Origin: Macrostomum lignano
Taxonomy: Eukaryota
Direction: 5' to 3'
Length of the DNA: 64,000 nt
Assembly: GCA_002269645.1 (NCBI GenBank)
Contig: NIVC01000543.1
Span: forward strand, 1 to 64,000
Below the pieces are notes generated by a model that was given only the letters and a program-made list of their open reading frames with translations, was not told the DNA's origin and made no database searches. The position numbers and the translations under genes are program-made. Below are positions 1 through 64,000 of the stretch, piece after piece. The first letter of the stretch is position 1. Each line of letters starts with the position of its first letter.

Positions 1-159
1 TATTACTGCATGTAATACTTCGTAGTTGAACGAATTAGAGGCCAATACTTCTCATTTCTTAAGACGACAAATCCACTGCTATTCCAGTAAAACTGTAGCT
101 AATTAAGTTTTAGCCGCTTGAATGGGCAATATATGGATAAAGCTAGGTGAGGGAATCAG

Positions 160-1432
160 TGGGAACTGGATGGGATAGATGGAAATGGATGGGATGGATG
201 GCAAATAGATGGGATAGATAAAAATGGATGGGATAGATAGCAAATGATGGGATGGATGGAAAATGGATGGGATAGATGGCAATGGATGGGATGGATGGCA
301 AATGGATGGGATACATAAAAATGGATGGGATACATAAAATTGGATGGGATAGATGGAAAATGGATGGGATAGATGGAAAATGGATGGGATAGATGGCAAA
401 TGGATGGGATAGATAAAAATGGATGGATGGATGGCAAATAGATGGATGGATAGATAAAAATGGATGGGATGGATGGCAAATGGATGGGATGGATGGCAAA
501 TAGATGGGATTGATAAAAATGGATGGGATGGATGGCAAATAGATGGGATAGATAGAAAATGGATGGGATAGATGGCAAATGGATGGGATGGATGGAAAAT
601 GGATGGGATGGATGGCAAATAGATGGGATAGATAAAAATGGATGGGATGGATGGCAAATAGATGGGATAGATAAAAATGGATGGGATAGATGGCAAATGG
701 ATGGGATGGATGGAAAATGGATGGGATGGATGGCAAATAGATGGGATAGATAAAAATGGATGGATAGATGGCAAATGGATGGGATGGATGGGAAATGGAT
801 GGGATAGATGGGAAATGATGGGATAGATGGAAAATGGATGGGATGGATGGCAAATAGATGGATAGATAAAAATGGATGGGATAGATAAAAATGGATGGAT
901 AGATAAAAATGGATGGGATAGATAAAAATGGATGGGATAGATAAAAATGGATGGGATGGATGGCAAATAGATGGGATAGATAAAAATGGATGGGATAGAT
1001 GGCAATTGGATGGGATGGATGGAAAATGGATGGGATAGATGGCAATTGGATGGGATGGATGGCAAATGGATGGGATGGATGGCAAATGGATGGGATACAT
1101 AAAAATGGATGGGATACATAAAATTGGATGGGATAGATGGCAATTGGATGGATGGATGGAAAATGGATGGGATACATAAAATTGGATGGGATAGATGGCA
1201 ATTGGATGGGATGGATGGAAAATGGATGGGATAGATAAAAATGGATGGGATAGATGGCAATTGGATGGGATGGATGGAAAATGGATGGGATAGATGGCAA
1301 TTGGATGGGATGGATGGCAAATGGATGGGATACATAAAAATGGATGGGATACATAAAATTGGATGGGATAGATGGCAATTGGATGGGATAGGTGGCAATT
1401 GGATGGGATGGATGGGAAATGGATGGGGATAG
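160..1432. repeat. GGAT-rich low-complexity tandem array (about 20-24 bp imperfect units such as ATGGATGGGATAGATGGCAA)
   Basis: Continuous ATGG/GATA/GGCAA units with very few C on the + strand. It explains the repetitive SHP/IHP ORFs at 103-1735. Confidence 0.95.
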
Positions 1433-2264
1433 ATGGCAAGTGGGTTTGGGATCGGTAGGAAATAGAGAGGATCGATGGGAACGGGTGGGGCATGGGGGTA
1501 CATTGCGAGTGCATGAGCAGCCTATGATGATGAGGACCCAGCAGCAATCGGGTGCCTCTGCGTCACGATCTCCAAGAATAGTTCTTTCACCCTGTTTCAC
1601 GAAATTCGACACGGGAAATAGAAAATTATCTTGGAACTTTGAGAAGGCGCTCAATTCCCCCAATCTCCATAATATATTACTGGCGAGCCCGCCACGGTCA
1701 GCGATGGAATCGCAAAGGGCAAAATGAAGCGCCATGGACAGCGGAGGCTGAGCGAGCAGGTCCTGTGCGGCATAAAAGCTTCACATTAGTCACCGCAGTT
1801 CTCCGCTGACAATTTTCATTGAAGCAGGGGGCTGCGGGAGGCTCTGATTAAATTGAGAGGGTCGCGGCGAGAGTTTATCTCGGGCCCGCTCCGATAATGG
1901 ATCGGCCATTCGGGGAGCAGGTCCGGTCTTATCGGCGCAAAAATTATTCCCATTTCGACTGCGGTGTCTGTCCGAGATATTTCTTCTTTCATTTTTTGAG
2001 TTGAAGTTTTTCCTGGGGAGAACGGCACGTGACCTGCCAAGGCCGCCGCGCCGGAGCTGGGGAGTGGGGATCGAGCTCGCGCTGCCGTCATTCGCTGGCC
2101 GAGAGGGAACGCAGATACCGTAGCAAGAAAATGCGCAGGAAATTTTCCCCTGTTCTTCCCCTGCACTGCGAGCGCATCAGCTGCTCCTGGCTTGAAGAAA
2201 AACGGAAAGGGGGTTCGAGCAGCCGGACTGCAGGGTCCCGACGCATCGGAGCGCAGCCCGAGTC

Positions 2265-5188
2265 ATGTACACCACCGTCAGCAGGCGCGAGTCTGATCTG
2301 CCGATCCGACGCGAGCGGGTGCCGTTCCGCGGCGCCAACCGGCCGCTGACGGCGCTGCGGGAGCCGTACGCCCAGCCGTTCGCCAGCGGCCGCTACACGA
2401 CACCCGCCGCCCGCATTAAGATGTCCAAGTCGCAGAAGCGCAAAAACCTCCGACGCCTGAGGCGCAAGAAGCGGATTAAGGAGACGGTCAACTGCTGCAA
2501 GCACTTTCTGGCCTTCATGTTTTCCAACCTGGGCCTCTCCAGCCTCATCATCGCCTACACCGTGATCGGAGGCGTCATGTTCCAGAGCCTCGAGTACCAG
2601 CAAGAGATGAGCACGCGGCAGGCTGTGCAGAAGTACTTCAACGACACCGTCACGAATATCACTGGCGATATCGAGGAGAGCATCCAGCAGCGCTGCTTGA
2701 GCCTCGGCCAGCAGCTCGTCAACGTCAGCGATGGAGGCTGGCGGCTGCTGTACGGCATCTGCCAGCGCCTGGAGGTGAAGCCGCTGACCAACCCGCGGCT
2801 GGAGGCGCACCTGAAGGAGTACCACCGGAGGCTCGTTATCTTCATCAACATTGACGGCTGGAACGGCCGGTTCGACGAGGAAGTCAACTGGAGCTTCTCC
2901 GGGGCGCTGCTGTACGTGGTGACGGTCATCACCACCATCGGTGAGCTGCGGTGAACAGAGTGCGCAGTCAAAAATGGTCGCATATTAAAAATTATTCACA
3001 GTATCTCAGAGGCTCCTTAAGGCTAAGGCGCGAATGCAGGGTCATTATAGGTCAAACTAATGATACTTGTAGATCAAAATTTCATCAGATTGAAAAAACG
3101 ACTGCAATGCTTTTCTGTGCAACTTTGAAAGCTTTGTACTTCAAAAATCTGCGTGATCTGACCAATATTCCCATTTTCGAATCCAAGAGACAACTGGGCA
3201 TGGTAACTGTGCTTGACCTTGATATGACCTTGAAATCATTGGGCGTCCACAGCTCAGCCCTTGAAGCTTTTGGGTTTCATTGATTTTCCAGTTTAACTCG
3301 AATTTCACTTTAATAATCAAATTTCGGTGAACGCGAACTCCACCAGGTTACGGACAGGTGGTGCCCAAGACGCACAAAGGCTACCTGCTCACCATGCTGT
3401 ACGCCTTCTTCGGGATCCCGCTGGTCTTCCTCTACCTCAACAACGTTGGCGACTACCTGGCTGACGCCTTCCGCCTGCTCTACCGGGACGCCTTCCGGCC
3501 CGCCTGGCGCCGCATCTTCCGCCGGCGGACCCGAGAGCGGCTCAGCGCCTTCGCCTCCAACTGCCGCCGCCTTGCGCTGATCCCGCTGGTTGCCGCCGCC
3601 TCCGGCTTGTCCCGCCTGTGCGAGAGGCTCTGCCGCGTCTGCGCCACCGAGGTCGTGGGACCTGAGGACGAGGAAGAGGACGAAAGCGAAGAGGTGCTTG
3701 TGCTGGATGAAGCTGCAAGCGTGCAGGTGGTCGCGACAGCTCCAAGTCCGCCGCCGCCGCCATCTCCGCCACCATCGCCCTCGCTGTCGCAGCTGCCTTC
3801 GCCGCTGGCGCTGCCCAAGTCGCGTGGCGCCGCCCTGCCGCCCTTCATGAGCAGCAACGCCTCCATCCGAGTCGCCTACGTGATGGCCCGCGTGCTGCCC
3901 GCCCGGCCCACGCCGCCTGCGCTGGACCTGACGGGAATCCCCTACCACTCCGAGCCGCCGCGCCTCGCGAACGGCACTCGTCGCCCTGGAGACTCTGCTG
4001 ATGAAGCGGGGGCCACAGACGTCGATGCCAACCTGCTCGCGCAGGTGCAGACGCCGATTTCGCAGAGGCCGATCCGCGACTGGACCAGCGAGGAGCTTGA
4101 GCAGGTGCCTCTCATCGGCTGGTCCGACATCGACTGCGAGCTCATGGAAGCTGCCGCCGCGGCTGCCGCAGCCGCCGCCACTTCAGCCGACGTGTTCGGG
4201 CGGGACATTGGAGGCAGTGACGAGGACGCGCTGGAGTCGGCGGACCGGCCCGGCAGGCTGCTCAAGAGCTCCTCCGTGCCATCAACCCTCGCTGTCGCAG
4301 CTCCGACGGCTTCCGCACGCCTGCGGTCGCTAGGCGAGTCGTCGGGCTATGAGTCGGGCGCCATGCCGCCTCCGCGAGGCCGCCACTCGGAGCCGGCGCA
4401 AGTTGGCAGCCGTCGAGGGCCGCGGGCGGCGCCGGCCGCGTCTCCAGAGTGGCTGGAGTTCCTGCGCCAGCGCCAGGAATCGAACCCCATGCTGCGCCGC
4501 TGCAGCTACGTCAGCGTGCACGAGCCGTCGAGCGTTTCGACCAGCACGCAGCTGGAGGAGGACGAAGACGACAAAGACTCCATGCAGGGCCTGACGCTGC
4601 GCCAGGTGACGGTGCCGCTTTCCCTCTCCGTGTCCGTCATGATCCTCTACATCATATTCGGCGCGCTGATATTCACCATCTGGGAGGACAAAGACTACGT
4701 GAAGTGGTCCTACTTCTGCTTCATCACGCTGAGCACAATCGGCTTCGGTGACATTGTGCCGGGTGAGCAGGCTGCTGCAGTTTTAACTCTCAGTGGAGAA
4801 TTCAGTAGAAAATCTTGAGCATCAAAGTAATTTGCAATTTACTTTTGAGATTGCTAATGTGACAGCTATTGCAACCGCAGGTACCAAAGTGGACAGCGAG
4901 AATCCGAAGGAGAAGCTGATAGCTACAGTATTTTACGTAGCCATCGGCTTGTCCGTGTTCGCCATGTGCTTCAAGCTCATGCAGGAGGAGGTGCTGCAGA
5001 AGGTGCGCCGTCTCGGCCGACGCATGGTGGCCATCCGAGACCGCCTCACCAACGGCAGGGGCTCCGACAGCGGCTCCGCCGGCGGCAGCTGCGACGACCG
5101 CGGCGGCCGGTTGAAATTCACCAGGTCGCTTCGGGGCATGAATGGGCTGTGGGAGAAACTCAGGCCCAGGTCCAGTGTGTCCCTCTGA
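2265..5188 (+). CDS. Two-pore-domain (K2P/TWIK-like) potassium channel; exons 2265-2940, 3347-4762, 4881-5188 (about 799 aa)
   Basis: M1 (SSLIIAYTVIGGVMF), cap domain, P1 'WSFSGALLYVVTVITTIG|YG' rebuilt across a GTGAGC..CAG phase-1 intron, M2, P2 'YFCFITLSTIGFGDIVPG', M4 'YVAIGLSVFAMCFKLMQEEV'. Spliced length is 2400 nt and stays in frame. The C-terminal end is less certain because it runs into a repeat. Confidence 0.92.
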
Positions 5189-5561
5189 GCTGCATGGGCT
5201 GTGGGAGAGACTCAGGCCCAGGCCCAGTGTGTCCCTCTGAGCTGCATGGGCTGTGGGAGACTCAGGCCCAGGTCCAGTGTGTCCCTCTGAGCTGCATGGG
5301 CTGTGGGAGAGACTCAGGCCCAGGTCCAGTGTGTCCCTCTGAGCTGCATGGGCTGTGGGAGACTCAGGACCAGGTCCAGTGTGTCCCTCTGAGCTGCATG
5401 GGCTGTGGGAGACTCAGGACCAGGTCCAGTGTGTCCCTCTGAGCTGCATGGGCTGTGGGAGACTCAGGCCCAGGTCCAGTGTGTCCCTCTGAGCTGCATG
5501 GGCTGTGGGAGAGACTCAGGCCCAGGTCCAGTGTGTCCCTCTGAGCTGCATGGGCTGTGGG
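5144..5561. repeat. 50/52-bp tandem minisatellite, about 8 copies
   Basis: Unit GAGCTGCATGGGCTGTGGGA(GA)GACTCAGGCCCAGGTCCAGTGTGTCCCTCT; 50-bp period visible at 5341-5400. Confidence 0.95.
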
Positions 5562-6511
5562 ACAGTCCTAGGTTCTTAACCCTATCAACTTCTACTGACC
5601 TGAAGCAGCCATCGAATCTCCCACCGTCAAGAGTTGCTTATACCCGCCAGTCACAAAGCACAAATGACACATGAGACTCTCTGCTGTAAATACGGTGCAA
5701 CCAATTCACGCCCCATTCTTTATGACAAGCACAAGTCTCGACCAAAGACTACCAAAGTAACGTAAATTAGACTTTTTAGTTCTTCAAATTTTCACGTCTA
5801 CTGCTGCTAACTTAATATCGAATGCGAGCAATTCGCTCTAATTATCCATTCTGAATAAAAGGTGAATGTTTTACTCAGCTAAAGATGGCATGATATGCAT
5901 ACCGCATGACGCATGAGTGCAATGCTTTGCTGCTTTTAAGAGTTTAAAGTTTGCAATACATGTACATTATATATGTGAGAAATAATGCATTAGTTCAGCC
6001 AATGCATGGTTTTTGGTTCAGCATGAGATTAATGATTTTTATATCCGTATTTTTTGGACACCTAAAAGCAATGTGTAAGCTGACTACTTACTCACTGCTT
6101 AGTAGTATTTGACTAATTTTGCTATAATTGGTGACTGCTTCAAATAGAAAAAGTAATGAGAAATACTAAGAATGTTTTCTGCAGTTTCAAAGTGTTCAAG
6201 TTAAATTACAGTACAGAATTGGGACCATGCGGGTAGCGCTGAAGCAGGAAGAGAGTATTTTTGAAGCAGATGTTCTATCAAGTAGGGTGGAAGATTGGAT
6301 TCGGTAGAGAGTCGCAAAAGTACAAAAAACACCCGACGATAATTGCGGTGCCACCGATTTCACTCGGGCTCCCCTGTTTAAATTTCAATTCTGTAAAATT
6401 TCCATTCCGGATGAGGCAAATGCCGAGTGGAGCAGGGTGAGGATATCAAGAAAACAGTCGCACTAGAGCGAATCTCAGATCTCGAGCAGTCCGTCCGATT
6501 CCTGTGGCCGG

Positions 6512-8424
6512 CTATCCCGGTGGCCGGCGGAAGTCCTCCACCGCCAGCAGCAGGAGCACACCCAGGCAGAAGAGCACCACACTGATGGAGAAGGCGTTTA
6601 GCATTGAGGCGCTCCACGAGAGCTTGTCGTAGTTGGCGCTGCAGTGCGGGGCAGGGTTGAGGATCAGCTCGCTTCCATGCAGTTGGAATTTCTACAGGAA
6701 CTTTAGCCCAGGCCACACTAAATTGTGAGCATTATTAGGCTGGTGCCGAAAGAACGAAACGAAAGAGCTCAATATTTCATGCCCCCAGCCAATGTGACAG
6801 CCCCGATGAGCACAGGCACAGTATCACTCATAAATCCCCAGCCAATGTGACAGCGCCGGTGAGCACAGGCACAGTATCACTCACATGCCCCCAGCCAATG
6901 TGACAGCGCCGGTGAGCACAGGCACAGTATCACTCAAATGCCCCCAGCCAATGTGACAGCCCCGGTGAGCACAGGCACAGTATCACTCATAAATCCCCAG
7001 CCAATGTGACAGCGCCGGTGAGCACAGGCACAGTATCACTCACATGCCCCCAGCCAATGTGACAGCCCCGGTGAGCACAGGCACAGTATCACTCACATGC
7101 CCTCAGCCAATGTGACAGCGCCGGTGAGCATAGGCACAGTATCACTCACATGTCCCCAGCCAATGTGACAGCCCCGGTGAGCACAGGCACAGTATCACTC
7201 ACATGCCCCCAGCCAATGTGACAGCGCCGGTGAGCACAGGCACAGTATCACTCACATGCCCCCAGCCAATGTGACAGCGCCGGTGAGCACAGGCACAGTA
7301 TCACTCACATGCCCCCAGCCAATGTGACAGCGCCGGTGAGCACAGGCACAGTATCACTCACATGCCCCCAGCCAATGTGACAGCCCCGGTGAGCACAGTC
7401 ATGCAGGCCAGGCCTAAGATGATGGCCCCGCAGAAGCGGTGCAGGCGCAGCACGATGGCCCTGATGGGCGGGGAGCCGCCGGGGTACAGGAAGACAAGGA
7501 AGCCGGCGAGCCACTGGAGGCCAAACAGGCCGATGGTGCCGATGCCCAGCCAGGAGTGCAGGCTGAAGAAGTGCGCGTGAAGAAGGTCATTTTTGTGCTG
7601 GATGACGGCGACCAGGCCAGCGATGGTCATGCCGAAGGACATCAGGTTGAAGCAGGCGTGGGCGATCTTCACGGGCAGTTTGGGACGGTTTCGCATCAGG
7701 CGGTACAGAAGCATGCCTGGCATGGGATGTGGCAGTTTTTAGCGTTTTTTTAGCATCACGGTGCACTCTAGCGAGTCTAAAAACACTGCAACGAGATTTC
7801 CTAAATGCTTCCACTATGACGTCGGAGCAGTTCTGAAATAACAAACTGGTTCGACTGACCTTGGAGCCACATCTGGTTGTTCATTTTTTCATGCCTTTCA
7901 CTGACCAAGAATGGTTTCCTTTTCTGAGTGCAGTTGTCCCTGAGCCAGTCACTACCGCAGTCACTTGGTCACTCGGCTAAGAGTACCGACTGAGGCAGCT
8001 GCCGTCTCCCCTCACCTTTGCTGTTGAGATGCACGAGCGCAGTGGTCATGAACAGCGGGTGGAACTTGAACACGTGCTCCTTGTCCCAGGCAAAGCCGCT
8101 CTTGCCGAAGCTGTACAGAAAGACACCCAGCAGGGTCATCATGACTAGTCCGATCGCCTGCAGGGGCGAAGGAGAAGACTTTAACAAAAACTGGTATGAC
8201 TCTGTTGGAAAACTCTTGCATGAAGTGTGCAAATCCGTCACATACTACTCCACTTTGATAGTAGATCCCTTTGAGTTGTGTTGTGTCAGGCAAAGATGAG
8301 AATAAAGATCCTTGTCTGCGCTCACCTGCACCCCAGCGAATCCGGCCAGAAACCGACGGTAGGCGGAGCGAGAACTCGGCACCTCCGGCGGAATGTCCAT
8401 CGTCTGGTAGTTGATCTCTGCCAT
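6512..8424 (-). CDS. CYB561: Cytochrome b561 family (transmembrane ascorbate-dependent reductase); exons 8424-8326, 8157-8016, 7716-about 7370, 6691-6512
   Basis: 'FKFHPLFMTTAL', 'KG|MLLYR', 'VKIAHACFN', 'HFFSLHSWLG' and 'LHRFCG' supply the heme-ligating His residues. The last exon reads KFQL...NAFSISVVLFCLGVLLLL..DFRRPPG* (TM6). Junctions 1 and 2 are canonical. The exon 3 to exon 4 junction lies in a repeat and is unresolved. Confidence 0.85.
6777..7398. repeat. 53-bp tandem minisatellite, about 11.5 copies, overlapping the 3' end of cyt b561 exon 3
   Basis: Unit ACATGCCCCCAGCCAATGTGACAGCGCCGGTGAGCACAGGCACAGTATCACTC; period 53 (7201 to 7254). Confidence 0.95.
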
Positions 8425-8857
8425 TGTTCGCTGTGCAGCAATTGCCAGCTAGATAGAAACCCGATCTTTAAGCTCTGCTTGCCTTAAACTTTTATCTGGT
8501 CCCTTATCTTCAGGCAAGCTGGCCAAAACTTTCATTGGACGACATGCTCTCGGAGACTTTCACCGAGCTCCAGCTGATACAGGGCACGTTGGCAGGCAGG
8601 CAGGCAGTGTTTAGGCGTCACTGGGTGCTGCAATCGCCCACCGCAATTATCAGCTTAGCGGGAGACCGATTTGTGCCAGCTGGCTTGACACGCGGGCTTA
8701 AAGTCTTGAGCTTCGCGAAGTCCAATAGACAAGCTTGCTGCCCTATCTGGCCCCGCTATCAGCCGAAGCTAGTGGGCAGAGACCAACTCTCAAGGCCTCG
8801 TATTAAGGCGCTTTTTATCTTTGCGAACATTCTGTTCTTAGAGGGCTACCTTTGAAA

Positions 8858-9855
8858 GCATAGAGAAGAATAGAGAAGCAGAGGGAAGAATATGGAAGCA
8901 AAGGGAAGAATAGGGAAGCATAGAGAAGAATAGGGAAGAATAGGGAAGCATAGAGAAGAATAGGGAAGTATAGGGAAGAATAGGGAAGCATAGGGAACAA
9001 TAGAGAAGCAGAGGGAGAATATGGAAGCATAGGGAAGAATAGGGAAGCATAGGGAACAATAGAGAAGCAGAGGGAGAATATGGAAGCATAGGGAAGAATA
9101 GGGAAGCATAGGGAACAATAGAGAAGCAGAGGAAAGAATATGGAAGCATATAGGGAAGAATAGGGAAGCATAGGGAAGAATAGGGAAGCATAGAGAAGAA
9201 TAGGGAAGAATAGGGAAGCATAGAGAAGAATAGGGAAGTATAGGGAAGAATAGAGAAGCATAGAGAAGAATAGAGAAGAATAGGGAAGCATAGAGAAGCA
9301 TAGGGAAAAATAGGGAAGCATAGAGAAGAATAGGGAAGTATAGAGAAGAATAGGGAAGTATAGGGAAGAATAGGAAAGTATAGGGAAGAATAGGAAAGCA
9401 TAGAGAAGCATAGGGAAGAATAGGGAAGCATAGAGAAGCATAGGGAAAAATAGGGAAGCATAGAGAAGAATAGGGAAGTATAGGGAAGAATAGGAAAGCA
9501 TAGAGAAGCATAGGGAAGAATAGGGAAGCATAGAGAAGAATAGGGAAGCATAGAGAAGAATAGGGAAGTATAGGGAAGAATAGGAAAGCATAGAGAAGCA
9601 TAGAGAAGAATAGGGAAGCATAGAGAAGAATAGGGAAGCATAGAGAAGAATAGGGAAGTATAGGGAAGAATAGGAAAGCATAGAGAAGCATAGAGAAGAA
9701 TAGGGAAGCATAGAGAAGAATAGGGAAGCATAGAGAAGCATAGAGAAGAATAGGGAAGCATAGAGAAGAATAGGGAAGCATAGAGAAGCATAGAGAAGAA
9801 TAGGGAAGCATAGGGAAGTATAGGGAAGAATAGGGAAGAATAGATAAGCATAAGA
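8858..9855. repeat. 10-bp purine-rich microsatellite (TAGGGAAGAA/TAGAGAAGCA), about 100 copies
   Basis: Read directly from the sequence. It produces the repetitive YSSLCFPIL ORFs at 8815-9866. Confidence 0.95.
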
Positions 9856-12007
9856 AAGCTGCACAAGGCTGTGAGCTCAGAGGCCCAGTCAGTGTGTAAT
9901 GGAACCGCAGTCTGTGTGTTGAGACCGGAAGTGTTTCAAACCCTGAGTACCGGTATTTAAAACCCTTCGCTGTCTGAATATCTAGAAACCATTGAGCACA
10001 TGTTGCCTCATGCTACTCTTAATAGCTCGTACTCTGGTATGCCAGCTTTCTCGCAGATCACAGCCACAAAGGACCTCCTGCTGAGAAGTCATCTGGTCTG
10101 TGCAACAGGAGCCCGACTGATCAGCCCTAAACAGCTAACCAGAGTTCCCAATCCCCCCCAGTCCCCTATAGGCCGTTACACCCCCATGCTCAAATGCTCC
10201 CGAACTTCTGGATGTAGCCCCTGCTTCAGTAGAGTAAGAATGGGGGAGTTCTAGAGTAAGAGCGCTGCTCATAAGAGGCGATTCCCAATAGCGCCAGAGG
10301 CAACAGACGGGGCGGACACAGTTACCGAATCAATCAGGGCTGGCGATCTGCAACCAGGAGCCTGGCATGTAATGGTGGGCTCAGCACACCTGTGTAGCAT
10401 GAGACAGACCAGGCTTGCGAGCTAAGGCCTGCGATCCTACACAACTGCACCCCCTCTATTCTGGTGCAGGAGTGGCTGGAGAACTCTCCAAGCTGACTCA
10501 CAAGCCGACCCAGGGGTTCGCGTCCCGCATGTGTTCAAGGCAGCTCTAGGGCTGCTGGACTGACTGGGCTCTGGCGGCGGCAAGCCAACCGTGGCCTTGA
10601 CTTCTGTCTTGGCAGCTTTGGGTACTGGCTCGGCCCGGAAGTGAACCTGTGCGTATCAGGTACCTTTGACCACGGACAGCCCCTTGTCCCCTCAAAGGCC
10701 AGTGTAGCACCGCGCTGATGGTCCTTTGGTTTGACCTCTGGTTTCTCCAAGCCGGGCTCTTAGCCGGGGAGTTTCTCGGTTGCTAGCGGTCGGGCCGGGC
10801 CGGTAAGGGCCTAAGCCACCCCCGGACGCTATCTTTTGGCTGGCTGTTGGGTTTGGGCGCAGCAGCTTCTCACCTCCAGTCCCCATTCGCCTTTCAGCGA
10901 CTCATGGAGTATTAATTTACTTCCGACACGTCGGAGGCTGCTGGAGCACCAACCGAGGTTGGTGCCGCAGCCCAGCCGGACATTCACAACACCGGAACAC
11001 CCGGTGCCTCTCAGTCAGCCCCTGCCGCCACTCAGGACAATACCGAAGTGGCTGGACACAGTACGGCGGACCTCGGACCTTTAATAAGACCCGTAGCATT
11101 GCTCGCTACAAAGCTTTTCTCCAGCACAAAGCGGAGGAATGGAGGAGTGCGAAAGCCGCCCCTTCGGTCGCCGGCATGTGCCGGTAACTCTGCGAATCCC
11201 GCGGAGGAGCCGACATCCGACAAGGGGGTGGACCCTGCGCGCTGGTCAGAAGCGTCAGGTGCCGCCGAAGCTCCTTGTGCGGCAGGTCCCTTCCGTGGCG
11301 GGACGCCGGACCTCTGCCCCTGTGGAAGCTCCCACGGCCGTGGAGGGATCCAACGCGGGGGTGCTGGCCAAACCACCAAGCCGAAGCGCACCTATGCGGC
11401 TATGGCCAAGAGGCAGCCGGCTTTGATCATTCAAGGCCAGGAGATGCCTCTTACGGCCGAACAGCTCGACCTTATCTGGAACAGGTTGGACTCCCACCTG
11501 GTCAAGATGGCCTTGAGCGGTACCGCTATTCAAGTCCAAAAGACGAAAGTCGAGGACCAAGCCCTCCATATCCAGCCCGCCGATAGCCAGTCTGAACAGC
11601 AGCTCCTCGAGATTCTGAAAGCCTTCGACTGGGGACGGAGCTGGAAAACCTGTTTATCTACAGGGAGGACGAGCGACCCCGGACACACCGGCACCGTGCC
11701 TGGATTCCGGCTTGCAGCTCCATCACCAAGACCGACGAGCTGCGTCGCCTGCTAGTGGCTGCCAATCCGGAGCTGCCAGCCAATGGCGTCGTAGTTCACG
11801 AGACCATCTCCAAGCCGGGCGGAGACGGTTTCACGACTATTCTTTGACTGTCGGATAGTTGGATGCTCCGCTATCCGGACATGTCCATCATCTCTGTCGG
11901 GCTGATGCAGATTCAAATCTTCAGTTTTAAGTCTGACGCCACCCGCCCACCGCCCCCGGAGATCAATCGAGTGGGAGTGGCGAGTGGGAGCTCTGCCGGG
12001 GGGGGGA

Positions 12008-14141
12008 CACAACAACAAAATACGCTGTCAGGATGGCAAAAGTCAGCGTCACAGGGCGCGCTTCATGGCTTGGGCGCGAACAAAGGCCGCGCCACCGGCA
12101 GTGTCCGGGGCGCCGGCGTCAGCCAGCAGACAGTCGACGTAACGCCGAGTTCGCGCTTGACCTCGCCGGTAGCCTGCGAGATGGCCTGCGAGCTGGAGTC
12201 GCCGACGGCGCAGTAGATCGCTTGGACGTGGCAGGCCAGCGCGGCGATAGAGTGCCGCGTTGTTGACTCGCTCGACGCCGATGTTGAAGGCGGCGCGCAG
12301 CAGGCTAGCGTGCGCCGCATCGACTTGCTGTTCGAGTGAGTCCGTCAGCGTCCAGGTCTCGGCGTTGTAGAGCAGGACGGTCTCGATTACCGCCTGGAAC
12401 AGCGCCGCCCTCTGGCGGTCCGGTAGGGCCTCGGACTGCAGGACTGCCCTCACAGAGCGAAAGGCAGCCCAGGCAAGCCCGCGGCGGCGTCGCAGGTCCT
12501 CGCGAGCGTCTGGAACCAGACCGCCGAGGTAGACGAACTGCTGACATCGCGGGAGTTCGGTCGCCTGACCGTCAGCGCCTTGGCAGAATATTGCAGCCTC
12601 GATGTCGTCCGGCACGCAGAGCACAACGGTCTTCTGCGTGTTGACCACCAGGCCGACGCTCGCCGCAACTGCAACTAGCCTGTCCGGCTGCCGTTGGGCG
12701 CCCTCGACGGTCGAGGACAGCAGGGCGAGGTCGTCGGCGTAGCCAAGCACGCTGAGCCGCTTCTCCGGTTGACGTCGACCCACGCGTCGCCGCAGCAGAA
12801 AGCCGTCGTCGTCGGTAGGAAGAGCAGTCCGCAGCACCCAGTCAAGCACCAGGACGAACAGGAACGGCGCGAGCGTATCTCCCTGAAGCACTCCGGAGGA
12901 TGTCTCAAAGGAGTCCGATAGGCCGTCTGGTGTTGTCTCAGCAGTAGTATCAAGGTACATCGCCATGATGGCGGAGATCAGCTGCTCAGGCACGTTGTAC
13001 GCGCGGAGCACCATTGGAAACACGGCTCTGACAACCGAGTCGAATGCCTTCTTGAAATCGATAAAGATTAGAATCAGGATCGACTGGCGAATCCGCGCCT
13101 CCTCGATGACTCGGCAAAGAGCCAGGATCTGCGCCACTGTGCCGCGATGGGGCCGGAACCCGTTCTGCTCTGGGCGCAGGTACGGATCCAGCACGGGCTG
13201 CAACCGCGAAAGCAGCATCCCGTTGAACAGCTTCGCTGCACAGGACTGAAGGCAGATGCCTCGATGGTCTTCAAGCCTAGTGGTGCCTGGCTTCTTTGGA
13301 ACAGCGACGATGTGCGCCGTGGTCCATTCGTTGGGCGCCGCCTCACCGAAGAGCACGCGGTTCATCACTCTGGCGACCTCAGCGGCCACACAGGGCACCT
13401 CGTCCGGACCCAGCGCTTTCCCGCCCGGGACTGCTGGGCAAAGCTTAACAACGTCGGCTGCGTTGACTGGGGCTACGCTGAAACTCTCCTCTGCCGGCAA
13501 CGGCGTCTCCGGCGGCAGCGTCAGCCTGTCTGGCAGCGGGGGTGGCGGCGCGTTGACGATGGCGGCGAAGAACTCGCGCAGCTCGTTCCTGCGCTCATCC
13601 GGAGTGTCACCAGCCAGGTTCAGCGGATTGCGCCGCTTTTGCCCCGTCAGAGCGTTGATGGCGGACCAGGCCACGCGCCCTCTGGCATCGGGCCCAGCGG
13701 CAGAGACAGCCTGAATGGCGTCATCGACAGCCGCTTGTTGGCGCTGCAGGTAGACAGCCGCCAGAGCTGCCTCTGCCTCGCGGGTTGGTCGCCTGCTCAA
13801 GCGGAGCCTCTCCAGATCTTCCCTCGCTGCCTGAATCGCGGGGTCGTCCTGCCAGACCGGCTGCCCACGTTGAGCCGGTTGCATCATCGGGACTGCTTGC
13901 TCCGCGGCGGTTCTGACTGCGGCGCACACTTCCGCATACTCGGCACTTCCACGCTTGTCGCCCAGCGCAGTGTTAAAGGCGCTAGCAAAGCGACGCTGCG
14001 TATCGGTGGCTCTGAGCGCGCGGTAGTAGCGCCGCGGTGGCCGCTTCGGCGGACGGTAGAGCGGATCGCGAAGGTTGAGGTCGCAGATGAGGAGCCGGTG
14101 ATCGGACCGCAGAGCCAGCGGCGTGATGGTGCGGCAGTTTG
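12008..14141 (-). mobile_element. 5'-truncated APE-RT LINE (RTE-like) nested antisense inside the Loa/I-like element
   Basis: ORF 12049-13929 extends upstream in frame to 'NCRTITPLALRSDHRLLICDL' (end of the endonuclease). The 3' end has a short TTGTTGTTG tail near 12010-12020. Candidate TSD GGGGGGA at 12001-12007 and 14298-14304. Confidence 0.9.
12049..13929 (-). CDS. Reverse transcriptase domain of the RTE-like LINE (truncated copy)
   Basis: 'VPKKPG..HRGICLQSCAAKLFN', 'EQNGFRPHRGT', 'FIDFKKAFDSV', 'GVLQGDTLAPFLF', 'LGYADDLALLS', 'FVYLGG', 'LLYNAETWTL'. Confidence 0.9.
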   Translation of the reverse strand: MCAAVRTAAEQAVPMMQPAQRGQPVWQDDPAIQAAREDLERLRLSRRPTREAEAALAAVYLQRQQAAVDDAIQAVSAAGPDARGRVAWSAINALTGQKRRNPLNLAGDTPDERRNELREFFAAIVNAPPPPLPDRLTLPPETPLPAEESFSVAPVNAADVVKLCPAVPGGKALGPDEVPCVAAEVARVMNRVLFGEAAPNEWTTAHIVAVPKKPGTTRLEDHRGICLQSCAAKLFNGMLLSRLQPVLDPYLRPEQNGFRPHRGTVAQILALCRVIEEARIRQSILILIFIDFKKAFDSVVRAVFPMVLRAYNVPEQLISAIMAMYLDTTAETTPDGLSDSFETSSGVLQGDTLAPFLFVLVLDWVLRTALPTDDDGFLLRRRVGRRQPEKRLSVLGYADDLALLSSTVEGAQRQPDRLVAVAASVGLVVNTQKTVVLCVPDDIEAAIFCQGADGQATELPRCQQFVYLGGLVPDAREDLRRRRGLAWAAFRSVRAVLQSEALPDRQRAALFQAVIETVLLYNAETWTLTDSLEQQVDAAHASLLRAAFNIGVERVNNAALYRRAGLPRPSDLLRRRRLQLAGHLAGYRRGQARTRRYVDCLLADAGAPDTAGGAAFVRAQAMKRAL

Positions 14142-14294
14142 GACTGCAAAAAAATTAGGACTGCAAATAAATTAAGACTGCAAATAAATTAAGACTGCAA
14201 ATAAATTAAGACTGCAAATAAATTAAGACTGCAAATAAATTAAGACTGCAAATAAATTAAGACTGCAAATAAATTAAGACTGCAAATAAATTAA
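14142..14294. repeat. 17-bp tandem repeat (GACTGCAAATAAATTAA) x9 at the 5' junction of the RTE-like insertion
   Basis: 153 bp = 9 x 17. The first unit is a variant (GACTGCAAAAAAATTAG). Confidence 0.95.
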
Positions 14295-14699
14295 GAAGGG
14301 GGGAACGCCCAGGAAAAGAAGCTCCCGTTCGTCACGATCTCTCTGAGGACGGTGGACCCTGTCAGGGGGAAAGCTGCAAAAGCTTCAGCAACAGGCGGAC
14401 ATGGAAAGGGCCATAAACCCGCCCGGAACACTGTCCACTCTGATTTGACTCAGTGCACGAAACAGCGGCTGGACACTGCCAAGGCCAACAACCGCAACAA
14501 CCCCCAGCCCAGTGTCACCACTGTGGCCCCCAGGAACACCGGGCCGAGAATGAGAATGCCGCCCCGGTGGCGGCGGCCTTCGACCATGGAGACCATCCGG
14601 GAAGAGTCCATGGAACTGGAGTCGGGAACCATCGGTGAGGCAGAAGAGACAGCTCTCTCGGCACAACTCGCCCTGAGCCAGCAGGAAGCTGCGCGGACC

Positions 14700-15190
14700 A
14701 CTCGTGGAATCCCCGGAGTGGAAATCCTGCAGCTTAACCTGCACCACTGCATCGCGGCCTCGACCAACCTGATGCAGGTGGAAAACTTCGTGAAACCGGG
14801 CATCATACTGCTTCAGCAGCCCTGGACGAAGAAAGGTAAGATTCCGAATATTCCTGCTGGTTTTGACTGTTTTCAGGACCCCCCAAAACCCCAGAGCAGC
14901 CATTTTCGCGTCTACCCATCTCAAAGCTTGGTACAGACCGGACCTCAGAGAGACCTCTGTGTCATTTAATCCAACCACATAATCACCAAACGCACGGTCA
15001 TCATCGCCTCGATTTATATCCCTGGCGATGGCCCCGCGGTTCCATCCACCCTTACCTCCCTCGTGAACTACTGCTCTAACCGTAGGTTCGAGCTGCTAGT
15101 GGCAGGCGACGTCAACGCCCACCACACCCACTGGGGCAGTAATACCTCCAACAGCAGAGGCAAGGAACTCCTTGCTTATATCTGCACCAC
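14700..15190 (+). pseudogene. APE endonuclease remnant of the Loa/I-like LINE
   Basis: 'EILQLNLHHCIAASTNL', 'LLQQPW', 'IASIYIP', 'VAGDVNAHHTHWGSNTSNSRG', spread over shifted frames. Confidence 0.8.
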
Positions 15191-15599
15191 CAATAAGCGT
15201 GAAACCAGGAAAGCCAAGTCCGACAAGTGGCACCAACACTGCGCGGAATTAGAAGGCACCCGCCATACTTCACGCGTGGTCAAGGCTCTCACCCTCGACA
15301 AAAGGTCAAAGCTCTCAGTCGTTAAAAGACCGGACGGCCGGCTCGCTGAGAATCCCGGGGAATCGCTGGAGATAATGCTCACCAGCTCTTTCCTACGTGC
15401 CGCATAGCAAACATCTCAAACTGAGAAAAGCGATACAAAACTGTCAGAAGTAAACTTTATAATATTTTTTCACATTCAAAGAAATTGTTGTTAAACTGGA
15501 TGTTAGTGGATGAACTGCATAATTTGTATAGATTTCGTTTTCGAACTTTAATACGTGCGAAGGCCCACCGGACCACTCTCCGGGCGGACAGATCCTGGC

Positions 15600-17460
15600 T
15601 TCGACCATCATTACTAGAGAGAGGACGACTCGCGCCGCAAAACCCTTCTCTCCCTTCAAGTCACCGCGGGACCTGACAACATTTATCCTGCCTTCCTCCA
15701 TGAGGCAGTTAAAAATGACAGGTTTCTCGGTCTCCTTTGCAACCTATTCAAGGCCAGTATTACCCTCGGGTACGTGCCAAAAGCCTGGCAAGAGGCCAAT
15801 GGTGGTCTTCATACCCAAACCAGGGAAGGGAGACTATCACTCTGCCAAAGCTTACCGCCCTATCAGCTGACGTCTTTCTTCCTCAAACTGATGGAATGGC
15901 TGGTGCTCTGGCGCCTTCTCCTCGTTGAGCTGAGGAACTCCCCGCTCTCCCCTAATCAGCACGCCTTTCGTCCTGGACTCTCCATCGAAAGTGCGCTGCA
16001 TGCCATTGTCGATAAGCTGGAGCGCGCCGTGCTCGGCAGTGGATACGCGCTCTCGCTTTTCCTCGACATTGATGGTGCTTTCAATATTGTGCTCTTTGAA
16101 GCCTATAGGCGGGCCCTGGATTACCGGGGCACGCACGAGCACCTCACCCGCTGGATCATGTACATGGTCTCCCATCGGACTGCCATCTCGCACCTCCTGG
16201 GACACTCCCGCTCTGCTCTCCAGAAAGGTCGACCGCAAGATGGAGTTCTCAGCCCGATTCTATGGAACTTGATCGTCGATGAGTTTCTCTGCAGCCCACA
16301 TCCGGACCCGGTTCAAAGGTCGGCTATACGGATGATTTTACCCCCACTGTGGCTGGACCATCACCCGCGGTCCTCAGAGACCTCCTCCAAGTCAATTCAT
16401 CCACCGTGCCGAGCGCTGGGTCTCAGGTTCTCTGAGTCTAAAACCGTGGCTATCATGTTCGCCAGCCGCCGAAACTGGAGGATCAAACCGCTCTCCTTCT
16501 ATGGCAAACCGTTGCCATGGAGAAACAAACCAGATGTCTGGGCGTCACCCTCGACCACAGGTTGAGCTGGACTTCGCACGTCCAAACCAAAGCCCGCAAA
16601 GCTCTCGCGACTCTCGCGCAGATCCGCAGAGCTTTCGGCGCTACCTGGGGCCTCACCCCCGCCGCCTCTGGTGGATTTACACAGCCATCGTGAGACCGGC
16701 CATCTCCTTTGCCGGCTTCATTCGCCGGCCCTAGAGGTGAAATGGGTTCTCGATGCTTTCAACAGGGTGCAAGGCCGCGCTTGTCGAGCTATCATAAGCG
16801 CGGCTCCCTCTATACCCTTTGCTGGCATGAACTTCTTCCTTGACATTCCCCTCTTGACCTCTTTGTCAGAGGGGAGGCAATGAAGACCATCCACCGTCTG
16901 CTTGACGCAGATGTCCCCATCCAGAAGCAGTTCGCCTTCAAAAAGCGGAACGTTAGCCTGCGAGACCTGGAAGCAGCGGGAGGCCTGCTGACCCTCTCAT
17001 ACGGAATCCCGTCCACGCTCTGCCCTCCGCTCAAATTCAAAACCAGCATTCCACCACGTCATGAAGAACGGGACAACTGGAAATCCCGTGAAATCCACTG
17101 CTTCACTGACGGGTCCCAAATCAACTCCGCCTCTGGCTGCGGTTACTGCATCGTGTCTGGAAGGAGAATCGTGGCGACCTTCTCCCTGCACACCGGCACC
17201 TGCTCCATCGTTTTTCAGAACGAAGTTCTCGCCATCAGCTCCTGCGCCATTGAGCTGTATAATCAGTGCGTCTGGGGGAAGGAGATTATCCTCCACTCGG
17301 ACAGTCAAGCGGCGATCCACGCCTTTGAGCGCACTACCAACTGCTCGCGTACAGTCCTCGACTGCATCGGGCAGCTTAACCGCTTAGGCGCCTCTAACAA
17401 GGTGTCCCTAAGGTGGATCGCCGGGCACTCGGGCCAATTGGCTGTCCAAGGCTGGCTCGA
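15600..17460 (+). pseudogene. Reverse transcriptase plus RNase H remnant of the Loa/I-like LINE
   Basis: ORF fragments 15774-16565 (RT) and 16880-17836 (RNase H catalytic D/E/D) with frameshifts between them. Confidence 0.85.
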
Positions 17461-18452
17461 CCGGTTCCTTTACTGGTCCCCTGCCCGTGGCCCCCACCCC
17501 TACCGCCGTTGTCACCACTCGGATCAACCAGCGGGTGCTTCAAATCACAGGGAGAGGTGGGCTAACGCCCCCAACTGCCGTCAATCCCGCGCGGCTGTCC
17601 CCTATCCTTCCTCCGCGCTGCTTGGACTCAACCGCAGGGACATCAGGGCGATGACCATGGCCCTCTCGGGTCATGTCTGTTTTGCCAGGCATCGTTTGCT
17701 GGGCACTGGCTGGCAGCAACTATGCCTTGGCAGGAAGTTGCTGCAATGCTTGAATTCAATTATCGCTATAGAGGCATCCTGCGCCGCTAGGACTGGCCTG
17801 GAGATACGTGTAGGTGTGAAAATCAGACAGCCCTAGCTATAGCTCTGCAACTTGAGAGAAAATTAAGTTCAGGGGTTCAGAGGTAGAATGAATGCCTTAA
17901 GCAAGCTAGATAAAAATACTTTACTGTAAGTTCTTGCCTTTTCGAAGAAGCCAATTATAAACATGACGCATGAGCTTCAGTGAATCGAAGCACTACGTTA
18001 ACAAATGGGTGTAAAAGTTCTAGCAAGCCTACTACTTCGTATGTATCATGGATATAAATAGGTGGCCTGGACGGTTTCAAATTTATCCAAATATCAGTAA
18101 GCTACGAGGGTAGCTTGAACCTCAGAACGCAGAGGCAGAACGACCTATAGCTGAGCCTGTTCGATCAGGCTCTTTGCACCCGTATCTCTCACAGCACGCT
18201 GGGTGTTCGCACTGAAGCTTCGCTGGCCAAACAGGCGCAGCCGGACCAAACTGGACTGGTTTCTGAGCGTACATTCGAGGCTGTGACAAGCCAGTTTAAC
18301 ATAAATTAAGCCTGACCCTCTGACTGTATGCGATAAGAAGCCACCAGCTGAAAGTATTTGATAAATTCGAGCTGGGCACGAAGCGCTGAAGAAGTAGAAA
18401 TTAGCTGGTCTAGTTTTTCTTTCCAGCTATAGAGAAGCAATTCGCAATCAAG

Positions 18453-20772
18453 ATGCAGGTAAAAGTAAATTCTACAGGCATTATGCTGCTACTAATAATG
18501 CTTTTGTTCTGTACTGCAACTGCAAATGGAGCATTGAGAAAGGAAAGAGTGCATGTGATCTTCATGAACCACCTGGACGTCGGGTACAACGGCATTCCAG
18601 ACACCGGCTACATTAACAATGTTCTGAATAGATACTTCCATGTGCACTTTCCGCAGGCACTCAGTCTGGTAAAACAGATAAGAGAGGGAGGATTCAGAGA
18701 GAGATTCCGGTACACCACCCATCCGTGGCTCTTGGACATGTACCTGAACTGTCCTGACCTCATTCTTAACGGCATCCAGCTGCAGTGTCCAAACTCTACT
18801 GACCTGGAGGCGATGAAGGACGCGCTCACGCTCGGAGATATTGTGTGGCACGCTGGACCAATGAACATGCAGATTGAGAACATGAAAGGAGCCCTGCTAG
18901 AGGCTTCACTCAACATCAGCAGACGACTCGACGAGAAGTTCCAGCCAGAGAAGAAGATACGAGTTCTCAGTCAGCGCGATGTTCCAGGAATGACGAGTGC
19001 GGCGATTCCAGTGTTGAAGAAGAACAATATCGTGGCCGTGTCTGTTGGAGTCAACCCAGCCTCGTATCCTCCAGAAGTCACAAGGGAACCATTCGTGTGG
19101 TTGGACGAGTTGAGTCAAGAATCGATCGTCGGTATTTGGCACCCGGGAGGTTATCCCAACGAACCGGGAAACAGTCCAGCGAATCCGGGCGGCATCAGCG
19201 TCAAGGACTGCAGCATGGTGAGCGGAGTACCGGAGATTCTCTGCTTCTCGTTTAGAACTGACAACCAGGGACCTCCTCAGAGTGTTGCGGAAGTACTCAA
19301 TTCATACGAGATACTGAGAGATCAGTTCAATGGAGCAGAGGTGATTGCATCGACGCTGGAGGACTTCGTACAGGCCATTCTGCCCTACCAGAGTCTCATG
19401 CAGGTAGTGCGGACGGAAATCGGTGACACTTGGATCCAAGGAATCGCGTCGGATCCTCGCAAGATGGCAGAGTACCGAGCATTGAGTCGCGCATTCACGA
19501 GATGTCGCAGTGACGGAGCCTGTAGCGGGAACGACCCGCAGGTGAGTAAAGCTTTTGAAGTTCTATTTAAGATTAAAACTCCCTAGAGGAGCTACAAGTA
19601 AAATGAAATCGAGTTAACAACAACAAAAATCAATAACTCGGTGTCAAATTATCAAATCAAAGGTCCAGGACGCTGTTCGGTACATGATCAAGCCGCCTGA
19701 GCACACCTGGGGTTTGCCGTCACAGCCGGATCAGAACAACTACAGGAATGTGGACTTCAACAAGGCTAGGAGCGGATCGGCCTACGTGCAGAATGAGAAC
19801 GCGTGGCTCGAGCAGCGCATGTTTAACACTCTGGCAGTACAGGCAGCGAAGGGACACCCTCTCAGCAGCTACATGGCTCAGGAGATGAGTCAGCTCACTC
19901 CGACTCTGCCTGACATGACGGGATACGTGAAGCAGAGTCTTCAGCCCGACGCGATATTCGAGTATGGCTACTATCGATTCAGCTTCTTTTCCGATGGTTC
20001 GATTGACCACCTGCAAATCAATGGAGGCCAGAGCTTTGCGAATCAGCGAGACCGGCTTGCAAAGTTTGTATACCGCTCGTACGATGAGCTGGACGACAAC
20101 AAGCTGCTGCGGAGCTACGGAAACCCAGGCTACGGAAAGCCGAACATCACGGCCAACGCGAACCCGCTCAGTCTGGAGTGGCGTATGCTCGCCACCGATT
20201 TTTACCGCAAGCCGGATAACAGCAGCTTCGTGATCGTCGTTGTACCGGAGGACTCGCTCGCCGTCAGCGACTACGGCGCTCCGCAGAAGGTCTTCCTCAC
20301 CTACAACTTCTCCAGCGGCATCGACGTCGACGTGCTCGTGTGGAACAAGACGTCCACTCGGATCGAGGAGGGCCTGTTCGTCGAGTTCCGAGCTTCTGCT
20401 GACATGGCCGACGCTCCAAACGCGTCGTGTCGGTGGCTGCTGAACAAGGTAGACGGGTACGTCGACCCGATGCGAGTGACCTACGGCGGCTCCATCCTGC
20501 AGCACGCAATCAACGAGCACGCGGTTTTCTCCTGCGAGATGGGCGCCTCTAAGAAAGTGCTGGTTGTGCAGTCGAAGGACGTTCCTTTGGCTTGCCCGTT
20601 CAGCCGCTTCCAGGAGGCCAGCGTGTTCCCGTACCTCGACCGGCTGACTCGGGTCGACGGCGTCAGCTTCAACATCTACAACAACGTGTGGATCACGAAC
20701 TACATCTTCTGGTACCCGTACCACACTGGAGACCAGAACTTCAAGGCTAGGTTTAGTCTGCTCGGGATGTGA
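18453..20772 (+). CDS. Secreted GH38-like (alpha-mannosidase-fold, DUF5054-type) glycoside hydrolase; exons 18453 (or 18483)-19541 and 19663-20772 (about 722-732 aa)
   Basis: Signal peptide 'MLLLIMLLFCTATANG', 'HVIFMNHLDVGY' (GH38-like metal-binding HxD), 'QRDVPG', 'GDTWIQGIASDPRK', 'PPEHTWG', 'FNIYNNVWITNYIFWYP'. CAG|GTGAGT...AAG|GTC phase-0 intron. The DUF5054 label is from memory and not verified by search. Confidence 0.75.
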
Positions 20773-21727
20773 CCTTTAACCCTTCGCAATATTCTAAGCT
20801 AATGCAGGAGGGAGACACTAAGTTACAAATAATTTACTAAATTTACTCAGTTGTACAGTGACGAAAATTTTGTCACTTTCCCATTTTTTCTCCACGTTTC
20901 AAGATCTTTTGCAATAAACTGATCTGTTGTATTCAGGTATTTACAAAGCTGTTAGCTTTCATCCGGCTGTCAAGCAGTCTGCTAAAATGTTTAAGCAATA
21001 AAAATAGGAGGATACTCGATCGTAAAGACTTTAATGAAAAATTTTTGACTCAAAATAAGTAAAAAAAGCCCCGTATTTTAAAACTGCTTGTATTCCAGCG
21101 AATAATTTAATTGCGCGAATGCCGTTCGTGCCACGTGGAGGAAGTATTCAAACATTTGTTGTATATTTGTTGTGAGGCTCAAGGCAAGCCAAATAGCTGT
21201 CTCAACTAAATGGAAATTTAGTAAATCGAGTGGCCTTTAAAAATAAAATCTGCTGAGGAAGACTTCGGTGGTAAGTAAATTGTGAGAAAATCAAAGATAA
21301 TTGGGATTCGCTGACTAGCACACCTCCTACCATAGACATTGTGACGGATGCATTGTAGCACCGTAACCGTTGGAGTTCGTTAAAACTGCCCCGGCAAGAA
21401 ATTTAAAGGCCGAGAAAGCACAGAAGCAAAAATAAATTTGATAACTGAAAATCTTAAACCAAAAATACAGAGAAAATTAGTTGCGCACCACATCATCCTA
21501 TTCGGCACATTGAGGAAAACATTTGAGAACTGGCTGGTGTCTATCCTATCCAATCAGAAATATTTCGGGTCCCGGAGTCCAAATTCGATTAATAAACTGC
21601 AGTTTATGGTCTGCCCGATCATATGTGTTGCAGTGTTGTGTTGCATGGTTTAAAAAATACGAGTCTAATATCTCTTTGCTAGTCAAACACCCAGGCCTGG
21701 CGCCAACAGTTCGAGGGCCGCCAGGCT

Positions 21728-24031
21728 TCAATCCGTTGCTGAATACCAGCGCGTCAGGAACTCCACCACAGCATCCTCGCTGTCGCCGCACCGGGGGCAC
21801 AGCGCCGCAGGCGGGAACTGCACCTTCGGGTGTTGTGGGTCTTCGGACGGCCGGCCGGCGAGGCGGCGGTTGACGCGGTTGTGCAGCCGCCACAGCCACA
21901 GCAGCTCCTGGCGGGCCGGCATTGGCTCGGCTGGCAGGTCGACCGATTCGCGGGCAAAGTTGCGGCCGCAGCGGCTGCAGGAGAAGCAGTTCACGATGAA
22001 GGCGCGCATGACTGGCGCCACAGGCTGCGCCACGGCGTCCCCGGTCTTCAAGCGCAGCGCTGTTAGGCTGTGAAACAGCTGCGAAGTGCCAGAGGGTCGG
22101 GCGTTGGTCGGCATGAAAATTATTAGGAAAATCAACAAGGAGGATTTAAAACTGGCGACAAAAACACGCTGGACCCACCTGCCACAGGCCGCACGGGTAG
22201 CCTCTAAAGTAGGGCCGCGAGCCGGCGCAGGCCACCCAGTTGTCCGGCGGCTTCTCGGGGAAACCGGACTCGGCCAGCAGGTGCTGCCAGACAGCGGCCG
22301 ACGCTTCGCCAGCCAAGGCGGCCGGCAGCGACTCCGGCATGGCGGCGGCCAGGCGACCGGCGGCAGGCAGCAGCGGGGCGGCTAGCCTGGCGACGTCGCG
22401 GGCCGCTCGCCAGACCCGGGGCCGGCCGGGTCCGGCCAGCGCCACGTCCGACACCAGGGCGCGGATCAGCGCGCTTTTCAAGTCCGCCTGTGTCGGCGGC
22501 CGCGGCGCCATCGGACTTGACGGTGCGGTGTCGCCTGTCGGCGTGGGGCGCGTCGGCTGCTTCAAGCCGATGAGGCGGCGCAGGCTGGCGGCATCGCTGG
22601 CCGAGCCAGCCGGGGCGCTGGAGCCGTCAGCGGCCACGCGGCTCAGCCGCACGGCGGGGGCGGAGTCCGCCGACGCTCGCCAGCGCAGGCTGCGGATGTA
22701 CAGCGCCTCAAGAATGAGGCCGCGCGACAGGACGCCGGGCCGCGGCTCCTCCAGTATGAAATCGCAGTCTGCAGTTTCGCTGAAAGAGCAGGGTTTCCAC
22801 CATCAGCACTCAGCACGGCATCTCTTACTGGTGCAATCCGCCATCAGCACTCAGCACAGCATCTCTTACTGGTGCAATCCGCCATCAGTACTCAGCACAG
22901 CACTGAGAGTCAGGACCGGAACTCACCCGAGCTGCAGCGGACGCAGCTGCGGCACAAAGGGCTCCATGAGGTCCAGCAGCCGCTCGGGCAGCTCGCTGGT
23001 GTCCCTGGGCAGGGCGGCGGAGAAGCCGCTGGCCCAGCTGCAGTTGGGCGCCACATAAAGCAGCGACGGTACACCGGAGAGGCCGAAGTGCCGCATCGCC
23101 CGGGCATTACTTTGCTTCGCCACGTTGATCACCCCGATGCGCAGAGTATAACGCCAGGCTGAGGAGAAACCCAGTTTACAATTCGTCCGATATTCAGAAT
23201 CCGACGGCGACAGAAAATATTTTTGGGTGGTGGGGGCCCTGCTTTGCGCCCTTGGGAGTCGATGGGTATTGGCACACTACTGTGGTTGGGGCTTTTCTCG
23301 GTGCCCGATATGATAATGAGACATTTATTGGGAGAAGTGGTAGACTAGAGCTCGAGTTCCAGATTTCCTGCAATTGCTACTCGCAACAGTCAACTTCGCC
23401 CTTAACTGCTCGACAAAGTAGGCAGTACCGAGTACTCGTACCCAAGTAACTTCTATTGATTAACGTCTATTGATAATCGACTGGGCTTCAAGCCTCTTTA
23501 ACATTAGATGAACAGGTGATGAGCCAGTGACTCCGCAACCCTCTCACCCAAGACTGACTGTTCAGAGAGCCCTGAATCCAAGTCAGAAAGCGGTCAATGT
23601 ACACCCGTAGTGATTTTCTCACAAGGACCAATTCAGTCTTGTCTCGAGTACTAGTGCCGTTACGAGCGTAATGACCAGTCTAGGGGATGCATGCAATTTG
23701 GGAAAAACGGATTTCCCGGGTGACTGGTGGACTCACGCCAAAGTTTGCTGGCCAGCTTCTTGAATGCGCCGGAGTAAGCAATGCAGTGGCCGCAGTAGGC
23801 GTGGTAAACCTGCAGCAGCCAGTGCCGCTGCCGGCCTGGGTCAAAGACTGCCGCTCTCAGCTGACGGAAGTCTAGCAGGGTGACGCCGTCAACTGGGCTG
23901 TAGAGCTCGCCACTGCCTGCGCTGACAGGGCCAGCAGCAGTGGCCAGAAGCAGCAGCAGCAGCAGCAGTGGCAGCAGAGGGAAAAATCTGGCGGCGTAGG
24001 GCCGACCAGATGGGCGGCGGCAGCTCAGCAT
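21728..24031 (-). CDS. QSOX: Quiescin sulfhydryl oxidase; exons 24031-23737, 23158-22927, 22779-22179, 22078-21728 (492 aa)
   Basis: Signal peptide, 'ELYSPVD', Trx CxxC 'YCGHC', 'WVACAGSRPYFRGYPCGLWQ|LFHSLT', Erv CxxC 'FSCSRC', 'WLWRLHNRVNRRL', 'EDPQHPKVQFPP..CPRC'. All junctions are GT-AG and in frame (1479 nt). Confidence 0.93.
22800..22901. repeat. 41-bp repeat x2.5 filling most of QSOX intron 2
   Basis: CCATCAGCACTCAGCACGGCATCTCTTACTGGTGCAATCCG at 22800, 22841 and partially at 22882. Confidence 0.85.
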
Positions 24032-24175
24032 CGGCGGACGCCCTCGATGGCGCGGCGATCGGCTATTTCGGGAAGCTCAGCATGCGGTGCAACTGAAAAA
24101 TGCACCCAGCGCACCACAGTGGCATTGTAAATAGTTCTGCCTATTCTCCGATTGGACTGTTGAAAAGGGGGGATG

Positions 24176-25800
24176 GAGCGTGTCAGTTGTGTCAGGTGTC
24201 AGGTGTCAGTTGGAGCGTGTGTCAGATTGCCCAAGGTGTCAGTTGGAGCGTGTGTCAGATTGATCAAGGTGTCAATTGGAGCGTGTGTCAGATTGCTCAA
24301 GGTGTCAGTTGGAGCGTGTGTCAGATTGATCAAGGTGTCAGTTGGAGCGTGTGTCAGATTGCCCAAGGTGTCAGTTGGAGCGTGTGTCAGATTGCCCAAG
24401 GTGTCAGTTGGAGCGTGTGTCAGATTGCCCAAGGTGTCCGCTGGAGCGTGTGTCGGATTGATCAAGGTGTCAGCTGGAGCGTGTGTCAGATTGATCAAGG
24501 TGTCAGTTGGAGCGTGTGTCAGATTGCCCAAGGTGTCAGTTGGAGCTTGTCAGATTGCTCAAGGTGTCAGTTGGAGCGTGTGTCAGATTGCCCAAGGTGT
24601 CAGTTGGAGCTTGTCAGATTGCTCAAGGTGTCAGTTGGAGCGTGTGTCAGATTGCCCAAGGTGTCCGCTGGAGCGTGTGTCAGATTGATCAAGGTGTCAG
24701 TTGGAGCGTGTGTCAGATTGCCCAAGGTGTCAGTTGGAGCTTGTCAGATTGCTCAAGGTGTCAGTTGGAGCGTGTGTCAGATTGCCCAAGGTGTCAGTTG
24801 GAGCTTGTCAGATTGCTCAAGGTGTCAGTTGGAGCGTGTGTCAGATTGCCCAAGGTGTCCGCTGGAGCGTGTGTCAGATTGATCAAGGTGTCAGTTGGAG
24901 CTTGTCAGATTGCTCAAGGTGTCAGTTGGAGCGTGTGTCAGATTGCCCAAGGTGTCAGTTGGAGCTTGTCAGATTGCTCAAGGTGTCAGTTGGAGCGTGT
25001 GTCAGATTGCCCAAGGTGTCAGTTGGAGCTTGTCAGATTGCTCAAGGTGTCAGTTGGAGCGTGTGTCAGATTGCCCAAGGTGTCCGCTGGAGCGTGTGTC
25101 AGATTGATCAAGGTGTCAGTTGGAGCTTGTCAGATTGCTCAAGGTGTCAGTTGGAGCGTGTGTCAGATTGCCCAAGGTGTCAGTTGGAGCGTGTGTCAGA
25201 TTGCCCAAGGTGTCCGCTGGAGCGTGTGTCAGATTGATCAAGGTGTCAGTTGGAGCGTGTGTCAGATTGCTCAAGGTGTCAGTTGGAGCGTGTGTCAGAT
25301 TGCCCAAGGTGTCAGTTGGAGCTTGTCAGATTGCTCAAGGTGTCAGTTGGAGCGTGTGTCAGATTGCCCAAGGTGTCCGCTGGAGCGTGTGTCAGATTGA
25401 TCAAGGTGTCAGTTGGAGCTTGTCAGATTGCTCAAGGTGTCAGTTGGAGCGTGTGTCAGATTGCCCAAGGTGTCAGTTGGAGCGTGTGTCAGATTGCCCA
25501 AGGTGTCCGCTGGAGCGTGTGTCAGATTGCCCAAGGTGTCAGTTGGAGCTTGTCAGATTGCTCAAGGTGTCAGTTGGAGCGTGTGTCAGATTGCCCAAGG
25601 TGTCAGTTGGAGCGTGTGTCAGATTGCCCAAGGTGTCAGTTGGAGCGTGTGTCAGATTGCTCAAGGTGTCAGTTGGAGCGTGTGTCAGATTGCCCAAGGT
25701 GTCAGTTGAGCGTGTGTCAGATTGCCCAAGGTGTCAGTTGGAGCGTGTGTCAGATTGCCCGAGGTGTCAGTTGGAGCGTGTGTCAGATTGCTCAAGATGT
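24176..25800. repeat. 33/31-bp minisatellite, about 50 copies, with higher-order structure
   Basis: GTGTCAGTTGGAGCGTGTGTCAGATTGCCCAAG (33 bp) and GTGTCAGTTGGAGCTTGTCAGATTGCTCAAG (31 bp). Equivalent ORF starts at 24507, 24701 and 24895 give a 194-bp period. Confidence 0.95.
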
Positions 25801-26245
25801 CGCTTGGAGCCTATGTGAGATAAGATGAACTCTGCCATTCTAGCAATGACCAATGAATTAAAAAAGGAACAAGCACATCAGAGCGGTATGAGTAAAAACT
25901 AGAAGACTAAGGTTTATTTGCTCTCAGCGTGAGGCCTAACACATAGGAAATTAAATAAACTGCATCTAACTGCCGTGCTAATCACTTAAACCATAGTAAA
26001 AGTCTGCCAAAATTGTTTGTGAGGTTCAGCCGGGCGTACAGTGCAAAAAGTACATTGTACACCCGGACGCGGCAAACTACACATAAAAAGTGCTCTTGTA
26101 AACAGTGCGATACGTGTGTGACATCGAGAAAACTGAGGACTAAATAAAACTGTGGATAACAACAGAGAAGGTATTGATATTGCCTGCCATCCCTTCAGCC
26201 ATGTGCGAAACAATGGGACAGCTGGTGAACCTAATAAAGGACTGT

Positions 26246-26870
26246 TGACCCTAATGACTAGATACTGCTGACCCTAATGACTAGATACTGCTGACCCTAA
26301 TGACTAGATACTGCTGACCCTAATGACTAGATACTGCTGACCCTAATGACTAGATACTGCTGACCCTAATGACTAGATACTGCTGACCCTAATGACTAGA
26401 TACTGCTGACCCTAATGACTAGATACTGCTGACCCTAATGACTAGATACTGCTGACCCTAATGACTAGATACTGCTGACCCTAATGACTAGATACTGCTG
26501 ACCCTAATGACTAGATACTGCTGACCCTAATGACTAGATACTGCTGACCCTAATGACTAGATACTGCTGACCCTAATGACTAGATATTGCTGACCCTAAT
26601 GACTAGATACTGCTGACCCTAATGACTAGATACTGCTGACCCTAATGACTAGATACTGCTGACCCTAATGACTAGATACTGCTGACCCTAATGACTAGAT
26701 ACTGCTGACCCTAATGACTAGATATTGCTGACCCTAATGACTAGATACTGCTGACCCTAATGACTAGATACTGCTGGCCCCAATGACCAGATAAAACTGC
26801 TGGCCCCAATGACCAGACAAAACTGCTGGCCCCAATGACCAGATAAAACTGCCGACCCAAATGATCAGAT
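26246..26870. repeat. 23-bp tandem repeat (TGACCCTAATGACTAGATACTGC) x23, degenerating rightwards
   Basis: Near-perfect from 26246 to 26775, followed by diverged GGCCCCAATGACCAGATAAAACT units. Confidence 0.95.
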
Positions 26871-27911
26871 AACAGACCAGATAAGCAGCAATATGAACAG
26901 CAACACAAGCTGCTAAAACTCCAGCGCACTAAGAGGAACGCATTTCGCGATGAGACAAAGCTTGGTCGGACAAAGAGTGAATGCAACAGAAGCTGAATTT
27001 GTAGAGCAAAAGGCGTTGATGCCAGTAAAGAGATTTTCTTTGCTAATACTTGGAGACGCAGATTAAAGTACATGGCTTTACAAAAAATTTTCTTTGACAA
27101 AGAAATGTCGCCTCGAATGGTAAAATATAGAGCCGAGCCGACACTAAAACAGTACATTGTGCAGGGGAAAATCAATGTTTGCAATCTCAGGCCTACTAAC
27201 AAGTAGTAAGTTAACATTAGCATAATTAATTGCTTCTCGATTGCTAAGACAAATAAAAAGAAGAGTCAGCTAACAGCGATTTAACATCTCTAATTTAATG
27301 CGAGCTACAAGTGGGAAAGGAAGAAAGAAAGGAAGAAGAAAGAAAACCCTGATACTGGCTGAGTTCTGTGGCTTTAAATACGTCGTAGTCTTCATTTTGC
27401 CCCGTAAGCAACATTTTGGAACTCCTACAATGCTAAAAAAGACACTGCGAGTTAAATTTTAGGCAACAGGCAGTTCCCAAACTGTGCCACACAAATATGC
27501 AAACTATTTCTAAACACAATAGAATTTTAAGTTAGACAATGAACAGATTTTTTGCCCCGGCAGTAGGACACAGACAAGAGAGCAGGTGCGCGGTGAGTAA
27601 AAATACAGACTGCCAGCTTGAGCCTGCTCACTCACTGCTAAATAATATGCTCTGAGAATTCGCCCCAGCTCAGAGCCTACAGAGGGTTGAATGTCAGGTT
27701 GTGAGCAATATTTAAAAACATTCTACGAGTAGAAACAGTAGCCGAATGAGAAGGGAGCTGAACAAAAAAAACCACACAAAAATGTGAGAAGAGACTCGAA
27801 TACCCTGGGTGAGCGAGTGTGCCAGAATGAAGCTTTCCGAATCGTTTTTCTGCAACTTCAGCCAGACAGCAGGTGAAGCAGGCGAGAAAAGACAGAGCGG
27901 GGGCGGTGAAG

Positions 27912-29991
27912 TCAGCGGCAGAACTCCTGGTCCTCGTTGCTGTACTCCAGCTTCGGGTGCGCCCTGGGGATCAGGCTGATGACGGCAATGAGAATCGCCA
28001 TGACGTAGGCGGAGAAGAACACGCGGTCCAGGATGAGCGCGAAGGTGCGCCACTCCATGGCCAGCACGTTCTTGCGCTCCTTCTCCTTGAGGCGGCTCAG
28101 GTACATCCGCAGGCAGCGCTTCACCTCGCGCACGTCCTTTTCCACCGCGCCAGCGTGGCCGCCAGCCAGGATCGGAGAGTCCTCGGCAGCGTTGCTCGGA
28201 CGGCGAGAGTCGAACTTATTGTACTTCAGCTGCGGCATGTGCAGCTTCGGCTGCGGGGTCGGGGCCGGCGTCTTTGACTAAGCAGGCAGACAGACAGGCA
28301 ACCAGCTGCACTCACCTGCAGACAGACAGACAGACAATCAGCTGCACTCACCTGCAGACAGACAGACAGGCAACCAGCTGCACTCACCTGCAGACAGACA
28401 GACAGGCAACCAGCTGCACTCACCTGCAGACAGACAGACAGGCAACCAGCTGCACTCACCTGCAGACAGACAGACAGGCAACCAGCTGCACTCACCTGCA
28501 GACAGACAGACAGGCAACCAGCTGCACTCACCTGCAGACAGACAGACAGGCAACCAGCTGCACTCACCTGCAGACAATCACTTAAAATCACCTGCAGACA
28601 ATCAGTTAAAATCACCTGCAGATGGACACAAAAGCCAAAACCCCCAAACGAATTAAATAAGACCATCGAGAAGGCAAACTCACCTGGTGCGGCTGAGCAG
28701 GCGATGTGGCCAGACTGCCGTGCTGCTGATTCTGTGGCTGCGAGGAGAGCAGCTGCTGCTGCGGCGGCGGCTTGTGGCTGGCCAGCGGGATGCTCTGCCG
28801 CACCATGTAGAGCCGGCCGATGCCCTCGATGACCAGCTGGCGGACGAAAGGGCTCAGCGGGGCGCGGCGATCGGCGCCAAAGTGCAGATTGACGACAATG
28901 ACAGCCAGAAAGGTGCTGAGGGTGATCATGATCATGTTCAGGCAGTAGTAGTAGCCAATCAGCGGGAAGTTTTTCACGGCGGATGGGGTGGTCTCGGCCA
29001 GCAACAGCATCAAGATGAAGAAGGCCACGAAGATGTTCATGCCGAGCTGCATCTTGGCTGGAGACTCGGGCGGCAGCCAGAAGATGACCCAGGTGAGGCA
29101 GGAGAGCAGAATGCAGGGCAGTACAAGAATGGAGAGGTAGAAAGAGGCGCTGCGCCGCATGAGCACCCGGTAGCGCAGGGTCTTGTAGGTGCGGTTGTAC
29201 TGCTTGCCGTCCGCGGACTGGAAGGTGACGGTGCGGCAGCGAACCACGGAGCGGATCTGCAGGCGCCGGCGCGATGGCCAGATGCCCGGCTCGTCCTCGC
29301 CGTCGGTGCGCCACTCCTGGCTGCGGATGTAGTTGGTGTAGTCGATATACGGGTTGGGCTCCAGGCCCTGCGTGTTGTTGTCGTAGGTGATCTCGTAGTC
29401 GTACCAGGTGATGTTCATCTGGGTCATGTCGTAGGTCCAGGAGCCGAACTCGAGCTGGCAAAGTTGCGTGTCGAACGGGAAGTGCAGGATCTCAACTGGA
29501 CAGGTGCTCTTGAACAGCGACTGCGGCACCCACAGCACCGAGCCGTCCTCGTACACCACGATGCGAGCCTCCCGGCGCTCCGACAGCCGCTCGTCAGCGA
29601 AGTTTAGCAGTTGAATGTCCGGCGTCCAGATGAGGTCGGGGAACACGCGGATCTGCGTGAGGTTTTTGAACAAGGGGTGGGACCAGTTCCGCCAGTTCAG
29701 ATGATGGTCCCGCCACTGGTACCGCAGCCAGCAGTTCGTGCGCAGCAGCTGCTTGTTCTCGTCCAGGTCAAGGATCTGCACGAACGCCAGACCGAACTTG
29801 ATCTGAACCAGGTTGTCGTACTCCTTGACGGGCCGGCCCAGCAGGCCTTTCTCCCGGTACCTGCTAATTAGCTCCTCAATTAGCAGCTTCTCGTTTGACC
29901 GGTTCGATGCCACAGACGCCAGGCGACTGCCTTGGCAACCATTGCCAAGCAGATTTAACAGCAAAAGGACGGCCAAAAATATGTTTGGCAT
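27912..29991 (-). CDS. Cys-loop ligand-gated ion channel, nicotinic-type non-alpha subunit with an anion-type filter; exons 29991-28684 and 28277-27912 (557 aa)
   Basis: Signal peptide, 'GRPV', 'IWTPDIQLLN', Cys-loop 'CPVEILHFPFDTQLC', 'FGSWTYD', M1-M3, M4 'WRTFALILDRVFF'. CAG|GTGAGT...TAG|TCA phase-0 intron. No vicinal cysteines in loop C. Confidence 0.93.
28281..28622. repeat. 36-bp repeat x8 plus two 24-bp variants in the receptor intron
   Basis: CTCACCTGCA at 28311, 28347, 28383, 28419, 28455, 28491, 28527 and 28563; ATCACCTGCAG at about 28588 and about 28611. Confidence 0.95.
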
Positions 29992-30726
29992 GACTAAAAT
30001 AGAGCATTAAGGTTTCAATGAGCAGTTTCAGGAAATAGTTTAAAAATATTGGTAAATAGGCAGCTAAAGTTAATATATCGATAGCATAAATTTATTGGAT
30101 AAAAATGAAATAGTCAAACTAGAGTCTGCATGTAAGCCAAGGAGACAATTTTAAATGTAGTCCTTTAGCAAAGAACTGTTGAAAAACAAAAAGGCCTAGC
30201 CAAAAAGAGCAAAATAGCTTAGTGAAAGGCTTAACACAAAGCTTACTTAAATACTTAAATTTGCTTTATAAATAAGTAACTGTAAATAAACATTAACATA
30301 TAATTATTAGATAAATGAGTTTTCTATTTTAATTATTTATTTTATTACCTATACAAATTCTAGTCTAACTATTGCTCTTATTTGTGATATAGTATATTGC
30401 AAGCACATAAATATTTTTTAAGGCTATACAAACAAACTTAACACCATACAATAGAACAATTATTCAATAGGTATATAAACTATATGATAAGTAAAAATTA
30501 TAAATCAATATCTAAATTAACACAAATAAAGGAATTTTTAATTTAATATAATTAAGAGCTGCATTTAAAATTAAGCTTTAACATAAAGTATTTACATAAA
30601 ACTGAAATAGAAAAATTGAATGGTTTCTCTAAATAAAGTAAACTAATTATTTTTAATATAATTCAATACTATAGAAACAAAAAATGTTAGAGCTATATAT
30701 TTAAACTTAAAAAATTGGTTATACTA

Positions 30727-31720
30727 CGAGGGGTGTCCAAAAAGTAGTGATACTTTTAACCGTAGCTCTCGTTCTGTAGCTTCCTGTGATTTAAAATTTT
30801 ATGAACTGATAGCGGAAAATCTCTTCTACAGACTGCTTTTTGAATTTTTAAAATTGATACTAGAGAACAAAAGTTATACCCACGAAAGTAACAGTACCTG
30901 TACCATAGAGTTACACAAATTATATCGAAATTTATAGTAGTTGACTTCTGCACTCATTCATTAAGAAGGCATCGATAAATGTCTTGTTTAAGCAATACCA
31001 AACCCCAATTGCAAAATGTTGCTCACTGTGACTGACTGAAATTTATCTATGGACGGGATCAGGCGCAGAAAAATAAAGCATTAAATGCATTACTTTACTT
31101 GCAAACAGAGGATCGCTTGCATTTTGCGATTCGTTCATGATTTCATTGCCCATACTCGACAACACACATGAATGTGCACTCAGTTGTTGCTCAGCAAAGT
31201 ACTATCTTCACTCTTTGGGGCGCTGGCCATGGTGCCTCAGAAATTCACGCAAAACTTTGCTCTGCGCACGGATCCTCTGCGGTCAGCAAAATGACAGTTT
31301 ATCGATGGATGGAGCAGTTCAGCGAGGGAAGGATTGACTTGGCAGATCAGCATTGGACGGGGCGGCCATACGTTCATCGACCTGATGTACTGGCGGACTC
31401 CATTCTGAATCTTCTTGACGAGGACTCCCGAATGACCATTAGAGAGATCGCTGACAGGTTGGACAAGCCGAAATCAACAATTCATCGAAGCTTACTCGGC
31501 ATGGATCTCGTGAAGCTCAGCCTATAATTTGTGTAACTCTATGGTACAGGTACTGTTACTTTTGTGGGTATAACTTTTGTTCTCTGGGATCAATTTTAAA
31601 AATTCAAAAAGCAGTCTGTAGAAGAGATTTTCCGCTATCAGTTCATAAAATTTTAAATCACAGGAAGCTACAGAACGAGAGCTACGGTTAAAAGTATCAC
31701 TACTTTTTGGACACCCCTCG
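30727..31720 (+). mobile_element. Non-autonomous mariner/Tc1 derivative, 994 bp, with about 198-bp TIRs and a TA target duplication
   Basis: TA|CGAGGGGTGTCCAAAAAGTAG...CTACTTTTTGGACACCCCTCG|TA. The inverted repeats at 30727-30924 and 31523-31720 differ at only a few positions. Confidence 0.93.
31168..31527 (+). CDS. Mariner transposase N-terminal DNA-binding region only (two HTH motifs, no DD34D domain)
   Basis: 'ASEIHAKLCSAHGSSAVSKMTVYRWMEQFSEG..LAD..GRP' and 'RMTIREIADRLDKPKSTIHRSL'. The stop codon falls inside the right TIR. Confidence 0.8.
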   Translation: MNVHSVVAQQSTIFTLWGAGHGASEIHAKLCSAHGSSAVSKMTVYRWMEQFSEGRIDLADQHWTGRPYVHRPDVLADSILNLLDEDSRMTIREIADRLDKPKSTIHRSLLGMDLVKLSL

Positions 31721-34287
31721 TAGCATTATATACTAAACTAGAATTAATTTGTAAGTGATTTTTCATTTTTAAAGCTTTAGATATAACATTTCTAATATAA
31801 ATAAGAATAGGATAAGGATATATTTATTGAATCTTTAAACTAAAAAACCTTTAATAATATGCTTAAAATACTTTAGGGTCTAAAAAATTAACAAATGGAA
31901 ATTATTTAAAATGCTTTACCATGTTGAACAGCTACAATTTCTACTATTAGAATTAGAAAAAATGTCTTAGACTAAGGGAAAATATTTGCAACTATTATTA
32001 TAAGTACACATACTCTTTTAGTTAAAAATTAAGCATTCTTATACTTCCATATGATCTATGTGGTCAAATAAAATTTGCAATTAAATACTGATGGAGATAT
32101 AAAATTCTTGTCCACTACATTAAAATATAATTCTACTAATATTAATAAGTAATAACCTTACATAAATGCTTTTACAGTTTTAGATAAAAGTGCAGCAACA
32201 TAACTAGCCAAACGCATTCATCAACAAAATCTACTTGCAATTAGTGCTGATATTAAGCGACCTACAGGCAAGTCATATGCATTCATGACAATGTTTTCAT
32301 ACCAATATTAGGAGGAAAAGTCATAAACAAAAAACTAGAACTAGAACTACAGTCTACACAGTGACAGAAGGCATAAATGTACGAAAATGAGTCAATAAGA
32401 ACATCAGCCTTAGTCTTAAAATGTCTTGTCTTCTAGCTATACCTCTTCCGCTTTAATACAAGTGACTTTTTCTAGGCATTTGAAGTCCTCTTGCTCTAGT
32501 ACACGGTAATTGAAATATTAATTTATAATTAATTTAAGCAACAGAAAAAAACTCTAATACGATAATAAAAATCGAATCTCCTAATTTTAAACAGATAATA
32601 ATGCATTTTTACGAAAACAAAAGTAAAAAAATAGGTATAAATATGCTTTCAGCTAAGTCTAAAACTTGCATATTTTTACACCTTTGTTTTTACGCATTTG
32701 TAAGGGGCTCATTAAAACCCGTTAAATTTCTTTTGTTGCACGTCCTAAGAAATACAACAAGAATTTAGAAATATATAATATGGTACCGGACATTTCACTT
32801 CTAGGAAATAACCATTGTATATATGATGTCTAAAAAAGATTTACTTTTTATTTATAGGTGGCTGGTATAATTTATCGTTGATAGAAGCCTGAAGAGTAAT
32901 CGATTAGTCCCGAGCTTTTAGTTTCTGAGCTCAGACTCATTTTAGTACTTCAATTGGCCAACAATTTAAGCTGGCACTGTACTACATGGGATTTAAATGG
33001 GCATTTAAAAAACAATTTAAAAGCGTATTACCTGAAAAAACTAGCTGTTTGACTTACAATATAATTAAGCACATGCAGCATATAACATGTTCAAGTACAT
33101 GTTCTTCTATTAGAATATATATTTAGTTCACATCTGAATATCTATAAGCCTTATAAACTGATATTTGCAGCTGCTTGCAAGAGGCGATCATTATCTTGAG
33201 GATAATCCATCGTACCTAGCCGAACTGATATGCGTGCATTAGTAAGAGGCTAGAGCTGAGGCCTATATTATGATATTCTCTATTGATTAAGGAAAAATCA
33301 TAAGCAAGTAGCTTATAATTGCCTTTCTAGTATCTAGATACAAAAAACAAGTCTCGAGAGAAATTTCTGCCTAGAGCATGACAAATAAGCTTAAAGCCTC
33401 TTAAAATGGTTGCTGAACTGCAGTCTTGAGATTTGAAAAAGCTGAGAGCGTTTCAAGTGCTTAAATTTGCTTCACGTCAAGTAAATTGCGCGACTGCCAC
33501 AGATCATCGCGCGCGAATAATGGGTGCAAACAGGGTGCAGCTTATTCAACGGCAAGCCATCTCATTTGCCTAACAGCTGTCTGTCTCCAAGCCTTTGACT
33601 ATTTTTTTTTGTTTTGCGCCATACTCTGAGAGATGCTGCCATGGCTGCCTGCAGATTGATGCAGTTTGTGAAACTGTTGCTGCTTGCTGATCTGAGGGAG
33701 TGGATAGGGGGCTGCTTAGCTCAATTGTTCTACGCGAGCGTTGACTTGGAGACGAGATGGCTGGTTGATCCGTGGACCCGTAACCTAGCCTGATTTTAAT
33801 ATCCCTTCTCAAACTGCCTCTTCCTTCTATCCAGGCTTCCATCATGCCCGAGGCCTCCCGCTGCAAACAGATATTTCCAACCCCTACCTGCTGCGACAGG
33901 CATCTGATGGAAGAGGGGTTGCCTGATGCGATAAATGCATAGGCTTTTGCCCATTCTATCATGAGCGCTAGATGGATTCAGAGATGCTGAGTACAGAATC
34001 TATCCTACGTTTTCTCTTGTTCCCAAGTCTGTCCCTCTGCTTTCCACCCACAGCCCCGCATGAAACTTTACTGCCTCACCTCACAACCCCTCTTCTCCGA
34101 TTTGTTGTTATGTTACCATGGCGCTGTTGGATTGATTGCCTGCATACCCTTCCTGCAGCCGCCCCACCCCAGTCCGTGCGGGTTCTCACGCCCGCCCTCC
34201 TCATCCCGATAAGCATTTTAAAATCCCAACTAGACCGGGACGAGGCCTTTAATCTCCCACATCGACAGTCCAATTTTCAAGCCACTC

Positions 34288-37200
34288 ATGCTATCAGTTC
34301 TGTTACTGTCTCTGGCCATTTTGGCCGGCCCAGCGGTTGGTCAGACCTTCGGCAACTTTACCTGGGTGTTTGAGAAACTCGACTACCACCCGACCACTGT
34401 GACTTTCGGCAACGTTCTTCGCTTCCGAGTTAACGGCACGATGGACGCCACGTCGAGCAGCGAGCTGCGCATCGAAATCTACACGGCTAGCGACAACACG
34501 TCCGCCCTTTTCTCTATCTGCTCCCCTACGATCATCAGCATCGGCTCCGGTCTGAGTGGCAGCATCAACGCCACCGTCCTGAACAGCCAGTGGATCATGG
34601 AGTCCAAGGGCAACGACTATCGCAGCGAGAGAGCCATTCTGAACGTTGTCAACATCACCAATACTGGGGCCTCCGGAGCTAACAGTAAGATTGTTTTTGA
34701 GTTCAGCGCAATTGTCCTGAATTCACCCCGCATGGCCCTAAACACGAGCTACTATGTGAGCTTTGGTGCTCGCTACGCCAATCAAACTAAGGTCTGGGTG
34801 GGACAGGCAGCTTACCCCTGGCAGAATGTGACCGCTAACACTAGCGCCACTGTCTCCAACCTGACCCTAACGGGACCATCAAGTCTCATGATTGGCGAGA
34901 CGGGAGTGTTTACCGCCAAATTTACTACGGGAGTCATGCTGAACCAGATCATCATGGATATCTTTGCCCCACTGAACACAACCGACATCATGTCCGTCTG
35001 CTTTGCAACTATCGGCGAGGACAGTGGTAGATCATTCAGCTGTGGTCCGACCAGCGGCAACCTGACCTTCCCGTCAAGGGTTCTATACGACGCTGCCTCA
35101 GGCGAGTACCGCAACGCCATCGCCACGTTTGACGCTGGAGAACTGATCAACGGAGCGATGAGAACCGGCTCAACAACCGATGCGGACAACACAGTTACGT
35201 TCAAGATCGCGGCTAAGATGCTAAACGGAAGCTCCGTCGGTACGCCCTACAAGTTCGGCATCGCTTTGCAGCATAACTATGCCCAGATTTGGACGGCCAG
35301 CGTTAATGTTTCTGCCGAAGCAGCCAACTGGACAACGCCATCCGCAAACCCCGTAATGCAGCTTACGCAGAACATGGACTACGTAATGATTGGGTCCACG
35401 GCAACTGTATTTTTGAACATGACGCTCCCACGGAACAGCACCACCAACTACAAGGTAGAAGTTGCCCTACCTTTTAACGACTCGCAGGCCCTCATGACGT
35501 TTCAACGCATTCGTATCCTCCATGTGGGTAGAAACATGCCTTGCTTCTACTACAACACCAACAACGTGACGCTAATTAGCTCGGCTAATGACACCAACAA
35601 AGACTACATAATTTTCGACTTGGGTCCAATCACTGACACCGGAATCCGCAGCGGCCTTTATGACGACGACATTGTAATCGAGATTTCTGGGCTTGTTCTG
35701 AACCACTCGCTCATCACTTCCGGTGGCAGCCTGAAAGTAGTTGCTGGAGTTCGCTATGGCAATGCCATCTGGGTTTCGTCTCAGAACTTCACTGTCGTCA
35801 CGACGCAACCGACTTACCCAATCAATAAGCAGCTGCAGATTACTCTTAAGAACGCCATGACAGTCAGTACCATCTATAATGGAACAACCCATGCTTTCTG
35901 GCTTGACATCTACCAGCCCATCGGTACCCACTATGGCCCCATGGACATCGAGCTTATTACTGTCATGGATAACAATCGCGCTGTTTTGTCCATTTGCGAT
36001 GTGCAGGTCCTGCTACTGGGAGATAATTTTATCAACATCAACACGAGCTCCTTGACGGTCACAAATGTTTCTACTGCTGATGATGGATTTGTTGATCGAG
36101 TGCTCATTCGATTCCCATCAAAATACGTTTCCAACGTGGGCATGCTCGACTTTCCATGGAGCCGAGAGAAGAATACTATTCGATTCCAAATTTTGACAAG
36201 CATAACGCCTCATTACATCACGAACACAAGCAATCTCTTCAACGACAGCCTGTACTGGATTGGCGCGAGTGTGAAGTACGAAGAAAACAAGCTATTTGTG
36301 TCCCGTGTTGGAGTCGACTATGATCCGACTACTACGTTCAACAACATCTCGAGCGTAAACGAATCCTCATTTAGCACAGTCCAGCAGACACCCAATACTA
36401 CCGTGTGGGTTGGAGGGACATACACAATGCAGTACAACATGACCAGCGTTATCCAAAGCTATGGTCGCTACGTCATTGATGTTGTGTCGCTGAATGAGAA
36501 CCTCCACATTTGCCGCGTGGGCCTGGCTAAAAGGGGTGTGAACGTACCTTGCCTTGGCCAAATGATTGAACCAAATGTGACCCTCGCTAATGGCAGCAGC
36601 ACTATCGTTAAGGAGTACCAGTTAGATCTTTTGAACTTTGCAAATGTGGGTCAACCATGCACCAAGTACAGCGGTAGCGACAACTCCGGTCTGTTCGATG
36701 TAGTTCTACAAGTTAAGTCGGGTACTACAGGATCGGTTGTGTCAGCTGGTGGGGTCATTTATATCGGCTCGAAAAAGCTCTGGGTGGATGGTGTGAATAT
36801 AACAATCAACAGCACTCTGCCCAGCATTCAGTTCACGCCTCAATTTAGCCTTGGACTTAGAAATGGATCGCAGAATTTAGTCCGAAATGGTACCCATACT
36901 GTCGTACTGGAAGGATACCTGCCCGTGGATACCCTGGGCGAATACTCGGTCGACTTCCTCGTTCCATTTAACACAAGCGATCGAGGCAAGCTTCATATTT
37001 GTTCTACCAGGGTCGTTCGTGTTGGCTGGAACTTGCCCTGTGTGAATGACACCCAGCTGACTAGGGTTTTCAACGACACTTACGATTCTGGGGCTACTGA
37101 CAGAAGTCAAATTAACCTGGGCTTCATCCAAAACATTGCCACTTCTGGTGCGGTGGTTCAGGAAGATAACAAAATAATTATTGAGGCCGACATTTACGTG

Positions 37201-39390
37201 AACGGAACAATGACAAGCGTAGGAGAAACGCTTTGGGTTGGAGCCTCGGTGAACATCAGCAACAGTCTTGTTTGGGTCGGCAGCAAGTCGCTAACCGTAA
37301 CGGACACTCTGCCCACTATAACTGGACTGAATCCCTACATCACCCCGGCCGTGACAGATACGGTGCAAATGAATATTTTCGAAGAGAGAACTTTACATTT
37401 AATGTCACAATCGCCGAGTCGCTGACCAACTTCACGCTCACTATTTATTCCAACGCAACTCCTGCTAGTTCGGAGGCAAAGTTCACCTTCCGTGAACTAA
37501 ATGTTACCTACAAGGGTACCAACATTTGCTGCCAGGACAAACTTAATTTTGTATATTCCAACGTTTCGACTTTGGGCAATACCCAGGTAGACGTGATCAT
37601 GGCAAACGCTTATGTTGGTAACACTGGAGTCTTCAGACGTCACCAGTGGAGCAAGTATCATAAGGATTCTGACGTGCTGCAGTTCAAAGTAAAGGCTCGC
37701 CTAATGGATCACGAGGACAACATCGCCAATAGTGTCCAGTACATCTACTGTAACTTGACTTTCAGTGGAGAGACGGTCTCTACGAACGCTCCTGTGATGG
37801 TGAATATTACGGCCACGGATAAGCCAAGCTTACAGATCTTCCAGACGGAGGTACAGAACCTGTCGGTTTATAGTAAGATACCGGGCGCGGACGTACAGCT
37901 GGCTATTCGTCTCAACCACACGGAGACGTCACGCGGAAATGCTTACGGTGTCAACCTTTTCTGGTACATACCCTACGTCATTGGATACTCGGCTTTTGTG
38001 AGCTCCGTCCCATTCACTGTCACCGTCCAGAACAACACAAACGCTAGCGAGGGAATTCTAATCACTTTCCCTCGCATCACGTACACCGATGATCTGTACA
38101 TCGTGATCAATGCTACAGTCGATCCTCTGGGCGCCTTGAAGTACGGAAGCGGCATCACCTTCATTACGCTACTTGCCGATGCTTTTACACGCACCGAAAC
38201 AAGCCAGGTTCCGTCGTTACTACAACCGCCGTAAATGCTTACTCGCCAACCTTCCGCGCTGGACTGAATGTCTTCGTACCCGACTGCGCAAACCCATTGG
38301 GAATGGAGTCGGGTGCTATAGCAGACTGTCAGATCACCTCCAGCGGCTATCTGGGCACGGACAGCCCACTCCACAGCCGCTACAACTCCACCGCTGCTTG
38401 GACTACGCTTCACCGCGGGCCACCATTCTACGGCAACGAGTTCCTGGAGATCAACTTAGGAAATCGAACCCGAGTCAGCGCGGTCAGGCTTCAGTCGCAT
38501 AAGGATGATACCAACAACAAGGTGGATACCTTCTGGTTTCAATACAGCGAGGAGGGTCTTCTATGGTTTGATGTCAACAGCAACAACACCAACACCAAGG
38601 AGGTAAGTTGCGCAATATTTTTAACTATATTAGAAGCTGTGCAGACAGCCATTGTTGCCAGAAAACAGCGCATCAATACAAGCTGCTTTCAAATTTCGAT
38701 AACTTTCAGGTTTACACGGCTACTTACTCTGGCGGCTCAGCTTACGTGAAGCTAAACAAGGCCATTGTAGGTCGGTACATCAGGATACTGCCTTTGACTG
38801 GCTCGCCAAAGACCTACAGCCGCTCGCTGCGCGTGGAATTTTATGGTTGTCAGCAGACAACCGACGTGACACCTGCTGAAGCATGCTACGAAGTGACGAC
38901 CAAGGCCACTGGCTTCAGCCACAGTCGCAGCTACGTCATCAGTCCCAAAGAGGGCGCCATTTACGCTTGCATGCTCTATAGGCCCGGGGGTCGGGCCCAC
39001 TGCTCTCGCTCTGTGGACTTTGGCGCCAGCTGGGAAGCATTGGACAGCGTGATCAGCCAGATTGGCTTCGTCCTGCCGACCGACTCGAGCATCTACGGCA
39101 CCGCCTACGATGAACGGAGCCGCATGAAGTCCATTGACGGCGGTTGGAGCTGGTTCGCCATCTCGGAGGAGGACTACACGACCAACCTGGCTCTGGGCCG
39201 CCGCGCCATTGAGATTCCGTGGCAGGACTTCGGCACCAACAACGCCACTCTGCTGTGCCCCACATATGGCATGAAGTACAATGACACCTTCACCGTTAGC
39301 GTCGACGTCACGGGCCTCCACATCAGCAAGGACGGCCAGAACAAGACCTGGACGCTGATCGCCGGCTGGGCCGATGCCAACTGGCTCTGA
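34288..39390 (+). CDS. Large secreted, sequon-rich protein (about 1,660 aa): tandem ~160-aa beta-rich repeats, an F5/8 type C (discoidin) domain and Asp-box (BNR) motifs; two -1 frameshifts (about 37385 and 38185); intron 38603-38709
   Basis: Signal peptide 'MLSVLLLSLAILAGPAVG'. Repeated 'G..Y....(I/V)W' and 'S(I/V)C......G.N.PC' motifs. F5/8C 'CANPLGMESGAIADCQITSS..AW..EFLEINLG..GRYIRILP..SLRVEFYGC'. Asp boxes 'SVDFGASW' and 'SIDGGWSW'. GAG|GTAAGT..CAG|GTT intron is in frame. Confidence 0.8.
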
Positions 39391-42096
39391 GAGAGTCGGC
39401 CAGGATAAACCGGAGCACATAAAGTGGAGAACCAACTTTGCCTGAGGAACTGAAAAGCATCGACTCCAGAACAGAGAATATTTAGGCTCTCGAGTTCATT
39501 TTTTCACGGCTTTATCTAACAGTTTAAATTTTTTTCAAATCAAAAAACTCATAAAGGAAAATTATGTACCTTTAATTTTTTCTTATAAAAAGTAGTCACT
39601 TTTTTATACAGTAGTATTTTTCTGAGCTAGCAGTAATTTCATACCAGATAGCTGGACTGGTGACTCAAGGCTGCCTGATGCTTTTGGAAGAAATTTGGCA
39701 TCGATCAAATGAGAACCGACACTTTTTATTTAAGCGTTACAGAATCAATGAATAATCTCGCGCGAAACCAACTGGATATGAAGGAATGAAATCGGGAATT
39801 AGGAAGAGTTGCCTTGGCTGTCCGTCCAACTTTGGTTACTTTCGCTAGTACAAGCGCTGCCCTCTTGTTAACCACTTTGCATACAAAAAACAAAGCAACT
39901 GTTTAATTTTGCCTCTTCAAAAATGCCTGTCATTTTTCTGTCAGTTCACAAATTATCAACTGTTTTTGTTCCGCGAAAATCGATTCGTGTCAAAACTAAG
40001 TAACAAAATTCTACTCTTTCAAAAAAGCAAATACAGAATATACTGTCAACAGCATCCTCTCCGCAATTCTGCTTGCGCAGTGGCCAGGTTCTCCTTTATT
40101 AACAGCAGAGTGACGCCAGAAGCCTCAAGAAGAGAAGAGAGGCTCAAGAAGAGGTGGCACTAAGAAGGCAAAGCGACTTTTTGTCTTTGAAAGACAGAAC
40201 AGCTGCAGACATGCGGAGCTGCAGTGAGGGAACAATCGAAGAAGACGAAGGGGAGGAGAGGGGCGACAGGCCTCGCTAGCAGAGTTCCCGTCCCAGCAGT
40301 CCCCCGACAAAGCATGAAAAATTCATGGCGACACCCCCGCCCTCCTCCGCCAGCCGCCAGATCGATGCGGCACTGCTGCTGCAATAAACCAGTTGGCTGC
40401 TGGCATCGGAGAGAGAAGGCTTCTGTACCCCCCCCCCCCTGTTTGCAATTTGCCCCAGCTTCTAGTTACCAGGCGGGCAAACAGCAGCAGCCCCAGCTCA
40501 GGTGAGTTGGCATCAGGTGAGATGAAGGGACAGAGGCAGGCAGGCGGCTCATGCGAGACGATGGGGGCGGCGCTTCGCTGCGCGAGCATGCAGGGGTGGA
40601 AAATGAATGCGGGCGGCCAGTGGCGGCGGCCGATAGTTGATTTCTGCTGCATGGATGCGCAGAAGATGGGGGGAGTTGCCACCGCGCTTCGGCTGATGGG
40701 AGCGGTTGCCATGACAAATAGTTGGGGCTCATGTGACTGCCGGCTTATCCCAACCCGCAGCAGCTCCATCCCTCCGTCCTGGCTTCCCACTGCCTTGCGC
40801 CAATGCAGAATGCAAGAAATCGCCTCTATGAGTGGAGTAGCAGCGGGAATTTTTTGTGTGAGTCTGTTCTCTCAGTGCGGAGAAGCTGCTTGCTAGCCTC
40901 AGACATGGAAAGAGCTCATTAGATGCGACTTCGAATGGAGCTCACTAAAAACTGGAAGCTCACTTGTGTATTTTATATACGGACTTTTCTCGATGATAAA
41001 CCAAAGCCCGAAAAGCAAAATGCAGAATGGCAAATCTTAGCGAAATCTGTCTTAGTGATTTTGTTCAAAGTTAAAACAGATGAACTCGCGGGAGCCCTGC
41101 AACCTCGGAAAAGACCTGCCCAGAAGTTGAGCAATTGTCGCGTTTGAGTTGGAACAGCTCAGCGCTGCTCAAAGTGAAGGCTTATCTAATGTACCACGCC
41201 AGAAAAGAGAATATTTTTTAGCCTGTGTTAGGCCTTTGTTACTATCAGTAGTACTACTAACAATATTTGTTTTTTTGAGGCGGACTGCCTGACGGCAGAA
41301 GGTTAAATATATAAAGTAACTCAAAACAAAGGGCAAAGAGCACTTAACATGTATCCAGACTTCATCAAGGATTTCTAGAAGTACTCGTAGCGGTGTTATC
41401 GAGAATATTACACTCGCGATTACTGGGATTAGCGGGCCCTGTCATAAGGCCTGACTTGGTCTCGAACTCGCAACTGCAGTTGTTGCACGAGGAAGCGTCT
41501 CATTTATTCTGTGTAAGGATAAATAAATGAGTTCTGACGCTTCCCAATAATCTTCTGATTAATTGAATGTAGGCAAAAAATTCTCGGCAACGGAAGATTT
41601 TTTATTAGTATGAACGGTTTTCATAAACTATTCTTTTTAAACCTTCTTTATTCCAATTACGCTCGTATTTCATCAAAGTCACATGCAGTTGACAGCGCTC
41701 GTACAGTTAGGCACTTCATGGCAACAGCTCAGCAGGGAAAGATTGTATAATTTACGCTACTGTACTCTACATCTACATGTATGCACTACAGAAAATTGAT
41801 TTTGTAATAAAAAGCAATAATTAGTACTGTACCTTCTAAATATACTAAATCTCTAAGGTTTGTATGCTTGTCCATATACTAATATTGTATGTAACTATAA
41901 GTATAACTTTATAACTATATTGAATTCGCTTTTCATGCCTTTACATCTGAAAAACCTTCAGGAAGTCTTTGAGAATCCACACAACATCACCGTCTGGCCA
42001 AGCCATGATCTCAATGGGAGCAGTAACGAGCTACCTTGAAAGCCTGACAAATCTTGCAGGTTAAATGTTCAATTTGAAATACGAAGCAAAGGTGCA

Positions 42097-43332
42097 TCAG
42101 CCAGTGGCAAGTGTAAATCCTTCGCTGTAAATAAGGTGGTCAAAGTCCTTATGAATCCACAATATATCGCAGTCCTCCCACAGTTCTGCATTTTTGACAT
42201 CCAGCGCTGACAGGCCCGGAGTCCGCCAAGCGGAGTAGTTTCTGCTGGCGAAGAAGTCCACTATCGTTGCGCTGTCAGTTCCGACCATGTGCTGCCTCAG
42301 AAACTCCATCTGCACAAAAACCACTCTGAACTGGCTGAACAGACAGCCCGACGTCCTCAGGAAGTCCGCCTCTCCGCCCTCGATGTCCAGCTTGATGACG
42401 ACGTTCCTCGTGCCGATGAGGCCGCACAGCCGCTCGCTCCTTACCGGCATCACGGGGATCGAGTCGACCACGGCTCTGCCGAACTTGGTCGCTCCGCCGA
42501 CGTTGCAGTCGTCAGGGAAGTTGAGGAAGCTCAGCTGGTCTCCGGATCCGATGAAGTTCCACACGAGCGCCGCATCGAGCGCCGCCGCGTTGAGGCTCAG
42601 CCGCAGCCGGAGCAGGTTGCGGATGTTCGCGTCCAGCGACACGACGGGCAGCCCGAGTCTCGCGGCCAGCAAGCTGTAGACACCGATGTTGCAACCCGCG
42701 TCGAGGAAGGTCGCGTTCGGCACCTTCAGAGCCAGTCTCATGGTTGTATGGACCAGCTCACGCTCCCATTCGTGACTGGTCTTGATGACCTCAGAAATGC
42801 TGTCTCTCTCAGAGTAGACAAACATCTTCACCTTGGTGTTATTCATGTCCAGCAGATCGGCGGTCGAGCTGTCGGACCGCACAACCTCGAGGATTCTGTC
42901 ATCGAACGGGTTCTGCAGCCGGCACATGGGGAACCCGCCCGCCGCTTTCTCGTACGCCTTGGCGCCGCTGCACAGGACGTGGCGGAGCGCCGGCTGCTGG
43001 AAGTCCACATTGCGCAGCTCATTGTAGATTTTGCAGTTTGTTTTTATTGTTGCCGGTGCTCTTGTTTGCAACTCTGTTTGCAGCGGTCGCGTAGCAACAG
43101 TCTTCGCGATCGCTGTTTCGTTTTTCCTACTCGAAATCTGTCTTCCACTTTCCTTTGGAGTTTCTACGATTTGGATTGGATTTGGTACATGGGCATCGGA
43201 AATGAAATGCTTTTTCGAAGACCGCGGTTTGATATGGTCGCGCCATCGTACCCTGGAGTACAAAATGTACGCCATGAAGAGGGCCGTGGCGCACAAGGCG
43301 AGCAGCATAATATTTTGCTTTGGCCGAGCCAT
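42097..43332 (-). CDS. FkbM-family (Methyltransf_21) SAM-dependent methyltransferase, paralog 1, N-terminal signal anchor, intronless (411 aa from the first ATG)
   Basis: 'FLDAGCNIGVYSL' (motif I), 'IKLDIEGGE', hydrophobic 'IMLLALCATALFMAYILY' after a short basic N-terminus, followed by a Ser/Thr/Pro-rich stem. Confidence 0.88.
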   Translation of the reverse strand: MARPKQNIMLLALCATALFMAYILYSRVRWRDHIKPRSSKKHFISDAHVPNPIQIVETPKESGRQISSRKNETAIAKTVATRPLQTELQTRAPATIKTNCKIYNELRNVDFQQPALRHVLCSGAKAYEKAAGGFPMCRLQNPFDDRILEVVRSDSSTADLLDMNNTKVKMFVYSERDSISEVIKTSHEWERELVHTTMRLALKVPNATFLDAGCNIGVYSLLAARLGLPVVSLDANIRNLLRLRLSLNAAALDAALVWNFIGSGDQLSFLNFPDDCNVGGATKFGRAVVDSIPVMPVRSERLCGLIGTRNVVIKLDIEGGEADFLRTSGCLFSQFRVVFVQMEFLRQHMVGTDSATIVDFFASRNYSAWRTPGLSALDVKNAELWEDCDILWIHKDFDHLIYSEGFTLATG

Positions 43333-44670
43333 CAGTGGGAAGTGAACTTCAGTTGTCCCAAATCCTGCAGTCACTTTGAACTCTGGCCACAACACGACTG
43401 GCTTCGTGAGCTTCAGACAAAAGCATTTCAGTGCGATGCATTTTTATTATTCCAACTCTGCTCACTCGCCAGCCAGGACTGTTGCTCTGATTCAAGCTCA
43501 TCGAACCCTATTGGCTGCTAATCGAAAAAAGATTCGGTTAGAAGGCTGCATACGTGTCTCAAGGAGAGCTTACGAAAAACCTTTTACTAATACTTTTACT
43601 AATAGGAATTTCTCTTGCTCCTGAGTCCGGCGCTAAGTCATAAATGATATTAGCGAGCTGCGCATGCAGCATTGGAAAACGGCAGAGTCGTGCCAATCAA
43701 CGCATTTTCCTAAGCTCATTGCATGCCGCGCAGTGCCCCAGAGTCTCCAGGGGTACACTGTAGAAAGGTTCAGAGTCAGAAGAGAAGCATACGGCAAAGC
43801 ATTAGTGAAGCATGTGGTGCCATGGCAGCTGGTTACGCGCAATTGTGTTTAATCGTTGCAGCAGTCCGTACTGAGACGGTGCAAGCCAAACGGCAGTGAC
43901 TGCAGCATATTTGAGCGGGAGGGTTGAGCGTTTCATTCCACACAAGACCAGCTACCACTGCGAGATCGCCTCGTATTACTGCCGTATTGAGAATTGTGTC
44001 GAAGTGAGAAATAAAAGGCAAATTGGGTACGCAGAGATTCACGACTTGTTACACCGTCTCGAGCCTCGTGCATTTATTTACATTGCAACTCACAAACTGA
44101 GAGATATTTTGCCGCGCCAAAACATAAACTCATTCAAGTGCAATAAGCTACAAGCTCGCGGCGGGCAGGCCCTCACGCTATGAGTACAGTACTTGTACAT
44201 TAAACTTATAGAGTCAGTCAATAAAAACGCATAAGACCGTTAGCTAATCAAGAGTGACGCAACCCAGTGGAGCCACAGTATTGTCAATCGTTCCTCTGCC
44301 CCCTCCGAATTGAATTGGGAGGAGATGGGGAAAGCTAAGGCAGGAAAAATTCCTATTAAATGACTTCAGCAAAAGTGGGCTGAAGCCGGAATTATGAAGT
44401 TCCGGGAATAGAATGCTCAAACGCCGCCAGTAGTACCAGAAATGATTTTCTATTTTGACGCAAAGTCTTGATGTCCAATCTAAAACTCTTTGGTCATAAA
44501 GTCAGCAATTTCTGTACGCAAGCACCTAAACCAATACTACAATGTGTTGTACCAGCTGCAAAGCTTTACCTGACTTTAATCGATTTGGAATGCCAGAATG
44601 GCAAGATAAAGAGCAGAGGCGCAGCCATTAAACTCCGCGTCAAGTCAGCCAAGTCTGACTGACATCCGGC

Positions 44671-45777
44671 ATGGCTCTCTCAAGGCAGAAAATTCTGGCT
44701 CTCCTACTTACTGCCTGCTGCGTCGCCTTCTGGGCGCTATTGGAAGAGAGGCAGCCAGCAAAAATGACTCAGAAGAGCTCGAAATTCAACAGCATCAGCT
44801 GCAGGTTGGACTCTACGCTTTGCGACGCTCTGGTGGAGATCAGCAGCGGAGCAGCTCAGCATGTAAGGTGCCACAGCCACCTGGAGCTGCGCGAATTTGA
44901 CTTTCGTCACCCTAAGTTCAGGAGCATCCTCTGCAAAGATGAAAAAGCATTTGTGAGAGCTGGAGGGAGCTACCCGCTGTGTCGGCTGCAACACCCGTTC
45001 AATATTCAGTTGCTGGACGTTGTCAGGAGAGGAAGTCTGGTCGCGAAACTCCTTGATATGAGGAATGAGTTTATCCAAATGTTTGTGTATCCTGAGAACG
45101 ACGCAATTTCTATGCAGATCATGACAAGCAAGAATTGGGAGCCAGAAATTGTGCATACAACCATGAGACTCGCTCTGAAGGTGCCGAACGCGACCTTCCT
45201 CGACGCGGGTTGCAACATCGGTGTCTACAGCCTGCTGGCCGCGAGACTCGGGCTGCCCGTCGTGTCGCTGGACGCGAACATCCGCAACCTGCTCCGGCTG
45301 CGGCTGAGCCTCAACGCGGCGGCGCTCGATGCGGCGCTCGTGTGGAACTTCATCGGATCCGGAGACCAGCTGAGCTTCCTCAACTTCCCTGACGACTGCA
45401 ACGTCGGCGGAGCGACCAAGTTCGGCAGAGCCGTGATCGACTCGATCCCCGTGATGCCGGTAAGGAGCGAGCGGCTGTGCGGCCTCATCGGCACGAGGAA
45501 CGTCGTCATCAAGCTGGACATCGAGGGCGGAGAGGCGGACTTCCTGAGGACGTCGGGCTGTCTGTTCAGCCAGTTCAGAGTGGCTGCAGTTCAAATAGAG
45601 ATCTTGGAAAGGCACATGCCTGCGGATGACAGGGCTTTTGTAACAGATTTTTTTATCAGTCGCAAATACAGCGCATGGAGAGCGCAGACCCTGGAGCGGC
45701 TGAACTTGTCGGCTGCTAAAAGTTGGGAGGATGGCGATATAATTTGGCTGCACAAGGACTTTAAGCACCTACTTTGA
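44671..45777 (+). CDS. FkbM-family methyltransferase, paralog 2, signal anchor, intronless (368 aa)
   Basis: 'MALSRQKILALLLTACCVAFWALL'; same motif I and IKLDIEG motif; distinct C-terminus. Confidence 0.88.
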   Translation: MALSRQKILALLLTACCVAFWALLEERQPAKMTQKSSKFNSISCRLDSTLCDALVEISSGAAQHVRCHSHLELREFDFRHPKFRSILCKDEKAFVRAGGSYPLCRLQHPFNIQLLDVVRRGSLVAKLLDMRNEFIQMFVYPENDAISMQIMTSKNWEPEIVHTTMRLALKVPNATFLDAGCNIGVYSLLAARLGLPVVSLDANIRNLLRLRLSLNAAALDAALVWNFIGSGDQLSFLNFPDDCNVGGATKFGRAVIDSIPVMPVRSERLCGLIGTRNVVIKLDIEGGEADFLRTSGCLFSQFRVAAVQIEILERHMPADDRAFVTDFFISRKYSAWRAQTLERLNLSAAKSWEDGDIIWLHKDFKHLL

Positions 45778-46682
45778 AACTGTTAAGAAGATTGAATTTA
45801 CATGTATAAACACTTGCCAGGCAAATAAATCAAATGGGGTGTACGAGCGTATGCTGGCTAGAAAGCACTACAGTTTTGTTCGATTTCTGGGTCTCTCTGG
45901 TAACTTTAGTTCCATGATAAAGTTACTTAACTGGTGAAATCACCTCGGAATAAAAAAATATATGCAGTAGGTCTTCATAGGCTTTTCGAAAGTCTTGGAG
46001 AGTCTCAAAATGTGAGAAAATGTCAAATCTTGGCAAAAACTGTAAATTCGTTATCCTAACTGATGCATTTCAAACCGCAATCGAGTCCCCATTACGATTT
46101 TCATAACTATTGATACTAGCGAGACAGACGTGTCGCGTCCTCTTAATACTAACGGTTCTTGTTCCCTAATCTGCTGCCAGTCCACCCTACTATAGTGACT
46201 CTGCATCCGCAAGACTTACTGGACTCTAGCCCCGTGCCCTGTGCCAGCAAATGGTCTGAGTGAGTGCTGCACTCGAATACACCACAGAAATTCTGTTAAA
46301 CACGCGTAGAAGCAAGTGAAATCGCAATAAAATAAAATTAAGCACGTCTCCAGCAATCGTGCATTTTTGGCAATGGATATCATTTCGAATAGACCGTTTG
46401 CGGCAGTTCTGACGCTTCACTGTAGAAAAGGAAAATCGATTTGCCTCTGTAGAGGGCTGAGGCAGCGCTGTCTTAGTTTCTATTGCTTCGCTGTCCGCAT
46501 AGGTTGTACTCCACTACTTTTTTCAACAGCTGCCAGCCAAGCAGTTGCAGTTGGAGGCAACGGGGACGTGGATCTGGGAGTCACTGTAATAAAGCCAAGG
46601 CAGCCAGCTCTCAGCAACTGATCTCAGACTTGAGAAATTCATAAACCAGCGGGTACAGCGCCCAGGGCAAGTTGGAAGGACC

Positions 46683-47741
46683 ATGCTGACCCTCAGGTAC
46701 CTGAGGGTGCTGTTACTACTAGCCTGCAGCACCGCCTATCTCTGCGTCAGACTGTACAACTCTGTCTCGAACAGCGCACGCGTAGAAATGCGACCGAAAA
46801 ATTGCGTCGCCTACTCAGAACTGAAGAACATGAGCTTTCTGGACCCGAAACTGCGACATCGCCTATGCGTCAATGCCGAGGCCTACAAACAAACTTCGGC
46901 TGTTTTCCCGCTGTGCAAACTACCCACCCCGTTCGTGCCGCAGATTATGCAGATTATCCGCAAGGGCAGCGTGCCAGCTCGAATCCGCGATTTCAACGAA
47001 AATCTGCTGGAAATGTTCGTCTACCCTGGGAAAGACATGATTTCTGAGGCCATCAAGACCAGTCACGAATGGGAGCGTGAGCTGGTCCATACAACCATGA
47101 GACTGGCTCTGAAGGTGCCGAACGCGACCTTCCTCGACGCGGGTTGCAACATCGGTGTCTACAGCCTGCTGGCCGCGAGACTCGGGCTGCCCGTCGTGTC
47201 GCTGGACGCGAACATCCGCAACCTGCTCCGGCTGCGGCTGAGCCTCAACGCGGCGGCGCTCGATGCGGCGCTCGTGTGGAACTTCATCGGATCCGGAGAC
47301 CAGCTGAGCTTCCTCAACTTCCCTGACGACTGCAACGTCGGCGGAGCGACCAAGTTCGGCAGAGCCGTGGTCGACTCGATCCCCGTGATGCCGGTAAGGA
47401 GCGAGCGGCTGTGCGGCCTCATCGGCACGAGGAACGTCGTCATCAAGCTGGACATCGAGGGCGGAGAGGCGGACTTCCTGAGGACGTCGGGCTGTCTGTT
47501 CAGCCAGTTCAGAGTGGTTTTTGTGCAGATGGAGTTTCTGAGGCAGCACATGGTCGGAACTGACAGCGCAACGATAGTGGACTTCTTCGCCAGCAGAAAC
47601 TACTCCGCTTGGCGGACTCCGGGCCTGTCAGCGCTGGATGTCAAAAATGCAGAACTGTGGGAGGACTGCGATATATTGTGGATTCATAAGGACTTTGACC
47701 ACCTTATTTACAGCGAAGGATTTACACTTGCCACTGGCTGA
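46683..47741 (+). CDS. FkbM-family methyltransferase, paralog 3, signal anchor, intronless (352 aa)
   Basis: 'MLTLRYLRVLLLLACSTAYLCVRL'; core and C-terminus identical in protein to paralog 1. Confidence 0.88.
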   Translation: MLTLRYLRVLLLLACSTAYLCVRLYNSVSNSARVEMRPKNCVAYSELKNMSFLDPKLRHRLCVNAEAYKQTSAVFPLCKLPTPFVPQIMQIIRKGSVPARIRDFNENLLEMFVYPGKDMISEAIKTSHEWERELVHTTMRLALKVPNATFLDAGCNIGVYSLLAARLGLPVVSLDANIRNLLRLRLSLNAAALDAALVWNFIGSGDQLSFLNFPDDCNVGGATKFGRAVVDSIPVMPVRSERLCGLIGTRNVVIKLDIEGGEADFLRTSGCLFSQFRVVFVQMEFLRQHMVGTDSATIVDFFASRNYSAWRTPGLSALDVKNAELWEDCDILWIHKDFDHLIYSEGFTLATG

Positions 47742-48262
47742 TGCACCTTTGCTTCGTATTTCAAATTGAACATTTAACCTGCAAGATTTGTCAGGCTTTC
47801 AAGGTAGCTCGTTACTGCTCCCATTGAGATCAATCTGAGGAGATCAATAAATGGCAGCAGGAATACATAAAAACGAACATGATAAACTAGACCCCTTAAA
47901 ATCCATGCTAAGTATGACATTCAAGATCACACCGCCAATAAAGAGACGCCACCTAACGATTCAATGACCACTTAGAAGCTGGACGAGACACAATTTCTTA
48001 CATTTTGAGATTGAACTTGCATCTCAAAGCTTTGACTCATTGCTAGTATTAATTACATATCAATTGCTCATCCTGGATGTAACTCGCCCGCTCTGCCTCT
48101 GTATTGGCACATTTTTCCTGCAATTTCCGGATTCCGTCTGCCCTGCCCGCCCTACGTACCAAGCGAGCGACGCCGCCTTGAGCCGGAAATGTTTTTATTG
48201 ATTTTTTCTCCCTAATTACTACGAGTGTCTACAATCATAAACGGCGTTGCCCTCTTTGGTAA

Positions 48263-48783
48263 CCCTCTGGTAAATAAACCAGATAACACCACAAGATAAC
48301 TTTCGCTCAAACAAGATAACATGCCCCATTCCGGTTATGCAAAATGTTATCTTGTATGAATCCTGTTTGCGTGACGAAATCTTACGTTTCCTTGTTTCAA
48401 ACAAGATTCAAATAGGATTCATTGACCAGGTAACAGTCGGGTAATTCATGCGAATCCTGCAGGGAAACATCGTGTTATCCTGTTTGTTATCCTGTCTGGC
48501 AAACAAGATTCGCTGACCAGATAACAGTCAAACAAGAAAACAAAAAAATTATCTGGTGGCGAATCTTGTCAAGTAATCTGATTTCTAAGCAAGATTCGGG
48601 ACATGTTATCTGGTGAAATTCAGATAACTCACCAGATAACAGTCAAACCAGATAACACTAAAATTACCTGGTGACGAATCTGGTGGTTTCACCAGTTTCG
48701 CACCTCAAAAAAGGAAATCGGTAGTGAATCTGACAAGATTCGCAAGTTATCTTGTGGTGTTATCTGGTTTATTTACCAGAGGG
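48263..48783. mobile_element. 521-bp MITE with 40-bp TIRs (CCCTCTGGTAAATAAACCAGATAAC...), candidate 2-bp AA TSD; CACTA/EnSpm-like
   Basis: 48263-48302 is the reverse complement of 48744-48783. Many internal CAGATAAC/GTTATC subterminal repeats occur in both orientations. The superfamily call is inference. Confidence 0.8.
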
Positions 48784-49482
48784 AAGGTAAATAATAAAGT
48801 ACATTTACTACTCTTTCAAATAATAAGCGTTTTCAATTCGCATAAGAAATTAAAGAATTTATTTAAATTTAATTCTAATTGAGAATGGCTAAACTGGCTT
48901 CAGGTCAGGCCTGGCAATTGCTATATTTGTATGCTTTCTGATTGTGAAATAAAATATAAAGAAAGCCACTAAGCATTCCGATGGATATTTATTACTAGAT
49001 ACTACACAAGCATCGCTACAGCTAAACAAAGCAGAGCACTAGGGTGACAGGGAAAAATCTCGATGCCAATGAAACAGTCGAATTTCACTGGTGCATGCGA
49101 CTCTAATTAGGTAACTAATGACATCTAAGAGCAAAATATCTGTAAACCATTCTTACTAAACTGGTTCTGACAGATCAAAATCGAATCAATTTATGGGCAT
49201 AGCAAGTAAAATAGTTTGTTGGTTGGACAAAAACAAAATATCAACTAAAATAGTGCAGCTTTCGGGACTACGTGGCAAATCTGAGAGCTCTGTGACAGGT
49301 TTGATAAAAATTCTACATGGGGTTGCTCAGAGCAGGTGCTACTGCAATCGAAGGTATGTGCGCACATCCGGTGTTCTCTAAGATGAAGTTCATATTGAAA
49401 AAATTAATACTACAGAGAGAGCAGCTCAGAGTCTGCATTCTCTCGGAGTCTCAACAATCCCAAAGTCTCATGGCCAGCGAGC

Positions 49483-52400
49483 TCACAGCTTCAGGTTGCG
49501 CAGGTCGCAGGCTGCCTCGAACATTGTGGCCATGCTCCAGGCCTGGGCCTGGCAGCTGTGCGGGCAGGGCTGCAGTTCATTGGGGGGGGTTGGAGTTGGT
49601 CATTGCACGAGATCGCCTACTAACAAGTAGTTAATAAAGCATCTTGAAGCGAATATCTTATAGCGAGTGCAAAAAGGTCAAGACCAGCTTGGACGGTGAA
49701 CTATGAAGCAATGACAAACATTCGTAGGAGGGTTGTGAAAACCTTGGGCGACATCGTTGAGGCAATTCTACAGACTCACACACGCGCGTATACGGGGTGT
49801 ACAGCAGCCCTGACTTTCTACACTGCCTGTGCCTCATCGGGTGTGAATCGCATGACGGCCGATCTCCCAGCCGACTTTTGTGCACAAGCTTCAAGTAAAT
49901 GTGGCTGCGCACAAAATAGAACCAACCCTGCCCCCTTGCACCTGCTCTGCCCCCTTGCACCTGCTCTGCCCCTTACACATGCTCTGCCCCCTTGCACCTG
50001 CTCTGCCCCCTTACACATGCTCTGCCCCCTTGCACCTGCTCTGCCCCCTTGCACCTGCTCTGCCCCCTTACACATGCTCTGCCCCCTTGCACCTGCTCTG
50101 CCCCCTTGCACCTTCTCTGCCCCCTTGCACCTGCTCTGCCCCCTTGCACCTGCTCTGCCCCTTACACATGCTCTGCCCCTTGCACATGCTCTGCCCCTTA
50201 CACATGCTCTGCCCCTTACACATGCTCTGCCCCCTTGCACATGCTCTGCCCCTTGCACATGCTCTGCCCCCTTGCACCTGCTCTGCCCCCTTGCACCTGC
50301 TCTGCCCCTTACACATGCTCTGCCCCTTACACATGCTCTGCCCCCTTGCACCTGCTCTGCCCCCTTGCACCTGCTCTGCCCCTTGCACATGCTCTGCCCC
50401 TTACACATGCTCTGCCCCCTTGCACCTGCTCTGCCCCCTTGCACCTGCTCTGCCCCTTGCACATGCTCTGCCCCTTACATATGCTCTGCCCCCTTGCACC
50501 TGCTCTGCCCCTTACACATGCTCTGCCCCCTTGCACCTGCTCTGCCCCCTTGCACCTGCTCTGCCCCTTGCACATGCTCTGCCCCTTACACATGCTCTGC
50601 CCCCTTGCACCTGCTCTGCCCCCTTGCACATGCTCTGCCCCCTTGCACCTGCTCTGCCCCCTTGCACATGCTCTGCCCCCTTGCACCTGCTCTGCCCCTT
50701 GCACATGCTCTGCCCCTTACACATGCTCTGCCCCTTGCACATGCTCTGCCCCTTACACATGCTCTGCCCCCTTGCACCTGCTCTGCCCCCTTGCACATGC
50801 TCTGCCCCCTTGCACCTGCTCTGCCCCCTTGCACCGGCTCTGCCCCCTTACACATGCTCTGCCCCTTACACCTGCTCTGCCCCCTTGCACCTGCTCTGCC
50901 CCCTTGCACCTGCTCTGCCCCCTTACACATGCTCTGCCCCTTGCACATGCTCTGCCCCTTACACATGCTCTGCCCCCTTGCACCTGCTCTGCCCCCTTGC
51001 ACATGCTCTGCCCCTTGCACCTGCTCTGCCCCCTTGCACATGCTCTGCCCCCTTGCACCTGCTCTGCCCCTTACACATGCTCTGCCCCTTACACATGCTC
51101 TGCCCCTTACACATGCTCTGCCCCCTTACACATGCTCTGCCCCCTTGCACATGCTCTGCCCCTTACACATGCTCTGCCCCTTACACATGCTCTGCCCCTT
51201 ACACATGCTCTGCCCCCTTACACATGCTCTGCCCCCTTACACATGCTCTGCCCCCTTGCACATGCTCTTCCCCTTACACATGCTCTGCCCCTTGCACATG
51301 CTCTGCCCCTTACACATGCTCTGCCCCTTACACATGCTCTGCCCCCTTACACATGCTCTGCCTCTTACACATGCTCTGCCCTCTGCATTCTTTACTTGCT
51401 ACTCTCCAGTGGGCGGTTTTTCATACTGTTGTAGCCGCAGCAATACTTCTGAGCAGTGATTAGAGGGAAGCTACAACTAATCAATATGAGCAGAAACAGC
51501 TGCTGAAGCCTCACCTCTCCATCCCGGTTGGTGAGCTCGGGCAGGCTGTGCCAGTCGGAGGCCTCCATGGCGGCCTGGCAGCGGGCCAGCACGGCCTGGA
51601 CGTGACCGACCTGGTCGGAAGGCGGTTCCGAGAAAGCGAGCCGGGCGCGCAGGTAATAGCCCACCGGCCACAGCCACTCGGGCCCATTGTGATAGGAGAA
51701 GCCGCCGGCCACGCTGAAGTCGCCGGAGTCGTCAGAGTTGTCGTAGCGGCCGCGGTAGGCCGGGTCGGCGGGGTCGAGCGTCCGCATGCCGAGCGGGCCA
51801 AGCAGCCGGCGCTCCGTCAGCTCCAGGGCGGCGCGGGCGCGCTCGGCGCTGAACAAGAACGGTGCCGTCACCATGGCAACTAGAAAGTTTGGCCGCAACT
51901 GCCGGCCTTCGGGGTCGTCGGCGGGATCCACGTCCGGCAGCCAGCGGTCGCGGTAGTGGCCGGACTCGAGCAGCCAGAAGCGCGGCTCGAACTGCTTGGC
52001 GAGGTCGGCGGCCCAGTCGGCCCAGGAGACGAGCCGGCCGCCGTGCTTGACGCCCTCGTACGGGTAGGCGGACCTGCGCAGGAGCGACAGGCAGAGCGGC
52101 ACTCAGATTTTTTATTTATTTTTTTTAGAGGCAGGGGGGGTTGTGTGCACCCTGGCGCACTTTAAGCGACATTGGCACACAACCGGCGAGAGGCATTACT
52201 GCCCATTCCACCGACTCCCCTGAGCAGGCATACAAGCGCGCGGATACGTACGCAGGCACACACTCACACAGGAGTGTACAGCGGCCCTAACTTTATATTA
52301 TCGTTAGGCATGTACACTTCACTGCGCCTTGGGGGGTTGGCTCTCAAGGCCGTTAATTGCATGAGCAGAGCCAAGCCGAGATTCCAATTCAGCCCCAAAT

Positions 52401-55400
52401 TAATGTGACTGCACTTGGAATCGAGCCTGGGTCGCTGGCACACCAGAGCAGCTGCGCTACCTCTGGGCTACGGCCCCCCTGCGGCACTCAGATAAAATGG
52501 ATACGAAAACGGCACCAAGGCCAAGAAGCATCTCAGAGTCAATTGCGCCGCCCCAGAGTTTTTGCAGGTAACACAGGTAAAATAGGGAAGGAGTTACTCT
52601 ATACGACTCTCTAAAACCACGAGATGTTACGGTACATGTCGGCTGAAAGTCGTCTCTGCGATGCTTTTGTAACGACTCTTGAGGCCGTATAGCCGTATCT
52701 GAGGCGTGCTGGAGTCGCTGTAGAATCATTGAGTTGCGTCTAAAGCGCATCTGCATCAATTTTATATATTAGAAACGCACTTCACATCTATAAAAACTTG
52801 ATTTAGGTTTTTTAATTTACGTTAACTTGCGAAGTATTAACATTAGCCAGGACAACAGATACAGGAATTAACTAGATGGGCCACTCAGCACATTTGCGTG
52901 CAAGCTACTTTCAGTTCAGTAGTAAGTTAAACTGAAGCATTTTAATGTATTTTTAAAGATACATTCTTTTGGGCAACTCCCAACGGCAGCTCAGAGCTGC
53001 CACCTTATTGCTGCACGGTAAGTTGAAGCTCTGATTCATGAAGCATTGGCAGAGCATCAGAGCCTAACCTGGGCAATTTGGCCAGCCGGTCCACCACGGC
53101 AGCGCACAGTCCCGTCAGCTCAACAGCGCAGCCGTGACGGGGTGTGGCGGGCACGCCGCGGTTGCCGGCCCGCTCCGAGCCGCCCATTTTGTCCATCCAG
53201 GTGCCGCAGTTCCAGCGGCTGCCGCCAACTACGAAGGGCCAGCTGAGGCCGGCGGTGACACGGAAGCCTTCGGGCCGCATGTGCGAGTCCAGCTGCGGCC
53301 CGGCGTTGCGCTCCACAAAGTCGATGCCGTCAGCGTGGCGCTGCAGGGCCTCCTGCATCACCTGGAGAGGCAGGTAGGAGCTTAGTTACTAACGCTGGCT
53401 ATGACACTGCGTCAATTGACTTAGCGAGGAACCGAGATACGCTTGCAGCTGCCTATGATGCTAGAATATGCTCCATGTGTGCTCAGAAAGACAGACAAGG
53501 ACAGTTATTAGCAGGGCATTGTACTGTGCATCGCACAATGTACCAATGCATCTTGGAAACTCGGCAGAAGAGCGTAAATTGGCTCACAACACCAACAACT
53601 GCACATTGGGCTTTGTTGCTAACCATAAAACCAAGCTTGCAAATTTTGCAGGAGGAAAGCTCACCTGGTGCAGCGGCTGCACGCAGTCAAACACCGGCTG
53701 AGCATCGTCGGTTGGGAAGAGGCGCAGCACGGGATCGGCAAGGACGCTGGCACCGGACGGCGCCATGGCAACGAACTCGCAGACGCAGTGCAGCCAGTAC
53801 CACACGGCATCGCGGCAGTTGTACCTGGCGCCGACGCCGCCGCCGCACAGGTTGGGGATGAGGCCGTGGCGCAGGGCACCGGCGTAGGCCAGCAGCACCG
53901 AGCGGGCGTCGTCCCAGCGGCCGGTGAGCAGCAGGAGGCCGCGCAGGGAGATGAAGGTGTCGCGGCCCCAGTTGCGGAACAGGCCGGCGGCGAAGTGCGG
54001 GAAGCCGGCCGCGATGGACAGCCGCGGCAGCTGGTCGGCCAGCGCCGGCGCCAACGGCGGCAGCGCCGAGTCGGGCGGGTCGCCGACGAACTGCAGGGAG
54101 CCGAGAGACAGACAGAACAGCAGGCGGGAGGCGGCCGGACAGGCGGGCAGCAGCACCGAGCGGGCCCGCGCCAGCAGGGCGTCGTGAATGCGTATGACAG
54201 CCGAGCCAAAGTAGGACGGGATGAGGTAGCGCGGGACCTGCCGCATCGCCTTCAGGTACTCGGACAGCCAGGCGGCCAGCTTGGGTGCGAAGCCGCACCT
54301 GTGGTGCAATGCGGGAGCTGAGGCTAGTCCCCTGTGTTTATAGCCCTTCGCCTTCGACTATAAGACGTATTGGCTATAATGTCTGCTAAATACCAAGCTG
54401 CCAGGACGAACCGCTACTGGCGCAATCCAGGGTCTGTGTACACCTGCAGTACATGTATTTACCAAGTGTAAACTGGCACTAAAGCTGCATCCTCACCTCT
54501 CAATCCGGCCCAGAACATAGTTGGGCAGCCAGTCGCCCTGCCGCAGATTGCCGCACACCGGATGTCCCAGATCCTTGCGCAGGTTGACCTCCCGCATCAG
54601 CCGGCCCAGCCGGTGCAGCCCGCAGTAGACGAGGTCGCCGAAGCTCGGCACATTGTAGATGCCGCCGCCCTCCTCGGCTGCGCAGCGGAACAGCAGGTAG
54701 GACAGGTGGTGAGCGTTCAGGCCGGACACGGCGTCCTCAAGAGATACACCGGACTCGGGCGACTTGCAGCTGAGCAGAGACTTCTTCAGGGCCAAGCAGG
54801 CCAGCTCCGAGGGCTTGTCGAGCAGAACCCGGATAGCCACCACCTGGCAGGAGCAAAGTAAACAGCTAACATGAGCACCGCACGCATGCATTGGGCGTTG
54901 GCACTCATCAGCGAGAATTACACAAGCCACAGGCCGCTGACGAAATCGTAGCAGGGAAACCCACAGGCGCCAGTCTAGCTACTCACAGTGGCATTTCATT
55001 ACAACTCACCGCTCCTGGCGGCAGGTGCTTGAAGTGCAGGCGGCCGTCACCAAAAGCCACAAGCTGCGACTTCTCCAGCGGCAGGCGCTCCCGAGCCTCG
55101 ATCGAGCAGCCCGTCAGGCCGTTGATGACGCTGGGGTCGCGGACGAATTTGGCCGGTGTCTGGCTGAAGGTGAGCTCGAAGATCACCTCACCAATGCTGC
55201 CACTGATCGGCAGGGACGGCACGTGCGGCCGCGAGTCGGCGGTAGGCGCGGAGAAGGCGGTGTGCGCAATGAGGATGACGCTCTGGTGGCTGGCGGGATT
55301 GTGCCGGGTGACGGCCACCACGGAGTCGGTCACCTGGTCCACAAACTGCTCCTCGAAGCCTTCGGCGGCCAGATGGGCGTGCAATTCGTTCAGCAGGTGC

Positions 55401-58400
55401 TTGCCCTTGGTCACGGCCGGCTCCTTCTCCACCTGGTGGGGGCGAATTATAATTTAATTTCAGCGGCACATGCGATTTCCTGGCATTCAAACAGCACCTA
55501 CCAGTAGCACCGAGTCCTTTTGTGTTCTCAACAAGGACTACTGGCAGTAATAGGATGCAACTCTTTAAACCTTAATTTTCAAGGCTTAAATTCGCTTTGG
55601 CATTTTAGTGCACTATTTAGCACTGAATTGACCATCTTGCAGGCTCAGAACATCCGCAAGGTTACCTGCTGCACAGTCTGGTACAGACGAGTCTCCTGCA
55701 CCACGTGGATGTGATGCGGCACCAGCTCGTCGTAGCCGCGGTTGCTGCCCGTGGCGCAGGCGGCCATGGCCACCAGGGCTGAGGCGGGCAGCAGGTTGTG
55801 TGCAGAGCGGGCCTCCACGGGGCTCGGATTGTCGTGAGTGGCGTCGAACAGCAGGGCGCGCGACACCGCCGAGCAGATGGGGTGGCTGCGCTCGCGCTGC
55901 AGGTCGCCTACAGGCGGGCCGCCGTATCTGCGATGGTTACCGGGCTTGTTAGAGAACTCGGTGATCCAGTGAGAGATAAGGGACTGAGTGACGGATACTT
56001 GCAAAACACACAAGTGAAAGCCCTACAATTCATAATACACCAGATTGATAAGGGACTGAGTGACGGATACTTGCAAAACACACAAGTGAAAGTCCTACAA
56101 TTCATAATACACCAGATTGATAAGGGACTGAGTGACGGATACTTGCAAAACACACAAGTGAAAGTCCTACAATTCATAATACACCAGATTGATAAGGGAT
56201 GGAGTGACCGATACTTGCAAAACACACAAGTGAAAGCCCTACAATTCATAATACACCAGATTGATAAGGGACTGAGTGACGGATACTTGCAAAACACACA
56301 AGTGGAAGTCCAACAATTCATAAGACACCAGATTGATAAGGGACTGAGTGACGGATACTTGCAAAACACACAAGTGGAAGTCCTACAATTCATAATACAC
56401 CAGATTGATAAGGGACTGAGTGACGGATACTTGCAAAACACACAAGTAGAAGTCCTACAATTCATAATACACCAGAGTGATAAGGGACTGAGTTACGGAT
56501 ACTTGCAAAACACACAAGTGAAAGTCCTACAATTCATAATACACCAGATTGATAAGGGATGGAGTTACGGATACTTGCAAAACACACAAGTGAAAGTCCT
56601 ACAATTCATAAGACACCAGATTGATAAGGGATGGAGTGACGGATAGCTTGTAAGCCGGTGCCAACACTGCAACTCACTTGTAAACCTGCCTGCCCAGCTC
56701 AAACGGACTCCAAGCGCTTAAAGCCTCCCGAATGCACGAGCTGATGCCCAGCCGGCTGATGAAGATATTGTCCAGCCTCTCCGAGCCGGTGAACAGCTCG
56801 CCAGTAACGTAGAGGTCGGGCCGCACAGCCCGGGCCCTGTCAAGCATGTGCTGCGCCACGTGCAGCGGAGTGGAGTGGCAGTTGTCCAGGCGGACAGCAT
56901 GGAACACCCGGGCGGTGCTCTCGGTGTACTCGGCCATGCGCTGCCACAGGTAGGGGCAGTCGTCGGGACCCCGGCCGTAGCGCAGCTTCACTGAGTCGCC
57001 CCAGACGATGAGCTCACGGCGCAGGAATATGTTGCAGTCGGGCTGTTCGGCAAAGTTGCGCATCGGGTCGTCGTTCATCACCCAGCCGTTGTGCGCCATG
57101 ACGCGGACGGCCCGGTCAGGCGAGTCAAGGACCTGCCGCTCGCAGCTGGACAGGGGGATGTCAGGCCACTGGTGCAGGAAGTAGTTCCACACCATCGGCG
57201 TGTCCGCTGTGACCCGGCCGAGCAGCTCGCCATCCGGGTTCACGAATCTGGGGACAGGAGCAACGCGATGGGTTCATCTTTTGCTGACGAAATGTACCAC
57301 CAGCTACAAGCTACACAGTTTGAATTCCCGCCAAAATTTAACTTCTTAGAAACTCCAAACACTGTCAGAAAGCATTAAACAATGTCCCATTTAGCGCGCT
57401 ATTATTAAAAAGCGTGCCGAAGGAGTCTGATGTTGACATTTTATAGAATGTATAAAATGATTTGAAACGACCTAGTTAATAAAGCGAAAGAAATAACGGA
57501 AGAAGCAAACGTAACAGGAGTTAAAGTAAAGTCTTTAAATTCGAGAATCGGCTCGAGCTTCTTTTTCGGTACCAAAAATGAAGCCCAAGGGCATTCTGGC
57601 TATGATTTTAATTGGACTTATCTAAGAGCAGGCTGATTACCAAATCCGAAAATACAAGAAATACCACAATCAGTCAGTCACCTGTATCTGGCGCCAGCAA
57701 TAGCATTGTCCACAGCAGCTGAGATGTGAACCGCAATCTCCTTGGCTCGCTCGGCATTAAGATAGTCCAGGTGCTGGCGCAGGCTGGCAGCGGCCCGGTC
57801 CACGGAGGCGGGCAGGTGCCTGACGGGCAGGTAGTGGTACTTGGCGGCCAGGTCCATGCGCACCCTACAGCCGTGCCTGCGATAGGCCGGGTCTGGCTGC
57901 AGCAGCAGCAGCTCTGGGGCCAGCGATTCCAGCTGGCCGGTGGTGGGGCAGTGCCCGGACACCAGGTAGGCGGAGAACTCGGCCACCAGGTTATCCACGT
58001 GGCACAAGTAGAAATCGGAAATATTTAGTCCCTCCAAGATAGCGCGCAGTTTCTGCTTGGCCTAAAATGGGTACGACAGGCTGCCCTTGATTGGCTGACC
58101 ACTTGGGTAGCTACTGAAACCCAAGCTGCTTAAACCCAAGCTACTCAAACCCAAGCTGCTCAAACCCAAGCTACTGAAACCCAAGCTGCTTGAACCAAAG
58201 CTGCTCAAACCCAAGCTACTCAAACCCAAGCTACCCAAACCCAAGCTGCGCAAACCCAAGCAACTCAAACCCAAGCTACTCAAACCAAAGCTGCTCAAAC
58301 GAAAGCTGCTCAAACCCAAGCTACTCAAACCCAAGCTGCTCAAACCTAAGCTACTCAAACCCAAGCTACTCAAACCCAAGCTGCTTAAACGAAAGCTGCT

Positions 58401-60773
58401 AAAACCCAAGCTACTCAAACCCAAGCTGCTCAAACCCAAGCTACTCAAAACCAAGCTACTCAAACCCAAGCTGCTAAAACGAAAGCTGCTCAAACCCAAG
58501 CTACTCAAACCCAAGCTGCTCAAACCCAAGCTACTCAAACCCAAGCTGCTCAAACGAAAGCTGCTCAAACCCAAGCTACTCAAACCCAAGCTACTCAAAC
58601 CCAAGCTACTCAAACCCAAGCTGCTTAAACGAAAGCTGCTCAAACCTAAGCTACTCAAACCCAAGCTGCTTAAACGAAAGCTGCTAAAACCCAAGCTACT
58701 CAAACCCAAGCTGCTCAAACGAAAGCTGCTCAAACCCAAGCTACTCAAACCCAAGCTGCTCAAACCCAAGCTACTCAAACCCAAGCTGCTCAAACGAAAG
58801 CTGCTCAAACCCAAGCTACTCAAACCCAAGCTACTCAAACCCAAGCTACTCAAACCCAAGCTGCTTAAACGAAAGCTGCTAAAACCTAAGCTACTCAAAC
58901 CCAAGCTGCTAAAACCCAAGCTACTCAAACCCAAGCTGCTCAAACCCAAGCTACTCAAACCCAAGCTACTCAAACCTAAGCTACTCAAACCCAAGCTGCT
59001 CAAACGAAAGCTGCTCAAACCCAAGCTACTCAAACCCAAGCTGCTCAAACCCAAGCTACTCAAACCCAAGCTGCTCAAACGAAAGCTGCTCAAACCCAAG
59101 CTACTCAAACCCAAGCTGCTCAAACCCAAGCTACTCAAACCCAAGCTGCTCAAACGAAAGCTGCTCAAACCCAAGCTGCTCAAACCCAAGCTACTCAAAC
59201 CCAAGCTGCTCAAACGAAAGCTGCTCAAACCCAAGCTGCTCAAACCCAAGCTACTCAAACTCTAGCTACTCAAACCCAAGCTACTCAAGCCAAGCTACTC
59301 AAACGAAAGCTGCTCAAACCCAAGCTACTCAAACCCAAGCTGCTCAAACCCAAGCTACTTAAACCCAAGCTGCTCAAACGAAAGCTGCTCAAACCCAAGC
59401 TACTTAAACCCAAAGCTACCCAAAACGACCAAAATCCAGTCACTGAAGCTCCTCAAACCTTCTCCAGATGCTCCTCCGTGGAAACTTTGTCTCCAAGGCC
59501 GTCAGCTTTGTAGTCGCCCCTAGCGATGCACTCGGACCAGTGCACGATGGCCCGATCAACCAGATAGGCGGGTCGCAGGTGCGGTGTGTTCACCAAGTTG
59601 TAGGCGCACTCGGGGTGCTCGGCAATCCAGGGCGAATCGTTGGCCGTGTGGTTGAAGACGAGATCGGCCATAGACAGCAGGCCGAGCTCCGTCTGCAGCC
59701 GTTCGATCAGGGCCGAAATCTGCGGCCAATCGGCGGCGAAGGCTGGATTTGGTTTGAGCTGGTCGCGCAGCGAGTAGGCAGAGTGGGAGTAGCCCAGCTC
59801 CTGCAGCGGCGTGAAGTGAATCATGTTGTAGCCGCAGGCTGCCGCCACAGACAGGCGGGGCAGCCAGCCGGACAGCGGGCCCAGGCTCTTGGCCAGGTAA
59901 GTCTGCACCTTCAGGCCCTGTAAGTGGGAATGGTAGAAGGAATCACATAAGTCAGCTGAAATGCCAAGCTGACCAGCAGAGCTAGTCGTATTACTAAGGA
60001 ACGAATTCCCGAACTCAAAATAGATTTCTAATTAGCCTGATGGCTTTCGAAACCTTATAAAGATCCTCGCCTTAACAACAGATATGGAATGAAAAGCTGG
60101 TGGTGTCCTTATAGGTGCAAAAGCAAAAATAGATTGCTTTGATAAAATTTTGCCTTTTACTTTTCTGGTCACTACTAAAGTCCAACTACCAAGGCGAAGT
60201 GTGCAACTCAGACAATGAAGTCAAGGCCGCGGTGCACTCTGTGAGTGCTGTGTGCTCACGGATCAGCAAAATATGCAGAACTCCTTAACTGACGCCTTGA
60301 TCTGCACCCTGCAAACCAACTCAAGGACTCATTCAACATGCTGGCAAGTTTCAATAAGTTCAAGCACGAACCTCCAGCGGCACGGAGAGCGGCAGCTGCG
60401 GCTCTACCACGAAGCTTCCAACGGCCACAGCAGCCTGGGTCGCCGCCTCCTCGCCACCGACAGCCGGACGCAGAAGCCGGAAATCAAAGCAGCCAGCCTG
60501 GCAGATGAGCAGATCGGCGCAGGCATCGAAACAGTCCAGCGGGTGAGCCGAGGTGAAGCCTAGGCGGCGCCAGGCGGATCGGCTGAAGGCCGCATCGGCA
60601 GCGGGCGGGTGGTTGGTCTCGAGCAGCAGGTTGCTGTGCTGGCCGACCAGGCTGTGGTGCAGGGTGAAGCGCAGCAAATCGCCAGCCCGCAGGCGGTGCA
60701 GGGCTCCCTCTGTGTTCAGGCCGTCGCTGAGCGGCAGCTCCAGCACCTCGCCGGCGTCGCTGTTGGTGTCCAT
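49483..60773 (-). CDS. AGL: Glycogen debranching enzyme; exons 60773-60372, 59917-59459, 58061-57682, 57247-56678, 55927-55666, 55432-55010, 54843-54497, 54298-53665, 53361-53069, 52073-51515, 49569-49483 (about 1471 aa)
   Basis: '[10 protein letters not shown]', '[19 protein letters not shown]', transferase motifs 'RLDNCHSTP', 'ELFTGS', 'DATHDN'; glucosidase motifs '[12 protein letters not shown]', '[12 protein letters not shown]', 'WMDKMG', 'YHNGPEW', 'LPELT', 'QAWS'. Ten GT-AG introns, total 4416 nt in frame. Confidence 0.96.
49927..51385. repeat. 18/19-bp minisatellite (TGCTCTGCCCC(C)TTGCACC / TTACACA), about 78 copies, in the last AGL intron
   Basis: Read directly. It explains the CSAP/LPL ORFs at 49696-51463. 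Confidence 0.95.
52109..52480 (-). mobile_element. tRNA-derived SINE (372 bp) with A-rich tail and 13-bp TSD, in AGL intron 9
   Basis: Minus-strand head GGGGGGCCGTAGCCCAGAGG (A box, 52470-52460), B box GGCTCGATTCC (52427-52417), tail AAAAAAAAATAAATAAAAA. TSD GCGGCACTCAGAT at 52096-52108 and 52481-52493. Confidence 0.88.
55975..56644. repeat. 72-bp minisatellite, about 9.3 copies, in AGL intron 4
   Basis: GATAAGGGACTGAGTGACGGATACTTGCAAAACACACAAGTGAAAG...CACCAGATT; translates as a 24-aa period. Confidence 0.95.
58109..59425. repeat. 15-bp minisatellite (AAACCCAAGCTACTC / AAACGAAAGCTGCTC), about 88 copies, in AGL intron 2
   Basis: Read directly; gives the SSLGL ORF at 58062-59258. Confidence 0.95.
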
Positions 60774-60944
60774 GAGTGAGGCCTCTGCAAGAGTCAGGCC
60801 AACATATCAGGACATAGAGGGGTGCAGACACAACAGATCGAAACAAATAAAGCTACTCATCACAAAGAATGAAACTTTTACAGCGGAATAATCAACAGTG
60901 GTTACATGAAGGGCAGATAGTGATGACGTGGAGGGCCAGACACT

Positions 60945-61912
60945 GGGTGCATAAAGGGTCGGACAGCGGGTACATGGAAGAGCGAGAGCGGACAGCGGGC
61001 GCATGGGTGTGGACGGTGGGTACATGGAAGGGCGGACAGCGGGCGCATGGGTGTGGACGGTGGGTACATGGAAGGGCGGACAGCGGGCGCATGGGTGTGG
61101 ACGGTGGGTACATGGAAGGGCGGACAGCGGGCGCATGGGTGTGGAAGGTGGGTACATGGAAGGGCGGACAGCGGGCGCATGGGTGTGGACGGTGGGTACA
61201 TGGAAGGGCGGACAGCGGGCGCATGGGTGTGGAAGGTGGGTACATGGAAGGGCGGACAGCGGGCGCATGGGTGTGGACGGTGGGTACATGGAAGGGCAGA
61301 CAGCGGGCGCATGGGTGTGGACGGTGGGTACATGGGGGCGGAAAGTGGATACATGGGGGCGGACGGCGGGTACAGGGGGCGGAAAGTGGGTGCATGGAGG
61401 GGCGGACAATGGGTACATAGAGGGGTGGACAGTGGGTACATGGAGGGGCGGACAATGGGTACATAGAGGGGCAGACAGTGGGTACATGGAGGGGCGGACA
61501 GTGGGTACATGGAGGGGCGGACAGTGGGTACATGGGGGCGGACAGTGAGTACATGGGGGCGGACAGTGGGTACATGGGGGCGGACGGCGGGTACAGGGGG
61601 CGGAAAGTGGGTGCATGGAGGGGCGGACAATGGGTACATAGAGGGGTGGACAGTGGGTACATGGAGGGGCGGACAATGAGTACATAGAGGGGCAGACAGT
61701 GGGTACATGGAGGGGCGGACAGTGGGTACATGGAGGGGCGGACAGTGGGTACATGGAGGGGCGGACAGTGGGTACATGGGGGCGGACAGTGAGTACATGG
61801 GGGCGGACAGTGGGTACATGAGTGCGGACGGGTGGGTACATGGAGGGGCGGACAGTGGGTACATGGGGGCGGACAGTGGGTACATGGGTGGGGTGCGGAC
61901 GGGTGGGTACAC
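60945..61912. repeat. G-rich compound minisatellite (45-bp units at left, 21-23-bp units at right) upstream of the AGL start codon
   Basis: GGGTACATGGAAGGGCGGACAGCGGGCGCATGGGTGTGGACGGT(G) and GGGTACATGG(A)GGGGCGGACAGT. Confidence 0.93.
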
Positions 61913-62477
61913 TGAGAGGCGATAGGCTTCCGGCTTCCGGTGCTGATGTGATTTAAGAGCGAGAGAAATGTTTCCAACGGGGCGCCCCCACAGGTGCCTG
62001 GCACTAGCAAACACAACAGAGGAGCGGCGGAGAAGTCTAGCTGATAGTCTCAGACAGACAATTTCGGGTCAGGCTTATCAAGCCAGCCAAGAGCTAGCAA
62101 ATTACTTGTGACTGACGGCCACAAAAGCGTAACAGAAATAAATCTGAGTAAAGCAAACAGCTTAGCAAGCTGCACTTGTCAGAATTCTCACTCAGGAACA
62201 CAGGCGGAAAAGCAGAGCAGATCTCCCGCGCCAATGAGTGCACTGGAGTTCAATCCTGCGTGTATTTTTTGCAAAACTGCAAACTTGGGAAAAATTAATT
62301 TATCAAAGGATTTTCTAATTCCAGGCGGCATCAAGCAGCAACAATAATGTTGCAAAGAATCGCAATTAAAACTAATTTAACTAGCTAACAGATAGCAGTC
62401 ACTGGGCAGCATAGCACGGAAATAGGGAAAGGAGGGAAAATGCTGAGACTGCCGTTTCCTAAACTATAGCAACAAAA

Positions 62478-63530
62478 TAACTGCATGTACAGGTGATTAG
62501 CCAGCACTGTAGCCAGGCCAAACTGCATGTACAGGTGATTAGCCAGCACTGCGGCCAGGCCAAACTGCATGTACAGGTGATTAGCCAGCACTGCAGCCAG
62601 GCCAAACTGCATGTACAGGTGATTAGCCAGCACTGTAGCCAGGCCAAACTGCATGTACAGGTGATTAGCCAGCACTGCGGCCAGGCCAAACTGCATGTAC
62701 AGGTGATTAGCCAGCACTGCAGCCAGGCCAAACTGCATGTACAGGTGATTAGCCAGCACTGCAGCCAGGCCAAACTGCATGTACAGGTGATTAGCCAGCA
62801 CTGCAGCCAGGCCAAACTGCATGTACAGGTGATTAGCCAGCACTGTAGCCAGGCCAAACTGCATGTACAGGTGATTAGCCAGCACTGCGGCCAGGCCAAA
62901 CTGCATGTACAGGTGATTAGCCAGCACTGCAGCCAGGCCAAACTGCATGTACAGGTGATTAGCCAGCACTGCAGCCAGGCCAAACTGCATGTACAGGTGA
63001 TTAGCCAGCACTGCAGCCAGGCCAAACTGCATGTACAGGTGATTAGCCAGCACTGCAGCCAGGCCAAACTGCATGTACAGGTGATTAGCCAGCACTGCGG
63101 CCAGGCCAAACTGCATGTACAGGTGATTAGCCAGCACTGTAGCCAGGCCAAACTGCATGTACAGGTGATTAGCCAGCACTGCGGCCAGGCCAAACTGCAT
63201 GTACAGGTGATTAGCCAGCACTGCAGCCAGGCCAAACTGCATGTACAGGTGATTAGCCAGCACTGTAGCCAGGCCAAACTGCATGTACAGGTGATTAGCC
63301 AGCACTGCGGCCAGGCCAAACTGCATGTACAGGTGATTAGCCAGCACTGTAGCCAGGCCAAACTGCATGTACAGGTGATTAGCCAGCACTGTGGCCAGGC
63401 CAAACTGCATGTACAGGTGATTAGCCAGCACTGTAGCCAGGCCAAACTGCATGTACAGGTGATTAGCCAGCACTGTGGCCAGGCCAAACTGCATGTACAG
63501 GTGATTAGCCAGCACTGCGGCCAAGACAGA
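62478..63530. repeat. 42-bp minisatellite, about 25 copies
   Basis: AACTGCATGTACAGGTGATTAGCCAGCACTGYRGCCAGGCCA; 14-aa period in the ORF track. Confidence 0.96.
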
Positions 63531-63623
63531 GGCCAAACTGCATTAACAAAAATAGCATTTATGCAGGAACATCAAACTACAATGAGTGCACTATTCAGAT
63601 CAGAAAGTACATGTAGCAGGCAC

Positions 63624-64000
63624 AATTGAACTAAGCCTTGCAAGCATGATTGCATTCGAATACTCTCAGAATGTTAAAGTTAGCCGACAAAAGTCCCAAT
63701 TGAACTAAGCCTTGCAAGCATGATTGCATTCGAATACTCTCAGAATGTTAAAGTTAGCCGACAAAAGTCCCAATTGAACTAAGCCTTGCAAGCATGATCG
63801 CATTCGAATACTCTCAGAATGTTAAAGTTAGCCGACAAAAGTCCCAATTGAACTAAGCCTTGCAAGCATGATCGCATTCGAATACTCTCAGAATGTTAAA
63901 GTTAGCCGACAAAAGTCCCAATTGAACTAAGCCTTGCAAGCATGATCGCATTCGAATACTCTCAGAATGTTAAAGTTAGCCGACAAAAGTCCCAATTGAA
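63624..64000. repeat. 74-bp tandem repeat, at least 5 copies, cut by the window edge
   Basis: AATTGAACTAAGCCTTGCAAGCATGAT(T/C)GCATTCGAATACTC...AAAAGTCCC; period 63624 to 63698. Confidence 0.95.

Follow-up and report, generated by a model that had tools for sequence, protein, structure and literature searches.

Three FkbM-like methyltransferase genes (P1, P2 and P3) are clustered within 5.8 kb of the flatworm Macrostomum lignano genome, and it is very probable that they form an old cluster in which recent non-reciprocal interlocus gene conversion between P1, P2 and P3 has left two nested tracts of near-identity. The process is well known, and the trio is an ordinary example of it. The analysis covered the first 64 kb of contig NIVC01000543.1 (hereafter the window), representing one assembly and one inbred line.

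The three genes and their surroundings

P1 (42097-43332, minus strand) encodes 411 aa from its first ATG, P2 (44671-45777, plus strand) encodes 368 aa, with N- and C-terminal parts of its own, and P3 (46683-47741, plus strand) encodes 352 aa. P2 is found head-to-head with P1, with which it shares 71% amino acid identity, and P3 follows P2 in tandem, in the orientation opposite to that of P1. Each gene is complete, from an ATG of its own through anchor and stem to a stop codon. The three had been described from the letters alone as intronless, which was confirmed, since each consists of one continuous ORF that aligns over its full length with P0002, a relative with a single exon. The P1 ORF extends over 42097-43395 (minus strand), with the first ATG at 43332, and its frame remains open upstream as far as 43404; P1 and the called gene P0001 of NIVC01000543.1 are identical, the latter appearing in the record as a 5'-partial CDS of 435 aa. 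Exact look-ups of the P2 and P3 proteins showed that neither is present in the record as a called gene.

P1 was found on one contig only, and the neighbouring discoidin gene, in spliced reconstruction, matched BOX15_Mlig025174g4 at 100%, on this contig only. No fourth copy was detected in the window by tblastn, and the other M. lignano loci of the family (L002/L003 and L004) hold a single copy each, with no tracts or clusters like those of the trio. The 1.3-kb spacer between the divergent P1 and P2 genes (43333-44670) does not resemble the DNA upstream of P3, gene-flank blastn matches being confined to the coding tracts, and its small ORFs gave no Pfam match. An upstream ORF of 1045 aa, considered as a possible recombinase or transposable-element gene, was rejected as such, because its product has a signal peptide and 42 N-glycosylation sequons and lacks any known domain.

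Two nested tracts and their edges

The longer tract joins P1 and P3 as an inverted pair of 793-nt arms, located at 42006-42798 (minus strand) in P1 and at 47040-47832 (plus strand) in P3 and separated by 4241 nt. It runs from the end of the stem through the core and the C-terminal part, continues for 91 nt into the 3' flank beyond the stop codons, and is gap-free with 2 mismatches (42788 and 42672; 99.7% identity). The arm of 825 nt initially given by a repeat finder was discarded as an over-extension by 32 nt at about 75% identity. Nested within this tract is a three-way core of 430 nt, spanning HTTMRL...QFRV, which is found at 42321-42750 (minus strand; aa 195-337) in P1, at 45154-45583 (plus strand; aa 162-304) in P2 and at 47088-47517 (plus strand; aa 136-278) in P3. 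The core copies differ by 1 mismatch between P1 and P3, 2 between P2 and P3 and 3 between P1 and P2, so that the inverted P1 and P2 cores, with a spacer of 2403 nt, are 99.3% identical.

Outside the tracts, identity between the paralogs falls to 50-62%. The 40 nt bordering the P2 core on each side are 60% and 52.5% identical to P3, and the C-terminal part common to P1 and P3 is 58% identical in P2. At its outer edge (42006/47832) the P1/P3 tract breaks off abruptly in non-coding DNA, with no detectable homology beyond; end joining or template switching, instead of textbook conversion, possibly produced this end. The sequence-only reading had proposed three paralogs with diverged N-termini around a near-identical core, laid out as N1-core-C1 (minus), N2-core-C2 (plus) and N3-core-C1 (plus) with sharp boundaries, where P1 and P3 share 793 bp including the C-terminus and 3' flank and P2 shares a core of ~430 bp alone and has its own C-terminus. 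Base-level comparison agreed with this description throughout.

Divergence, constraint and chance

According to Nei-Gojobori estimates, synonymous divergence (dS) is 0.009-0.018 in the core, whereas it reaches 1.6-2.6 in the flanks, where it is saturated; flank dN is 0.40-0.67, corresponding to a flank dN/dS of about 0.2-0.3. The combination of a low dS in the core, saturation in the flanks and a ratio well below one points to an old duplication, constraint on all three copies and a recent transfer of sequence. Chance as the source of the shared runs is excluded, since 10,000 column shuffles never yielded perfect runs as long as the observed maxima of 539, 203 and 264 nt, their own maximum being 102 nt, and a shuffle test on third codon positions alone had the same outcome (0/10,000). 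Additionally, because P1/P3 identity continues into the non-coding 3' flank, selection at the protein level does not explain it.

The core also has a higher GC3 (0.88) than the flanks (0.54-0.69), which was considered as a signature of GC-biased conversion. However, it is not diagnostic, as ordinary conserved M. lignano genes have a GC3 of 0.78-0.84 and the equivalent of the core in P0002 has 0.84. The contrast more likely reflects relaxed flanks rather than an enriched core.

Predicted family, fold and topology of the proteins

P1-P3 are predicted, from sequence motifs and a structural model, to be class I SAM-dependent methyltransferases of the FkbM family with a Rossmann-like fold. Against PF05050 (Methyltransf_21), whose cut-off is 22.7 bits, P1 (24.7) and P3 (24.1) score above and P2 (22.1) just under, and the relatives P0002 and P0005-P0020 carry precomputed matches to the same family. 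In an alignment of 20 sequences, the P3 residues D152, G154, N156 and G158 of SAM-binding motif I (D-x-G-x-N-x-G) are at least 90% conserved, and K255, D257, E259, G260 and E262 (K-x-D-x-E-G-x-E) are invariant; both motifs are located in the 430-nt core, which is the most conserved portion of the protein family. An AlphaFold2 model of P3 (pLDDT 89.6, pTM 0.84) retrieved only SAM-dependent methyltransferases as its top Foldseek matches in the PDB (best E 1.7e-6, target TM-scores near 0.5), while sequence search for solved structures gave marginal matches at best (E 0.18 or weaker).

Near its N-terminus, P1 carries a hydrophobic anchor at aa 8-26 (43255-43311, minus strand; Kyte-Doolittle mean 2.12 over 19 aa), preceded by a short basic stretch, and its equivalents are found at aa 8-26 of P2 (44692-44748, plus strand) and aa 4-22 of P3 (46692-46748, plus strand), residues 2-31 of P3 being modelled as a single helix. 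Given the anchor, sequons and conserved cysteines present in the three proteins, these are predicted to be type II membrane-anchored, with the lumen of the secretory pathway as their probable location. Compared with the FkbM family, the trio is alike in the Pfam match, both motifs and the predicted Rossmann-like fold, but differs in its marginal Pfam scores (22-25 bits) and in carrying, besides the N-terminal membrane anchor, a stem of about 100 aa that contains cysteines. This stem is common to uncharacterised flatworm proteins, and the named molluscan and nemertean relatives align over the methyltransferase part only. The top match of a representative search, P0022 (648 bits), had been considered as a possible chimera; it is P0002-like with an internal duplication and unrelated to the trio.

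Because relatives occur in lophotrochozoans and the topology is like that of Golgi enzymes, glycan O-methylation may be guessed, by analogy, as a putative role. A literature search returned nothing specific on animal FkbM glycan methyltransferases.

Probable gene conversion and rival explanations

In the favoured account, P1, P2 and P3 would have been duplicated long ago and would then have diverged along their entire length. Later, non-reciprocal homologous repair would have copied sequence among them at least twice, with a tract of at least 793 nt moved between the inverted pair P1 and P3 and a tract of about 430 nt joining P2 with P1/P3 in the core only; the direction and number of these events are what we infer rather than observe. 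The conserved core may have remained the most suitable stretch for strand invasion at the nucleotide level, and the diverged flanks may have halted heteroduplex extension, so that a sort of "homology trap" could explain why conversion was confined to the core and why the tract edges are sharp. Consistent with this, even P0002, a 40%-identical paralog, retains 75-82% nucleotide identity in parts of the core. Recent gene conversion confined to the core had already been suggested by the sequence-only reading, and it is well supported by the dS contrast, the sharp boundaries and the extension of the P1/P3 tract into non-coding flank.

Among the rival explanations, the least improbable is that a partial duplication took place by a non-homologous or template-switching event, in which the copied segment replaced the matching part of its neighbour, differing from canonical conversion, in which homology is present on both sides. 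Applied to P1/P3, the event would have started in coding homology and finished by end joining in the 3' flank, which would suit the abrupt non-coding end of the tract, and the 9-nt GAGATCAAT, found twice at the P3 edge (47826-47834 and 47840-47848), might represent junction microhomology. However, this repeat may be due to chance, and the P2 core tract is flanked on both sides by coding homology, as in ordinary conversion. Moreover, since flank dS exceeds 1.6, an anciently homologous 3' flank would no longer be alignable, and a conversion tract ending inside old homology would look identical. This explanation is considered improbable.

It is very improbable that the identity is an assembly or polishing artefact, in which Canu correction or Pilon with multi-mapping reads homogenised truly diverged cores. 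The assembly was built from PacBio CLR reads with Canu 1.4 and polished by Pilon using Bowtie2-mapped Illumina and STAR-mapped RNA-seq reads (PMC5730564), and such polishing can erase a few differences among near-identical copies, so that the true core divergence may slightly exceed 0.2-0.7%. However, a rise from 55-60% to 99.5% over 430-793 nt, with base-sharp edges and the frame kept, is beyond polishing, and three copy-specific core differences survive. In addition, the cluster is small enough for long reads to be anchored in unique flanks. Less probable still, and close to negligible, is the absence of any transfer, with extreme purifying selection acting even on synonymous sites, for instance through an overlapping RNA element or antisense product. 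The strong conservation of the core and the long antisense ORFs overlapping it could be taken in favour of such selection, but antisense ORFs are expected where GC3 is high, the fall in synonymous divergence exceeds 100-fold over a few bases, and the equivalent of the core in P0002 reaches only 75-82% nucleotide identity in its best stretches. Selection of this kind would also have to account for P1/P3 identity across the 3' flank and across a C-terminal part that is poorly conserved in P2.

Inversion and the shufflon-like reading

The sequence-only reading had further suggested a shufflon-like system, in which recombination at inverted cores would flip the intervening DNA and swap N- and C-terminal parts, generating up to 3x2 chimeric enzymes; we found no support for it and regard such a system, or an otherwise recurrent one, as highly improbable. 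It is true that the cluster contains long, near-perfect inverted repeats, namely the P1/P3 arms (793 nt, 99.7% identity, 4241 nt apart) and the P1/P2 cores (430 nt, 99.3% identity, 2403 nt apart), that repeats of this kind could plausibly undergo sporadic non-allelic homologous recombination, and that, all cores being in the same frame, a simulated P1xP2 inversion left two intact chimeric ORFs, N1-core-C2 of 401 aa and N2-core-C1 of 378 aa. However, no recombinase, integrase or transposase was found in a Pfam scan of 20 neighbouring ORFs within the window, whose only domains were LINE reverse transcriptase, RNase H, ion channels and DUF5054, and the ORFs of the cluster likewise lack recombinase or transposase domains. 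No short inverted sites were found either, the only inverted repeats of the cluster being the 430-793-nt homologous coding tracts. Instead of one fixed expressed N-terminal part with alternative C-termini, and thus a single expression site, the cluster contains complete genes, all three of which have a start codon and an anchor of their own. In simulation, inversion between P1 and P3 through the longest repeat altered none of the three proteins, and chimeras arose only by P1xP2 inversion or P2xP3 deletion, N3-core-C2 requiring two steps. Reciprocal exchange by itself would also fail to homogenise the cores, so that conversion would still be required.

The related notion of "interchangeable modules" is doubtful, since the tract boundaries cut through a single compact fold predicted with a pTM of 0.84, the core/C-terminal boundary falling at the start of a beta-strand in the P3 model. 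It is very unlikely that the inverted P1/P2 cores (and the P1/P3 arms) recombine reciprocally at an appreciable rate in germline or soma, giving rise to inverted alleles and N1-core-C2 or N2-core-C1 chimeras; if they did, the homogenised core would act as a recombination cassette re-pairing acceptor-recognition parts. A sporadic inversion polymorphism is possible, and a selected or programmed role is unlikely.

Implications

Gene conversion as the favoured explanation leaves knowledge of the mechanism unchanged, and its practical consequences are modest. Within the identical tracts of 430-793 nt short reads cannot be assigned to one gene, which matters for M. lignano annotation and expression analysis, as do the intact but uncalled P2 and P3 ORFs, and family trees based on entire genes will be misleading. 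The trio belongs to an uncharacterised membrane-anchored FkbM-like family, of which relatives occur in other flatworms, molluscs and a nemertean. Since, as of 2023, no enzyme had been identified that methylates invertebrate glycans (PMC7614267), the three proteins are reasonable candidates for this role. The natural mosaic, where the same core is combined with different stems and C-termini, offers a ready-made specificity-swap experiment. Additionally, the locus is a clean case in which rates of conversion and of non-allelic homologous recombination could be measured, in a flatworm whose genome was recently duplicated.

Comparison with known systems

In bacteria, the R64 shufflon with its Rci recombinase represents programmed invertible DNA, with sites of about 19 bp. 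The trio resembles it in that inverted repeats are found within coding sequence and inversion could in principle exchange C-terminal segments. However, no site-specific recombinase was found in the cluster or its neighbouring ORFs, the repeats consist of hundreds of bases of homology, a single constant N-terminal expression site is lacking, all three copies are complete genes, the host is a eukaryote, and the one inbred-line assembly by its nature shows one orientation only. Inverted low-copy repeats of about 10 kb or more cause inversion by non-allelic homologous recombination at human F8 intron-22 and FLNA/EMD. As in those loci, the trio contains an inverted pair with at least 99% identity, above the minimal processing segment and enclosing a short unique segment, but its repeats are far shorter (0.4-0.8 kb), no inverted allele is on record, and inversion through the longest pair would be silent at the protein level.

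Known cases of interlocus conversion include the Drosophila hsp70 inverted pair and, in humans, gamma-globin, RHD/RHCE and CYP21. In Caenorhabditis, conversion between adjacent paralogs occurs in direct and inverted orientation, with tracts of 12 to about 3000 bp, and the C. elegans cases comprise the inverted hsp16 modules, an inverted hsp70 pair, the tandem col-12/col-13 and fog-2/ftr-1 (PMC3966223). A literature search for gene conversion in M. lignano gave nothing specific, and, as far as literature searches show, both FkbM-like methyltransferases and a macrostomid flatworm are new to the list. The trio differs from the known cases in that one nested tract is common to three copies. It is like them in several respects: closely linked paralogs in direct and inverted orientation carry near-identical tracts amid old divergence, with lengths within the Caenorhabditis range and synonymous sites homogenised, and known tracts may take in non-coding flank, as the P1/P3 tract does.

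Paralog cluster and extent of the shared tracts

The cluster consists of three uninterrupted, paralogous open reading frames (ORFs) for FkbM-like methyltransferases, located at 42097-43332 on the minus strand (P1), at 44671-45777 on the plus strand (P2, 368 aa) and at 46683-47741 on the plus strand (P3, 352 aa), and no fourth copy of the gene was found in the window by tblastn. P1 and P3 share an inverted tract (42006-42798, minus strand, and 47040-47832, plus strand) that extends 91 nt beyond the stop codons, and exact comparison returned 793 nt with 2 mismatches and 0 gaps, the same length that a sequence-only reading of this DNA had proposed. The arm of 825 nt reported by the repeat finder includes 32 nt at the inner end that are only ~75% identical. 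A core of 430 nt is common to all three genes, at 42321-42750 (minus) in P1, 45154-45583 (plus) in P2 and 47088-47517 (plus) in P3, with one mismatch between P1 and P3, two between P2 and P3 and three between P1 and P2, which corresponds to the ~430-bp HTTMRL...QFRV core of the same reading. Its layout, N1-core-C1 (-), N2-core-C2 (+) and N3-core-C1 (+), where N1-N3 are the diverged N-terminal parts and C1 and C2 the C-terminal parts, is correct by ORF and tract coordinates, and the sharp identity boundaries that it described were recovered, since P2 and P3 are 60% and 52.5% identical in the 40 nt bordering the core on its two sides. None of 10,000 column shuffles of the alignment attained the perfect runs seen here (539, 203 and 264 nt), and a test restricted to third codon positions had the same outcome.

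The 9-nt GAGATCAAT is present twice, 14 nt apart (47826-47848), just before an AATAAA and exactly where the P3 arm of the 793-nt tract has its outer edge; P1 has GAGATCA once. This repeat may be a microhomology left at the junction by the transfer, or may have arisen by chance.

In the public record, whose coordinates equal those of the window, only P1 is a called gene, as a 5'-partial CDS at 42097-43404 (minus) on NIVC01000543.1, identical to the called protein P0001. P2 and P3 are absent among the called genes, although their ORFs are intact and under long-term purifying selection, which may result from read multi-mapping in the identical core or from repeat filtering during annotation. P1 is recorded on this contig only, as is the discoidin gene nearby, and Macrostomum lignano is the name on that discoidin gene and on the other family members in GCA_002269645.1. 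Antisense ORFs of up to 410 aa lie over all three genes (42289-43521, plus; 44737-45768, minus; 46920-47549, minus) and were rejected as genes, being an expected by-product of high sense-frame GC3.

Divergence and gene conversion

Nei-Gojobori estimates from the codon alignment gave a dS of 0.009-0.018 and a dN of 0-0.003 in the core, as against a dS of 1.6-2.1 and a dN of 0.48-0.67 in the alignable stem upstream and a dS of 2.6 and a dN of 0.45 in the C-terminal part of P2 versus P1/P3. Flank synonymous sites are saturated, so the duplication of the trio is ancient, and all three genes are under purifying selection (omega ~0.2-0.3, frames intact). By sequence divergence, the core and the 3' half of P1 and P3 were homogenised recently. 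Protein-level selection was ruled out as the cause, because synonymous sites and the 91 nt of 3' flank are also identical, and the sequence strongly supports interlocus gene conversion, a one-way transfer from one paralog to another. Thus the conversion half of the earlier interpretation is upheld by the dS contrast between core and flanks and by the identity reaching into the 3' flank. The tract ends differ, which suggests that two or more events took place: one would have transferred >=793 nt between P1 and P3, and another, involving P2, the ~430-nt core. The residual differences in core and tract (0.25-0.7%) are too few to give their order. Every feature of gene conversion that was examined was present at this locus, in one assembly of an inbred line.

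The choice of the core could follow from its conservation. It holds the family-invariant positions D152, G154, N156 and G158 of motif I and K255-D257-E259-G260-E262 (P3 numbering), and P0002, a single-exon M. lignano paralog of 40% identity, keeps 75-82% nucleotide identity across parts of it. The core may thus always have kept the best nucleotide homology among the paralogs, and strand invasion and heteroduplex formation would succeed there and be halted by the diverged flanks. Sharp tract edges are then explained by homology limits, and modules are unnecessary. GC3 is 0.88 in the core versus 0.54-0.69 in the flanks; GC-biased conversion was rejected as a reading of this value, as conserved genes of the genome and a single-copy paralog have a GC3 of 0.78-0.84.

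Possible polishing artefact and proposed shufflon-like recombination

The window covers the first 64 kb of a contig in Mlig_3_7, an assembly of the inbred DV1 line for which PacBio reads were assembled in Canu 1.4 and the result was polished by Pilon on the basis of Illumina and RNA-seq data (PMC5730564). Where reads map to several places, polishing can erase the last few differences among near-identical copies, so that true divergence may be slightly higher; however, it cannot build 430-793 nt of identity from flank-like divergence, the tract edges are base-sharp and in-frame, and three copy-specific sites survive, which makes it very improbable that diverged cores were made identical in this way. 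Also very improbable is a shufflon-like recombination between inverted cores that swaps the N- and C-terminal parts. Simulated inversion between P1 and P2 does yield N1-core-C2 (401 aa) and N2-core-C1 (378 aa), and a simulated unequal exchange between P2 and P3 loses 1934 bp and leaves N2-core-C1, but a simulated inversion between P1 and P3, which uses the longest repeat, alters none of the three proteins, N3-core-C2 is reachable only in two steps, and reciprocal exchange would not produce identical cores. Of the four defining features of a shufflon, the three examined were all missing: Pfam detected no recombinase, integrase or transposase in the 20 ORFs scanned within and near the cluster; the coding tracts are the sole inverted repeats in the cluster, with no short inverted sites; and P1-P3 have no common expression site. 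The shufflon-like half of the earlier interpretation is not supported. Sporadic inversion by non-allelic homologous recombination between such similar repeats is plausible and, if present, would be ordinary structural polymorphism.

Encoded proteins and the fold across the tract edges

The Pfam match to PF05050 (FkbM) is marginal, at 22-25 bits versus a cut-off of 22.7. The AlphaFold2 model of P3, from a 20-sequence alignment, has a pLDDT of 89.6 and a pTM of 0.84, and class I SAM-dependent methyltransferases account for all of its top PDB matches. The core covers residues 136-278 of P3, its upstream edge falling in helix 132-143, ahead of strand 148-153, with which the nucleotide-binding fold opens, and its downstream edge at the start of strand 277-285, with later strands at 307-312, 316-318 and 329-335. 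In class I methyltransferases the C-terminal part supplies the last strands of the central sheet. The high pTM indicates that the modelled P3 is one compact body, and because the C-terminal strands complete the sheet, the tract edges cut a single predicted fold, which makes the 'interchangeable modules' of the earlier proposal doubtful. Chimeras of N- and C-terminal parts would probably still fold, since the paralogs are homologous over their whole length, and on this model they would not be domain swaps.

All three N-termini carry a short basic stretch followed by a hydrophobic segment of ~19 residues, and this anchor is followed by a stem with conserved cysteines, with N-x-S/T sequons in each protein; by analogy, the layout is that of type II Golgi/ER enzymes and would place the proteins in the lumen. 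A library-wide profile search returned 69 representatives at E <=1e-30, and the named relatives are from M. lignano itself, several molluscs and one nemertean. As the identity of invertebrate glycan methyltransferases is not yet established (PMC7614267), a role in glycan O-methylation is a reasonable guess.

Among the relatives, the P0002 CDS shows 0 nt differences between NIVC01000049.1 and NIVC01003749.1, with flanks 94-99.6% identical, and this pair is an instance of the duplicated blocks in the neopolyploid assembly; no second copy of this kind was found for the trio. Additionally, P0022, a 504-aa relative of P0002 from the representative library, has an internal duplication of ~150 residues that takes in a portion of the stem plus the beginning of the methyltransferase domain. 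This is either a genuine partial tandem duplication or an error of assembly or annotation in a different record.

Genomic neighbourhood

The DNA around the trio is ordinary animal DNA, in which a two-pore potassium channel and a ligand-gated ion channel are encoded, together with a LINE-type reverse transcriptase ORF (12049-13929, minus), an RNase H-like ORF (16880-17836, plus) and a DUF5054 domain divided between two consecutive plus-strand ORFs (18453-19586 and 19684-20772), the split suggesting an intron or frameshift. A large ORF at 34288-37425 (plus) adjoins the discoidin-domain gene and the trio and encodes 1045 aa that begin with a signal peptide and include 42 N-x-S/T sequons; Pfam and PDB sequence searches gave no match, BLAST showed no internal repeat, and the product resembles a secreted or surface protein with heavy glycosylation. 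The discoidin-domain (F5/8 type C) gene (38303-39390, plus) has a single intron of 107 nt (38603-38709), and its spliced product of 326 aa equals BOX15_Mlig025174g4 at 100%.

Just downstream of P3, two 43-nt arms (48263-48305 and 48741-48783, 98% complementary) form an inverted repeat around a pair of 57-nt direct repeats, at 48513 and 48628, that are rich in CCAGATAAC, and the element 48263-48783 looks like a small non-autonomous transposon. A tandem array of ~78 copies of the 19-nt unit CTGCCCCCTTGCACATGCT (49928-51381, 92% matches) lies inside the span of the glycogen-debranching-enzyme gene called from 49483 on the minus strand, and produces long spurious ORFs in several frames.

Comparison with known systems

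Conversion between neighbouring paralogs, whether these lie in the same or in opposite orientation, is well documented, with tracts from 12 to ~3000 bp that at times include non-coding DNA, and examples in C. elegans are the inverted hsp16 and hsp70 pairs, col-12/col-13 and fog-2/ftr-1 (PMC3966223). As in these cases, the genes of the trio lie close together, here in both orientations and with tracts of 430-793 nt, and the locus is a new instance of a known process, from a gene family that is still uncharacterised.
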